This document shows positions 1-64,000 of a DNA stretch of 64,000 bases, one piece after another. Made by a program: the position numbers and the translations under genes. The notes below the pieces were generated by a model, which was given only the letters and a program-made list of their open reading frames with translations, was not told where the DNA came from and did not search any database. The number at the start of each line of letters is the position of its first letter. Within the stretch, counting starts at the first letter, position 1. This stretch comes from Schmidtea polychroa. Taxonomy: Eukaryota. The stretch is taken from assembly GCA_044892525.1 (NCBI GenBank), contig CM097885.1:14820001-14884000 (forward strand), given 5' to 3'.

Positions 1-2472
1 CACCGAACGTTTGAGAAACGAACTCCTAGTGTCATATATATGGTTGTAGATTTGGTGTTAAGTTAAGTATGTAGTCTAAATGCATTATAGGTCAATAATT
101 ATTCAAGTTGTTCATCGCACCGGCCCACTGGATACGGTACGGCGAACCCTTAGTGTTATATGGGGACCTTACAGCCACAACCGAACTAAAAGGTCGTTGT
201 AGTCTCGTTCAATTTTACTTATATTTACATATTTACACCATACGTAGACAATGTACATAAGGTTCATTATCTACATCAGCCACCATAAAGTACCCGATAT
301 GCAGACTGGTAAAACTACTTCGCATACACGGCGCAGTACAACCATCCCTACTGATTGATAATCATTTTAATTACTTGTTAGCTCTCTCTGTGCCCGAAAA
401 GAAGAAATTTAGAGTTGGAAACAATTTCGCTTGTTCAAAAGAATTGAAAAACAAACGACGATTATGCACAACCTTATATTCTCATAATAAACTTGTGACC
501 AAAAATCACTGGAAAATATACAATAATTCGGGTGTGTGAGTATGTGCACGTTGAGTAAAACAAATTTGAATTATTTTAATTCTTTTTAATTTTGAATTTC
601 AATTTTTATCAATTTTGATGGCGATTTCTGGTAAATTATGATTAATTTAATTTTCTGAATTTTATATTTCATTTATTTTTATTGGGTTATTGAGTTGGTG
701 ACAAAATTAAAATTCTTTATTTGGTTCCAAACGTGTCTTTGACTGATACACAAATAACACTTGACAAGGATACCATAATACTTCGAATTATATCAGAAGT
801 CTCATAAATAATCCTTTAGTGAGCAATGATGAACAGACCAAAATTGATGAAAGTTTAGTTAGGAAAATGCTGAATAACTCCTATAAATTTCAGACCAAGA
901 TTAAAAAAAAATTCAAAAACTAAGATTATTCAAAAATCAGAATAAAACAAGAAATTAAAGAGATTCAAAAAATTCAAATTATAAAAGTAAGAATTTTAAT
1001 GCAATTATATTCATCCTAAATTGAGGAGAAAAATATTAATAACTATAAAAACGAATTATAAGAACTTTTTTTTTAATTTCACCACTTAAAATGACAGTGC
1101 CGAAAATTCGTGAATATCAAAAACATCGATATATTTACTGATCCATAGTCAAGATTTTTAATAAAAACAAAGAAAATTTAAATGAAACTCAAGGAAAAGA
1201 TTGTTTTTTGAAAAAAAAATAATTTTTAGAAATATAAAAAAGATAATTCTACAAAATCGGATAAGATTTTTAAAAATAAGAAATCATTAAAAAATGTTAA
1301 TAATAAAAAAGATTTTATTGTTAAAAATACTTTTAAAAATGTAGAAGTAGAAATTGATAAAAACGAAACCAGAAATTTAAAATTTTAGAATACGATATAA
1401 AATTTATAATGATGAAGATATAAAAATATTTAAGATATTTAAAATATTTAAAAGGTAAAAACTTTAAAAATTCAGTTTTTATTAAAAAAATTGAAATTTT
1501 AATATTGATATTAAAAATATTTTTAATCAAAATATTGATTTAAATATTAAAAATGAAAGGAAATTTTTATTTTAAAATTCAGAGGAAGATCCGATCATTA
1601 TCAAAGAGAGAAATGAAAATAAGAAATTAAATATTGAAAAATTTAATAGTAATGAAATTAATTTAAAAAATTGAGATGAAATTTTAAATTTTAAACAGCA
1701 AAATAGATAAAATTGTTTAAATATTTTTAATATAAATCAGAAATACCAAACAAGAAAGATATTAGATTGACATTCAGGATATCAGCAGCCACAGAGTTTT
1801 GATAGGTGAGAACTCGGTAATCGGTAGAGAAGATTGTGTACAAAACGATATTAAAAAGCAAAAAAAAATTCAGAAATTCTCCGATTAATTATCAGAAAGT
1901 TCAATATATTTATTACTGTAATGTTATATTAGGAAGCTAGAAATTGATGCAAATGAAGCTATTCATGAAAGAAATGATCAAACTGTCCCAGATAAGAATA
2001 CGTGGATCCCATTCTACCAAATGGTGTTTATCAATTAAACTATCCAATGCTATGGTCATATTATCCTATTAATTCATCTGTGATTATGCCGCCTAATCAT
2101 TCTCAGCCCACCACGATTAATGCTAATGATGATAGTAGTAATGATCGAGGTAGGGATATATCACCAACTTGTGATATAAGTATTCTTGTCAACCTCCTTA
2201 TACGATAGTTAGCTGACACGATATAATTGTAGTCCAACCAACTCTAGAAAAGAGTTGAAAGAAAGTTTCATTCCTTCTTACCCCCAGATGATGTGAAGTT
2301 AAAAAATTCGGTGGTAAAGGTTCATGAACCAGATATAAAAATCGAAAAATATCAGATATAGAAAGTCTGAAGTTGAGAGATTTTACACAAAAATCTCCAT
2401 CTCATCGCGCCTAGTTATCTTATTAATTCATCTCAACCAACTACGAAAAATGCTTTCACTACATAGTTAATA

Positions 2473-3137
2473 CAGTGAAACCTCTCTAATGGGACCACAA
2501 AAAAAAGTGGTCTTTACTTGAGGTGGTCCTATTAGAGAGCATTTTATTTTTATAAAGAAAACTAGACTTAAATTGAAGATTTTATTATAAAAACTCATCT
2601 AATGTTGTTTGTCTCTTCGATTTGGCTTCACTGTTATCAAAAACTATCATATTCGTCAACTTTTGTTCAGCTTGAAACATTATGTCAACTAATTTATTGT
2701 CACCCAGTTCCATTCCAAGATTCTTAATCTGCTGAATATAAGATAAAGATGTTTAAACTGCTGATTTGTTAGTCGTTTTAGTTTTTTATTTGCATTATTG
2801 TTCCAAAGCTCCTTTATTTCTTCTTTGTTAACAATGACTACAAGAAAATCGTCTTGCAATAAGTCTCTGTCCTTCTCCTCGCTCAGAAGATTTAATAACA
2901 TCCATCTTCTCGCTCAATGTAAGCTCCTTTCTCGTTTTTTTTACTCCCATTTTAATTTTAAAAAAATATTTAAACAAAAAATATTTAAACTAAAAATATT
3001 TTTTACGAAAAGTGGTCTTAACGAGAGAGGGTGGTCCTATTATGGAGGGTTATTTGTCCCAGTAAACTACTGTGTAAATTTGGTTCCGAAGAAATAGAGG
3101 TCTTAACTAGAGGTGGTCTTAAGTAGAGGTTTTACTG
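2473..3137 (-). mobile_element. Non-autonomous pogo/Tigger-like DNA transposon
   Basis: TA-flanked imperfect TIRs (CAGTGAAACCTCT... / ...AGAGGTTTTACTG); minus-strand remnant RKELTLSEKMDVIKSSERGEGQRLIARRF resembles the CENP-B/psq N-terminal HTH. Confidence 0.75.
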
Positions 3138-3438
3138 TAATTATGAAGGTATAATTATTAACAAAAACCTAAAAACAGAAGTTTAGGAATAATATTTCTA
3201 TTACAAAAAAATCTGAAATCCTTTTTTTTTATTTTTGTCCATTATTAGTTTTACGACAGATATGTATATTGTTGCTTTGATGGATGATTAAAGTGTGAAT
3301 GCCTATGAATGCATTGGCTAAGTTTCCCTAACTCCACCAAGTTGGTAGAACTGTAGAAGACTTAATAAAAAAAGCATTCTAGTGTAATAATTTCGTTCGC
3401 TTCTTTTTATATGGAGAAAAACAATTGTCTGAATAGGA

Positions 3439-5190
3439 AATTTCTTTTTGAATATTCTCTGTCGTAACTGGTTTTCATCGGGCTAATTTTCTCCGGCTTT
3501 GCTCATTTTTTTGGTTCCAAACGATTCCTCAAAAATGGCAGATTGATATATAATTTTTACTATTTCAGCATTCCGAAATCCATAGTCGTGTTGCATTTCT
3601 TTAACTGTTTAAAAACTGCATACGATTGCCGTTCAAGTAAAAATGGCATTACATTCATGACATTTTTCACATTATTGACTTCCAAAATAATTTCGAGTTT
3701 GTCGAATCATTCTTCCACATCTGTATTTTTGCCATCGAATTTTCCAACATCTTGTTGATTTCCAATACCCGGATGGCTTACCTTTGTAAACGTGTATCAA
3801 CGTCTCCCCACAATCACAGCTTCTGCACATTCTATCCTCATGATTTCTGTATGGTTTCGAAAAATTAGCTAGAATGTTTGTCCTTGCTCGATGAATAAAT
3901 CTCCAAGGACCTTCCAGCAATTCTCCTTTAAATATCCCTTTATTGATGTTAGGAAATAAGCTAAATGTCGGTGACACACTTATATTACTGATCTTCCATT
4001 TTGTAAAAAAAGAATCACGGAGAACTAAAGGAAAGATTTTGTAAATGTCTAAATGAGTCAAAATGAGTCAAAATCATTGTACCGCGTGAAAGTGTTGTAA
4101 GACAAAGAATAGTTTCTATTAGAAACTGCTAACACATCTCCTGAATTATTTTTTAAATTCGGTTCAAAAATTCAAAAAGCTCAACATCAATCTATTGGTC
4201 CTTCGTATTCCTGGATGAGCGATTTTGTGAATTATCTGAAAAATTTCTCTTCTGTGACTCGGAGGTAATATTAATTTCTCATTCTTCTTTATTATATTAC
4301 TTATTATACTACTTTATTATATTCTTTATTATATGAAACGATTATAAAAATTAATTATACCAAATCTTCTTAGTTGTTTTCTTGTTTCTAGTAATTTATA
4401 ATTGTTGTAATTTTAATTTCTAAAGGCAAATTCCAGTTCTTGATATGTGATGGCACAAAATATCTACTTCAGATTGCATAATTTTGCATTTTCCAACATT
4501 AATTAACAATCCAACTTTATTTAATTCATTTGCAATTATTTTTAAATGTTTGTTTATGTTATTCTTCTGTGTCTGATGCAATAATTACATCATCCAAGTA
4601 TGCTCTTGCGAATGGAAATTTTCATAGCTTTGCGTCAATTGTTCTTTGAAAAGTCGATGTGACATTTCTTAATCCAACTGGCATAAAAAGGAATTCGTAC
4701 ATTCTAAACGGAGTAGTTATTGCTGTCTTTGGAATGTCATTTTTGTCCATTGGAATTTGAAAATACGCCTTTTCTTTTGTATAGTGTTATGAATATCATT
4801 TTGGAGAAAATATTTCTTTGAATAGAAAATATTTCTTTGAAATTTCTGTCGAAACTGGTTTTCATCAGGCTTTCTATCTCTGACTTTGCTCATTTTATTG
4901 GTTCCAAACGGTTCGCTTGTTTCATTTCTTATGATAAACGTAATATTTTACAAATTCTTTAAAAGAAATGAACATCAGAAATTTTTCTGAAGATTGTCAA
5001 ATATCCTTCTTTGGCATTCCCAAACCAATTGTCGTGTTGCTTTTGCTTAACTGTTTAAAGACTGCACACGATTGCCCACATTATTGGCTTCCAAAATAAT
5101 TTCGAGTATGTCAAACCATTCTTCCACATCTGTATTTTTGCCATCGAATTTTCTAATATTTCAATTATAATTTTGTTGATTTCCATTGAC
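3439..5190. repeat. Dispersed ~350-bp direct duplication (about 3439-3780 and 4826-5190)
   Basis: Shared blocks such as ttggttccaaacg, gtcgtgttgc, ttaactgtttaaa and cttccacatctgtatttttgccatcgaattt occur in the same order; ends approximate. Confidence 0.75.
3790..3960 (-). pseudogene. Fragment of an RLE-type non-LTR retrotransposon C-terminal zinc-knuckle region
   Basis: WRFIHRARTNIL...DRMCRSCDCGETLIHV matches the FIHRAR...CRxC...ETLxHV motif of R2/NeSL-like elements. Confidence 0.6.
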
Positions 5191-6700
5191 CAGATAGCTT
5201 GTAACACTAAACACGTTTTTTTGAAATTCTCTTTTTAGACATTTTTATAATATTTAAACAACCTTACTTGTTTAATGTTGCACTATTCCTACAGAATTCT
5301 TATTCAAAATCATGTTTAATATTCAAATATTTCAATTGTATCACATTTTTTATTCAAACCATACAATTCAGTATTCTTTGTGTAAAATTAAATTTGATAT
5401 GACCATAAGCATTAAACATTTACAATAATAATGCATCAAATAAACAATAAATTTTATTTTTAAAACGATTAAATTTAATAATCTGGAAGCACTCAAGTGG
5501 CGTGGTAATGACACATTTTTGATGAATTCGTTATGTTGCTCAATGCACATGCTTTTAAGAGACCAGGTATTTTTAATAGTGGAACCCGTTTCTTTAAAAG
5601 TAGGCCATGGGTAGATAGTGTAACATTACTTATATAGCCGATTATACATATATATAGTTCTACAACTAATTTCGGGTTTGAAGCCTGTATTCTATTTTTG
5701 AGAGAGTCATATTTAGGAATATTCCCTTTAAAGCTTTTTCAAATATCACCAATGAATCAAACGGACATTTTATATCAACGATAAGAAGTGCGTAATTTGT
5801 TGAAGACACTCGTTGTGGCGTTTAAGAGTAAGAGTTTAATGAACATTGCACCTATGCACCTCCTGACAATGAAAGCGTCTGTACATTCTATCGAATTAAT
5901 TGAAACTCTTTTCAACTTGTAGTCGATTAAATCGTAATGTGCTGCTAGAAAATCTGCACCAAGAATAGACTGTGATACATCGCATACATGAAAAAGCCAA
6001 CTAATTGTTTTGTCATGGATTCGTAAATCTTCTTATTCCCATAACATGTTATTGTAGTATTATTAGCAGCTGTAACTCGAGATGACCACGGAATTTCTGT
6101 CTTGAAGAACTTTCGTAGCAAACATGAAACAGATGCTCTTATATCCACTAAAAATTTGTTTTTATTATTAAAATTAAAAATTTGATTTACTGTTCACCAC
6201 ATTTGACAGTGGTTAATTTCGAAGCGTTTTTCCATTTCTCGGCATATATCGGCACATCGTGATCCATCTTTCAGTTTGTCACATTTCTTGGTGTTTTTTT
6301 CCATATTTACACAGGCTTTTCGATTTCTTGGGAGTTTCTTTAAATAGAATGTATCTTCTTTTAATTCTGCGATTTCATCCATTAATGCCTTTGATTTTTA
6401 AATTGTCATTCGAATATGGTGTATCATTTTCCATGCCTGCCAACACCCCGTCCACTATTGTAGCCAATTCTTCCGTAGACCTTTCTTGAAAACTTGTGAT
6501 TATGAGCTTAATATTCTTTGGGATAGGTTCAATAAAATTGTGTCGTAATAACCATTGGTTTGTTATATGGACTTCTGTAAATGCCGTACTAATCCTCTGA
6601 AGAAGTTGTGTGGGCTTTAAATCATCTAGATTAAATTTTCCAAGTGCCTACTCAATACATTTTATCAGTGGCTTGGCAAAATTCTTTTTAATAATTCCTT
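4440..6700 (-). mobile_element. Degenerate Ty3/Gypsy retrotransposon (gag, protease and RT remnants)
   Basis: gag-like LDDLKPTQLLQRI...EELATIVD (~6430-6640); protease-like LVDIRASVSCL...AANNTTITCYG (~6040-6150); RT-like AYFQIPMDKNDIPKTAITTPF...AYLDDVII (~4580-4770); many stops and frameshifts. Confidence 0.7.
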
Positions 6701-6944
6701 TGATGCATTGGTAATATTCATTAACTGTCATCTTCTGAAAGATAAGCCATAACGTGATGAAATTTCGTTGAATCATTTGATATTTTAGACAATTTGAATT
6801 GGGATTTTTGCTCTCTGAACCATAGACCTGAAATATTTTTGTAGAATAGTAGGTAGTTAGTAGCCCCCTGCAGCAATGACCCCCACCCCGGGGGAGGGTC
6901 TGCTGCAACTTTTCATTACATAATTGGTGCAACTTACTTTTTTT

Positions 6945-7550
6945 GGTTTCTGGGATTTTCAATACAAAATTTTTTTTCAATACAAATAAATTTTTTTTTC
7001 AGACTATAGTGAGGGTGTCTCGATTGATCCAGGGATTTTCAATACAAAAAAGGGTCCTTACCAAAAACGCCAAAGATTATTCAGACTACAGTGATGGGGT
7101 CTCCTTGGTCCTGGGATTTTCAATACAAATTTCAATTATCACTAAAAAAGCCAAAGAATATTCAAACTATAGTGATGGGGTCTCCGTGGTCTTGAGATTT
7201 TCAAAACAAAATTCAATTATCCTTAACCTGGTTTCTGGGATTTTCAATACAAAATTTTTTTTCAATACAAATAAATTTTTTTTTCAGACTATAGTGAGGG
7301 TGTCTCGATTGATCCAGGGATTTTCAATACAAAAAAGGGTCCTTACCAAAAACGCCAAAGATTATTCAGACTACAGTGATGGGGTCTCCTTGGTCCTGGG
7401 ATTTTCAATACAAATTTCAATTATCACTAAAAAAGCCAAAGAATATTCAAACTATTGCGATGGGGTCTCCGTGGTCCTGAGATTTTCAAAACAAAATTCA
7501 ATTATCCTTAAAAAAGCATGGAATTATTCAGACTATAGTGAGGGGTCTCA
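6945..7550. repeat. Tandem duplication with 285-bp period, built from ~60-bp subunits
   Basis: ggtttctgggattttcaatacaaa recurs at 6945 and 7230; subunit core ttcagactatagtgaggggtctc; explains the repetitive 203-aa ORF. Confidence 0.9.
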
Positions 7551-10500
7551 ATGAAGGCTTTTTTGAAGGCTTTAGCTAACAAATTTATAAGAAACATTAA
7601 CAAATTGATAAGAATCAACTAATCTTAAGCTAATTTTTTCTAAATGCACAATCAAAGAAATAAATTTTTCAGTAGTGATAGGGATAAGTCCAATTTTTAA
7701 ATTTATTTAAACCATATTTAAGTAAAAAAAAAAATCGATATAAATGAAAAAAAAGAAGTAGATGAAGGTCAAAATAAATGTTATTTTATGTTTACAGATT
7801 CGAAATTTTGCGCTAGTTTCGAAAAACTACCTTGAATTATATCAGCATTTTTTAATTAACAAGGTACTATTATAATAGTTATGATATCTATCTGTATGTT
7901 ATTTTGAAATACCAAATCAAAGTGTTTTATCTATGTATTGAAGTTGTTATCGTGAGCACTATGGACAAATACTTTTGTTTATAGAATATAAACAATCAGA
8001 TGCTTCTTATTTCTGAAGTTTGGCGTGCGTAAGTACGAGAATACTCGAAGGACGCAAGTACTTATCTTTTGTTTTCATGCTCTATTAGTGCTGGGATTGA
8101 AAAAAGAAAATGAGATATTTTGTTTTGAGAATATTTTAAATGAAATAATTTCGCATTCATATCTGAAAAATTTCCGACAAGAATTTTAAATTAAATATAC
8201 TACTGATTTATTTTTTAACCTATTTGATATGTATTCATTAACAAGATTTTAAAAACATCTACACGCCCCCTAGGGGGGGCACCCCACAGGTTGGAAACCA
8301 CTGCCTCAAGTTGTAAACTACCTAATAAAAGCATTCGAGTGTAATAATTTCGTTCCCTTGGAGTCATTTGACTATCTCATATTGATCATTTCAATTTTTT
8401 AATTATTTATTTTAATATATATTTTTGTTATTGTTTTTTAAATTATTAATAATAATATTTTTGATAAATTAATATTCAATATCTCCCATGGTTATAGCGC
8501 AGTACCTGATATACAGGTTGGTAAAACTGCTCCAATATACGGCACAGTACATCTGTTGGGTTTTATGATACTAAAAGGTTGACCGTTGGTTACTCTGACT
8601 CAATGTGTCCCAAAATTGACAAACACAAACTCCCAGCATATATTTGTTTTATAGCAAATAATTACAACGTTTAGTTAACCACGATTTTGCTCGAAATTTT
8701 TGATCGAACTTCACACTGGAAAGTCTTCTCTATGCTTGACCGCCATTCTTTTTCATTCAATTTTGGTTTTCTTTTTATTTGGAACTATTCAATTTGACAT
8801 AATTTAATAATTTACTTTAACAACCTCAACACATCCATCACTCCCGGTAATATTTTAGTTTATTCACTTGTGGCAAAATAAGCTTGGTCACCTAGAGTTA
8901 GTGATTCTGCCTTAGAAAAAGATCAAAAAGCTAAAGCCCTCTAACAATTCTATTAACCATAATATAATATAAATATAATAACAACAAAACCAAAATTCGA
9001 TCACTATTCAAATGGCATAAACAATAGTTTTAAAAGAATAGCTTAGACTAACTAGATTGATTAAATTGTGACAGAAATGCATCAATATATATACCCTAAT
9101 TTTGGTGTGCGAGTATGTGTCGATTCATAACACAAATAATCCATAATAAAAAACTTTTTATACAAATGTATACAAATGGGACAGCAAGAGTGTATAATTA
9201 AGTGAAAGCACACTAAAGCCTCACACCATAACCGGCATCCCGAGATTTGGAATAAAATTTACTTTTTTCTTGAGATAGTTCTTGGGTTATTTTACAGACT
9301 CATATCGCAGGCAAATTCAAAACTCCTTCAAGCCAAGTCAAAATAATTAATATCTATCAATCCTATAAGCTATAAGTCTGTTGTGAAGGAAATTTTGATA
9401 TCAATGAAAATTCATCTATCGAACTTCTGACGTCTTTGGTACTTTCTCTTAAAGATGTGCTTACTGTAATAGTTGTTGACTGCTGATTCAATGGGTCTAG
9501 TGTTGTATGTAATACGTTACATATGTAAACCCAAGGCGCCATTATACATTGAAAGAACAAAAAGAAAACTAATTGGGTCTATTTGATTTACAAGTTTTCT
9601 TCCAACCGATACCATTTATTTCATAGACTCATGGCTTCCAATGTAGAACGACAGATATCTAAGTCTTATTTGCTAATTCGTCACCGCAGCCGTTCCAGTT
9701 TTTTCTGGACTTCGTACATTATTTCAGGATGCAACCGCATGTCTTCTAGGTGTTTGCTGCGTTGCCTACTAAAGTTCCCTTCCAAAATTTTCTTTTCCGT
9801 TCCACTTCCGGTTAAGTCTGCATATAATCTTTTGAGAAAAAAAAATATTTGGACCCGGCAATTTTTTATAAATAAAATAATTGGTTGTTATTCAAAAATT
9901 TGAAAATTGTTAAATTTTGAAATGGGGGTAACAAGTTTGCTTGTATTTTTACTATATGAATCGAGTTGACATATTTAACTTTTTTTATATCCATTTGTGC
10001 ACCAACCAGTAAAATTGTTAATTTTTGCATTGACATGCGTTGCATTTAATAAAAGTTAATTTATGGGTTTGGTTACAAATAATTGTCAAGATTTCATAAG
10101 AAATTATGGAAATTTCACATTTTAAATTATTTTTAAATAGATTTTAGTGTCAAGCTTTTTTAAAAAATGTAAGTTATTTTTAATTTTTAAATTTAAAAAT
10201 AATTAAATAAATATAAAATTTAAATTTTTTTAACCTAATCGCTCATAATTTTCTATTTTATCAAAGATTTTGTAAATTAATTTTTTTTGTAAATGATTTT
10301 TTTTAACAATAATTTTAACAAATATTTTCTTTTAAATAAGTGTATCTTTCTTAAGTTTATTTTATCGTTTGTTTGCATGTTTAATTTATTATAGAAATTG
10401 CACTCACCATGTTTGTATGTTTCATTAATTTTTCTAACCTTTCTGGAATCTTATAATAAATTGGCAGGTGTAAATGTTAATGAATTTTTATCACACAGTC

Positions 10501-11560
10501 GAGTTTGTATTTATTTTATTATATAATTTATTGATTTTTTTATATTGTAGACTATTTTTATCAAATACAACGCGGTGTATTTTCAACGCACACATGTTGC
10601 TATTAATAAAAATTTATTGATTTATTTTATGATTATAGAAAATGTTGAATTTTAAACCAAATCGTAATGAAAAATATGTGTAACTAATTTGTAACTTAAA
10701 AACATCCTTATCAACAAAATGTAATGTAGAAAGACTTTTTTCCTTTAATAAATTATTTTATTAATCTAAATGGTACAATAATCGAACAAGGTCCCCATGA
10801 AAAATGTGCACAGCAAAAATAAAATTTTATTGGGATAAATAAAACTTTGAATTATTAGAAATGTAAAATTATCAAAAAATATTATTCATGAAAAAATTTA
10901 TTGCGCTATTATTACTTAAAAAATACTTTTTTGGCAATTAAAAAAAAGTGCAAAAAATAAAGAAAAAATTGATCTATAGTCACAATGAAAATTGATGAAA
11001 TATTAAAAAAATAAAATCGATTAAAGGCGATCAAAAAAATAAAAGATTTTACTTATAGTAAAATATATTTTATTGAAAATTTGCAAAAAAGAACTCCATG
11101 TATTTTTATTTTGATAAATTCTTTATAATTCAAATACGATGAAATTGAACAACGAAACTCAGTCCAATGAGATTTTGAAGATATTCAAATTCAAAATCAA
11201 AGACGCGAACAGTCATATCTTCAATAGGGTGACGAACCTTTGATAGTCGGAAATTTAAGTCTCGACCTTAGCACAATATAGGGGTGTGATATATCATATG
11301 AAAAGGTTTGAACCCTTTGTCAACATCTGTAGAGCAACTTTAAAAAAAAATTTGAAACGAAGATTTATAATCCAAAAGTAGTAAATTTATTAAAGTTTCA
11401 ACAAAAAAAGAAATTAAATATGAATTAATAAAGAAAAATCTTTCCAATGTAATTTATTTACTGCAAAATGATCATCTATTTATTTGTTCAGTCAATCAAC
11501 GATGACAAAATTATCAGTTGAGATTCAGTCATAGATTATATTTTGTTTTAATTGTTAAAT

Positions 11561-11828
11561 TTAGTTTTTCGATTTTGCAATAACCCTCAAATAATTGGCG
11601 ATGTTTTTGTATCGCATGTGTGGATCAAGGAAAACCTCTTCAATATATGGATTGTATATTTCATTGGATTTCTGACCAGAAACCCTGCCAATGAAGCGTG
11701 ACTCTAATTAAAATACAAACAAAATTTAATTAAAAATTATTTAAAAATTAATTAACACTACCTAATATCGGAACCAAGACAATAAGCATCACTATCAACG
11801 TTGTACGAAATCCCCACATTACAGACAT
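11561..11828 (-). CDS. Two-exon small secreted protein (69 aa), possible peptide precursor
   Basis: Exons 11828-11762 and 11703-11561 joined by a 58-bp GT-AG phase-1 intron give MSVMWGFRTTLIVMLIVLVPILESRFIGRVSGQKSNEIYNPYIEEVFLDPHMRYKNIANYLRVIAKSKN*; hydrophobic N-terminus, AAAATG start, TATATAAAG ~60 bp upstream, AATAAA downstream. Confidence 0.65.
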
Positions 11829-12262
11829 TTTCACTACAATTTGTTCAACTTGATTTACAGTATTTGATTATAAATTTTTATCAAGCTTTATATATAATTG
11901 CAGTCGGCGTTTATTCGTTCAAGAACTCGTGAACTTTGTCATTTGAAAAGTTCAATTGGTCAACTAGGAAATGAGTATCCATGTCAGATTAATTTACGTA
12001 AACTAATTATTAAAATTAACTTAACAGTAACAACCATTTGCAATTAACACCAAATAAACTTATTTTCATCTCTATAACCCCTTCCTAGGTCTCACCTATA
12101 CCTAAACCCTCTATCCAACCCTCCAGATAACCCACGATTTCATATTGGTTTATTCGACGGCCATAAATTCAGTGCCTTAATAAACCTACAATGGTCATTT
12201 TATATATGAAACAACAAAATCGTATAATCCATTGATGAGTTCTTGGTAGCAATATAAATTAC

Positions 12263-12449
12263 ATGTTAAAAAAGTAAATGATAATACAAGCCTTTTGCTG
12301 AACGTATATATTCAATAAAATGAAATAAGCTTACATTATAAAAATAATCGGAAATAAAAATAATTTTTTTCATAATCGAAACTTATTTCATTTTATTGAA
12401 TATATATTTTACAGCAAAAGGATTTTGTTATCATTTACTTGTTTAACAT
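12263..12449. repeat. Fold-back inverted repeat (~85-bp imperfect arms)
   Basis: aagtaaatgataa/ttatcatttactt, ccttttgctg/cagcaaaagg and atatattcaataaaatgaaataag/cttatttcattttattgaatatat are nested reverse complements. Confidence 0.85.
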
Positions 12450-14527
12450 TCAGTAAAATAACTGCTATCCTATTATTATGTGTTTTATTAGCAAAATCTG
12501 TATTGAAATTTTATTTATATTTATTATAAGAATAAAATATTTTTTACAATTTTTTTAAATATGAGAATTTTAATTCAAAAAATCCCTAAGTCCATATGCT
12601 TACAATTCTTCCATATCAGGTTTCCATTTATCAGAATACGTTCTTTTTGTTGAAATTATCATTTAAACAGTTAACTTTTAGAGCTTTGCATCTTCAAAAG
12701 AACAAAAAATTTTTGAAAGTGATGACATATTTTGACAAAACCTTGAAAGCACATACATCAACACAGCGGGTCTCATTCAAGAATGTGAAAAATAAATATA
12801 TATTAAAAATAATTGAATTATATATTCTCAATATGAATTTTCTGATCCATTTTCAATGATGTTTTAAGAACCACTGTCCACACCTCTAAGATAACAAAAA
12901 TTAAAAAAAAACTCAATGCTGGTGGAATGGAAGAATTACTTCTGACGACATGACCCCTTGATTACATTTGCCAAGTTGCAGGGTACCCTACAATAAAATT
13001 AATCGAGTTGGTCCTCCTTCATTGCATTTTTGCAGCTAACGATTATGTATTTGACTTCAAAATATATGATATTTTATAGGCACCATGTTTTTTAGTTACA
13101 AATCTTATATATTTTAAGATATTCTTTATCAACACAACAAACTGTTATATTTTTTTTCAATATTTTTAAAAATGAACTTACAAATTAAAAATTGTAAAAT
13201 TCTACAAAAACGCGTATTTTATTTAAAAATTAAAAATCTTTAAAAAATGGTGGTTTATTTCAATATTTTTTAATAATTTTCTTGTTGCAACTGTAGCGAC
13301 ATCGCATTTGCACATGTCATTCTAGCTACTATTCCTAGGTCAACTGTAGTATTTTCAAATGTCATCTTTTTATCGATCATAGTCATTGGATAGAATTGAA
13401 CAGACGAGTGCTTGTCGCATAGACTGCCGTATGGGGTAATATCAAAATTTATGTTGTTTGGAATTCGTTGTTGTCGTTCATTAAGGCATGATTGGAGTAA
13501 TATTATTAGTTGTCAATTTCTTATTTCAACAATATTTATAACATGAAAGATTATGTAAAAATTACAATTATTCGGATGAATTAGGATTTGGTCAACCTTG
13601 ACAATTCTTTCATAATGAAACTCGTGGTCAATGTTCTGGCCATAAAATGTGCAGTCTTAATAATAAGTGATAAATTAAAAAACTGCCCCATTGAAAGTGC
13701 CTGGTTTATAAGTGTTTTTTGCATAAATTAAAATCGTGATGTATCATTATCAGTAATATTTAGCTACTGTTTCTCTCACTTGACATTGATCACGAAGTTT
13801 AGGAACCAACAAGTGGCTGTTGACTCTTTCACCTTGGCTGTCTTTGTAACTTTGCGCCAGTTAATAATAATGGCTGGGCAATAGGGCAATAATAATAAAC
13901 TATAATTATAAATTATTATTAATAATAATACAATGATAAACAATACTTTATAGTACTTGTCAATTGACGTCGGCAAATCAAGGGTTTCCAGGTTAAGTTT
14001 TTATCTATAAATTTATAAAATTATACTAATTGAACCCAACTTTTGCAGCACTGACGGATATTCATTACATTGGTATATAAAATGAATAAGATATTCAAGA
14101 AAACAATGTGCTTAGAATATTCGGTTAGCGGTGACGCGTCAAAGTTTCATAGGGCCCAAAAATAAATATGAATTTATGACCCCATATACGTTATATTCAG
14201 ACTTTATTCCGGGGAGTATTTATAAGAAATCTATCCAATATTCTAATGAATTAGAAATTGTCCATATAAAAATCTGACGAATGTCCTGAACCAAGTAAGT
14301 ATAAAATTCACATTTTGTTCAAGTTCATAAAATATATGGTTTTTGGACCTCCTCGTTGGTGGGTCTCGCATAATTGCCCATTTTCCCTATACGATAACAT
14401 GTACAGTCGATGATCTTAAGAATCTAGGAATGATTATATTTTTTGATACAATTTGCAAAAATTCCGATTAGTATTGAAAAGAATATGTTGAAGTTACATA
14501 AAAATAATATAAATTAATTATAATTAA

Positions 14528-15897
14528 CCCTTTAACTACGGCATTTAATAACATTTTTTAATCCCTCCAACGCAAAAATATAACAGACTAAAAAATTGTA
14601 AACACAATAAAAAATCATGCTCAGAATAAAATATAACAACAGAATATAACAACAGAATACAACAACAGAATACAACAACAGAATATAACAACAGAATACA
14701 ACAACAGAATATAACAACAGAATATAACAACAGAATATAACAACAGAATACAACAACAGAATATAACAACATAATATAACAACAGAATACAACAACAGAA
14801 TATAACAACATAATACAACAACAGAATACAACAACAGAATACAACAACAGAATACAACAACAGAATACAACAACAGAATACAACAACAGAATACAACAAC
14901 AGAATACAACAACAGAATACAACAACAGAATACAACAACAGAATACAACAACAGAATACAACAACAGAATACAACAACAGAATACAACAACAGAATACAA
15001 CAACAGAATACAACAACAGAATACAACAACAGATTAAAACAACAGAATAAAACAGAAATTCTAATTAATAAAGCTATTTTTAACGACTAAAAATATTTTC
15101 ACAAATACTTATTTTATTAAAAAAAAATTTCTAGTATGGTAGATTTTATAACATTCTCTGATACATAATCCCACTTGACACTCTTGACACCAGGTTTGAA
15201 CACTAGTTCTTGTTCGTGTTCCAATGTTAGTTTTAGCACATAATTCACACTTTCTTTTTGCCTCAGACCTCGTCATTGTTCTTGGAATATAATCTAAATA
15301 AATTCTTTCCATAAAATTTGCTGCCCCTAATATTTCATCTTCATCACTTACTCTCCTTTAACCCTGTCTATTAGCTGTCAAGCTACCAAAATTATTCAAA
15401 ATTTGGCCAATTGATTTTCGTATGAACATTTTGTGTGGTAAATCAAAGTTTCCTGTTTTTTGTTGAAATAATTTGAAGGAGTTGTACATTGACATATTAA
15501 TATAACGAAAAAACAATTTCCTATACAATTTCATTGACTCAATTTGTGAATAATCAAAATAATATATAATATAGGGTGGCTCTCGTTGTTCTTTATTTCT
15601 TCAAACAATGCGCCATAATCAACATCATCTTGTTGATCCACATTGTCAATTGCTTCTACCCATATATCTACATAATCTTCGTTTACAATCATAATAGGGT
15701 TTTAAAATTGAAAAATAATTAAAATTATTAGCTATTTTCAGGAAATAATTTTTGAAATATAAAGCAAAATTTATATCATCAAAACACACCATGAAAGACA
15801 AGGCCGTTTCATAATTATTATCATATTTTATAATATTTTTCCTTACCAAAATACACTGGACAATCATATGATGTACATAGTAGTTAGAGTTAAAGGG
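14528..15897 (-). mobile_element. Internally deleted piggyBac-like element
   Basis: TTAA-CCCTTTAACT at left, AGTTAAAGGG at 15888-15897 (no TTAA there, so right end is uncertain); C-terminal cysteine-rich domain KRKCELCA...TWCQECQVGLCIRECYKIYH and upstream KLYRKLFFR...MYNSF remnant. Confidence 0.7.
14623..15050. repeat. 13-bp minisatellite (AGAATACAACAAC)n
   Basis: About 30 tandem copies; source of the three overlapping low-complexity ORFs. Confidence 0.95.
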
Positions 15898-18005
15898 GTA
15901 CAGAAAAAGTCGCTTTATTACAATCATAAATCAATTATAAATGTTAATAATAAATAAATTGCAAGTTGAAAATGAACATGGGGAAAAGCTAAAACGTCCA
16001 CATATTATTCAATAGGGTTAAATAAAAATAGAAAATAATTAATAAAGTTATTAAAAAATTGTTTACATCATCAATCATCACTAAATAGAAAAATTGATTT
16101 TTTTCCATTCAAAATACTTAAATATGAAATACATTGAGAAGGATTGTGTCAAGTAATCACTTACAATTATTATTGAAAGCTTACCGTATAAAAGCGTTGC
16201 TAATTTAATTCAGATTGCCATTATAATTGAAGAGATTAAAGCCTATTCTGTTTTATGGATGGAAAGAAAGTGTACAAGTCTCATCTTTTCCGAATTGTGT
16301 TTTACTGAAAAGTGATTATTCTGAAATTTAATTTGGTGGCTAATTATGATTCACTGATAACTCTTTTGTTTAGATTCATTCTCCTAATTAATGAATTATG
16401 TATTTTACATTTGTGTTTTTCCTGTAATACATTCCACCATGTTATTCCCCGTAATCTGTTCTGCCGATAATACATTTTTCAAATTCGAATTTTAATGATT
16501 ACTAATCAATTTTTGCACATGCATATGTGCTATTTTTGCACTTACCACAAATAATAATAATAATAATGTTGGGGTAGAAACATAAAAATACGAGTAAGAA
16601 AAAAGCTATTTCAATATTTATATCTTCAATAATGATTTTTTTTCATTTCAATGAATTTTTTGGAAAAATTTTCCTTTAAAGCACTACAAAAGTTTCCCGA
16701 TATATACTGGGAAATCAATTTCACCGAAGTCACTGCTAATAAGATCTCTATGTTTAATCTTGATTTGTCATTATTCCAGAAATCATTAATATTTGAAAAT
16801 ACTCTTTTGTTGGAGTTTGATGTAAAAGTACGAAAATAAAGTGCAAATCAATAAAAACATCAAATTCACAATAATAATTAAAGTACAAAAATATTAATTA
16901 AAATTTAAAAAAATTAAAAAAAAATATTTTCCAGGGAAAATGGTATGGGCGGATGCCAAACGATGAGACAAGTTCAAATATAACATAATAAAATCAATGG
17001 GGGTCCCCAGAAGGAAATATTTATAAAAAATTTAAATTAATTAAAAATTAATTATCTAATGAAAAACCGGAAATTAAATAATTTCCCGAAGGCCTGAAAA
17101 CTTGAAATTGAAAACAAATTAAGTTAGCATGTGGAAACTCGGAAAGAGATACCCAAAAATGATAAATTCAATTGGAAAGAATTTAATAACAGGATGAGTA
17201 TAAAAATGGCAGACTAAAAGTGCTGTTGAAATTGTGTAGAATAAAAAGTGTAATTGTCGTATCAAATTATGCGAATAAATAAAACTGTAATTGTGGTAAT
17301 TTCGAATAAACGTTATTGTGCTGGGTTGTTGATTTATTAAACTGAGGAGTCAGATATTGATACCGACTTTCATAAATACTAGGGTTCAGTGGCGGATTAA
17401 GCGGTGAGCGGTCGCCCGAGGCCCATATATAAATATTTCCTTCACAAAATAATATACAAAAATAAAATAAGACAAATATATCACAAATACACAGTTTAAA
17501 TTATGTGATTTTTGGTTTTATTTATATTTAATAAAAGACGTATTTTGCCAATATAGTTAATAAATCAAATGTTATCTTTAGTAAAGAGTAAAATTTTAAA
17601 GGCATTTGATGCGAAAGAAGGTCGGTTAGGTTTTATAGAAAATATTGCACTCTGGCCAAAAGGTTTTAACAGGCGAAATGATAGAATTTGTAATACGTAA
17701 TAAACCAAACAACGTTGGTAAATTGGGAAATTTGAAACATCTTTATACTGATGGCACTCAAACATATTACAGAGGTTTACACGAGGGCCATTTTTACCGA
17801 AAAATTGCTGAGGCAAAAAAAGAAATAAATTGGCTTGTTTTTTCTGAGACATCTAAGTGCGTATACTGCTACCACTGTAAAATGTTTTCTAATTCGACCT
17901 CTAAGTTAATCGAAGGTTATCAGAATTGGTGACATTATACAGAAGTTTCAAAGGAACATATAACTTCCATGTGCAAATTATCCATACGTTCTTCAGCATT
18001 ACATC

Positions 18006-18975
18006 TGTTGAGGTTTTAAAAGTAAATTATTAAATTATATAGTTCAGATTAAAAAGAAACCCGAAATTGAATGGCGGTCAACAGAGAAGCAATGGCAAAG
18101 AAAGATATGATAAAAACAGAACTATAAAAGGGTACAATCAGACATGAAATGGAAAAATGCGCAAACCTGAGGAAATGGAATAAAGTCAAAAGTTATCGAA
18201 ATTGAAGCTGGAAAACGGGAGAGGGGTAGATTAGGAGATGGCGAAGAAGACAGTGAGCAAGAAATTGTTAGAAAATGTTTAGAAAGGGTCGTAAAACAGA
18301 CAAATGTGAAAATAACGTAAAATATTAATTAATTAATTGGCTATTGGGAAACCCGAGCTAATGGGAAGCCCGAGCCAATGGAAAACCCGAGCTCGGCAAT
18401 TTGGAAGGATAAACAAATGGGAAATTCAGAGAGCAATTATCCAAACAGCCGGATAAACGAGGGTAAACAAAAGAAGGGGAATCAGGAAGAGGGTCAACAG
18501 AAATAGCTAATTAGGGAATGATAACTGAGGAAGTCAAAACCAATTAGGTAAAAAATAGGGCAATTACAACGATTATGGGAGTATATAAGGAAACTCAAAA
18601 TTCACATAATCAGCGATAGCCTTAGGTAGGGAAGAAAAAAACGACATTAGGAGTTAAAGGAATAGAATAAAAGAAGAAAAAGAATTATAGGAAAAACTGA
18701 AGAGTTAGACAAGGAGTGTCAAAAGAGATTGATCAGAGAGCGGAACTAAATCAAAAGGTGAAACTTAATTTTTTAATCGTACAAGGTTAAGACCTTCAGG
18801 ACCGGAGTCCGATCTGAAATTGTGTGAGAATTGTGGTTGACCAACAGTGTAATTAATTGTTGAGAGTTGTAAATTTTTATTAAACAAATATACGTTGGGA
18901 GTTTGTGTTTATTGATTTTGGAACACGTGGAGTCAGAGTAACCAACGGTTGATTTTGATATCATAAAAACCAACA
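18006..18975. mobile_element. Solo LTR (970 bp)
   Basis: TGTTG...CAACA ends, 4-bp TSD CATC, internal TATATAA; removal restores the hAT frame SALHRIDVKLMQQ. Confidence 0.85.
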
Positions 18976-19098
18976 CATCGAATAGATGTAAAATTAATGC
19001 AGCAGACACTCAAAGAAGAGAATTATTGGAGGGATGTCTTACTTAGGATAGTATCGAAAATAAAATAAATTGCAAGTCTCGGTATAGGATTTAGAGTA

Positions 19099-19639
19099 CA
19101 GTAAACCCCCGCAATTACGACCTAATTGGTTGCTGAAAAGAAGTCGTAATGTGAGCAGTCGTAAAGAGAGGTTTTATTTCCCATTGACCCAATGTTATAA
19201 ATGGCTAATTGATCGTAGGTCTTGAATTTCGCCTATCTATTCTTTAACAAAATAATTTCATGCAACTAAATGCGAGTATAAGTAACACAAAATCACTAAT
19301 AACACTTTAAATAGTAAATACAGCAATAAATCGCATATTGTTCACATATTAAAAATTTATTGTTTAAATCAAAAAGATTATTATTTATATTTACTACCAT
19401 GTCAGAAAAAAGGAAACGTGATATCTAAGTTAGCCAAACTACCAAAAAAAGTCGGCAATCATTTACTCTTGAAATAAAACATAACATTATTCGACAGTAT
19501 GATGGTGGAGCAAAAGTGCATGAAGTTGCTCAAAAATTCAAACTAAAATTCAGGCTAGTAGAAATTGTGAGTCATGGTCGTGATTGGCCCCAGAAAACAA
19601 GGTTGTAAAACTGGGCGGTTGTAAGGTGAGACTCTACTG
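19099..19639 (+). mobile_element. Non-autonomous pogo/Tigger-like element nested in the hAT
   Basis: TA TSD, CAGTA...TACTG ends, HTH remnant RQSFTLEIKHNIIRQYDGGAKVHEVAQKF; removal restores GFRVHDE. Confidence 0.8.
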
Positions 19640-20867
19640 TACATGACGAAAGCCAATCTTCTAGTAAAAAAAGCAATTATTTAACGAGCTTGGAATATCT
19701 AAGTGAATATGACGAACAGGGAAATCGTGGACGAGGAAATGCCAACATTTATCTCATCAAACATGTGACGAGTTTATACAACTAATTAGCGACTCTGTTT
19801 TGCTTCAAATAATTAAAGAAGTAAAAGCTGCAAAATTTTACAGCACTATTGTAGACTCAACGCCAGATATTTCCCATGTCGATCCATTGACTTTTATTTT
19901 TAGATATGTGCTGCCAGCTGGAGATATAAAAGAAAAATTCATAGGGATTTGCCTATTGAAAAGCGCGATGCTGCATATTTAGAAGAACAGCTACTTTCAA
20001 AGTTAAAAAATATGCAGATTGATATAAAACTTTGTAAAGGACAGTCGTACAATAATGCTGCAAATATGTCTGGGAAGTACGCAGGATTGCAAGGTCGCAT
20101 TAAAAACATAACATTACAGCCGCCTATATTCCTTGTTCCACACATTCGTTAAAGCTTGTTGGTAACCTTGCAGCTGAAGGCTGTGGTAGTGCAACTCGAT
20201 ATTTTTTATTCGTTCATAATTTATTCAAAATTGACAGTAAAAAAATGTCAAAAACAAGATGGTCTGCTAGAGCTTTAAAATGTGGATACCATAAAATTAA
20301 GGAAGCATTGAAGCAAATGAAATAAGCTCGCTGTAATTGAAGCGCAGTCTTTAATTGAAAATATGAATAAATTTGAAACTCTTTTGATCACGATTATTTG
20401 GGACAAGATCAGCAGAGTCCTTCAAGGTGTATCTTTATTGAATTCACTTGAAGGTTTTATAAGATAATTTAGAAATGAATTTAAAACTGTTAAGAAAGAG
20501 CCTGAAAACTATACAAGTAGTAAATTTGAAGAAAGAAGAACGAAGAAAGAAGCGATAACGATGACGTATTTTCTGAAAAAGAAGATTTCATATGCAATAC
20601 GTTTTATACAATTTGTGATCAGCTGATAACCGAATTTAGTCGCAGGAAAAAAGCATATGAAGACATTTTGCAAAATTTTAAAATATTCTTCCATCTCTTC
20701 GTGCCAGACAATGCAAAAAAGGAATGTATTAATAACCTTAGAAGCTACAAAATTTTAAATTAGATCTAGTAACCGATATAGTTGCAGCGACAAATGATGG
20801 AGCCGCTGTTATGAAAACGTTTAGTCAGTTATCACCTATAATTGATCGGCTATGCTATTCAAAATAG

Positions 20868-21008
20868 AATCCACCAATAGAATCTCACGTTAATTGATTT
20901 GTTGGTACTGCAATTATTGGCCAATAATAATTCGACAATTTCTCTGAATCCATGCTTGCAAGCGTATTGAATCGGCCGAATATTCCACTGAAATTTATCG
21001 ATCAATAA
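20868..21008 (-). other. Isolated duplicate of ankyrin-gene exon 8 with both splice sites (exon 20987-20889)
   Basis: Matches 32954-33094 with 5 substitutions. Confidence 0.9.
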
Positions 21009-21366
21009 CATTACTGTTATTAGTGGGCAATTATTAAAATCAATTTATATTCCAGTAATAGCGTTACAAAAGGGAATACAGTATATTTAGTAATTTATCT
21101 GTTGAAATTTACTGTAAGATAGAATAGAAATTGAATATTATTTATTCACTTAATAAATTACTGTGAATTTTCCAATTAATTTAGCTTTTATCTTCATTTT
21201 CCAGTGACCAAAACTTACTGAATAAAATGAATAGAAATCTCAAACCCAAACATTAAAGCATGAACATTAGATCTATTATTTCATATTCTCAGTTCAAAAT
21301 TTATTAAATATTCTTAGAAATTCAAAATTCTGTACAAAATTATTAATTAAAATTAGGTCAACAGAT

Positions 21367-21824
21367 TTATTTCTTTCTATGGCTAGTTTTATTCACACTT
21401 AACGGATGTCTAAATTTGTCTTTTGTCTCTGATATCCAGTCTCTTTCATGCGAATACTCCAAAGAGGAATTGAATTCGAACCCCATAAATGGAATAGCTA
21501 TAGGGAAAATACTTAGGGATAAATGGTTAATACTATTTTTTACTTGTTAAATATAAAATCCTTCTTTCGTGAATAGATTTCTCCTTTTTCAATTCATGAG
21601 CACCTATCTGCAATTTATTAACGGTTTGATACGAATGCGTATACTGTTAACAATAATGGTCAGTAATTTATTTAAAACATATTAACAACTTTTGAAGGTA
21701 ATGTTTCTTCAATTTTCATACAATATCCCCCTTCTCGTCTTTCGTTCGCCCAATTTCCAATTAATGTGCCTGGAGAGTATTTGGCTTTTGACACCCAAAA
21801 CATTTCGCATTCGTTATGTGACAT
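21367..21824 (-). CDS. CFAP68: CFAP68/C11orf1-like ciliary microtubule inner protein, 3 exons, 121 aa
   Basis: Exons 21824-21690, 21643-21544 and 21497-21367 with two 46-bp GT-AG introns stay in frame; motifs KYSPGTLIGNWANER and LPSKYTHSYQT resemble the family's TLxGNWxxER and LPSQFGHYFET; CFAP107 is the alternative family. Confidence 0.7.
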
Positions 21825-24790
21825 TTTCTTATACTTAATACTTTTTCAGTTATTCTGTCAATATCATATTTTTTATAATAATTTTATTAGTATAGAAATT
21901 GGCATATAAATAATTAATTTTAATTTCAAATAAACCGATTTAATTTTTAATGGAATTTCCTGAAATATTGTTAAAATATTTTTAGATTAGTACTTGATAT
22001 ATGGTTGTTAGAGTTAAGTTATAGATGTTGACAAGAAGATAGTGTATGTGATGAAGAATATTTTGTATCTAAATGTTATTATTTTATTTGTTGCCAGTTT
22101 GTTGTTGGTACTTTGTATCTAGTTGTAAGTATTTGGTTGATAGTACATAGTACATAGTACTTGGTATCTTGTTGATTGCTTGTTGTTGTTAGCTAGTGAG
22201 GATATATTGTTGGTATCTAGTTGTAGGTTGATATTTGTTAATTTCTCGATGGGATTTGTTTTTGGTTGTTAGTACTTGTTACCTAGTTGATCTTTTTGTA
22301 ATTACTTGGTAGCTAGTTGTTAGTTTCAGGTTGATGGGTAGGTGGGGGTTGAGTGTGTCCAATACCCTTACCAACACTTCGGAACTCCATAGTTTTTGTT
22401 GTAGGATTTGATCTCGTTTGGTACTAAAATTAATATTAATCAGTTAACTTAATGTTACACATAAGTTTGGAATTCTTTATGAAAGTTATAATATATTGAG
22501 ATCCGTAACAAAATACAAGACAAGACAAATTATTTTTATTCACACATTTTTCGAATCAATATTGATTAAGATACGACCGGAATGGCACAAGATGCGTGCC
22601 TCTTTACGCACATTTTACGCACTCTTTTACCTTTTGGCCTCCGTCACTAGACATCTAAGGTATTCTATTCAGAAATACTCCTGGATTTGTTTTTTTGACG
22701 TTTCAATCTATTAACTTTTGATTGATCTGCGACTCCAGTTGACGAATACGGACCTTTAGAGCTCTGATCTCCACCTGGTTCTGGATGGCCTGTAAATGTA
22801 GTTGCTCGCTCAGTTTGCACTTTTGTTTCTTGGCATCGGGTTGGAACCAGGTGCTTCTATTATCCTACATCGAGGTTCTCCGGCTTCTCGGTCTGACCGC
22901 ATGGTTTCCACTAACTGGACCACTTCAATAAACATGTAATGTCAACAAGGTGAATTCGGATCTGCAGTCGCATCTGGATTCTAGTTACGAAGTTAGTTTA
23001 AATTTAAATAAATCAATTAATTAAAAAATATGAGCGTGTTAATTTTTAATAATTTTTCATTGTGTCGGCCATATTTTTCAGTCATGTACAATCATTGCGT
23101 ATCTTCATCATACACATGTTCACACAACATTCCACTGCAATCATACCGGGAACAGAGATAGAAGCTGTTCAATAAGTAATAAGCTTAAATTTTAAATTGA
23201 AGGTATAGATAATTAATTCCATTCATTCTAGTAAATCAACAAACCATCTTCTTACCAATCATTTCACCACATTTGAATCATTTATTGGTCTTCCAATATC
23301 GAATCATTTCCATCAAATCCATTCGCCATAAATCATTAATACCAAATAAGATACGTGCTCTTGTTGGAACATCGGTTTGTTTAGACGGTATGCTAGTTGT
23401 TCCAATAGCCAATTTTCAAAATTTTTGAAGGTCTATTTTTTAAATGACAATACATTGAATATTATTTCATTAGATAAATATCATTTGGGAATAAAATAAA
23501 AATGAACATATTTTTATTATTGAATATCCAAGAGGAACAAACAGATAGAACAAACAAGTTTTCTGTAAAAAATATATGTAAAAATTTGCATCCACTGAAA
23601 TATCCTATAGAAAAGTAAAGCAAATTTTATGGGGGCAACAAAATTATATTCTTAACAAGTCACAAAAAAGTTTGAATTAAAATATTTGAAATTTGCAAGA
23701 TGAACAGTAACTTTATTTACACTTCATAAATAATGGTTCACCGAGATGTGTAAATATTTACCAACCTCTGGTGCTATTTATGTTTATAAAGGACACAAAT
23801 AGTGAACATGATTAATAGCAGTAAAGATTTGTGAATCTATTTTGACATTTATTTTATCTGTTGAAATAATTTAACCCTCTAATGCCCAATTTTTTTATCG
23901 TACTTTTGCCTCTTGAGATATTTCTTGCAATGCACGTGTTATTTATAGTGCAAAATTGTCATAAGTTATCGAACCTATACAATATTTGAATTTAACACTA
24001 TATGGGATTTAGTGTTGCCCGCCTTGAGGCGGAGTTGGGAATTAAACATTATGTCATTATGATTCAAAAACAACCAGGAGAGGATTTTGAATAAAATAAA
24101 TCTCGGAAGCAAGAATTATAAAATATTGCTTTGTAACAAGTGAGGCAAATTTAATCTTTGGGTGCCAATAAAATATATATGGTCTACCTGATGTGTGGAT
24201 ATTCTACACCTAAGAGGACACGATAACAATGTTTAACTTTTTTATGATGGGAAACATGAGCCCCTTACTCCACCATTAGTTACCGCGCACTGGTTAGCAA
24301 CAGAGCCCCTACCTCTTTTTTTCAAGGTCAAGTCGCGATAATTGATTTTTGAAATTTTTATTGATTTTAAATTGCAAAATTTTCGAATTAAGAATTCAAG
24401 TATTGATTTAAATGTGCAATTATTGATTAAAGTGAATTTTTACTTTCTTGTTTTATCTCACTGTAGCGCGGGAGTTTGAGATTTTCAAAATATTATTTCG
24501 ACTAAAATATAGAGGGTGACGCCACCTACATCTTTCTGACTGTAAGGAGTTAGTAAATCTCTATATAAAATTATTATGGTTAAATGGTAGAAGTGAGATC
24601 AGTTAGTAGAAATAATTATTTCTGTTAAATTTTTATATTTAAATTCTATATTAAATTATATCATATTATATTAAATTATATTAAATTAAATCAATTAAAT
24701 GTATGACCAGTAATTACATTAATATTAATAATTATCACACCTCGGTGTTTAAATACTCTAGTAAACGGCACAAAGTTTTTATAAAAATAA

Positions 24791-25867
24791 ATGCTTGAAG
24801 AAGACTTGAATTTAATTGCGTCTAACATGGCGACCACGACCACGGATTTATTGATAAGCAGACTATTACCTGAGAAATTTCACAAAGGCGATGATTTAGA
24901 AAATTTTATCAAGGATTGTCAAAGGTTTTTTGGCGTGACAAAAACAACAATTAGGATGCAAGTAATATTTACTACAACATTACTTGACAGATCGCTAATG
25001 GAAGATTATGAAGCAGCCGAAGGAAAAACTATGGAAGAGAAACTTCGATATGCATTTTCGAAACCGACATCGTTAATGGATGATTTAAAAGAAGCTTTGA
25101 GTTATGAACAAGGATCAGATTCAGCCGAAACTTTTATAGAGAAAATTAAAAAGATGACAAAGAAATTAATAGCGCACAAATGGGATGAAGAAGAAATAGA
25201 AAAATGCCTGCTTACAAACTGTGTAAGAGATCGAGAAGTTAAAAAAGAGATTGAGATGAAAGATTTGAAAACATCAGAAGAAATAAAAGCGACAATAAAG
25301 AAATTAGAAAAGGTAAACAAAATTATGGGCCGTATTAATGTTGTGAAGACTTCAGCGGTTGTTCAAAACTACAGAAGCTACAGAGATGTTGCTCAAAGAG
25401 GAATGTTAAACGGAAATAATAATTTCAAGCAGCGAAACGTCAGTAACCGACAATTGGAATGCTGGACATGCAAGAAAACTGGTCATGTTAGTCGAGAATG
25501 CCAAATGAAAAAGAAAATGACGTGTTTTGCATGCGGAGTTGAAGGCCACGTACGGCAAGAATGTTCAACGATTCAATGCCAGAGATGTCACTTACGTGGA
25601 CACAAGGAGATTGACTGCTATACAAATTTGGAAAGAAGGAAGTTTCAAACTAATTCAAACATGAGAAACAATAATTATTATGCCCATCGAACCACAAGCT
25701 ATCAACAAAAGATCAACAATCTGGGAAGAACAATTGCAGCAATTGAAGCTAATGATGAGACGATGCCACTTGAGTATTCAGATGATGCAGAAGACAAATA
25801 TGAGGATATTCAGCACCCAAAAGTACATGCTTCGACACGGGAGGCAATGATCGGAGCAATATACTAG
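24791..25867 (+). CDS. gag: Gag with three CCHC zinc knuckles (element A)
   Basis: CWTCKKTGHVSREC, CFACGVEGHVRQEC, CQRCHLRGHKEIDC. Confidence 0.9.
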   Translation: MLEEDLNLIASNMATTTTDLLISRLLPEKFHKGDDLENFIKDCQRFFGVTKTTIRMQVIFTTTLLDRSLMEDYEAAEGKTMEEKLRYAFSKPTSLMDDLKEALSYEQGSDSAETFIEKIKKMTKKLIAHKWDEEEIEKCLLTNCVRDREVKKEIEMKDLKTSEEIKATIKKLEKVNKIMGRINVVKTSAVVQNYRSYRDVAQRGMLNGNNNFKQRNVSNRQLECWTCKKTGHVSRECQMKKKMTCFACGVEGHVRQECSTIQCQRCHLRGHKEIDCYTNLERRKFQTNSNMRNNNYYAHRTTSYQQKINNLGRTIAAIEANDETMPLEYSDDAEDKYEDIQHPKVHASTREAMIGAIY

Positions 25868-25923
25868 GTAATTTTGATATTGATGTAAATATTGGTCGTA
25901 ATAATTTTAATAATGTAAATAGT

Positions 25924-26036
<113 letters not shown>

Positions 26037-26347
26037 ATAATGTAGAACCTTTATGTAATAAAATTTGTAATTTTAAAAAGTTTCCTTTAAATAATTTTAA
26101 ATGTTATAGTTATTTTAATGCTGATCGATCTTTAATAAATAATAATAATAATCCTAAGAATCAAGAAGAGTATAATGAAACTAAAGAAGCAGAATAAAAT
26201 AATAAAATAGTAAATGAAAAAGTTTATAAATTTATTAAAAAGGCAGAAGATAAATTAGAGAGAAAGGAAATTGGGTGGATTAATGAAATATCAGAGGAGC
26301 AAAATATTTTCACTAAAGATGAATGGAAACGACCGAGTTATGACAAA

Positions 26348-29046
26348 ATGCAAGGTAGGCCGAGTACAAATCTTGAAATTCAGGGCTATAGAATGGAATG
26401 CTTACTAGATACAGGAGCAAGAGTAAATGTAATGGCAGAAGCAGTTGTGGAAAAATTAGTGAATGTGAAAATCATAAAAACAGATGAGATGTTAAGATGT
26501 GCAAATGATAGTAAATTAGAGACAATCGGAAAAATAAATATTGATGTTAGAATTGGTAATATGGAAAGAGGAGAAAATAAATGCTGCTATAAAAAATTTA
26601 GAAAATAATGATATCATAAGAAGATGTAATTCACCTTGGAATACGCCGTTAGTATGCGTGTGGAAAAAAGACAAAAAAGATATCAGACTTTGTTTAGATT
26701 TTAGACAGCTTAATAAGATTACTGAAAGACAAGCTTTTCCTATGCCGAATGTAGAAGAAATTCTAGATACATTACATGGATCTAAGTACTTTAGTTCTAT
26801 AGACCTTGGGAACGGTTATTATCAAGTGAAATTGGACATAGAATCGCAAGAAAAGACAGCATTTTCTACTAAAGAAGGGCAATTTTGTTTTAATAGAATG
26901 CCTTTTGGCATTGCGGAAGGACCGGGTACATTCCAAGAATTAATGACAAAATTATTGAAAGATCTATGGAAAGAAGGAGTTATGGTGTATTTAGACGATA
27001 TTTTAATTTTTACAAGAACAATTGAAGAACATTACAATGTGTTTGGAAAGGTTCTAGAGAAAATACGGGAAGCTAAATTGAGAATCAACCCAGAAAAATG
27101 TCAGTTATTAAAGAGCGAAGTAAAGTTTTAGGGCACATTATTAACAGTCAGGGGATTCGGACAGATCAAAGTAAAATTGAGGCTATTAAATCATTTCAGA
27201 GGCCTAAGTGTATAAAGAATTTGAAAAGCTTTTTAGGTATATGTAACTATTATCGGAGATTTATTAAGGAATATGCAACAAAATCAAGAGCGCTAGAAAG
27301 CATATGTGGAAGCAATAGTGAAAAAATAATCTGGACTGAGGAATGTGAGAAAGCTTTCGAAGAAATGAAAATGGCGTTGACTACAGCGCCAATTCTCGTA
27401 TTGCCAGATTTCAAGAAAGAATTCATATTAGATACAGACGCAAGCTTTGATACAATTGGAGCTGTATTATCACAAAGAGATGAAATGGGGCATGAACACG
27501 TTATTGCATATGAATCCCATGCAATGAGTAACCATGAAAGAGGATATTGTATAACACGAAAAGAGCTTTTGGCTATATATTATTTCTGTCGCCATTTCAA
27601 CCATTATTTATACGGTAAACGGTTTGTTTTGCGCACTGATCATAAAGCAATAACTTTTATGTTAACGACAAAGAAGCCGATAACAGCACAGTTCCAAACG
27701 TGGATAAATTACTTGAGCAGTTTAGACATAAAAACGGAGTTCAGAAAAGGTACGGCGCATACGAATGCAGATATGCTGTCTAGAAATACATGCGGCAAAT
27801 GTGTACAATGTTTGATGGACCATGATAACCCCAAATCAGGGCGATTAAAAACTAAATTGTTAACATTGATGACCTAAAATAATGGAAATGAATGGCAAAT
27901 AGATAATGCAGAAATACAAGATATAAAAGATCAAATAAATGAAAGGAAAAATAATAAATATATATTAAAAGGAAATATTATCTATACCAATCAAAACAAA
28001 ATATGGATACCAGAAACAAAAAGACGAGAAATGATTAAGGAAACACATTTATTATTATGCCACGCAGGTGTAGAAAAACTTATGAAATATATTAGGAACA
28101 ATTTTTATATGGAAGATTTGCTAAATGAAGTAAAAGAGACTATTTCAATATGTGAAGCATGCCAGAAAAACAAAGTTTTAACTACAAAGTCAAAAGAAAA
28201 AACCCAAGTAATTCAAGCTTCAGAACCTATGGAGAAAATATACATGGATATTTGCGGTCCATTAAAAGAAACCTTCAGAGGAGAAAATATATTTGTGCAA
28301 TAATCGATCATTACAGTAAATACATATCTCTAACTCCTATTAGAAAGCAAGATGAAAATACAATAAAGGCAGTTTTGTTAAATAATCGGATATTGAAATT
28401 TGGAGCTCCTAAGGAACTACATGTTGATTGTGGAAAGAATTTCGAAGCAAATAGCATTAAAGAACTAGCAAAGGCAGCAGGAATTGAGTTGATATTTTCG
28501 AGTCCGTATCATCATAATACTAATGGTGTAATTGAAAGACAATTTCGTACTATAAGAGACTATATTAAAGCGTCACTCAGAGAAGGAGTTAAAAAAAGCT
28601 GGGCAGAATTAATACCTGATATAGAATACGTTTTAAATGCGACAGCTCAAAAAACTACTGTAGTGAGTCCAGCAGAAATTATATTTGAAAGAAAGATTAA
28701 TAGATCGCAATGGCATAGTAATAATGAAGTGGATAGAAATGAAATCATGCGGAAATTAGAGGCTAAAAGACAGCAAGCGAAATAAATTGGCACTAGGAAC
28801 TTAGAAGTGGGGGACAAAGTATTGGTGAAACAAGAAATTAGAAACAAAGATCACGAGAGATATGAAGGACAATACACAGTAATAAAACGAAATCATGAAA
28901 GAAGTTACTTATTAACAGAAGAAAACGGGAGGAAAATAACGAGAAATATAGAAAAGTTAAAGCATTTTAAAGAAGGGGGATGTAAGGAGTTAGTAAATCT
29001 CTATATAAAATTATTATGGTTAAATGGTAGAAGTGAGATCAGTTAG
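26348..29046 (+). pseudogene. pol: Disrupted pol (PR, RT, RNase H, integrase) of element A
   Basis: LLDTGA, YLDD, DTDAS...RKELLA and the integrase core are split over several frames; apparent deletion between PR and RT near 26570. Confidence 0.92.
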
Positions 29047-30017
29047 TAGAAATAATTATTTCTGTTAAATTTTTATATTTAAATTCTTTATTAAATTATA
29101 TCATACTATATTAAATTAAATCAATTAAATGTATGACCAGTAATTACATTAATATTAATAATTATCACGCCTCGGTGTTTAAATACTCTAGTAAACGGCA
29201 CAATTTTGAAGTTGTTATAAAAATAAATGCTTGAAGAAGACTTGAATTTAATTGTGACCACATTTTTGTATCTCTTCAAGATTTTTCTGACGAAAAATAT
29301 AAATTTTTCTGACGAAAAATATAAATTTTTCTGAGAGAAACTTGACTAGAAAAAGATTATTTGAGATATTTGGAAATTTTCTTTTTGTAAAATATGGAGA
29401 ATTACAAGCCCTACAACTTTACTGACCACGACTTGTCCAAATATTTCTTGGAAAATGGTCAAAAATACAAAATATTTGTACATTAAATGGCGCTAGGTTC
29501 CAGAACCTTATCATGCAAAAGTCTCTAAATTGTACTTTGTAAAATGTTAGACCTTTGAGTGTAGTACATTTTTGTTGAAGAAATCATTTTCGTAACTTTT
29601 GAAAAAGACAGTAAAAATCACGTTCGAAACTCAGTATAATTTAAAATTCCCGCCATATGAGTTATTGCGCTTGTAAATTTGAACTTGTAAATCAACATTA
29701 CAAATTCATCAAGGGGTATGCTCGCCATAATGCATATTGGTCTAGTAGTCTCACATCTAAACATAAAATAGCTTCATAACAAACATTAAAATGACTTTTA
29801 AACTTTCAAGCCAAAAATCATATTCATTTATCAAAAACTTTTAATTTATTGCTGATCTATGAATTTGCCACCGATATTTGGGCTCCGACAAAAATGGCAG
29901 CATTCCATGTTTCCACTGCATCCGCTACATGTCACGTGTCCGCAGGGAAATCTGTAATTGATTGCATCCGAATAGCAAATTTCACAAATCTATAAATCAA
30001 TAAAAAATATTCAAAAT

Positions 30018-33000
30018 TTAAATTTTCTTTACTACTTTTCGATATATTTCTTTCGTCCTTTGATATTTCCTGACATTCGATTTCCGGTTGGAAAATTGTT
30101 GAATTATTTCACATTTAGGCACATTTATCTGATTGTTACCGTCTATGAGGCAAATCAATTTGCACATTTTTTTTAAAGAATTCGAATGTTTCGTCAGTGG
30201 ATTTGAATTTGAAAAGTAGAGAGAAAGTCTGAGAATAATTTCCGGTCGGTACTGTGAGTAAAATTGGAAAAGCATATTTTCTAATTCCGGAAATATCCGA
30301 TTTTCCATACAGTAGAAAAGCTAGAAATGTCAAGAATTATAAATTTATTAAAGGCAAAAAGTTTGTATAAATTTAAAATGGTGAATGTTTTAAATAAAAT
30401 TTTAACAATTACAATATTACAATTACAATTTCAAATCAAAGTTATACGAGTGTACTATTCCTCACCATAGTGTTGTAATAAGCACTGTATAATTGTTAGC
30501 TTGTTGAGTCAATTGTATCATTGTGAAAATATTTGTGATATTCAATTAAGTTTCCAGGGTTAATTGTTATTAGTGTGGCAGTCAAAGGCACGCTTGGATT
30601 CAGAGTAAGAATTCTAATTTTATCACCAACTCGATAACCCAACAATTCTATTTTTAATACAAAAAAATTACAAAGCCAAAAAGGTGAAAAATATCGTTTT
30701 TTTTGAATGTATGTTTTTTCCCTTAAGAATTTCATTGACCGTTAAATGGAAATTATATATTAAAAGTTTTAAAAGCTCAAAATGTAAAAACTGATGCTAG
30801 GAAGAGGGGAGCGTGATAATAAATTTAAATTATATAAAAATTCAGCACAAATTATTAATCCAATACTAAAGTTACCTTTTCTATTCTTAAAGCCATTTCT
30901 AGTTCCTGTGATTTTTTGTAGCTGTTAATTGACTTATATTCCTAACAAAAATAAAATCCAAAAAAGCTTTAATAAAAACTGACATTAGAGAACTCCACAC
31001 AGTAATTCCGAGATAAAAACAACGGCAGAATTGAATTATAATTTATAGCAGGGATCACATGGATGGGCTTTTCGTATTTCTGAATAAAAAGGAATTAAAA
31101 ATAATATATTAACCCAAATTAAATGATAACCTTGTTTTCACAATCAGCACAGCAGTTTCGGTTTAATAGAAACCGGACGATATGAATCTGTGAAAATCTG
31201 CAAGCAATATGGATTAGTCTGTCTCCGTTCTAAATGTCATTTTTATTTAATTTTGACCCAATAAACAATTGACCATGTCTTGACATTCAATATCTGACCA
31301 TCCGATGTCTAATAGATATTTTACAACATTCAAATGGCCACTGTAGCATGCGATATGTGCACATTCCTATTGGTTGTTCAATTAACTAATCAATCAATCA
31401 ATAATTCACTTTTTCATCGCTAATCAATGCTTGACTTTTCAACAGTTCTTCTGTGGAGTAATTATTATTGGATAGATTACGTACATTTGTTATTCTTGCT
31501 TCGATAATCAACATCACAAGGTCAAGGTATCCCTTCTTACAGCTGATATACAATGGCGACTCCATTTCCTGAGAGAGAGTTTTAGGTACAAGGAAGGTGC
31601 AAAACAAAAGTTGAAATTTAATAAATAACTTATAGTAAACTTCCAAATAAATGCACGATTTGTTACATATTCAGAATTTATATTGAAATAAGGAAATAAC
31701 AATAGATCAATATTTTTTAATTAATCCACTTTCCGTGATCGGATCGATCTGAAATTTCAATAGCATGCAGTGTACTCGACATCGAATCTAGTTGCCAAAT
31801 TTCAGCTCAATCCAATTACGGAAAGTAAGTTAATTTAGCCTCACAGAATTTGCTTGGCAAAATCAATCAATCAATCAAAATACACATATTTATCAGTTTA
31901 TCCCGATAATATTTTGCGTGTAAATAATTATAACATAAATAATTATGATATTTCAACATTTATTTTATTATCCATGTCTTAGGTGATAGGAAATTTATTA
32001 ATTTTATTTCTATTGATTTCATGGAATATTAATTATCATCAGTTTGTCAAATATATATTACAAAATTCAATATTAACCAGTAGCTCAAAAATACGTGGCA
32101 GGAGTGAGAGCAAAGAAAAGTGTAGCCCAAAAATATTGATTGATTACACTCACTTAATTCCTAGGAGAACCAAGAAAATTTTAGAGATTTTTATTAAAGA
32201 ATCCTCTTAGTTGAATTATTACGCAACTTTTTTTTTAATTATGTCTCGACTAAATATACCTAGTTCCAAAAAAATATTCCCTAAAAACGCGAAATTTATA
32301 TCGAAATCTTTTCATTGATTTTGATATAAAATAATCTGTGTCGACAAATAACAAATCTTTTTCGTGGAAAAGAAAAGCACATCGGAATATAGTCAAAAAT
32401 TGCACTTTTCAGTCATAATTTACACTGAGCTTTTTCTCACCTAAAAATCAATAATAGCACTTTTTAAACAATATATACATAAAAATTATATGTGCGATAA
32501 CTCATCGATCAAAATGTGGAGGGTATATATATGCGCGATAACTCATACTGATTCATGTGCGATAACTCATACTGATTCATGTGCGATAACTCATACTGAT
32601 TCATGTGCGATAACCCATACTGATTCATGTGCGATAACTCATACTGATTCATGCGCGATAACTCATACTGATTCATGCGAGATGACTCATACTGATTCAT
32701 GCGGGATGACTCATACTGATTCATGTGCGATAACTCATACTGATTCATGTGCGATAACTCATACTGATTCATACGTAAATGAATTGGCAGATAGTACAAA
32801 CCAAGCAGACCCAGGAAAACAATAATTATACCTTGTCATTGCCAACATGCATTTTTAATCGATCGATTTGTTTAGTTTGACTATTATAAAACAAATGATA
32901 AACCTCCGTAATTTCTGTCTATAAGGATATCCAATCAAATTCCGTGAATTAGAAATCCACCAATAGAATCTCACATTAATTGATTTGTTGGTACTACAAT

Positions 33001-34126
33001 TATTGGCCAATAATAATTCGACAATTTCTCGAAATCCATGCTTACAAGCGTATTGAATCGGCCGAATATTCCACTGAAATTTATCGATCAATAAACCCAT
33101 CCTTAACAAGCCCGAATTCTATTTACGTAATTGACAGCTTCCCAGTCACATTTGACCGAAACGAGTTGTTGGCTAATTCTCAAATGTCCATTTTTACAAG
33201 CTAAATGAATCGGTCTGTCGCCATACTGAAATTTAAGAGGTTTATATTCATTTCTAATTCAACAAAATATACCGAATTTTCAATATTTATGTCGCAATTC
33301 TGTTGAATTAACAAGTTGCAAATATCCTCATATCCATTTTCAGAAGCAACGTGGATTGGCCTATTGTATTTCTTAAATCATTTCTAATTACCTACTTTCC
33401 CATTAAATGACTTACATAATTGGGAGCTTCGAGATCGCAATTTTTGGAAATTAAAAATCTCACAATTTCTATGTGATTATATCTACACGCGTTGTGAATC
33501 AAATGTTGAGAGAACTGAACAATTGTTTTTCATTTGATTAATGATGTCGGTATATATTAAACGAATTTACATGATTCCTTGCTTCTATATCGGATCCTTT
33601 CGAAATTAAAAATGTGATAATATCAAGATGACCAAACTCACAAGCTAAATGTGATGGACTATTTCCATCCTAATTAATTATTTTTATTTAATATTATGAA
33701 ATTCAATAAATAATAAACTAAATTACTGAATCATTAACGCTCATTTCACATTCATTTGATATTAATAATTGAACAATATCCAGATTTCCATATTTACAGG
33801 CCAGGTGGATTGGTCTCATACTTTGCTTTAAATAATAAATTTGTTTACTTATAATTTTATAATTTATAATTTTACATCATCTTCAACTTCAATGTTGCAT
33901 CTGTTAGCTATTAATAATTTTACAATAGCCACATTACTATTTATTACAGCTAAATGTATTGGTCTGTGTAAATTCTATAAATGTTCACATAAACTAGGTT
34001 GACTTGTAAGCATATAATTACTTCATTAATTTCTTCAATGTTAGCAATTGTTCCATTTAACAAATTAGAAACTTCAATTAGATCATTATTTAAGCAGGCT
34101 TGAGATAATAAATTTTCTTTTTCCAT
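30018..34126 (-). CDS. Host ankyrin-repeat protein, 14 exons, ~512 aa, possible C-terminal SOCS/BC-box
   Basis: Exons 34126-34022, 33974-33876, 33825-33727, 33669-33571, 33514-33416, 33371-33273, 33225-33127, 33073-32975, 31568-31485, 31366-31274, 31229-31131, 31079-30984, 30941-30876, 30320-30018; all introns GT-AG and phase 0; repeats such as RPIHLACKYGNLDIVQLLI; last exon (SLKKMCKLI) is less certain. Confidence 0.85.
32531..32772. repeat. 24-bp minisatellite (ATGTGCGATAACTCATACTGATTC)n in an ankyrin-gene intron
   Basis: About 10 tandem copies. Confidence 0.95.
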
Positions 34127-34394
34127 TCTAATTTGTGTTTGGTAATATATTAATTTATTAGAATATTAAAACAAATTTAATGAATCTAAATGACTTAATT
34201 AAAAATAATCGATTAAAAGAATTTAATATCGAGATTATATAAACACAAAAATAATTATTTTAGTTATGATGTCTTCAACTTCTAAATTCATAAAATCAAT
34301 AAATCAATAATAAATGTAGTTAAAATATATTTTCCAAAAACACGCTAAAAACAATATTATTAAAACAAACAACTTTCCATAACTCTCCCCTTCT

Positions 34395-37300
34395 TTAAGG
34401 AACTGCCCATCTCTTAAGCCATTCAATTCGTCTGAGTTTCTTTGTTGTCCCGTCACTCAATTCCACCTGGTGCTCTGACAAAAACTTTGATATGACAAAA
34501 GGACCTTCATACTGTAGTCCATCTTTGTCGCGATTTTGTGGTTCTTTCCGAACTAATACTTTCTCCCCCACCGTGAAACATCGATTCGTTCTCTTCTCTG
34601 TTTCCATCTCTTTAATTCGTTTAGCTGCTTTCTCACTGTTCTCTCTTACCAATCTATGTATCTCAACTGTATCCAATGTCGTCTGAGGCAATGTTGAATG
34701 AAGGTTAATCTTCCTCCCAAAAACAATTTCAAATGGAGAAAATACCGTCGCGCTCTGTTGTGTCACGTTGATACAAAATTATACTCGAGGAAGTAACTCC
34801 GCCCAATTTCGCTCTCCTAGTCCACCTGCTAATGATGTTGCCAGCAAGTCTCTGACTGTCCGTATTGTTCTCTCAACTAAACCGTTAGATTGATGCTGAT
34901 ATGGTGAACTGAACTGTTGCGTAATACCCAGTCTTCATAGATTTGTTTTCATAATACCACTATCGAAGTTCTTCCCTCTGTCTGAGAGACAATTTCGCGG
35001 TTTTCCGAAACGGTATATCCACTTCTCCAATATGGCTTTGAAAATCGATCTCTCGTCTTGTCTCTCCAGTGCGGTCAGACTGACCATTTTGCTAAAACGA
35101 TCAATGATAACTAGCATATACCTGTACACTCCACCATTCTTCATGTGTGCTATATCAATGACCAACTGCTCTAAAAATTCTGAACTTATTATCGGCAACA
35201 ATCGTTCCTTTGTCTTCTCCTGCATTATTTTCCTTCTGCAGCATATCTCACATACTCTCAAACAGTTTTGTATAGTTTCTTGCATGTTTGGCTAAAAAAA
35301 TATGTTGCTCATATAGCTAATTAATTTCTTTACTCCAATGTGACACATTTCAGTATGTATTCCTTTAACTAACGTATTTGAGTAGTCTATCGGCACCAGG
35401 ATGAAATCTTTACCATTCTTCTCTAATAATAAAAACTCATCTTCTAATTTTATGTTGTTATGCAAATTGAAAGGAAATTTCTTTTTATTCAAGTCATTTT
35501 TTCCTCTTCTCCCTGTAACACTCTTGTCATGTGAATGAAATCTACATCATCTTGTTGCTTTTCTAAGAGTTTTGTCATCGACTCAGTCTTCTGTAATGAG
35601 CTGATATGTCTTACTCTGGCTTTTTCTTCTTTTGCGTCTTCATGTCTAGTCTGGCATTGTGCACATAACATCCCTTTAATCCTTGATATTCCGTCCGCAT
35701 TTCCATGTTCCTCTCCTTTCCTATATTGAAGATCGAAATCATATCCGGAAAGGTTGGCTAGCCAGGTTTGAAATTGCGGGCTTATCGGTTTTTTTGTGTA
35801 TCTCATGAAAACCAACGCCTTGTGATCCGTTCGTACTACAAATGACTTTCCGTATAGATATTGTTTAAAATACATTACATATTCGTGTATAGCAAGTAAC
35901 TCCTTCCTAGTCACACAATAACCTTTTTCATGCGCGGTCAAGTGTCTCGACCCATATGCAATTACCACTTCAGTACCATCTTCTTTAGCTTGACATAAAA
36001 CTGCTCCGATGGCCCCAAAACTAGCGTCTGTATCCAGAATAAAGTTTCTATCCATTCTTGGGTAATCTAGAATTGGAGCTTCACACAACTTTGTTTTAAG
36101 TAATTCAAAACTATTGTTGCAATCTTCTGACCAATTAATCTTTTTCTCACTGCCGGACGTAGCTGCATGTAGAGGTTCCGCAATTTTCGCATAGTCTTTT
36201 ATAAACTTCCTATAGTAATTGGTCATACCTAAAAAGGATCTTAATTGTTTGGCGCATACTGGTATTTCTGCATCTTGAATCTCTTTAATCTTCTTGTCGT
36301 TCGTTTTTATCCCACTTGCACTTATAGTGTGCCCTAGGAATGTCAATTCTTCTTTATACAGATTACATTTTTCTGGGTTAATTCTCAACCCCGCTAGTTG
36401 AATTCTTCTGAATACTTCCTCTAATCGGTTATTGTGTTCCTCTTTGTCTTTTCCATAGACAAGAATGTCGTCGAGGTAGACAACAACACCCTTAAATAAT
36501 ATTCCATCCAACATTGAGTGCATCATTATTTGAAACGTCGCAGGGGCGGTTGCTAGTCCAAAAGGAAGTCGGTTAAAACAAAACTGTCCTTGCCTTGTAC
36601 TGAATGCCGTGACCTCTTGAATTTCCTTCGCCATTCCAACTTGATAATATGCTTGACCTAGATCGATGGATGTGAAATATTTTGAATCTGCCAGACAATC
36701 CAGTAGAAATCGTGTATCTGGCATTGGAAAAGATATCTTTTCAGTGATCGCATTCAACCCTCTATAGTCGACACACATCCTTATTGATCCATCTTTCTTA
36801 GTCACAATCACTAGTGGCGCGTTCCATGCACTTTTGCATTTTCTAATAACTCTCGCTTCTAATAAGTTTGTGACAAGTTCGTCAAGCTTTTGTTCTAAAT
36901 GCATTGGTTGTCTTCTTGGCTGTAACATTACAGGCCCACCTACTATATTCATTTCATGTTGAACAACTTTCGTAAACCCGAGATCAAACGTTGAAGCCAT
37001 AAAAATACCTTTGAACTTCCGTAGCAATATGCCTAACTGTTCATTCTTCCCGTCTCCAAGCATTAATAATGCTTTTTCTTCTAGTTGTGAGTCCACATAT
37101 GTCCTCCCTACTTGTGACGCTTCAATATTGTCTACCTCTACCAGTCGAATACCAAATCTCTCCATTGTATCTACACCCCCAATGAAATCTGGACGTATAT
37201 CTTTGACAACTATAACATTAATAATTCTTTTTTTCCCATTCCAATCGGCTTCTATCGTCATTGCTCCTAACGGTCTTTCCATTCCCGTCGAAAATACTCC

Positions 37301-37474
37301 ACAAAGAGAAATTGTGCTCTGCTTCAACCTCGGTTTCCCAATCTTTGTCCAACTTTTTTCACTCATAACTGATACTGACGCTCCAGAGTCCCAAAGCATG
37401 TCAATCGCCGTCATGTTTATTACAATCTTACTCCACTTTCTTCTGTCTGTCGTCTCATACATCTTCTGTATCAT
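34395..37474 (-). pseudogene. pol: pol of element B: PR-RT-RH in one ORF, integrase frameshifted
   Basis: LWDSGA, YLDD and DTDAS in 35489-37474; integrase split across 35292-35492, 34935-35285 and 34395-34766. Confidence 0.92.
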
Positions 37475-37621
37475 GTCTTCATTTCGCTTCTTTCTACTGA
37501 TTATTGTGTCGACCCCACTGACGAAATGAAAGCAATGGGATCGTCCTTGTTTTTTGGTTTATCCATTGATTTTTTTATCGTTTCTTCGTAATTACTGTAT
37601 AAATCTTCTGTGAAATCACCA

Positions 37622-38749
37622 TTATTTCTTTCGTGATCTTCTTTCTAAATACATGCCACTCTCTTCTGATATCCTTTTTCTATTTTTAAGCAAAAAACAA
37701 TCTCTGAATCGATGACCTTCTTTTCCACAGATTAAACATTTGTCTTTCATAGGACATTCAAAACGCCGGTGCCCTTTTTCTCCACAACAAAAACACTGAC
37801 CTGGTGTCAGTTTCACTGGATGAGGCGAATCTCTTCCTTTGCTGTCATTAAATAACCTTCTTGCAATATCTTTAAGCGATACTGTAGGTATTCTTCTCTC
37901 TGGTTCTCCTGTCTCGTATCGTCCTCTATACCGCTCATTTTCATTCTTGTCTTCATTTACAATTGGTACAAACCGACCATTACCAGGTCTATTCCTCTCA
38001 TGATTAATCTCTCGGTGTTCGTCACGTTGATGTGCAGTTGTCTTCACAATTGTTCTTTGGTCTCGTCTACCCTCGAATTTACCATTTTTCATCACTGATG
38101 CGTAAGAGTCTCTTCTTATGGCATCAATATTGAATTTATTGTCATTCGTCATCTCGATCTTCTCCTGAATTTTTGCCATATCCCTGGCATCTTCAAAACT
38201 TGTCACTTTCCCTGATAAGAATATTTCTTTTACTCTATCGTCTTTCGCTCTGTTAGAAATAATGTCTCGAACAATCTGTTCATCAGACATTCCAGAGCTA
38301 AATACACTTTTAACTAAACTTCTTACTCGTATTTCGAAGACTTGGAATCTTTCATCTCTCTCTTGCTGAATTTGAGCTAGTTCCACAATCTTGTTAGTAA
38401 TGGTTTTCCTTACTGTAAAAGTTTCTATAAACCACTCTATTGCCATTTCATCGGTCATCTTCGCTATTTTCGCCGCTTCCCATAACATCGATGCCGCATC
38501 TGTCAACAAAAGATCCAATGCGTTTACTAGACTTTGATCTTCTATTCTCAGCCATTCCATAATATCCTTTAGCCAAAGTTCGGCTTCAGATTCAACTTTT
38601 CCGTCAAACTTTCTGACATTAAAATTTAGCATCTCACGTGCTTGTTTTGACAAGGAATCTAACATATTCTTAGTTCCTTTCTTTTTTCCTATCGCATTGA
38701 TTTCCTTGGCATGGTCGCCAGTTATGATGTCTTCAACTTCTAAATTCAT
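37622..38749 (-). CDS. gag: Gag with two CCHC knuckles (element B)
   Basis: CFCCGEKGHRRFEC, CLICGKEGHRFRDC. Confidence 0.9.
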   Translation of the reverse strand: MNLEVEDIITGDHAKEINAIGKKKGTKNMLDSLSKQAREMLNFNVRKFDGKVESEAELWLKDIMEWLRIEDQSLVNALDLLLTDAASMLWEAAKIAKMTDEMAIEWFIETFTVRKTITNKIVELAQIQQERDERFQVFEIRVRSLVKSVFSSGMSDEQIVRDIISNRAKDDRVKEIFLSGKVTSFEDARDMAKIQEKIEMTNDNKFNIDAIRRDSYASVMKNGKFEGRRDQRTIVKTTAHQRDEHREINHERNRPGNGRFVPIVNEDKNENERYRGRYETGEPERRIPTVSLKDIARRLFNDSKGRDSPHPVKLTPGQCFCCGEKGHRRFECPMKDKCLICGKEGHRFRDCFLLKNRKRISEESGMYLERRSRKK

Positions 38750-38885
38750 AAAATCAATAAATCAATAATAAATGCAGTTAAAATAAATTTTCCAAAAACA
38801 CGCTAAAAACAATATTATTAAAACAAACAACTTTCCATAACTATTTTGAAATCAATAAAAAATTATTAGGGATTAATGGAATTAA

Positions 38886-39175
38886 TTAATGGACAGATGA
38901 CCTGTCTCGATACTGCGACCGTGATGTCGAGATCCCGGAGCTGGGTACGTGGTCGTGTGATGAGTGTGATTCCCTCTCACGGGAAACACTGATTTAAATA
39001 GAAACCAATGGTGCAAAAGTAAATCAACGGATATAACCCCTTACAAGTTATTGATTACTTACCTACTTGAAGATCTTGAAGATATCGCTATATTTTCAAT
39101 ATCAATATTTCTCAAATGAATTGGTAATCTCCGAGATTCTTGTAGATATTCACAAAACGACTTAACAGGTAAATT
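38886..39175 (-). CDS. Possible last two exons of an unidentified host gene
   Basis: Donor at 39062, 74-bp intron, acceptor at 38989; phase-consistent ...IAISSRSSSSVSRERESHSSHDHVP...SSVH*; upstream exons not found. Confidence 0.3.
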
Positions 39176-40849
39176 TAATTTGATTCTCGATCAAGTTCCA
39201 AAAGTTATTTTTATTAATGAATATTAAGCCCATTGACAAAAGTGATCACGTAGAGCTCACGAGTATATTAAGTTTGTATAGTGGATGATACATTTAACAT
39301 AATTAGTGTTGATCTTTGTCTCACAAAAAAATCTAATTCCAAAAAGTACCACAGAAAGAAACCAGTGTTGTGTGTATCTTTATTAAAATATGTATAACAA
39401 TAAATATATATAACAATATGTTTTGACAAAATTTATTGATAAAAATGTTTTTTTTAAAATACACCCAAAAAATATCACTACAGTCCTAAGTAAGAAATCG
39501 GTTATTAAAACCATTTTTAGGTATTTATAAGTATCAAGATTGTTCTTAAAATGCATCAAAAGTCCGATATAAGTAAATGGAAATAGATGAGATTCTCAAA
39601 ATATTACCGCTGATGACTAAAACCAAGAGGTGAAATCCAAGCTGTATTATATGATTTAGAAACTTTCAAATTTTGGACCTCCTTAAGGTTTAAAATTGAT
39701 TAATTTCGTTAAATTAATTTTAAAATATAAAATTTCTTTCTACATTTAAGAGATTAAATGAGAAATTTTATTTCAATATTCTGTTAAATTAACATTTGTT
39801 TAAATGAATATATGTGAAAATAACAATAATTAAAATATTTAATTTAGTTTAATTCATGGCTCAATTAAAAGGTTACTAATATTTTATAAGATAACCGCTT
39901 TTATGAATTGTAATTTTAGCTTTGATTGGATTGGCATTCTTAGCATCACTAGGTGTAACATTTTTAATTTTAGCCTGTGCTTTAGAGCAATATCGGTTAG
40001 AATTTTTTCGAATAATTTAAATTCAAGCATTTGAATAATTTTTTAACATCTAATAAATTTAGATGTTAAACAAAATATTTAGTTTATTGTAAGTTCTTAA
40101 CAAAAAAAAATAATTATCTTTATAATATTCATTTTAACTTTATTGTAAAATATTTATAATTTGCTGTAATTTACTTATTAAAAATCATAATTTCTTTGGA
40201 GTTTTTATAGATGCTTGCAAATCACCTAAATTACATATTAATATATTTATATTTGACATAAATGACTTAATTCTTATATAATTCTTATCTAAAATGTCTG
40301 ATATATGAACTCTGATTATCAATTCAACTGTTGAAATGATAATAATTTTAGGAAATCGAATTATTATTGAATTGATATTGATAATTTATATTCACATATT
40401 TACAAATTTTTATTTTATTGTATCCGATATAATTGCTAAAGACGAGCATTTGATATTAAAATTGATATTTTACTACTCGTAAAAAACAAAAACTTGAATA
40501 TTATAGAACTATCAAGTCTTATACAGTTTATACGGCCTTTTATCACTGGTATATCTCATATGAATAGAACTAATGTCTAAGAACAATTTTTGAAGGGCTT
40601 AATAAAATTCAGCCAATTAGAATACAGACAATTTGGTTATGTTGAAGATATCTAAACAATGAAATTAAATAATTGTATGACATGAAGGATCTATCGTTCC
40701 AGAATTCCGAGAAACCGGAGTGAGAAAGGGAATATCAAAAAGAGATATAAATGTGTTTTAATAATATATTTTGAAAACGACTTATGGATGGCTAAATCTT
40801 CTACATGACGTGGAAAAATTGATAGAAAGACACAAATTTTTTGAACTTA

Positions 40850-41450
40850 CCCAAACATAGGACCATCACAGAGGGGTATTTATCAAAGGGTTTTTATAAA
40901 TGAAAGTAACTCGGAAATTTGACCAAGCAGATACTGAATTGAACTACAAAAGTAGTATACGAAACGCTTTTAAAAAACATCAAATTTGGCAAGTGATATC
41001 AATGCTGCTTTATCTTTATCGAAGAGTAGGTGATTCGATTATGGAATTTTTAAAAAAAATCGAAAAGTTAACAAAAACTGTAGTTCGAAGAAACCTGACA
41101 GAATATAATCTGAAAGTATTGTTTTAATTCAAAATATCATTGAAGATAATGAAACGATGCAAGATTTGAAATTACAAGGCCTGGAAACCTTTTAAGAAAT
41201 GAAAGATGGAATTATCAAATTCGATGAAATCAAAAAAGAAATAGAAAAAATGCAAATTTTGCTGCTATTGAGCATGTGCAGAAAAATTATGCAAAAGCTG
41301 CAATGTTAAATTAAAGTCAAATATGGAATGAACAGAGACCAAAGCAACGTCAGATGAATGGAAGAAATGAACAGAACTGTTATACTAGACAACAAAGATC
41401 CTAATCGACAACAAATAAAACAATGGATTTCAAAAAATTCTAATCAGCAG
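40850..41450 (+). pseudogene. Decayed Gypsy gag fragment related to element A gag
   Basis: DSIMEFLKKIEKLTK parallels DSAETFIEKIKKMTK of element A. Confidence 0.45.
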
Positions 41451-41810
41451 AATAGAAGCTATTTATTGTTTTGGAAAAATAAATTTATTTCGTATTTTAT
41501 ATTAAATTTATTGGTTTAATTATATTTCCTATTTTATATATTTTATTTTATAATTTAAAAATATTTTAAACGTTTTTTAAAATTTTATATTTTTAATTTT
41601 TAATTTAAATAAATGTCCCTGGGATTTTAATTTTTTTATTTAGTTGAATGTTGATGAATGGTTTAAGTTTTTTGATATAAAGAGTCTCTGCGGCTAATCT
41701 TTGAAAATTATTAAAAAAACATCGATATATTACTGATTTATAGTCTTCAAGCTCTTTTTAATCAATTCAATGGAAAAAAAATCAGTGGTGAAATTGGAAA
41801 AAAAATTCTT

Positions 41811-41857
<47 letters not shown>

Positions 41858-42462
41858 TTTATTGTATGTCAGGCCTGTGAATTTTCTAAACCTCAAAATT
41901 TAATAATTTACCTTGATATCAAACCTAAACATGTATATTTTTCCTCATCCCCCGAAGCTATATAGCCTAAAGAAAATAAAAATGCTTGCAAATACGCATA
42001 ATACTCATACTTATATAACAATAAATTTGTTAATTAAAGCTTTTTAATTCACTTAAGCTCTATTTGTGTAATAATGTAAACTCGTATAAATTGAAAAACG
42101 AAATTTAAATTCTCAAATTATAATTTTCTTTTTCCTTAATCAACCGAAGTCTAAAAGGATTATTTTTTCTTGGTAAAATAAATTAAATGTTAAACAAGCA
42201 AATGGCGAAATACACCATTTTCAAATTGAGTCTTCTATACACAGGAAATCATGTGACATTTTGTGATTGTAAAGAAAATACACCAAAGCGCAATTAAGCC
42301 AAAAATATTGTGTTCATTATTCATTTTGATGGTTTTAAATTCAACCGGATGCATTTTTGTATTCATTCTTAATTCTAACTGTATGCCTCTAATAAGTATG
42401 TGTGTATGTATTGAGCAGTTTATATATATAATTTGCAGATTGAATTTTGAAATCGTCTAAGT

Positions 42463-42728
42463 CAGCGGTGCTCAAAGTGTTGGTTGCGACCCCCAAAGGG
42501 ATGGTGAAAACTGCAAGGGGTCGCGAAAAATTTCAGAAGGGTTGAAAAAATTGGTTTTATCATTTTGAAATATCTAATAAAAAATATTCTTTATATTTTG
42601 TACGATTACATTTGTTAAAAATTTTACTTGAAGAGTTTTTGATTTTTTCAATAAATATTGCTAGGCGGGGTCGAATAATTTTTTATTTAAAGAAGGGGGT
42701 CGCATTCCGAAAAGTTTGCGCATCACTA
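42463..42728. mobile_element. hAT-type MITE
   Basis: Imperfect TIRs CAGCGGTGCTCAAA / TTTGCGCATCACTA, subterminal GCGACCCC/GGGGTCGC, degenerate 8-bp TSD GTCTAAGT/GTGTAAGC. Confidence 0.7.
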
Positions 42729-44029
42729 GTGTAAGCCATACGTAAGAAATATGTATTGAGACAATTTTCGATTATAAGAAAATCTTTTTCAATTGATCAG
42801 AATTTTGCTAGCATGTTGAATTGTTTGTTGGTTTTTCTTTTTATATTATTTTTCTGCCTTTTCATTTGTTTAATATAATTTAAAATCAAAATTAAATAAT
42901 AATTTGAAATTTAAAATTTCTGAAACTTTTCAAAGTGTTCGCTTTGAAAAATAATTCTAAACTTAATATTTTGCATTTTAATTTTGATATCTAAATGCTC
43001 TTAAACTTTTTATCTTTTTATTTGCTGTAATTATTATTTATGTAATAATAATTTATTATTTACACTTTCAAAATTATTTTAGAATATCTCTATAAACCTA
43101 CACTTTTTCCCATTAACAATTTTTAAATTTCTAAGAAAATACCAAAGTCAACTAGCGACTTGTTTTATAATTTTAATATTTGGATATTTATCTCTGATAA
43201 ATCGCTTTTTTATTTGAATGTTAATAGCTAAGATTTTTATTGAAAATATATTCTCCTTTCTTGATTGACCTTGTTGAAGTAGTCTGTGTACCGAATATTC
43301 CCCATCAGGATCCATATGTTACTTAAATCTTTGGTGCATCAGAGTTTTTAATTAAATTTAAACAAATGAAAGTGTAGAAAATGAACCTAAAGAGGAAAAC
43401 CAATATCTTATCGAAAACTTTCTCACTTATTACATATTTTGCAGGAAATGCTTATATCATCATTTACCTATTTAACATTTAATCATTCTATTTATTATTT
43501 ATTTATTTGATAATTTATATATCGATTTATTTGCTAATATTATTATTATTATAATTGATTACTTTAGGAAATAGGAAATAAATTGATTTAAAGTTTAGGA
43601 AATTAGTATTTACAAATTGGTACTTTTGTCGTATTTCCACACAGTTAAATAATTAGTTAAATAAATAAATAATTAAACAAAACAACATCTCTGAATAAAA
43701 ATATATATTGAGTACGACCAGTCCCCATGTGACCTGTAGCCCTAGGGGGTCAAACTACATTGTCGGATAAACTCAGACTATGTAAATTATTTAATTATTT
43801 AACTGTGGGGAAATACGACAAAAGTACCAATTTATTAAATCCAAAGAAATTGTCTAAATAGTTTTCTTTGTAAAAAAATATTTTCTCGAAACAAATCCAT
43901 ATTTTCGGATTTAAATATTTTCTAAAAATTTTAGTTTTAAATTGTTTCAACATTTTTAGTTTAAATATTTTTGTTTTAAAACATTTCAAATTTCTATAAT
44001 TACAAATTATTTTAGCGTCAACTCACAGT

Positions 44030-44327
<298 letters not shown>

Positions 44328-46437
44328 TGAATTTAGAAATTGGTGGCCGTTATTTGTTCTTGTATTTGATTTCTTAAGTCCTGTGCCATGCTTAATAGCT
44401 AAAAAGTATTCAGATTCTTCGTCAGAAAGCTCTGCTTTATGGGACAATTGTATATTCTTAACGACAGGGATTGTAGTATCAGGCTACGGTCTCCCAATCA
44501 TATTAGCTGTAGCCCCATATGCCGCACCAATCGTATTTATTCGTTTCCAAGTTTTTATTTTTAAATCTTCATTTAGATAAAATGGGGCGCTTGTTTTCTA
44601 GTGATGACTAGCAATACTGTGATTTTCTTAACCATTCTTGGGTTTTTCTGTATATTTGGTAGGGAAAGCGAATTCTCATATTCTGGTTGGTGAAACAACA
44701 CTTGAACGAAAATTAATATGATCTGCTATTCTTTATTTCTTTTCTGACTTCGACAATGCATGCCAATGTTCTCATTTGGTTTGAACTAACTCAGATAGAT
44801 ATTCAGTCGGATTGATCAGTTGTACATATATGTTCCTCCTGTCGACTGTAATCCATGTTATCATTAATATATATATATATTTTTGTTGTAATTTTTCAAT
44901 AAAATATGCAGATTTTATAGTCATTTAGTACTGGTTGTGGCCTTGAAGGTTGATCATTGGTTGTTTTTGTTGGTGTTGTTTTTCCTCCAGAATTCCTATT
45001 GTTATGTTATCGATCAATAAATTGTTAATGCACTTCCATGATTTCAGTGTTCAAAACCATGCAATGAAATGGTCTGATGTGCCTTTCATTCGCATGTGAA
45101 TTGCCATTGAATTTATGTCATTTATTGATTACAATTTTTTATTTTATAATAATTGTAATAATTTTTTTAATTAATTTTACGAATAATTTTCATCTTTTAA
45201 TTTTTTAATATGAATATAGTTAATGTTGGATATATTGTGCATAATAAACTATTGATTTGTTTATTTGAATATCGATTTTTGAAGCTTATTTAACTGAATC
45301 TGAAATCTTTTCTTTATTTTACTATTATTTCTGGAATAGTTTTACTGATTAAGAATCAGAAATGTGTTTCACCCTTTTTAGTAGAAATATCAAAAAATTT
45401 CGATTTCCCAGTGTAATTTAGAAGTCATCGGCAAATCAAATCTTTAAATTCTTCTAATATGAAAATCTTTGATATTTTTAATCGACGTTATTGACTGAAA
45501 CATTTTTTATCGTTTCTATTTTAGCATGTCTTTCGGTGTTTTCACTTGCCTAACTTTTTCTATTTCTTTCTGATTGCAAATTTACATTTTGATTTTCATA
45601 TTTTACAGTGTTTTTCTTTATTTAGGAATTGATTATATTAATTTGTGCCTTATTCTACTTGAATTATTGCAAGCCAATTTATTGAATAATGTGTACGCGT
45701 GCACATTTCGTATTGCAGTTTTAGGTGTGAATTGTCAATGATTTTCTAACCAATTCATTTAATTTTCATAAATATAATTCACTTCAACAGTCGAATCTGA
45801 ATCTGTTTCCGTCGAAATTGCAATTGTGCTGTGTAAATATTCTTTGTTCTTAAAGCATTATAATCTTCTTTTATACATAAGCTTGATACCAATGAGAATA
45901 ATTTTCATGTGTGTCCTGGTCATAAATTTGTTCTAATTTTAGTGCAATCAGAATGTACAAAGTGCAGTTTATTGTATGGAGAATGACACATTGCAAACTT
46001 GCAGTTGATAAATTAGATAACATTTCATTTATAAATCCTTCAATATTTGTTGCTAGTATAGTATTTCTAGGGCCGGTATTATGGAATTAAAAACCGAAGA
46101 ATCGTATTTATGTAGTAATATGTGCATGATTATGTGACGTTATTAAGTTTTAAGAAATGAATATTGTCAGATCGTTACGTTGAAACGAAATCACTACTAA
46201 AAATAAAAAAGTGATTTTATGATGGTCAAGATTCATAAATTACTAAAGCTTTTAAAATTTTAGTTTAAACTGTATATAATATTTGATTATTATGGGTCAT
46301 CTATGATTAATCTGAAAGAATGAATATAAGGAAAATTGTAAATAAGGAAGAAATTAAAAATTTTCCAATAAAATTGAATTTCTTAATACAATTTTATTTA
46401 AAAAATATTAAAATTATGGAATATGTTTACGCATTAA

Positions 46438-47893
46438 CACTCAGTGACATGTCAGTCATTTTTGACTGACAGTGATTTTAGCTCCCACCACAACAATTTG
46501 AAATACACCAAACACCACTGAGAACCGTTTCCTATAATATAAAAAAAAATCAATAATCTTACATTATAGAAACATACATACTTACTTTGATTCCACGTTG
46601 ATTTTCTCATTTATAGCTCAGTGAGATACATCTTATACTATAGAAATCTGAAAAGTGGAAGAAAAATTAAAAACTGTACACAAACGCAACACATATTAAA
46701 AAACACATACAAACTTTTGATTCGTAGAAATGTAAAGATGAGATACGTTTCTATAATAACTTTATTTTAGACAATTTTTAGACAAGAAAGATCGTTGAAA
46801 ATTTTTTAAAATTATATTTTTAATGAGCAGATGAATTTGGTTCAATATCTTTTTATTCCAGATTTGATTTCCTTAAAGAATCCCCTCATATTGAGGTCAG
46901 AAAAAAATTATTTTAATCAGCGATTTTTCCCAAAATGTTTTGGTGATTTATTTATTTATTAATTAATTATAATTAAAAATATATCGGACTCACATTTTTT
47001 CGAAATAATTCCAAGATAAATATCATAAAATTCCTAAAAAAACCCTGAAAATTAATTAAAATTAATTTATAATTATACTGTTGATTAAAAGTAATATTTA
47101 AGAACTTGAATAATGATCTCATATCTCATATGGATCAGAAGTCAAGTCTTAAAATTTACTTTAAATAAAAAAAATTACTTGAAAGCCATTTGAAAAATGG
47201 CTAAAATAAATTTCCAAATAAATTTCAATTTCATGATAAATGAATAAATGTGATGATGAGTAAATCGGTGAGAAATTGTTCTACACGCCAACCACCACTA
47301 TAGAGAACGTATCTCAGTGGTGTTTGGTGTATTTGAAATTTTCTTTTAGATCCACAGTCTGTCAAGTTTATGTTGAAAATACATTAATAATTTCAGAATT
47401 TTGTCTGACAGAGACTTTTTTAAAATAAACTTGTCTGACAATCAGGGCCTAGGAAATAGAGTTCGGGGTCCGGGCCAAATTTTTTTTGGGGCCCCTTTTT
47501 AATTAAAAAAAATATATAGTTAGCGACAACACAATATAAAAACATTTTATTATATTAATGATTTACCGGTTTTTGAAGTTGCAAATTTATCAATTATATC
47601 AAATGAATCGCCATTGACTGATGCGTTTAATGATTCAAAAGAATCTTCTTCATTGTTTTGCTTGCTCTCTTCAAAATGAGGTGATTTTTGCTGATTTATC
47701 GATAGCTTCTTTTCGCTTCTTAATGTCTTTTCGTTTTTCTGCTCCACTCTTGTCTTTTTATCTAAATTAAATATTCATTAAATTAAGGGATATATTTCAA
47801 TCGAAAGAAAATTTTCATACCTTTTGTTCACTTCCTAGGGCCTGCTGACAATAACATGTTAAAAAAGGTCTGTTTTTTCTGTGGCACTGAGTT
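46438..47893. mobile_element. piggyBac-like non-autonomous element with subterminal inverted repeats
   Basis: TTAA-CACTCAGTG left, CACTGAGT(T)-TTAT right; ~40-bp internal inverted pair at ~46497-46536 and ~47299-47339. Confidence 0.6.
47443..47844 (-). mobile_element. hAT deletion derivative nested in the previous element
   Basis: TIRs CAGGGCCTAGGAA / TTCCTAGGGCCTG, perfect 8-bp TSD CTGACAAT, C-terminal remnant FDIIDKFATSK. Confidence 0.88.
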
Positions 47894-50555
47894 TTATTAT
47901 TTTGACTTTGATTGGATCCTGTAGCAGAGTCCTAATTAGGGTTGCCAGGCATCCCTTTTTGAATGGGATTGTCTTGAGTTCAAATCCCGAGTCACGTATT
48001 GCCTCTGAAAATCCTTATTTAACAAAATAATTTTTATTTGTAATATTGACTTTCTAAACAAATCTTTAATGAATATGACTGAAAGAAACGAGATAAAGAA
48101 GTTTCTGAAATCAAAATTACTGCTCGACTACCAGAATTACTTACAGAAGAAGATTTCATTAATAAAATTTGTTGCATAACAATTATGATAAATGGATAAT
48201 ATTTTCTAAAGATCGTTCTGCTTGCAATTTGTATAAAATGATGGTCCATTAGTTGTATGTAGTAAGGGCTCCAACGCACTTTCAAGGTCATCCCAATGTT
48301 CAGATCAAATATTGACCAATCGAATCTTTTTTTTTAAATTTAAATTTTATTTAATTACTTCTATTTAATTTAATTATTTATTTAATTATTTAATTTATAA
48401 CATTTTATTATATTTTAATTATATTTTTATTATTATTTTATTTTAATTAATATTTTGTTAATTTTTAATTTATTACATTTATTAATTAATTGTTTCATTA
48501 TATGTTTATTATTATTTTATTTTAATTTAATTATTTTTCTTAATATATTTTAATTATAATTAACATTATTATTATATTTATTTATTAATATTTTTATTAT
48601 TATTACTTTTTTTTATTTTTTTACTTTTAAAATTAACTTTTTATTTAATTATTTAATTAATCTTATTTATTTATTATTATCATTTTTTACATTTTTATTT
48701 AATATATTCTACCAATAACGTAACTTATAAAGTAAATTATATTTCGATTAAAACAAATTTTTAAATAGTAATTATTCGATTTATTATAAAATATAACGTC
48801 GAGTTAATTTTAGAAAATCTGGGTATTAGTTTTTAAGAAAAGACAAAATAAACACGAAAATAATAATTCTTACTTGAAACTAATTATCTAAACTAATCAG
48901 ACAAATGAATAATTAAATGATAAAACATATTTTAATTAACGAAGTCTAAACTAAATTAATTAAATTTCAACAAAGTTGTAAAATATTTATCAAATTGTAA
49001 CTAAAATCTGATCGCAACAAAATAATAAAAAATATTACAAAGTAATAAAATATTTAAGTAAATGACAAAAATTAATAAATGATTTTATCAAATTGCAACA
49101 AAGTTATAAAATATTTAAACAAATTATAACAAGATTATAAAAATATTGAAACAAAGTAATATAATAATGAGATGAATTACAACAAAGTAATAACATTTTT
49201 CATCAAATTGCAACACAATAATAACAATTTTCATTAAATTGCAATAAAGTAATAACATATTTCGGAAATATTTCAACAGTTGTAAAATATTTAAGCAAAT
49301 TGTAACAAGATTATAAAATATTACAACAAAGTAGTAACATATTTCAAAAAATTTCAACAAAGTTGTAAAATATTTATCAAATTGTAACTAAAATAGTAAA
49401 AATATTGCAACAAAGTAATAAAATAATACAACATTTTTAACTCTAGATCAATCCATTTTATATAAAATTAAATTTTATCTATATAATATATGAATAAAAA
49501 TCCAAGAAAATTACGTTAACGTATGAAAAATACAAATTTATCGTAAAAACATGTGTGTATTACACACAAAGCGACAAACTAACATTTTAATTGCGCCATT
49601 TTGTAGAGAATTAAATTCTGCCTATACATGGTTACACTTAAATCCCAATCGGACATGTGAAAAGAGGCGAAAAAGAAAAAAACAGTAGAGTAGGTAACAC
49701 ATTACCCTACTCTACTGTTTTTTTCTCTCATCGAAATTTGCTATTGGTTTCCCCAATAAATTTATTGTCATTAGATTGTATATATTACCACAGTAAGGCT
49801 GGTTCTTAATTTTGATGCAATTGAATTCATAAGGCTAAAACCTCTCTCAGCTTCTGAACTGCTAATAGCAATTGTGCTTGCTATTTTTTAGCCCTTAAAC
49901 TTGAATTAAGTAACTAAACATTTTTCAGTTTTAAGTTTGCGTCTTCAAAGTTACGAAAATCATTATAATATACTTGAAACTTTAAAATTTCACATCATTT
50001 TCTAAAATGGATTCTTTTTTTGGTTTTAGAGGTAATTTAACAAGTGGCTCACCGGCTCAAAGATTTTAACAGCCGGCTCCAGCCAACCCCTGGGTGAGTC
50101 TATTTTTCAAATTCATCATAATGGGGGTCATCGAACTTGCAACTTGAATTTTCAATATTTGATTGTTTTTAAATATCATGGAAGTTACTGATTACTTACC
50201 TAATAGTAGTAACAAGTTATCGCTATATTTTCAATAATAATATTTCTCAAATGAATTGGAAATCTCCGAGATTCTTGTAGATATTCACAAAACGAGTTAA
50301 CAGGTAAATTAACAGGTAAAGAAGAAGAAGAAATAAATAAAATCAAAATACTGTTATTTTCTTTATAATGAAGTTTATTAATTTCTCTTTTACAAAATGT
50401 GAATCATTTTAAATATTTTAATTAAAAAAAACAATAATATTATTATTTCAATTAAATGTGAACCGACATAAATAAAATCATTTGTTTTGCAATTAAAAAA
50501 ATTATTTATTTTTATTTGCATTCCTTTCCAAATTACATTGTCAATTAATTTTGAT

Positions 50556-50996
50556 TAGGGCATGGTTCGATTAATCGGTTAATCGATAAATTTATATATG
50601 GTTTGATTAATCGAACAATTTCTAGCTAAGTTAATACGATTTAACAAGCTCTGAAAAACAAACTTAAATTGAAAATCGAAGCTTAGGAACGATTTTCTTT
50701 GTCTTTAGATGAGTGGACTTCAAAACGCAATCATCGATATATCTGTCTAAATATTCACACCAAAGATAGATGTTTTTGGGCTTGGCACGATAAGAATAAA
50801 AGAAACCATGCCAGCAGCCAAAGCAGTTGAAATTGTAGAAAAAAAATTAAGCGAATATGACATTATTTTGAAAAAGCATATAGTGGCAGTTGTGACAGAT
50901 GGCGCCTCTGTAATGAAAAAGATGGGTCGTTTGATGTGTATTTACCATCAAGTTTGCCACAGCCACGGAATACATTTGCCAGTTGTAGACGTCCTT
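50556..50996 (+). mobile_element. hAT transposase fossil interrupted by the Maverick
   Basis: SLDEWTSKRNHRYICLNIH and IVAVVTDGASVMKK...CHSHGIHLPVVDVL, broken exactly at 50996. Confidence 0.8.
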
Positions 50997-51303
50997 AGTG
51001 TGTATCTATCCCTAACGACCACAAGCCTCCCAACTGTTTTCATGTTTTATACCTATTTTTTTCCCGTTTTATACCTATTTTTCCCTCATAAACGTAAAAA
51101 AAACACTTAAAACCTTAAAAACCTATATCTTTTAATTTCTTTATTCCGAAGACATTTTGCTTTCAAAATAAAAACTTAAAAAACAACAAAAATATTAAAA
51201 AAACAACACAAAATGTTAATAAAACAGGGAAAAAAAATACTGATAAAACTATGAAAAACGTTTGTCGGCTTGCGGTCGTTAGGGATAGATACACACTACT
51301 TGC

Positions 51304-51450
51304 AGGTCGCCAGTTTATCAAGTCGCCAGTTTATCAAGTCGCCAGTTTATCAAGTCGATAGTTTGTCAAGTCGATGATGCAATCGCTGCGGTCTTGGCAA
51401 GTCGACAGCTTGGTAAGTCGACAGCTTGGCAGGTCGATAGCTTGGCAAGC
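51304..51450. repeat. Maverick subterminal 16-bp tandem repeats
   Basis: AAGTCGCCAGTTTATC variants (about 4 copies) then AAGTCGACAGCTTGGC variants (about 3 copies). Confidence 0.85.
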
Positions 51451-51610
51451 TGCTAGAATATAAATATAAAAAAAATAAAAAAAAAATAAAAATAAAAATA
51501 AAAAAATAAAAAAAATAAAAATAAAAAAAAATAAAAATAAAAATAAAAATAAATATATAAAAATTTAAAATTTAAAAACAACGTATCCAGTAAAAAAATT
51601 TTTTCTAAAA

Positions 51611-54600
51611 ATGAATTGTAATATTTGCAATAAAGTTTTTAAAAATAAAACAGGATTAATTTCTCACTATAAATCGAAAGCTCACTTACTAAAAGAAAAT
51701 AATCTTAATGACACAAATTCAAAAGTTTGTACTAAATGTAAAGGAAGATTTCTACATTCTGGATATAATAAACATTTTGAAAATTGTATCGGGAAAAATA
51801 GAGAAATATTTACATGTCCTCATTGTAACTTTTCAACAAAACTAAATTTCTATTATTTAAGACATTTAAAAGAATGTAAAAATAAAAAACAAAATTCTGA
51901 CGTTGAAGAATGTCATTCAGAAGGAGAACCTGATCATGTTGAAAGAGAAAAATACAACTGGGATGATTTTAATCATATAGATGAATTTCAATTAAAAATT
52001 AATGGACCTGCAACCCCTGGAGAATATATAAGGAGAAATAAAAAAAATATTAAAAATTCTTTCACTGAAGCTTTAAAAAATTATAAACCAACAAGGTATA
52101 ATGTTATAAAATATAAAATTACAATCAAAGCAAAATATTGGAGAGGACCAGAAGAAAAGACAACTCCTTTAGATGTTGAAATTGGAATACCTTTTAAATA
52201 TTTATTTTCAACTAGAGGATTTAATAAAAGCATCAAAGAAATAATTCAAGCAGTAGAAGCAAAACAAGAAGAGGTTGAAAATGAATTAGGAGATTCAAAC
52301 TTAGTATTCAACTCTTTCCAAACTTTAGTGATTGATTATTGGAGAGGATTACCACCTAATCCTAAATCTTATATTCAAACACCCTTTAGATCTAGAGTTG
52401 TTATAAATGTACAGAATAAGGATAACAAATGTTTCATGTGGTCAATACTTGCATATTTACATCCTCAAGCTGAAAACCCTCAAAGAGTTTCAAAATACAA
52501 ACAATATGAAAATGAATTTATATTTCCCAAGGGATTCACACACCCAATGAAACTAGAAGACATTCCAGAATTTGAAAAACTAAATAATCTTAAACTTAAT
52601 ATTTATGAACATGTTAAAGGATGGGGACATGGAAGGAAAGATATTATTCCAATTTATATTTCTGATAGTGATAGCACGAGGGAGATATATCTTTTAATCT
52701 TGGAAGAAGGAAATAATCAACATTATGTTTTAATAAAAGACTTTCAAGCTTTTACATCACCAGAGAATCCAACTAGTGGAGGAGGAACATGTAAAAGATG
52801 TCTTCATTATTCAACAACTAAAAACTCTATGATTAAACATGCAAGATTTTGTGAAAAAGATGATCCAGCTTTAATTAGAATGCCTACAGATCCCAGGATG
52901 TATTTTAAAAACTTTTCAAATTTATTACAAACATTAGGAGTTGTCTATGGAGACTTTGAATCTATAAATCGTAAACAAGATATAATTATGCAATATTTAA
53001 AAATAATAGAAAAATATAAACTCATGGATGAATGGAAAGCCTCTAAACAGAAGATGAAACCAGAGAGGATGAAAGCCTTTCTAAGAAAAAGAAATAAACC
53101 TAATAGTGTTAAAAAAACTAAACAATTACCATCTGCTTATAAATTATTATTTAAAAGTAATTATCCTGAACTCATAGAATCTAGAGAATATGCATTTCAA
53201 GGAACTTCAGAAGATGTTTTAAATCATTTTACTAAAAGTATAAATGATCTAGAACATGAAATATTTAAAATATTAAAAACAAAGTATCCTCAAAAAATTT
53301 CTAATCAACAACAACAAGAATATGAAAATACTTCCAACTGTTGGATGTGTAAACAAGAAATTCTTCCTGATGATAAAGTTATAGATCACGATCATTTAAA
53401 AAAGGAAAATAATTATCGAGGAGCAGCCCATAGAAATTGTAATCTTAATTGTCATACTCCTAAATTTGTACCAGTTATATTTCATAATCTTTTTGGTTAT
53501 GACATACATCTATTTATTAAACATTTAGCAGAAAATGCTAAAAACTCTTTCAAAGTTATAGGACTTACAAAGGAAAAATATAAATCAGTTGAATATGGAA
53601 AATTAAAATTTATAGACTCGTTAAACTTTCTCCAAATGTCTCTAGATGGAATAGCTAAAACAATGAAAGCAGAAAATTTTAAAATCACTCGAGAATTCTT
53701 GGAAAAAAATAATATCCCCCCAGAAGAATATCCTACATGCTTAGCAAAAGGAATATATCCCTATGACTATGTTGATTCATTTGAAAAATATAATGAAACA
53801 AAATTACCAGAGAAAGAAGATTTCTATTCCCAACTTCAAAAATCTCATATTACAAATCAAGAATATTCTCGAGCAAATAAAATGTGGGATCTTTTCAACT
53901 GTAAAACTTTAGGAGAATATACAAGTATGTACTTATCCCTAGATGTTTATATTCTAGCAGATTGCTTTGAAGAATTTACAAAGTCTTTTGTTCTTAAACC
54001 TTATAATTATATAACAGCTCCTTCTTTAGCTTGGGATACTATGTTATATACCATTTGGACTTCAGATCTTCCAGAATCTGATAAAATTATAGATCTTTTA
54101 ACCGACCAAGATATGTTTAATCAAATTAAAACAAACATTAGAGGAGGAGTATCTTCAGTAATGGGGAATAGAGAAATAAAAGCTAGAAATGCAATAACTA
54201 CTAGCCGAAGAATCTCTAAACACCCTGATCCATATATAAAACTTAACAATGAGGAACTAAAAGAAGTATTAGAAGGAATGAAAAATCCTCTATTTATACT
54301 TTATATAGATGCAACAGCTTTATATTCAGGAATTATGACTCAATATTTACCAATGAGTGACTTTCATGAAATATATCCTCCAGAATGCCCCTCAGAAGAA
54401 TCCTTAAAAGACCTTATGAAAGAAATACGTTCAACTCCTAAAGATTCTCCAATAGGATACTTTGTAGAATGTGACCTCGACTACCCAGATGATATAAAAT
54501 CAGGAACAAGACATTTCCCTTTAGCTCCTATAAGAAGAAAGATTGATATCAACGAACTTTCTGAATGGCAAATCTCACAAGATAAACCTCCAACAATGAA

Positions 54601-55930
54601 ACTTCTTTGTGATCAAACAGATCGAACTTATTATCTTTGTCACTATAGACTCCTCCAGTTTTATCTTTCACAAGGAATGATATTAAAAAAAGTTCATAGT
54701 GTCATAAGATTTAAACAAGCAGCATTCATGAAGACTTTCATCGAGGAGAACATTCGTTGTCGAAACATTGCAAAAAGAGAAGGTAACCTTTTAAAAGACA
54801 ATAATTATAAACTTTTAAACAATTCAGTCTTTGGGAAGACAATGGAGAATGTTGATAAATATACTCATATTGAACTCCTAACAAATACCCCGAAAGATAT
54901 AGCCCGTTATAATCGTATGCTAGGAAAGCCTACATTTAAAAACGCACAAGTATTTTCTGAAAATCTTACTGCAGTAGAACTAAAGAATTATGAGAAAACA
55001 TATAATAAACCAATATTTATTGGCTTTGCAATTTTAGAACTTTCAAAATTACAAATGTATGAAACATATTATAACATCTTACAACCTATATATGGATCGA
55101 ATATAGCAATGCATGCAATGGATACAGATTCAATGTTTTTAACAATAAGAACTCACGATTTACAAAGTGATATCTCTGAAAATCCTATACTTTCAAATTT
55201 AATAAATTCATCTGGAGAATTATTTTCGTTTAAAGATGAAAAACCTTTTACTCCTATAGAAAATGGAATATTTATTCGTGCTAAACAATATTCATATGAA
55301 ACATTTACAAATCCTAAATTTGAAGAACATACATTTATATTTAAAACCCCAGAAACAGAAGAAAGCATTACACATAGATATCCTATATTCCCTAAAGGAC
55401 CTGACGGACAGGGAGAAAAACCTGTAAAGGATAACAGATGTAAAGGAATTCAGAGATGTGTAGCAAAGAATCTTTCTCATCAAGATTATATAGATACATT
55501 GAATCCAAATCATAAAGATAAAATTGATGAAATACATCAACTTAAAAGTGAAAAGCATGATATTTACTTGATAGAATCCCAAAAAGTATCATTATCAAAT
55601 TATGATGATAAAAGATTCATACTAAGTGATTTAAAGACAACTCTTCCTATAGGAAATAATTTAATACCGATAATAAAAAATCTTGCTAGTTTGAATAAGT
55701 TATATGATACAAAGATTACTGATCTTGATATTTATAATGTTGAAATCATTTATCCTGAGAGAATTGAGAAACCTTTATATTCTCAAGTTTTTAATCCTAT
55801 ATGTTTAGAACTTAAATATTTTAATACTGATCCTGAATATATAAAAGGTCTAAGTGATAAAGAATTTAAAGATCATAAGGAGGTTCTAAAAACTAATTTC
55901 GAAAAGTTAACATCAGATTCTATCAAATGA
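51611..55930 (+). CDS. polB: Protein-primed family B DNA polymerase with N-terminal zinc fingers and an endonuclease VII-like insert
   Basis: Exo motifs GDFES, FHNLFGYD, YLSLDV; pol motifs YIDATALY, KLLNNSVFGK, MDTDS; CWMC...DHDH...RGAAHRNCN. Confidence 0.95.
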   Translation: MNCNICNKVFKNKTGLISHYKSKAHLLKENNLNDTNSKVCTKCKGRFLHSGYNKHFENCIGKNREIFTCPHCNFSTKLNFYYLRHLKECKNKKQNSDVEECHSEGEPDHVEREKYNWDDFNHIDEFQLKINGPATPGEYIRRNKKNIKNSFTEALKNYKPTRYNVIKYKITIKAKYWRGPEEKTTPLDVEIGIPFKYLFSTRGFNKSIKEIIQAVEAKQEEVENELGDSNLVFNSFQTLVIDYWRGLPPNPKSYIQTPFRSRVVINVQNKDNKCFMWSILAYLHPQAENPQRVSKYKQYENEFIFPKGFTHPMKLEDIPEFEKLNNLKLNIYEHVKGWGHGRKDIIPIYISDSDSTREIYLLILEEGNNQHYVLIKDFQAFTSPENPTSGGGTCKRCLHYSTTKNSMIKHARFCEKDDPALIRMPTDPRMYFKNFSNLLQTLGVVYGDFESINRKQDIIMQYLKIIEKYKLMDEWKASKQKMKPERMKAFLRKRNKPNSVKKTKQLPSAYKLLFKSNYPELIESREYAFQGTSEDVLNHFTKSINDLEHEIFKILKTKYPQKISNQQQQEYENTSNCWMCKQEILPDDKVIDHDHLKKENNYRGAAHRNCNLNCHTPKFVPVIFHNLFGYDIHLFIKHLAENAKNSFKVIGLTKEKYKSVEYGKLKFIDSLNFLQMSLDGIAKTMKAENFKITREFLEKNNIPPEEYPTCLAKGIYPYDYVDSFEKYNETKLPEKEDFYSQLQKSHITNQEYSRANKMWDLFNCKTLGEYTSMYLSLDVYILADCFEEFTKSFVLKPYNYITAPSLAWDTMLYTIWTSDLPESDKIIDLLTDQDMFNQIKTNIRGGVSSVMGNREIKARNAITTSRRISKHPDPYIKLNNEELKEVLEGMKNPLFILYIDATALYSGIMTQYLPMSDFHEIYPPECPSEESLKDLMKEIRSTPKDSPIGYFVECDLDYPDDIKSGTRHFPLAPIRRKIDINELSEWQISQDKPPTMKLLCDQTDRTYYLCHYRLLQFYLSQGMILKKVHSVIRFKQAAFMKTFIEENIRCRNIAKREGNLLKDNNYKLLNNSVFGKTMENVDKYTHIELLTNTPKDIARYNRMLGKPTFKNAQVFSENLTAVELKNYEKTYNKPIFIGFAILELSKLQMYETYYNILQPIYGSNIAMHAMDTDSMFLTIRTHDLQSDISENPILSNLINSSGELFSFKDEKPFTPIENGIFIRAKQYSYETFTNPKFEEHTFIFKTPETEESITHRYPIFPKGPDGQGEKPVKDNRCKGIQRCVAKNLSHQDYIDTLNPNHKDKIDEIHQLKSEKHDIYLIESQKVSLSNYDDKRFILSDLKTTLPIGNNLIPIIKNLASLNKLYDTKITDLDIYNVEIIYPERIEKPLYSQVFNPICLELKYFNTDPEYIKGLSDKEFKDHKEVLKTNFEKLTSDSIK

Positions 55931-56004
55931 TTTTTTTCTTTTAAAAATGTCAACAATTAATTTAAGAGTGACAACATCAACCTTTTGAAGGGCAATAAAT
56001 TTTT

Positions 56005-56640
56005 TTATGTATGATTCTTTAGCCACTTCTCTCGTTTAATTTTTTTAGAATATTCATTAGTTATAACATTAGCACTTTTTAATCTATTAATATTATTTTT
56101 AATATCTTGTATTATTTGATTTGATTTCATTATTTCATCATCAGTTAAGATTCCATCTTCCAAAGCTTTTAATTGAAATAAAAATAATTTAGAGATTCCT
56201 AATTCTATTGATAAACAAACTTCTCTATATAAACTTTTCTTTTTAGAAGTATAAGATAATGAAACTATTTCAGTCAAGAAACCATCAGCTACAGAAATAC
56301 TTCCAAGTATTACAGGTGCTATTGTTAAAACTGGTAAAGTTATGGGTAAAATAACTGTTAATATTGCAGATGCAAATCCTAAAGAATAACCTATAATTTT
56401 TAAAACTGTATTCCCTTTATTCCATCTATTTTTAACCTTTTTATAATGCTTTAATAAATCTTGTAAATGTAAGGTTTCTGATTTAAATTCTTTTACTCTC
56501 ATAATTTCAAGTTCTGTGGGAGCCGAGGCCTTGGAACCTTTGTGACCTTCGGAATAATATCCTGATGATCTCAATTCTGGAGGGACCTCTGGGTAAATTT
56601 TTTCTTCTCTTACTTCTTCCATCTTTTGGACTTTGTCCAT
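56005..56640 (-). CDS. Maverick accessory membrane protein (hydrophobic hairpin)
   Basis: Intact 211-aa ORF with hydrophobic stretch IIGYSLGFASAILTVILPITLPVLTIAPVILGSISV. Confidence 0.75.
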   Translation of the reverse strand: MDKVQKMEEVREEKIYPEVPPELRSSGYYSEGHKGSKASAPTELEIMRVKEFKSETLHLQDLLKHYKKVKNRWNKGNTVLKIIGYSLGFASAILTVILPITLPVLTIAPVILGSISVADGFLTEIVSLSYTSKKKSLYREVCLSIELGISKLFLFQLKALEDGILTDDEIMKSNQIIQDIKNNINRLKSANVITNEYSKKIKREKWLKNHT

Positions 56641-56648
56641 TTTAATAA

Positions 56649-57659
56649 TTAAAAAAATAAGACTTTATTCTTCTGAGCACCATCTGGCACCAATACTCGG
56701 ATATCAAAAGAAACTCTTGTTGAGAGAATGTCTTTATACAATTCCATCAATGCTTTACGAACTTCATCAACATCAACCTTTTTTTCATAAAATATTAAAT
56801 CTATATATTGTACAAGTGTGCTTTTAAAAATAATATTCTTACTTTTAACTTTATGTAGTCCATGTGAATGAGTATTAACATACCAATCTCCGTGTGGTAA
56901 ATCATAACTAGTCATTATAACATCACCCTTTTCAAGCTTACTATTATAATCACATTTCACAAACCATTTCATTCTTTCATTATCATCATCAAACAAAAAG
57001 AAATAAGGATCAATAATCTTTACAACCATAAAAACACTCCATTCTTTACTGTTTGTTGTTATTAAACTTGGTTCTATAAAATGTTTATATGTATGGGGTA
57101 ATAATGTTTTATTCTGTTCTAATTCAGCAGCTCTTTTTCTAATACTATGTGTGGTGTTAATGTGTGTTCCATGAGACTCTAAATTTGAAATTCTTTTATT
57201 AAATGATGTAATCATCTCATTTATTATATTATATATTGTATTAAATTTAGTATTCATAATTTGTTTATCTTTAGAGTTTAATATGGTAGTATTTAACTTT
57301 ACAACTTGTTCAGTTAACAGACTTTGTAACTTGTCAAATTTATCATTAAATTGTTGTTCGATATTATTAAGCTTTGATTCCATTGAATCCATTTTTGTTG
57401 TTAATGAACTTTCAATTCTTGTTGTTGTTAAATCAGTATATTTTTTAACACCATCTACATATTTCTTATTAACTGCATCAGCTTCATCAGTTGGAAAAGA
57501 TAATTCTTTTATCTTGTGTCCATTTAAAATTAAATCACCCTTCATTGAATCACCTCTTTCATTAATATATTTATTTTCTGTTAAAGTTAATATTTCTTCT
57601 GTATTAAACCCTGTTTTTATTGTTCCACCACCTCTATTACATGGAATATAAGAACTCAT
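56649..57659 (-). CDS. Fibre/spike-like protein
   Basis: GDSMKGDLILNGHKIKELSFPTDEADAVNKKYVD tail-fibre-type motif, then a heptad coiled coil and a globular C-terminus; adjacent to penton. Confidence 0.65.
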   Translation of the reverse strand: MSSYIPCNRGGGTIKTGFNTEEILTLTENKYINERGDSMKGDLILNGHKIKELSFPTDEADAVNKKYVDGVKKYTDLTTTRIESSLTTKMDSMESKLNNIEQQFNDKFDKLQSLLTEQVVKLNTTILNSKDKQIMNTKFNTIYNIINEMITSFNKRISNLESHGTHINTTHSIRKRAAELEQNKTLLPHTYKHFIEPSLITTNSKEWSVFMVVKIIDPYFFLFDDDNERMKWFVKCDYNSKLEKGDVIMTSYDLPHGDWYVNTHSHGLHKVKSKNIIFKSTLVQYIDLIFYEKKVDVDEVRKALMELYKDILSTRVSFDIRVLVPDGAQKNKVLFF

Positions 57660-57696
57660 TTATTAATAATTTAAAATGACATGTGGAACTTCGTAT

Positions 57697-58467
57697 TCAA
57701 ACCTGTTTCAAATGTAAATACATTGAAATCTCTTCTCCATTAAAATCAATCAATTCTCCTTCTTGATTAAGAATTTTAAAATTAATATCCATTATATATT
57801 TTCTACATAAAGGTAAATAATTTGGAGGATTCATTCTTTCAACTATTTTATATCCCATAGGAACTGTGTTTGAGGGAAAGGAATATAAAACATTTGTTTG
57901 TTTACCATTATTATAAAAACCAGTTATACAATCGCAATGAATATTTATTGTGTTTGTATTTATTATTTTTATAATATTTTCTGATGTTATATTCTCAACT
58001 ACAGGTGTGATATAATGGTTTCGTGTAAATCCTAAAATTGTTCTAAAGAAACTATTATTTTGAAAATGAATTCCTATATTCTCTAAAGTCATTATACATT
58101 TTGAAGTTGGTAAATCCATTTTAATTTTAATGACTCCATTTGTTTTTTTAGAAAGTATATTATTTAAATCTTTTATCTCATAAGCTCCGGGTTCGATTGT
58201 TATTATAATCTTATCTGTAGATTTTGGGCTTATATAATAAAATATGTTATTATCTTTAGTTATATTAAAAATAGTATTATAAGCACAAAACCATAATAGT
58301 CCTAATTCATAATTTAAATTTTGATCTAATTTAATTGAATCTTGAAAGTTTATAGTAAAGTCTGATTCTTTTGAATTTATAGATAAAGTTCTTGAATATT
58401 TATCTGACATTATGTTTACCATTTTTTTTAAATTATCTTCCGGAAGGTTGCGAAGCTCCATTTTCAT
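57697..58467 (-). CDS. Minor capsid protein (penton)
   Basis: INIHCDCI...VLYSFP...YLPL...ILNQEGELIDFNGE; true start may be a downstream Met. Confidence 0.85.
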   Translation of the reverse strand: MKMELRNLPEDNLKKMVNIMSDKYSRTLSINSKESDFTINFQDSIKLDQNLNYELGLLWFCAYNTIFNITKDNNIFYYISPKSTDKIIITIEPGAYEIKDLNNILSKKTNGVIKIKMDLPTSKCIMTLENIGIHFQNNSFFRTILGFTRNHYITPVVENITSENIIKIINTNTINIHCDCITGFYNNGKQTNVLYSFPSNTVPMGYKIVERMNPPNYLPLCRKYIMDINFKILNQEGELIDFNGEEISMYLHLKQV

Positions 58468-58895
58468 AGTATAGATTTTAAATCATTATAAATTTCTTGG
58501 ATTAAGGAAGTGAAACCTTCTCCTTTGGATTTATTCAATCTATACAAAACATATAAGCTTAAAATACCACATATTTTAGTATTATTAGGTTGAACTTGTA
58601 AAGAATTAAAAGTGTAGTCCGAGAGATAGTCTTCAACTTCTTTAGTGGGTTTAATCCCAAAAGAATCAAAGTATATAGATTTATTATATATACAAACCCA
58701 ATGAGATCCTTTTTCATTTGAATTTTGATAATTTATAATGATATTCTTTGGAGTGTCTTCTTTCAGACTCGACAATTCATCATTCATTAATATTTTTATT
58801 TTTAAATTTAAATAATCTGCATAATCTTTTAAATCAAAATTTGTTTTTGTATTTATTCCAAATGTTTTTAAAAAATCTAATATTGAAGGAGTCAT
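58464..58895 (-). CDS. Adenain-like cysteine protease
   Basis: GSHWVC, YFDSFG and Q...CG catalytic motifs. Confidence 0.9.
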   Translation of the reverse strand: MTPSILDFLKTFGINTKTNFDLKDYADYLNLKIKILMNDELSSLKEDTPKNIIINYQNSNEKGSHWVCIYNKSIYFDSFGIKPTKEVEDYLSDYTFNSLQVQPNNTKICGILSLYVLYRLNKSKGEGFTSLIQEIYNDLKSIL

Positions 58896-58917
58896 TTTAT
58901 ATTTTATAACTTCGTAT

Positions 58918-59715
58918 TTATAACTTCGTATACTTATTAAATTTATCTTTTGAAATTATTCCTTGTTTTAATAGTTCTTTAGAAATCTTTAAAATATCAG
59001 AATCTAAATTATTATGTCCTGCTTTTTTAGCTGCTAATAGTTTTCTTAATTCAATAAAAAGATTGATTGGGTTTATCTCCTTACCCTTTCCCTGGCCCTG
59101 ACCCTGGCCCTCTCCTTCTGTGACAATATAACCCCTTTCATTTTTATTTAAATATTTCTTTAAATCTTGAATATGTTTTGCTTTAGCACTACCATGTACT
59201 AATTCTATTAAATTTAAATATTTTTTAATTTCTAGAAGATCAACATTCTCTGAGGGATATCCACAAACTAATCCATAAAAATCATCTGTAAATTCAAAAT
59301 CTAGGTGTTTAGTATTATAAACATTTTGTGAATGAATACGTGATTTATTTTCTGAATTTAAATATAACAGAAAGTCATGTTTATTAATTGTTATTATTTG
59401 ATATCCTTCAACATTAATATTAAATGTAGGTTTAATTGTTTTACTTAAACTCACATTAATTTTAGGATCAAGTATAAGAGGTTTTATATTTAAATCTTCC
59501 AACCATGGTAATTCTTTTAAATCTTGTTTATCTTCCAACTCTTTAAATTTTAAAACTTCTAACTCTTTTATGGCTTTAATTGTTGGTCCTTGTTGTTGTT
59601 GGATTACCTCATTTAATATTATAGATTCAGCGTGTTGAGTTGTATCTTTTTTATTATATTTATCTTGTTCTGATTGTAATTTTTTTAAAAGTGCTAATCT
59701 TTCTTCATATACCAT
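58918..59715 (-). CDS. Conserved Maverick protein of unknown function
   Basis: C-terminal LRKLLAAKKAGHNN...ELLKQGII resembles a motif recurrent in Polinton proteins. Confidence 0.7.
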   Translation of the reverse strand: MVYEERLALLKKLQSEQDKYNKKDTTQHAESIILNEVIQQQQGPTIKAIKELEVLKFKELEDKQDLKELPWLEDLNIKPLILDPKINVSLSKTIKPTFNINVEGYQIITINKHDFLLYLNSENKSRIHSQNVYNTKHLDFEFTDDFYGLVCGYPSENVDLLEIKKYLNLIELVHGSAKAKHIQDLKKYLNKNERGYIVTEGEGQGQGQGKGKEINPINLFIELRKLLAAKKAGHNNLDSDILKISKELLKQGIISKDKFNKYTKL

Positions 59716-59737
59716 TTTAATGGTATTAAAAATGGTA

Positions 59738-60262
59738 TCATTTTGGTAAAGGATCCGTTGGAAAGGGCTTCAAGTATAAACCTTTACCATTTTTAATTTT
59801 ACAAAGACATCCATTTTTTAAAGATTTACATATTTTTTTTAAATCATCTTTATCTTTCGAAGATAAAGATTCAGATGTAGAAATTTGATTTTTTAAAAAA
59901 TCATTTAAACCACGACCTTTATAAGGATCAAGATAAAGACCTTTCCCTCCCTTCATTTTCTCGATTTCAGTTTGTAGTTTTTCTTTTTCTAGGTCTGTCT
60001 TTTGAGATTCTTTAGCTTTTTGAACTGTAGTTGCAATTCCTCCAGCTATTCCAGCAGCACCTGATAGTCCGGCAATGATTGCAGGTATTAAAGCAGCTAA
60101 TGGAAGAAAGCCACCTTCTTTAGCTTCGTGGAGCTTCGCTCTAACTTGTTCTTTTACATGTTTTCCAATAAAATATTTTTTACCAGAGATTACTACTGAT
60201 TTATTCTTGTCTGAATTTATTAATTCTTGCAAAGATTCCTCTGTAGGGTTTTGTGTTGTCAT
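59738..60262 (-). CDS. Adenovirus pX-like core/membrane-active protein
   Basis: EGGFLPLAALIPAIIAGLSGAAGIAG resembles the pX segment GGILPLLIPLIAAAIGAVPGIA; three GxGL motifs. Confidence 0.7.
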   Translation of the reverse strand: MTTQNPTEESLQELINSDKNKSVVISGKKYFIGKHVKEQVRAKLHEAKEGGFLPLAALIPAIIAGLSGAAGIAGGIATTVQKAKESQKTDLEKEKLQTEIEKMKGGKGLYLDPYKGRGLNDFLKNQISTSESLSSKDKDDLKKICKSLKNGCLCKIKNGKGLYLKPFPTDPLPK

Positions 60263-60277
60263 TTTATAATAAATAAA

Positions 60278-61081
60278 ATGGATATTTGGAAACCAATTTT
60301 AAATAGACATAAGAGTAAATTTAATAATAAAGTATTTCCTGATAATTTTAGATGCTTAATTATTGGATCTTCTGGATGTGGAAAGAATGTTCTTCTTTTG
60401 AGGATGTTATTAGAAGATGGTTTTTTAGATTATAATAATTTAATCTTTTATTCTACAACCATTAACCAACCAGAATTACAACTTTTGAAATGTGGATTTG
60501 AAAATAAATTAACTAAAAAAGCTATAATTGATATTTTTAAAAATCAACATACATATCCTGAAGAAGTTTTTCAACCTTGTGATATGGTTGATTGGTACAA
60601 GGAAAAGATTTTAGAATCAGATATTAGTAATAAAAATGATTACATCTGTGAAGATGAGGGGCAGAGGGAGGGTTATGGGATTAGAGTTTTATTCTCTAAT
60701 AAACCTGAAGATGTTTTGCATTGTGATTTACTTCCTAAAGATAAAAAGAATCTAGTTATATTTGATGATGTTGTTAACATGAAAAATCAAGAGATTCAAA
60801 AGAGTTACTTTACACGAGGTAGACATAATAATTGTAATGTTATTTATATATCTCAAACTTATTATGCTTTAGATAAAAACTCTATAAGAAATAATTCCAA
60901 TTGTTTTATATTTTTTAAATTAGATCGTCGAGATAAGAATATGATTTATAATGACTTATTTTCAAATGTTGAACCTGATAAGAATATGTTTGATATGTTT
61001 GTTGATAATCATTGGAAAGAAAAATATAATTATATTTATTTGGATAGAGAAGAAGCTGAAATATGGAAAAGTTTGTTTTAA
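60278..61081 (+). CDS. A32/FtsK-like genome packaging ATPase
   Basis: Walker A GSSGCGKN, Walker B LVIFDD, RGRH arginine motif; ATG at 60278 (MDIWKP) preferred over the track start. Confidence 0.92.
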   Translation: MDIWKPILNRHKSKFNNKVFPDNFRCLIIGSSGCGKNVLLLRMLLEDGFLDYNNLIFYSTTINQPELQLLKCGFENKLTKKAIIDIFKNQHTYPEEVFQPCDMVDWYKEKILESDISNKNDYICEDEGQREGYGIRVLFSNKPEDVLHCDLLPKDKKNLVIFDDVVNMKNQEIQKSYFTRGRHNNCNVIYISQTYYALDKNSIRNNSNCFIFFKLDRRDKNMIYNDLFSNVEPDKNMFDMFVDNHWKEKYNYIYLDREEAEIWKSLF

Positions 61082-61096
61082 CTTGTTTTCTATAGT

Positions 61097-62476
61097 TCAG
61101 AAACTAGTTTTCTGTAGTTCATTATTATAAAATCTACCTAATATTTTTTCATTATTTAAATCGATGATACCATATGTTATTGGAGTTGTATGATGTATTT
61201 TATTTATAATAAAAATTTCATTTGTCCATTTTGCTGTGAATCCTTTTTCAAATTAATTTTTATATTTAAATATTCTTACGCGGTCACCAATTTTAAATTT
61301 TGGTTTTTCAAAAACATTATTTTCAACATTTACCACTTTAACTGTTTCAGGATTCAAGGAAGCATTTAAAGGTGTTGATTTTATAGAACTATGTACATCA
61401 TTATTATATTCATTTACAATCTTTTGTAACAATTCATTGTTCCATTTTTGTTTTCCAATAGCAGTAAAATATTTCCACATTTTATTTTTTAATGTTCTAT
61501 TTAATCTTTCAACCACAACTGCTTTTCCTTCGTTTTCTGTTGAATATAATTTAATATCATTTTCATTTAAAAACTTTGTAAAAACTTTGTTATAAAATTC
61601 TGTTCCTTTATCACACCATAAATATTTTGGAATTCTTTGATATTCTTCAAATATATTTTCAAATGCTTCTGTAATAGAATATCCTGTTTTATTTTCTAAA
61701 CACCTTGCAAAAGCAAATCTTGTATATAAATCTATTACTGTTAAAATTATTTTATATTTTTCAGGGTCTGATGATTTGGGCATAAAGACTAAATCAGCAG
61801 ACCATGTTTGATCTTTTTCATGTACTTGAACTTTTAAATATTTTTTATTTTTTCTAAATTCATGGTGTAATTCGTTGGCATATTTTATTTCTGATTCTGT
61901 TGGGGTTTGTAAGGGTTTATTCTCAAAGAGTTGATTCTCAAGGGATCTTTCAACGTCTGCTTGTTCAATAATCCTTTTATTAGCAACATCTTTTGCTTTT
62001 CTAGGAAGTCCTGCTCCTATGAAAATCTTACCTTTCATGGCTAATTTAACTAGAGCTCTTTGAATCTTTTCCTTGCTTGATGGATTTTGGATACTATTTA
62101 AATCATGTATTAAATTCACATCTGCAACATGTCTATCTCTAAGATCTTCTGAGTTGTAAGCAATATCATGTTTTAAAGCTGCTTGATCAATTCTATTTAT
62201 TGGTTCTTCTCCTTGTTTAGGATTATTATTTTCATCTAATCTAATATCTAATCTTGTTCCTGGTCCAGTATAGTTGTGATGGAATAAATGTCTTTCACCT
62301 GGATATTTTTCAGTAGTAAAGGGTTTTAATAATGTTGATGTTGTTTTTAAAGATTGAAGATCACCTCCGGCTGCTAGTTTAGATCCAAGTATATGTTTTT
62401 TAGTTTTAACATGAGAGGCTTTGTGATGTCTTGTAACTTGACAATGACAAGTTTCACATGTCCAATATTTACTCAT
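61097..62476 (-). pseudogene. Zinc finger-PLA2-rve integrase fusion with one in-frame TAA at 61253-61255
   Basis: CETC...H...H; YTGPG...DQAALKHDIAY; WSADL, CDKGTEF, VERLNRTLK; the frame continues FEKGFTAKWTNEIF...GRFYNNELQKTSF* past the stop. Confidence 0.88.
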
Positions 62477-62489
62477 TTTAAAAAGTTTT

Positions 62490-63788
62490 TTATGAAGAAG
62501 AATCACCTCGTACATTTTCAATAATTGAAATCTTTCCACCATATAATTTCATTTCTATTTTCTTTTCTTCTAATATTAATGTATATACTTTAGCTTTAAA
62601 ATTAGAATCCTTTGTTATATGAAGTGTAACATCAACATTATTTATGGCTAGGCGATCATCTTGGTCTGATACATTTATACAAAATATAGAATATAAATTT
62701 TTGAAATCTTCTAAACTTAATTGCGGCTCAACTTTGAAGTCGTGGCATGTTTCAATATAATTCAGGTACGGGAATATGTTTTCATTATTTTCAATATTAA
62801 ATTCCATTCGATTTATTGGATAATATGAACTATTCAATTGGACCTGGATGGTTTTTAAATTATCACCCCCAATCTTTTGAATAAACAAGTTGTTGTTCTT
62901 TTGGAAAGATGGATCTCCTTCTTTGAATCCAATCAAGATATATCTTGGTCGGTATGCTAGATTTGCTACCTTTATAGAATATGTTGAACCCTCTGTCATA
63001 CTAAATTCACTACAGATTCTATTTAAATAATTTACATTTATAGATTTGTTGGAATTTAATCTTTCAAGTAATTTAATTTCAGAATGTGGATTTAATGTCC
63101 ATTCAGGTATATGTAATTCAAGTGTTGATAATTTTAATTTAGCTTTTGTATCCTTATCTCCATAAAACAATCTTTTATCACCATCTAGTCTATTACAGAT
63201 GAATTCTATAAAAACATTATGAAGTATACGGTTATAGTTTTGAAGGAATCCGAACAAGTGTTTTAATTCAAAATAACCTTCAAATTTTTTCAACTTATAA
63301 AGTTCAACTCTTTTATAGTAAGCATAATTTATATCTAAACCATCTTTATCTAAATCCCCTTTATTAACATCAGGAATCCAACCTGTTAATTCACCATATT
63401 CGTTTTTATAATCACAACCAGTTAAAATAAAATTTAACATTGTAGAATATACTCCTGGATGCAAAACAGTTTCAATTTCTGATGATCCTAGTTTTAATCT
63501 CATGTTGGAGAATAAATTTGGAAAGAAATTATTTTCTAGGGTTATATCTTTGTTTGCTTCAATTTCTAATTCAATTTTATAATATAATTTGGCATTACAA
63601 ATATCTATAGGGTTTGATGTTTGAAGAGATTGAAAAACTATATCACCCCTACGATTTAAGTTTGCAATAGATCCTGAAGTTGGCGAGATTTTTAAAATAT
63701 CATTTTTCTTGATTTCATGAGTAAATTCTTTATTATAATCAAGATTTAATTTATTTTTTTCTTGAATTTTAAGATTTATATTATTCAT
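62490..63788 (-). CDS. Major capsid protein (double jelly-roll, hexon-like)
   Basis: 432 aa; NNFFPNLFSNMRLKLGSSEIE, LKHLFGF, RPRYILIGF, LNSSYYP and YSIFCINVS are typical of Polinton MCPs; genomic context. Confidence 0.85.
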   Translation of the reverse strand: MNNINLKIQEKNKLNLDYNKEFTHEIKKNDILKISPTSGSIANLNRRGDIVFQSLQTSNPIDICNAKLYYKIELEIEANKDITLENNFFPNLFSNMRLKLGSSEIETVLHPGVYSTMLNFILTGCDYKNEYGELTGWIPDVNKGDLDKDGLDINYAYYKRVELYKLKKFEGYFELKHLFGFLQNYNRILHNVFIEFICNRLDGDKRLFYGDKDTKAKLKLSTLELHIPEWTLNPHSEIKLLERLNSNKSINVNYLNRICSEFSMTEGSTYSIKVANLAYRPRYILIGFKEGDPSFQKNNNLFIQKIGGDNLKTIQVQLNSSYYPINRMEFNIENNENIFPYLNYIETCHDFKVEPQLSLEDFKNLYSIFCINVSDQDDRLAINNVDVTLHITKDSNFKAKVYTLILEEKKIEMKLYGGKISIIENVRGDSSS

Positions 63789-63824
63789 TTTTATAATAAA
63801 AATTTAAAAAATGATAAAAATCCG

Positions 63825-63909
63825 AACTCCGATAGCGCAGTGGGCTAGACTGGCACAGTGGTTCAAATGGATAGCGGTTCAAATCCTAACTACGGTTAGT
63901 TTTTTTTTT
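63825..63909 (+). ncRNA. Candidate Pol III type-2 small RNA (~80 nt), not a canonical tRNA
   Basis: A box TAGCGCAGTGG 63833-63843, B box GGTTCAAATCC 63876-63886, CTAAC-TACG-GTTAG hairpin 63886-63899, T10 terminator 63900-63909. Confidence 0.65.
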
Positions 63910-64000
63910 AACATAAAATAATATTAAAAATTTGAAAATAATATTGAAAATGGTGTGGGTATCTTAGATTTATATTTTATTTTATTTATTTTATTTTATT

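Follow-up and report, generated by a model that had tools for sequence, protein, structure and literature searches.

Adintoviruses carry a protein-primed family B DNA polymerase (pPolB), an rve integrase, an ATPase, a protease, a double jelly-roll capsid protein, a pX-like protein, and a parvovirus-type phospholipase A2 (PLA2), as far as the accessible portions of their description go (Starrett et al. 2021, PMC8502044), and the element described here shares all of these. According to the same portions, adintovirus PLA2 is fused to pX in a protein named PLA2X and the integrase has a gene of its own, whereas in our element pX stands alone (59738-60262) and it is the integrase, rather than the C-terminal pX-like domain of PLA2X, that follows PLA2. 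In the accessible parts of the literature, PLA2 genes of Mavericks are known both as PLA2X (PMC8502044) and as CAP (PMC5803895), and PLA2 is known in PLVs as well (PMC11296320, PMC3671162, PMC12220804, PMC4061559, bioRxiv 2026.06.19.733378). The adintovirus integrase has a C-terminal chromodomain in the available text of Buck et al. (2024), whereas the element here has none up to the end of the frame at 61097; a Chromo match is likewise absent from an open relative with 93% identity and is present in more distant fused relatives. The same text suggests −1 shifts for penton and for hexon-protease, and not for integrase.

Mavirus (Born et al. 2018, PMC6048507) also combines an rve integrase with a lipase-like hydrolase. 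In the part of that study available, both proteins are found in virions; the two are encoded by separate genes, the mavirus hydrolase is an alpha/beta enzyme and not a PLA2, and no frameshift is seen. In the literature outside Repbase, subscription papers, and bioRxiv supplements, neither a fusion of PLA2 with integrase nor a frameshift between them turned up, and genome maps in those three sources may show the fusion unremarked. The element is of a known kind, with a widespread way of expressing its integrase that has apparently not been described. On balance we lean toward a reading in which, taken as a whole chain, the integrase of this lineage is produced at the C-terminal end of a protease-matured virion-protein precursor, in a gag-pol-like manner.

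The element and its PLA2-integrase gene

A Maverick/Polinton occupies the final 13 kb of the window, by which we mean the whole 64,000-nucleotide stretch of Schmidtea polychroa DNA analyzed here, and includes genes for pPolB, protease, pX-like protein, A32 ATPase, PLA2-integrase, and capsid (Table 1). Its protein-primed pPolB, its rve integrase with D-D-E residues, and its module of capsid, ATPase, and protease identify it as a member of this class. The capsid, ATPase, protease, and pX frames are open, and the capsid-side end of the element seems to lie beyond the window. A Cys/His motif in the pPolB translation may represent the OTU-like N-terminal polymerase domain by which, among other traits, Buck et al. 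(2024) define adintoviruses, and homologs of the penton candidate adjoin capsid genes in related loci. The first-pass annotation had credited the element with a protease of its own, and the His-Asp-Gln-Cys motif at 58464..58895 bears this out; its family label, adenain-like, is our assumption, and the protein shares 37% identity (E 3e-13) with the protease part of a protease-integrase fusion (P0178). The neighboring ORF, presumably PZ-like, has five overlapping GxG motifs (GEGQGQGQGKG) directly ahead of a conserved C-terminal helix.

Table 1. Features of the element in window coordinates, with the basis for each assignment
Feature	Position	Strand	Basis or conservation
Protein-primed family B DNA polymerase	51611..55930	+	PF03175, E 1e-16
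Probable penton	57697..58467	-	label from size and position; without Pfam match
Adenain-like (presumed) cysteine protease	58464..58895	-	His-Asp-Gln-Cys motif; without Pfam match
PZ-like (presumed) ORF	58918..59715	-	run of GxG repeats
pX-like core protein, stand-alone, without PLA2	59738..60262	-	PF05829 below cut-off, E 8e-4
A32-like packaging ATPase	60278..61081	+	PF04665
PLA2-integrase ORF, 407 codons to premature stop	61256..62476	-	ATG 62476
C2H2-like zinc finger, CxxC...H...H	62393..62458	-	sequence
N-terminal Gly site GG-D, candidate protease site before PLA2	62360..62368	-	G 90/94, G 74/94, D 93/96
Parvovirus-type phospholipase A2 domain	62027..62302	-	PF08398, 34.3 bits (cut-off 23.9)
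PLA2 Ca-loop HNYTGPGT	62255-62278	-	sequence
PLA2 His-Asp, in DQAALKHDIAY	62165-62170	-	sequence
PLA2 second Asp	62120-62122	-	sequence
K-x-x-x-G-x-G motif ending PLA2 (KIFIGAGL), candidate protease site	62006..62029	-	first G 119/119, second G 96/119
Variable linker	61883..62005	-	motif-to-integrase spacing 48 residues here, 6 to 76 across homologs
rve integrase core	61256..61882	-	PF00665, 46.7 bits (cut-off 32.6)
Integrase D-D-E	D 61793-61795, D 61610-61612, E 61508-61510	-	D 120/120, D 120/120, E 117/118
In-frame stop codon	61253..61255	-	ends frame after 407 codons
Integrase C-terminal coding beyond stop, 51 codons, without chromodomain	61097..61252	-	same frame
Double jelly-roll major capsid protein	62490..63788	-	PF21738, E 8e-27

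Outside these 13 kb, the window consists of AT-rich eukaryotic DNA in which microsatellites and LTR-retrotransposon ORFs occur. Two LTR retrotransposons, at 24791-28785 (plus strand) and 34395-38761 (minus strand), have gag together with pol frames that are broken, and their paired direct repeats lie at 24541/28981 and 34262/38720. At 50996-51298, about 200 bases are enclosed by an inverted pair of 53-base sequences whose end letters are Polinton-like; adjoining this structure are a fragment of a transposase-like ORF (50808-51110) and tandem repeats of a 16-base unit (51303-51461). The ORF at 56649-57659 combines a coiled-coil with a short motif that also occurs in fiber-like genes of related loci. 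A tRNA-like unit at 63826-63910, upstream of the capsid gene, contains sequences resembling an A-box and a B-box and, after them, a run of T; ARAGORN made no tRNA call for it and Rfam gave no match at curated score.

In the first-pass annotation, positions 61097..62476 had been read as one ORF encoding a PLA2 fused to an integrase. The Ca-loop, the catalytic DQAALKHDIAY, the KIFIGAGL motif, and the D-D-E integrase do all fall in one minus-strand frame, and the two enzymes are joined in frame from the ATG at 62476. The frame is not open as far as 61097, however: an in-frame stop at 61253-61255 had been overlooked, 51 codons lie beyond it, and the integrase of the window copy is truncated. Another letter occupies the position of the stop in more than 99.8% of contig depth (runs X1 and X2), so the stop is either unique to this copy or a mistake in the assembly; because the 93%-identical homolog is also open there, we assign it to this copy. 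Among the matches listed for X1, X2, and X12, none has a frame-changing indel in the linker. A start at the alternative ATG farther upstream, at 62542, would bring the ORF into overlap with the capsid gene, which ends 13 bases upstream of the PLA2-integrase gene on the same strand, and the 93%-identical homolog begins at the 62476 ATG.

Both domain identities given in the annotation are upheld by Pfam scores above the cut-offs and, for the integrase, by a fold match. The predicted structure of the fusion has separate domains (mean pLDDT 84, pTM 0.57), with an integrase core that matches retroviral integrases (best E 2.4e-11). Integrase matches dominate the fold searches made with this model, with no PLA2 among the matches listed, and the PLA2 profile matches solved VP1 structures weakly (best E 0.13, 21 positions). 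Residues 32-47, around the GG-D site ahead of PLA2, have pLDDT below 50, and the C-terminal Gly motif is predicted to form a coil between two helices, right after helix 134-153. In this model, both Gly sites lie outside regular structure.

Fusion and Gly motifs across the family

A family search with the fused query returned 584 relatives, whose domains were called by profiles excluding the Gly motifs. The fusion is kept in 118 of the 120 best homologs and so withstands the refuting check that the annotation had set for it; a further 148 representatives (50% clustering) comprise 32 with both domains, 103 with integrase only, and 13 with PLA2 only, and the fused shares in both sets are inflated by the use of a fused query. 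The PLA2 catalytic residues are retained almost throughout (His in 112 of 114 rows, Asp in 113 of 114, second Asp in 116 of 116), as are those of the integrase, and since the catalytic residues of both enzymes are near-invariant, both appear to be under selection. We are virtually certain that the fusion is a real, selected trait of the family; its family-wide occurrence rules out an accident specific to one copy. The C2H2-like finger that the annotation placed ahead of PLA2 is present in this copy but occurs in 14 of 128 fused homologs, which rules it out as a family trait.

The sole named homolog comes from the coral Oculina, and in the Oculina fusion P0102 a PZ-like region lies ahead of PLA2. 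In P0150 and L038, PLA2 and integrase are separated by a long insert of about 230 residues, and in the in-frame fusion L027:99-1652 the last PLA2 helix is apparently duplicated, with two Gly motifs ahead of the integrase. P0211, P0236, P0238, and P0257 continue from PLA2 into non-integrase sequence without a C-terminal Gly motif, the extension in P0211 being a fiber-like coiled-coil region. Among 3273 candidates, a weak test, no fused form of greater length (714 to 2035 residues) appeared, and annotated phages gave no match.

The annotation had also proposed a protease site in a conserved Gly linker between PLA2 and integrase. A GG or GxG is found within 16 residues after PLA2 in 132 of 145 fusions and before PLA2 in 63 of 69, compared with 15 of 2202 background windows drawn from the integrase part; most of the 13 fusions without a match after PLA2 retain the first Gly only. 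The linker motif is therefore conserved, as expected, and the second candidate site, ahead of PLA2, had been missed. The motif is not specific to the fusion, however: it also ends PLA2 in 31 of 31 PLA2-pX proteins and is therefore a hallmark of the PLA2 module that did not arise for the fusion. The three GxGL motifs that the annotation counted in the pX-like ORF are more than shuffling predicts (3 vs. 0.35 expected, P = 0.0045), and the same protein has a GG ahead of a hydrophobic helix. Across 100 pX homologs, GxGL-type motifs number 370 against a shuffled mean of 71, and GG precedes a hydrophobic pair in 99. In protease-integrase fusions, a Gly motif lies directly before the integrase in at least 6 of 8, a count made without the L012 and L045 junctions.

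The consensus of the adenovirus protease is (M/I/L)xGG|x or (M/I/L)xGx|G in the available text of PMC4246237. The mavirus protease cuts GG|X and GX|G, with two GXG sites left uncut, and mavirus virions contain the integrase together with a hydrolase that is found as two fragments around GK|G, as reported in the accessible portions of PMC6048507; this is an experimental precedent for a packaged integrase and for a hydrolase cut near such a site. The adenain-type site of the annotation survives in its virophage form, a GG|X or GX|G motif being present at the domain border, but not in its strict adenovirus form, which is absent after PLA2 in this element and follows PLA2 in 18 of 148 sequences; the window copy has Phe at P4, and P4 is Lys in 79 of 132 homologs. 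From their sequence and placement, the Gly sites flanking PLA2 are plausible candidate sites for the element's protease. We propose that this cysteine protease would cut the Gly sites on both sides of PLA2, freeing both enzymes.

The fusion could alternatively stay uncut as one two-enzyme chain, with the Gly motif simply closing off the final helix of the PLA2 fold. The motif may simply end the domain, given that all 31 PLA2-pX proteins have it, that its first Gly is invariant and its second is not (Table 1), and that in the model it coincides with the end of helix 134-153, and the low count for the strict adenovirus consensus points the same way; yet matching motifs also occur before PLA2, throughout pX, and between protease and integrase, where there is no PLA2 helix to end. 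Moreover, P0211, P0236, P0238, P0257, and P0259, in which PLA2 has a non-integrase continuation, lack the motif, and the PLA2 domain may therefore not need it. We regard an uncut chain as unlikely and prefer a precursor matured by the protease.

Gene layouts and the −1 frame in relatives

Integrase-core pattern scans yielded 99 loci (19 viral and the best 80 of 507 metagenomic), 91 of which cover the integrase start, so that layouts were sampled from the integrase side only. Scans from the PLA2 side found one locus in viral contigs, on the same contig as L002, and none in genome contigs; a viral-contig scan with a single protein found none. PLA2 lies directly upstream of the integrase in 46 loci, with the integrase in frame in 14, in −1 in 25, in +1 in 4, and behind a stop in 3. 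The other loci comprise 5 with a protease in frame and 40 without adjacent PLA2. Integrase is thus linked in three layouts: in frame with PLA2, in −1 after PLA2, and in frame with protease. Among loci that are otherwise unbroken, 18 are in −1 and none in +1.

The −1 loci share several features. A Met upstream of the integrase core is present in 4 of 25, vs. 32 of 33 stand-alone integrases. Behind the Gly motif, 20 of 25 have an in-phase slippery heptamer, which occurs in 1 of the 14 in-frame loci and in 20 of 482 windows of background sequence. The commonest heptamers are A AAA AAC, A AAA AAA, and T TTA AAA. These in-phase X XXY YYZ sequences within the frame overlap were found in relatives only: the linker of the window copy has no slippery heptamer, which rules out a frameshift in that copy. 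The −1 integrases are 41 to 88% identical and form 18 clusters among 20. Their frame-0 product consists of PLA2, a GxG, and a basic tail of 4 to 27 residues. Five related loci conserve a 12-pair hairpin about 5 bases past A AAA AAC; all of its pairs are intact, one change is compensatory, and its loop varies in length by multiples of three, although this sample is small and the stem is also protein-coding. L058 has the same heptamer-spacer-stem layout, and a DNA pattern of the hairpin subfamily had no match in viral contigs.

In these relatives, a programmed −1 frameshift just past the Gly site would, as in gag-pol, yield PLA2 in quantity and PLA2-integrase as a minor product, while the lineage of the window would make the two enzymes one to one and other relatives would have integrase fused to the protease instead. 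The annotation's protease and particle proposals are plausible, and the apparent frameshift and protease-fusion variants of relatives give the strongest new support.

Because loss of a single base in an A-run likewise produces a −1 frame, these layouts might instead be deletions, by mutation or assembly error, or might contain short introns, leaving the in-frame fusion as the only functional form. In-frame sisters have KK or KN after the motif (10 of 150 fused proteins), sister pairs occur in both states (L044/P0091 and L089/P0111), 7 of the 25 loci have other breaks, and L002 is in −1 without a slip site, all of which fit deletion; however, 61 A/T runs of at least 6 bases (10 of at least 7) are unbroken in the coding stretches of the 18 otherwise intact −1 loci, a partly circular comparison in that the loci were chosen clean, and at the junction itself runs do not exceed 4 bases in 12 of the 14 in-frame loci. 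The conserved 12-pair hairpin in five loci also argues against decay. A frame-restoring GT-AG intron of at least 30 bases is formally possible in 15 of 25 loci but impossible in 10, which rules out introns as the general cause. Taken together, we consider deletions or introns quite unlikely to account for the −1 layouts.

The −1 layouts could also be programmed through polymerase slippage or ribosome sliding on A-runs, without tandem tRNA slippage and a stimulator. An A-run of 6 to 8 lies within 14 codons of the motif in 24 of 25 loci, L003 and L049 have A-runs but no canonical in-phase heptamer, and a downstream fold with z ≤ −2.5 accompanies 6 of 20 heptamer sites, the other 14 having no significant fold in a pseudoknot-free model. 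The hairpin subfamily and L058, on the other hand, have the classic heptamer-spacer-stem arrangement, and the phase of the heptamer is correct in 20 of 25. We rate slippage on A-runs as unlikely and favor a frameshift of the gag-pol type in these relatives.

A quick tree covered 72 of the 91 loci, with +1, stop, short, and edge-cut loci excluded, together with the window, 3 protease fusions, and 44 of 150 fused proteins. On this tree the −1 label requires 9 changes, linked integrases mostly cluster apart from stand-alone ones (SH-aLRT only 83 to 93), and the window falls inside a well-supported group of 24 in-frame rows. In L006:340-1371 and L007:471-1535, PLA2, pX, and protease share one stop-to-stop frame, whereas in their close relatives L005, L008, L010, and L011 the protease is a separate overlapping ORF; the shared frame is possibly another polyprotein or recoding junction.

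Proposed integrase delivery and comparison with known systems

Whether Mavericks and Polintons are true viruses is a long-standing question. An integrase tied to a membrane-entry enzyme, with maturation-type sites at the borders, makes most sense if it is carried in a particle. The PLA2 module would be packaged in the virion and serve membrane escape at entry, a role already proposed for Polinton lipases in the available text of PMC4642659, and the PLA2 part would carry the integrase into the particle, which would then be infectious. The link might instead be a compaction or co-expression device in an intracellular element, with PLA2 acting on nuclear or inner membranes or at exit and with no infectious particle. 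No virion has been seen for Maverick-Polintons, as stated in the accessible part of bioRxiv 2026.06.19.733378, and the host has very many diverged copies, a transposon-like pattern (2397 contigs in X1, 18086 in X2); against this, the element has kept its capsid, ATPase, protease, and pX frames open. The partners to which integrase is fused in the present sample are PLA2 or protease, plus the PZ-like region in P0102, and a frameshift giving less integrase than PLA2 suits particle stoichiometry. An exclusively intracellular role is in our view decidedly unlikely.

If the gag-pol-like strategy is correct, it would explain how integrase is delivered ahead of gene expression. It would also mean that many integrase genes annotated in Mavericks have been given the wrong start or mistaken for pseudogenes: in annotation, −1 loci resemble a PLA2 gene beside a start-less, broken integrase. 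A double-stranded DNA element with a gag-pol-like frameshift would clearly have converged with retroelements. The broader proposal, that a large Maverick/Polinton lineage has converged on the gag-pol solution, with integrase entering particles as a protease-cleaved extension of PLA2 or of the protease, both taken as virion proteins, and with repeated switching between in-frame and −1 arrangements setting the ratio, seems to us finely balanced, neither side outweighing the other.

Known virion proteins offer three points of comparison. In adenovirus pVI/pX maturation, as far as the available text of Mangel and San Martin (2014, PMC4246237) goes, a membrane-active virion protein likewise has Gly sites near both ends, and the frame-0 product of the −1 loci, with its GxG and short basic tail, resembles the IVGL|G site of pVI; pVI differs in not being a phospholipase and in having no link to integrase, and the adenovirus P4 rule is mostly unmet here. 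The PLA2 of the parvovirus VP1 unique region (PF08398) shares the Ca-loop, His-Asp, and second Asp with our domain, which scores above the Pfam cut-off, whereas the parvovirus enzyme is tethered to a capsid protein and our domain, when compared directly, resembles solved VP1 chains only weakly. In the Gag-Pol of retroviruses and LTR retrotransposons, integrase is the C-terminal part of a virion-protein precursor, reached in frame or by a −1 frameshift, and is freed by the protease. The present element differs in being double-stranded DNA, in its cysteine protease, and in its PLA2 partner, with neither reverse transcriptase nor Gag, and by analogy its likeness to Gag-Pol is one of strategy and not of descent.

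What the first reader, a model, noticed from the sequence alone, without database searches (positions are those of the whole stretch)
63825..63909. Candidate Pol III small RNA inside a Maverick: possible VA-RNA analogue
Seen: a comparatively GC-rich ~85-bp island in very AT-rich DNA, ~36 bp upstream of and divergent from the capsid ATG. It has an A box (TAGCGCAGTGG) and B box (GGTTCAAATCC) starting 43 nt apart, as in tRNA. A second A-like box (TGGCACAGTGG, 63851) and B-like box (GGTTCAAATGG, 63860) lie between them. A C(UACG)G tetraloop hairpin and a T10 run follow. It does not fold as a cloverleaf, but the 5' AACUCCG(A)UAG could alternatively pair with the 3' CUACGG(UU)AGUU as a terminal stem. 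Established: adenoviruses, which share the pPolB/adenain/DJR-capsid lineage, make Pol III VA RNAs from internal A/B boxes to counter dsRNA defences; UNCG loops are extra-stable; oligo-T terminates Pol III. Inference: this element encodes its own Pol III RNA (RNAi decoy, small-RNA precursor) or uses a TFIIIC-bound box as an insulator. I know of no description of this in Mavericks, but have not searched.
Basis: partly seen in the sequence, partly recalled or inferred. Interest (0 to 1): 0.85.

Follow-up and report, generated by a model that had tools for sequence, protein, structure and literature searches.

The report
tRNA-derived units in Maverick arms
A virus-like jumping element in an animal genome carries worn-down copies of a host transfer-RNA gene inside its end repeats; they keep the start and stop signals for RNA polymerase III but not the shape of an adenovirus decoy RNA, and whether they are actually transcribed is untested.

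Summary
The A box, B box and T-run are real and lie inside a 14-kb Maverick (6-bp target duplication). The unit is one of several thousand in this genome. A second copy follows 215 bp on, outside the window. Siblings carry one to three units in their long terminal arms, beside the capsid or the polymerase gene, always facing outward. Three diverged types align almost gap-free with host tRNA-Cys. They share 17 of 21 box positions but only 2 of 27 middle positions, and one type passes Rfam's tRNA cut-off. So these are tRNA-derived Pol III-type units, not a dispersed SINE. The VA-RNA reading is weak: the window copy folds no better than shuffles, and the UACG hairpin and terminal stem are not conserved. 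Units are dispensable: 16 of 42 capsid-picked copies have short arms without them. Expression is untested. Best guess: Pol III occupancy acts in cis on the head-to-head gene; a TMER-like RNA decoy and neutral cargo are close rivals. This scan noted the same module earlier in this genome (e1-7879910) and a similar one in another genome (e1-7468399). Nine paper searches found no description in Mavericks.

The parts
63826..63899 (+). Type-1 tRNA-derived unit, copy 1 (tRNA-length body; anticodon arm lost; predicted Pol III transcript about 75-80 nt)
   Evidence: Colinear with host tRNA-Cys and with types 2 and 3; no ARAGORN or Rfam tRNA call for this copy
63833..63843 (+). A box
   Evidence: 10 of 11 positions equal host tRNA-Cys; the common variant at position 2 is A/G, consensus-compatible
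63860..63869 (+). Inner B-like box: tandem duplicate of the T-loop segment, probably not a second promoter
   Evidence: Absent from types 2 and 3; three copies in L022; 7 of 702 deviant cells against 1 of 702 in the true B box, p=0.07
63876..63885 (+). B box
   Evidence: 10 of 10 positions equal host tRNA-Cys; 1 deviant cell of 702 in 78 sibling units
63886..63899 (+). Variable 3' segment; holds the C(UACG)G hairpin in this allele only
   Evidence: UACG loop in 16 of 80 units; 9 of 14 sites carry shared variants
63900..63909 (+). T10 run, Pol III terminator-like
   Evidence: Directly after the tRNA-length body in all three types
63910..63943 (+). AT-rich downstream flank that travels with the unit and is as conserved as the boxes
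   Evidence: 9 deviant cells of 2619
63968..64000 (+). Start of the second tandem repeat. Its type-1 unit (copy 2, with T9 run) lies beyond the window, 41-123 bp past the window end on the same contig.
   Evidence: 86% identical to copy 1; no UACG hairpin
62490..63788 (-). Double-jelly-roll capsid gene, head to head with the unit (45 bp from start codon to A box)
   Evidence: PF21738 E 7.6e-27; spacing
50998..64000 (.). Host Maverick copy (its right end lies 968 bp past the window end): pPolB, ATPase, integrase, capsid, about 300-bp terminal inverted blocks, GTCCTT target duplication. The left arm of this copy is short and lacks the unit.

Best explanation
An ancestor of this Maverick family took up a host tRNA gene (most likely tRNA-Cys) into its terminal arm. 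The copy duplicated and diverged into three types that lost the anticodon arm but kept the A box, B box, box spacing and terminator (shown by sequence). Host TFIIIC/TFIIIB/Pol III most likely engage them and make short U-ended pseudo-tRNAs pointing away from the element's genes (inferred). For the type in this window the selected effect is most likely in cis. The Pol III complex would sit on the 40 AT-rich bases between the unit and the capsid start codon, or just upstream of the polymerase gene at the other end. There it could act as a tDNA-type boundary or a tuner of that terminal gene's promoter in the integrated copy (inferred; tDNA barrier activity and the TFIIIB footprint are recalled, not from a call). 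It is an accessory, exchangeable module, not a core part.
For: Inside the element. Of 36 loci picked by unit pattern, 23 lie beside the capsid, 12 beside pPolB and 1 is rearranged; all face outward. Both-end pairs are 96-97% identical inverted arms in 3 of 4 pairs tested. Best of 4 host tRNAs is Cys for all 7 representatives: type 2 z 12.5-14.7, type 1 z 4.4-7.2, type 3 z 5.3. Type 2 scores 32.4 bits on Rfam tRNA, cut-off 29. Three types share 17 of 21 box columns against 2 of 27 middle columns, Fisher p 2e-7, and each ends in a T-run. Cis-specific: 20 of 23 unit-bearing capsid loci have a unit beginning 33-52 bp from the capsid start, and two different types fill that slot. pPolB start to A box is 84-139 bp in 17 of 17 left arms tested. 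Type 1 has no conserved fold.
Against: No expression or ChIP data were obtained. 16 of 42 capsid-picked copies have short arms with no unit, scattered through both capsid clades, and this copy's own left arm lacks it. Within type 1 the B box is not significantly more conserved than its inner duplicate (p=0.07), and the AT-rich downstream flank is as conserved as the boxes, so recent homogenisation could explain within-type conservation. Extra units 300-1000 bp from any start codon, and the intact T-arm of type 2, fit an RNA product better than a cis role. The type-3 B box departs from the consensus at 2 of 10 positions. Box conservation across types would be trivial if the types came from separate tRNA captures; only 4 host tRNA isotypes were compared.
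Confidence: 0.37

Rival explanations
1. The units are Pol III genes whose RNA is the point: non-aminoacylated pseudo-tRNAs that act in trans as sequence-tolerant decoys (La, tRNA-processing or small-RNA factors), like gammaherpesvirus TMER tRNA-like parts. Short-arm copies free-ride on RNA made by thousands of others.
For: Clusters of 1-3 units per arm in three types; tRNA length kept. Type 2 keeps a perfect 5-bp T-arm that differs from host tRNA-Cys at three pairs and folds better than shuffles (z -2.6 and -2.9). Terminator kept in all types. TMER tRNA-like parts act independently of sequence and bind La (10.1101/2022.05.09.491269, passages).
Against: The window's type 1 shows no structural conservation. 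No expression data. Four unit-specific motifs had 0 hits in a published planarian tRNA/tRF table (2 of 3 supplementary files searched; that species may not be the host).
Confidence: 0.3
2. Neutral cargo: a tRNA gene or tRNA-derived SINE head landed in the arm long ago, was duplicated by slippage, and is spread by arm swapping and homogenisation without benefit.
For: Dispensable and freely swapped between capsid lineages. Host tRNA genes are very abundant tandem arrays. Within-type conservation does not single out the boxes. A 9-bp AT word occurs on both sides, 16-20 bp from the ends, which could be an old insertion scar or chance.
Against: Neutral decay should erode boxes and middle alike, yet three types keep 17 of 21 box columns and 2 of 27 middle columns. 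All keep outward orientation and a terminator. The type-2 T-arm is intact.
Confidence: 0.24
3. A true VA-RNA analogue: a highly structured double-stranded decoy for Dicer or dsRNA sensors.
For: Internal A/B boxes, T-run, tandem pair, related viral lineage. VA genes are hypothesised to derive from a tRNA gene (PMC7589676, passages).
Against: Folding z +0.27 for the window copy and -0.45 to -0.93 for other type-1 alleles. No long stem, no covariation among distinct haplotypes. No Rfam VA hit. About half the length of VA RNA (length recalled).
Confidence: 0.06
4. An independent, dispersed tRNA-derived SINE that happens to sit here.
For: Thousands of copies; tRNA-derived head; one cassette (L188) had no Maverick gene within 17 kb.
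Against: 45 of 46 pattern-picked loci lie in Maverick genes or arms. The exception shares its spacers with Maverick arms. No body or tail beyond the tRNA length.
Confidence: 0.03

Closest known systems
Murine gammaherpesvirus 68 TMERs / viral tRNA-like RNAs (10.1101/2022.05.09.491269, passages read)
   Same: Cluster of sequence-diverged tRNA-like Pol III units in a DNA virus; unlikely to translate; dispensable
   Different: No microRNA hairpins before the terminator; sits in terminal arms of an integrated element; host donor tRNA still recognisable; expression unshown
Helenus / Cassandra / Ajax (TRIMp3; PMC10886601, abstract, passages and Discussion read)
   Same: [quoted passage not shown]
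   Different: Those are non-autonomous LTR retrotransposons whose promoter is thought to copy the element itself. Here a protein-primed DNA element needs no RNA intermediate, and the unit points outward and stops at once.
Adenovirus VA RNA I/II (PMC7589676, passages read; Rfam model not hit)
   Same: Internal A and B boxes, oligo-T end, tandem pair, related virus lineage, proposed tRNA origin
   Different: No apical stem, central domain or stable terminal stem; much shorter; located in the terminal arms
tRNA genes of polinton-like viruses and virophages (PMC12220804, passages read)
   Same: tRNA-related genes in the same virus supergroup
   Different: Those are reported as intact tRNAs read as codon compensation in protist elements; these have lost the anticodon arm, and type 1 escapes ARAGORN and Rfam
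tDNA barriers / extra-TFIIIC sites (recalled, no call)
   Same: B-box-driven TFIIIC binding beside a Pol II promoter
   Different: Extra-TFIIIC sites need only a B box; these keep A box and terminator too, and ride on a mobile element

Membership tests
Maverick/Polinton (host element) | pPolB, rve integrase, packaging ATPase, DJR capsid | tested here: met
   PF03175, PF00665, PF04665, PF21738 all over cut-off
Maverick/Polinton (host element) | Terminal inverted repeats and 6-bp target duplication enclosing the unit | tested here: met
   About 300-bp inverted blocks, GTCCTT on both sides
Type-2 Pol III gene | Internal A and B boxes at tRNA spacing plus oligo-T | tested here: met
Type-2 Pol III gene | Pol III occupancy and transcript | not testable with these tools
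   No read-level result was obtained
Functional tRNA | Cloverleaf with anticodon arm and 7-bp acceptor stem | tested here: not met
   ARAGORN 0; no Rfam tRNA hit for the window copy; type 2 passes Rfam but 3 of 5 anticodon-stem pairs are broken
tRNA-derived sequence | Homology to a host tRNA beyond the shared boxes | tested here: met
   Clear for type 2. For the window's type 1 it rests on z 7.2 against 2.8-3.5 for three other tRNAs and on paralogy with type 2; only 4 isotypes compared
Adenovirus VA RNA | Apical stem, central domain, stable terminal stem | tested here: not met
   z +0.27; no covariation among distinct haplotypes; no Rfam hit
Adenovirus VA RNA | Complementary GGGU/ACCC tetranucleotides | tested here: not met
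   Neither word is in 63826-63899 (feature from PMC7589676)
Adenovirus VA RNA | Blocks PKR or Dicer | not testable with these tools
   Bench assay
TMER-type RNA | 5' tRNA-like part, several units | tested here: met
TMER-type RNA | 3' microRNA hairpins within the transcript | tested here: not met
   T-run follows the tRNA-length body directly; read-through not excluded
tRNA-derived SINE | Dispersed independent insertions with body, tail and target duplications | tested here: not met
   45 of 46 loci in Maverick context; no duplication abutting the ends
TRIMp3 (Helenus) | tRNA-derived promoter in terminal repeats | tested here: met
   Inverted both-end pairs
TRIMp3 (Helenus) | Non-autonomous LTR retroelement transcribed from that promoter | tested here: not met
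   DNA element with its own polymerase; unit faces outward and terminates

The most novel reading that the evidence does not exclude
Animal Mavericks have repeatedly turned host tRNA genes into their own Pol III units in the terminal arms. In this genome several thousand such units would rival the host's tRNA arrays as Pol III templates. They would give endogenous polintoviruses a counterpart of VA/EBER/TMER RNAs, or a portable chromatin boundary, that helps them escape silencing.
Probability: 0.3. Interest if true: 0.8.

Novelty: new variant of a known kind. Interest (0 to 1): 0.52.

Why it matters
Mavericks are usually described by their proteins and bare terminal repeats. A family of tRNA-derived Pol III units in their arms would be a first non-coding gene class for animal Mavericks, as far as nine searches of the held library show, and a living model for the old idea that adenovirus VA RNA came from a tRNA. 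Natural with-unit and without-unit siblings in one genome make cis versus trans versus neutral directly testable with small-RNA, ChIP and long-read chromatin data. Type 1 is missed by ARAGORN and Rfam, so standard scans would overlook such units. Type 2 can inflate tRNA gene counts.

Tried and rejected
tRNA-Trp origin (my first, recalled guess): rejected. Host tRNA-Trp scores below tRNA-Cys for all 7 representatives. Searches were empty because my spacer ranges were too narrow; one search hit only Maverick units.

UACG tetraloop as a core feature: rejected, 16 of 80 units. Terminal-stem covariation: 37 of 2000 permutations on 80 non-independent rows, but 249 of 2000 on 24 distinct haplotypes; not accepted. 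B box versus inner duplicate: p=0.07 after dropping 2 truncated rows of 80.

Rfam on the window stretch: five chance-level hits only. Sequencing runs: no RNA holder listed; no read-level result was obtained, so expression is open.

Other hosts: no capsid relatives in viral contigs. 35 metagenome loci (86 kb, mostly short and internal) had 0 units by pattern, ARAGORN and profile; this is uninformative because termini are mostly missing. A profile search of the capsid-picked and generic-pattern loci found no fourth type.

Published planarian tRNA table: no unit-specific motif (one file and the figure PDF could not be searched). The sigma-70 scan is irrelevant to a eukaryote. My note that the window's left terminal block was flipped was wrong; it is an ordinary inverted repeat.

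Full report
Observation. The island is 44% GC against 14% just upstream. A relaxed A-box/B-box/T-run pattern hits once in the window against 0.065 per shuffle, with 12 of 200 shuffles having a hit. ARAGORN finds no tRNA in the window, and Rfam gives only five chance-level hits for 63000-64000.

Setting. The window is a stretch of contig C1 of a 781-Mb, AT-rich animal-type genome; the host is not established. The unit lies in a Maverick with pPolB, ATPase, integrase and double-jelly-roll capsid. With the contig continued, the element runs 50998-64968, with about 300-bp inverted terminal blocks and GTCCTT on both sides. The unit is about 1 kb inside the right end. A second copy, 86% identical, follows 215 bp later. 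This copy's left arm is short and has no unit.

Copies. The 30 best DNA matches were all beside a capsid gene and all tandem pairs (biased, since the query held Maverick flanks, and only 40 of 1669 candidates were scored). A family pattern gave 114 matches, control 0. Of 36 loci picked by pattern, 23 lie beside the capsid, 12 beside pPolB and 1 is rearranged; all face the terminus. Three of four both-end pairs are 96-97% identical inverted arms, the fourth 87%, so the unit is part of a long terminal repeat in many copies. A generic pattern gave 3706 forward matches, control 0 (the 9754 reverse matches are inflated by the T-run). Its 100 listed rows are 44 distinct places in the first 4.6 Mb (my count), all of this family. 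That implies roughly 7,000 units, an estimate that may include host tRNAs elsewhere. Of 10 distinct loci from that search, 5 are beside pPolB, 2 beside capsid, 2 continue into a Maverick arm, and 1 (L188) is a four-unit cassette with no Maverick gene within 17 kb. It is not a dispersed SINE.

Three types and their origin. Loci picked by capsid alone showed two further types. 23 of 42 such loci carry units in cassettes 1, 1-1, 1-2, 3-2-1 or 1-3-2. 16 have short arms without units, 1 is masked and 2 are rearranged. With and without are mixed through both capsid clades, and this copy's nearest capsid relative has a different cassette (42 rows, 38 distinct). Against four host tRNAs taken from this genome (Lys, Arg, Cys, Trp), Cys is best for all 7 representatives: type 2 z 12.5-14.7 (Lys 6.7-7.4), type 1 z 4.4-7.2 (next best 3.1-3.8), type 3 z 5.3. 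Type 2 passes Rfam's tRNA cut-off in 2 of 3 loci scanned (32.4 bits; 25.1 in the third), with an intact T-arm and a broken anticodon stem. The types and tRNA-Cys align almost without gaps. One representative of each type shares 9 of 11 A-box, 8 of 10 B-box and only 2 of 27 middle columns (p 2e-7), while each matches tRNA-Cys at 11-13 of those 27. This is the main evidence for selection on the promoter. It weakens if the types came from separate tRNAs, though they share D-loop letters and a 3' end that host tRNA-Cys lacks.

Against. Within type 1 (78 units not picked by box pattern; 2 truncated rows of 80 dropped) the B box has 1 deviant cell of 702 and its inner duplicate 7 of 702, p=0.07. The AT-rich downstream flank has 9 of 2619. 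So within-type data do not single out the boxes. The window copy folds no better than shuffles (z +0.27); other type-1 alleles give -0.45 to -0.93, type 3 gives 0.06, and only type 2 is structured (-2.6, -2.9). The UACG loop is in 16 of 80 units, and 5'/3' stem covariation is not significant among 24 distinct haplotypes. No read-level result was obtained, so expression is open. 35 metagenome capsid loci had no unit but mostly lack termini.

Mechanism. Shown: tRNA-derived units with boxes and terminator, in exchangeable terminal arms, facing outward. Inferred: host Pol III transcribes them (about 0.65). Benefit: I lean to cis (0.37). 20 of 23 unit-bearing capsid loci have a unit beginning 33-52 bp from the capsid start, two different types fill that slot, and left-arm A boxes lie 84-139 bp from the pPolB start. 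From recall, TFIIIB binds the 40 bp upstream of such a gene, and tRNA genes act as chromatin barriers. A trans-acting, sequence-tolerant pseudo-tRNA is nearly as likely (0.30), given clusters, the type-2 T-arm and the TMER precedent. Neutral cargo has 0.24, a VA-like double-stranded decoy 0.06, a free SINE 0.03.

Literature. Nine searches (listings only) showed no paper on Pol III or tRNA-like units in Maverick arms. The library lacks most subscription papers, Repbase and Dfam. Read further: PMC12220804 (passages: tRNA genes in polinton-like viruses, read as codon compensation); PMC10886601 (abstract, passages, Discussion: tRNA-derived promoters in LTRs of Helenus, no mention of Polinton or Maverick); 10.1101/2022.05.09.491269 (passages on TMERs); PMC7589676 (passages on VA RNA); PMC7962491 (passages and 2 of 3 supplementary files: no unit-specific motif); 10.64898/2025.12.11.693146 (passages: Maverick expansion in planarians; its supplements are closed).

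Earlier scan notes. e1-7879910 describes the same module about 14.6 Mb away in this genome. My loci there (L196, L199) show types 1 and 2 beside capsid and pPolB; I had found the three types before seeing that note. e1-7468399 reports a Pol III-type hairpin inside a Polinton end in another genome; I could not check it. Neither is independent support.

Verdict. A real feature, a new variant of a known kind (tRNA-derived Pol III units of viruses and mobile elements), apparently undescribed in Mavericks, with function unproven and the VA-RNA structure not supported. Interest 0.52.

Noticed in passing
window 61253-62542 (-): The integrase ORF carries a parvovirus-type phospholipase-A2-like domain ahead of the rve core (PF08398 E 2.9e-8).
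   Followed up: no
L002:1980-2220 (+), beyond the window end: A GC-richer block between unit copy 2 and the terminal block folds better than shuffles (z -2.68, 2 of 200). Earlier notes mention a folded RNA candidate and an rDNA-spacer fragment near such modules; not checked.
   Followed up: partly
L212 and L194, between type-2 and type-1 units: A short outward-facing ORF, rich in Glu/Lys/Arg, seen by eye between the units; length roughly 75 codons, not computed.
   Followed up: no
L154-L171, L224, L033-L062: Host tRNA genes sit in long tandem arrays of one isotype each (Cys about 281 bp, Trp 284 bp, Lys 424 bp, Arg 278 bp units).
   Followed up: partly
window 50998-51300 and L002:2407-2689: Each terminal block of 200-300 bp is itself bounded by short inverted repeats. 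This copy has unlike arms (short left, long right), and arm cassettes swap freely between capsid lineages.
   Followed up: partly
L188 / L225:7488-8300: A cassette of one type-3 and three type-2 units near the start of C1, with no Maverick gene within 17 kb.
   Followed up: partly
window 59738-60262 (-): Weak, below-cut-off match to adenovirus core protein X (PF05829 E 7.7e-4).
   Followed up: no
window 50700-50997 and L002:2690-3161: The Maverick appears to interrupt a transposase-like reading frame (resemblance to hAT elements recalled; no Pfam hit for the 100-aa piece).
   Followed up: no
window 24791-28785 (+) and 34935-38749 (-): Two other clusters of long ORFs, probably other mobile elements.
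   Followed up: no
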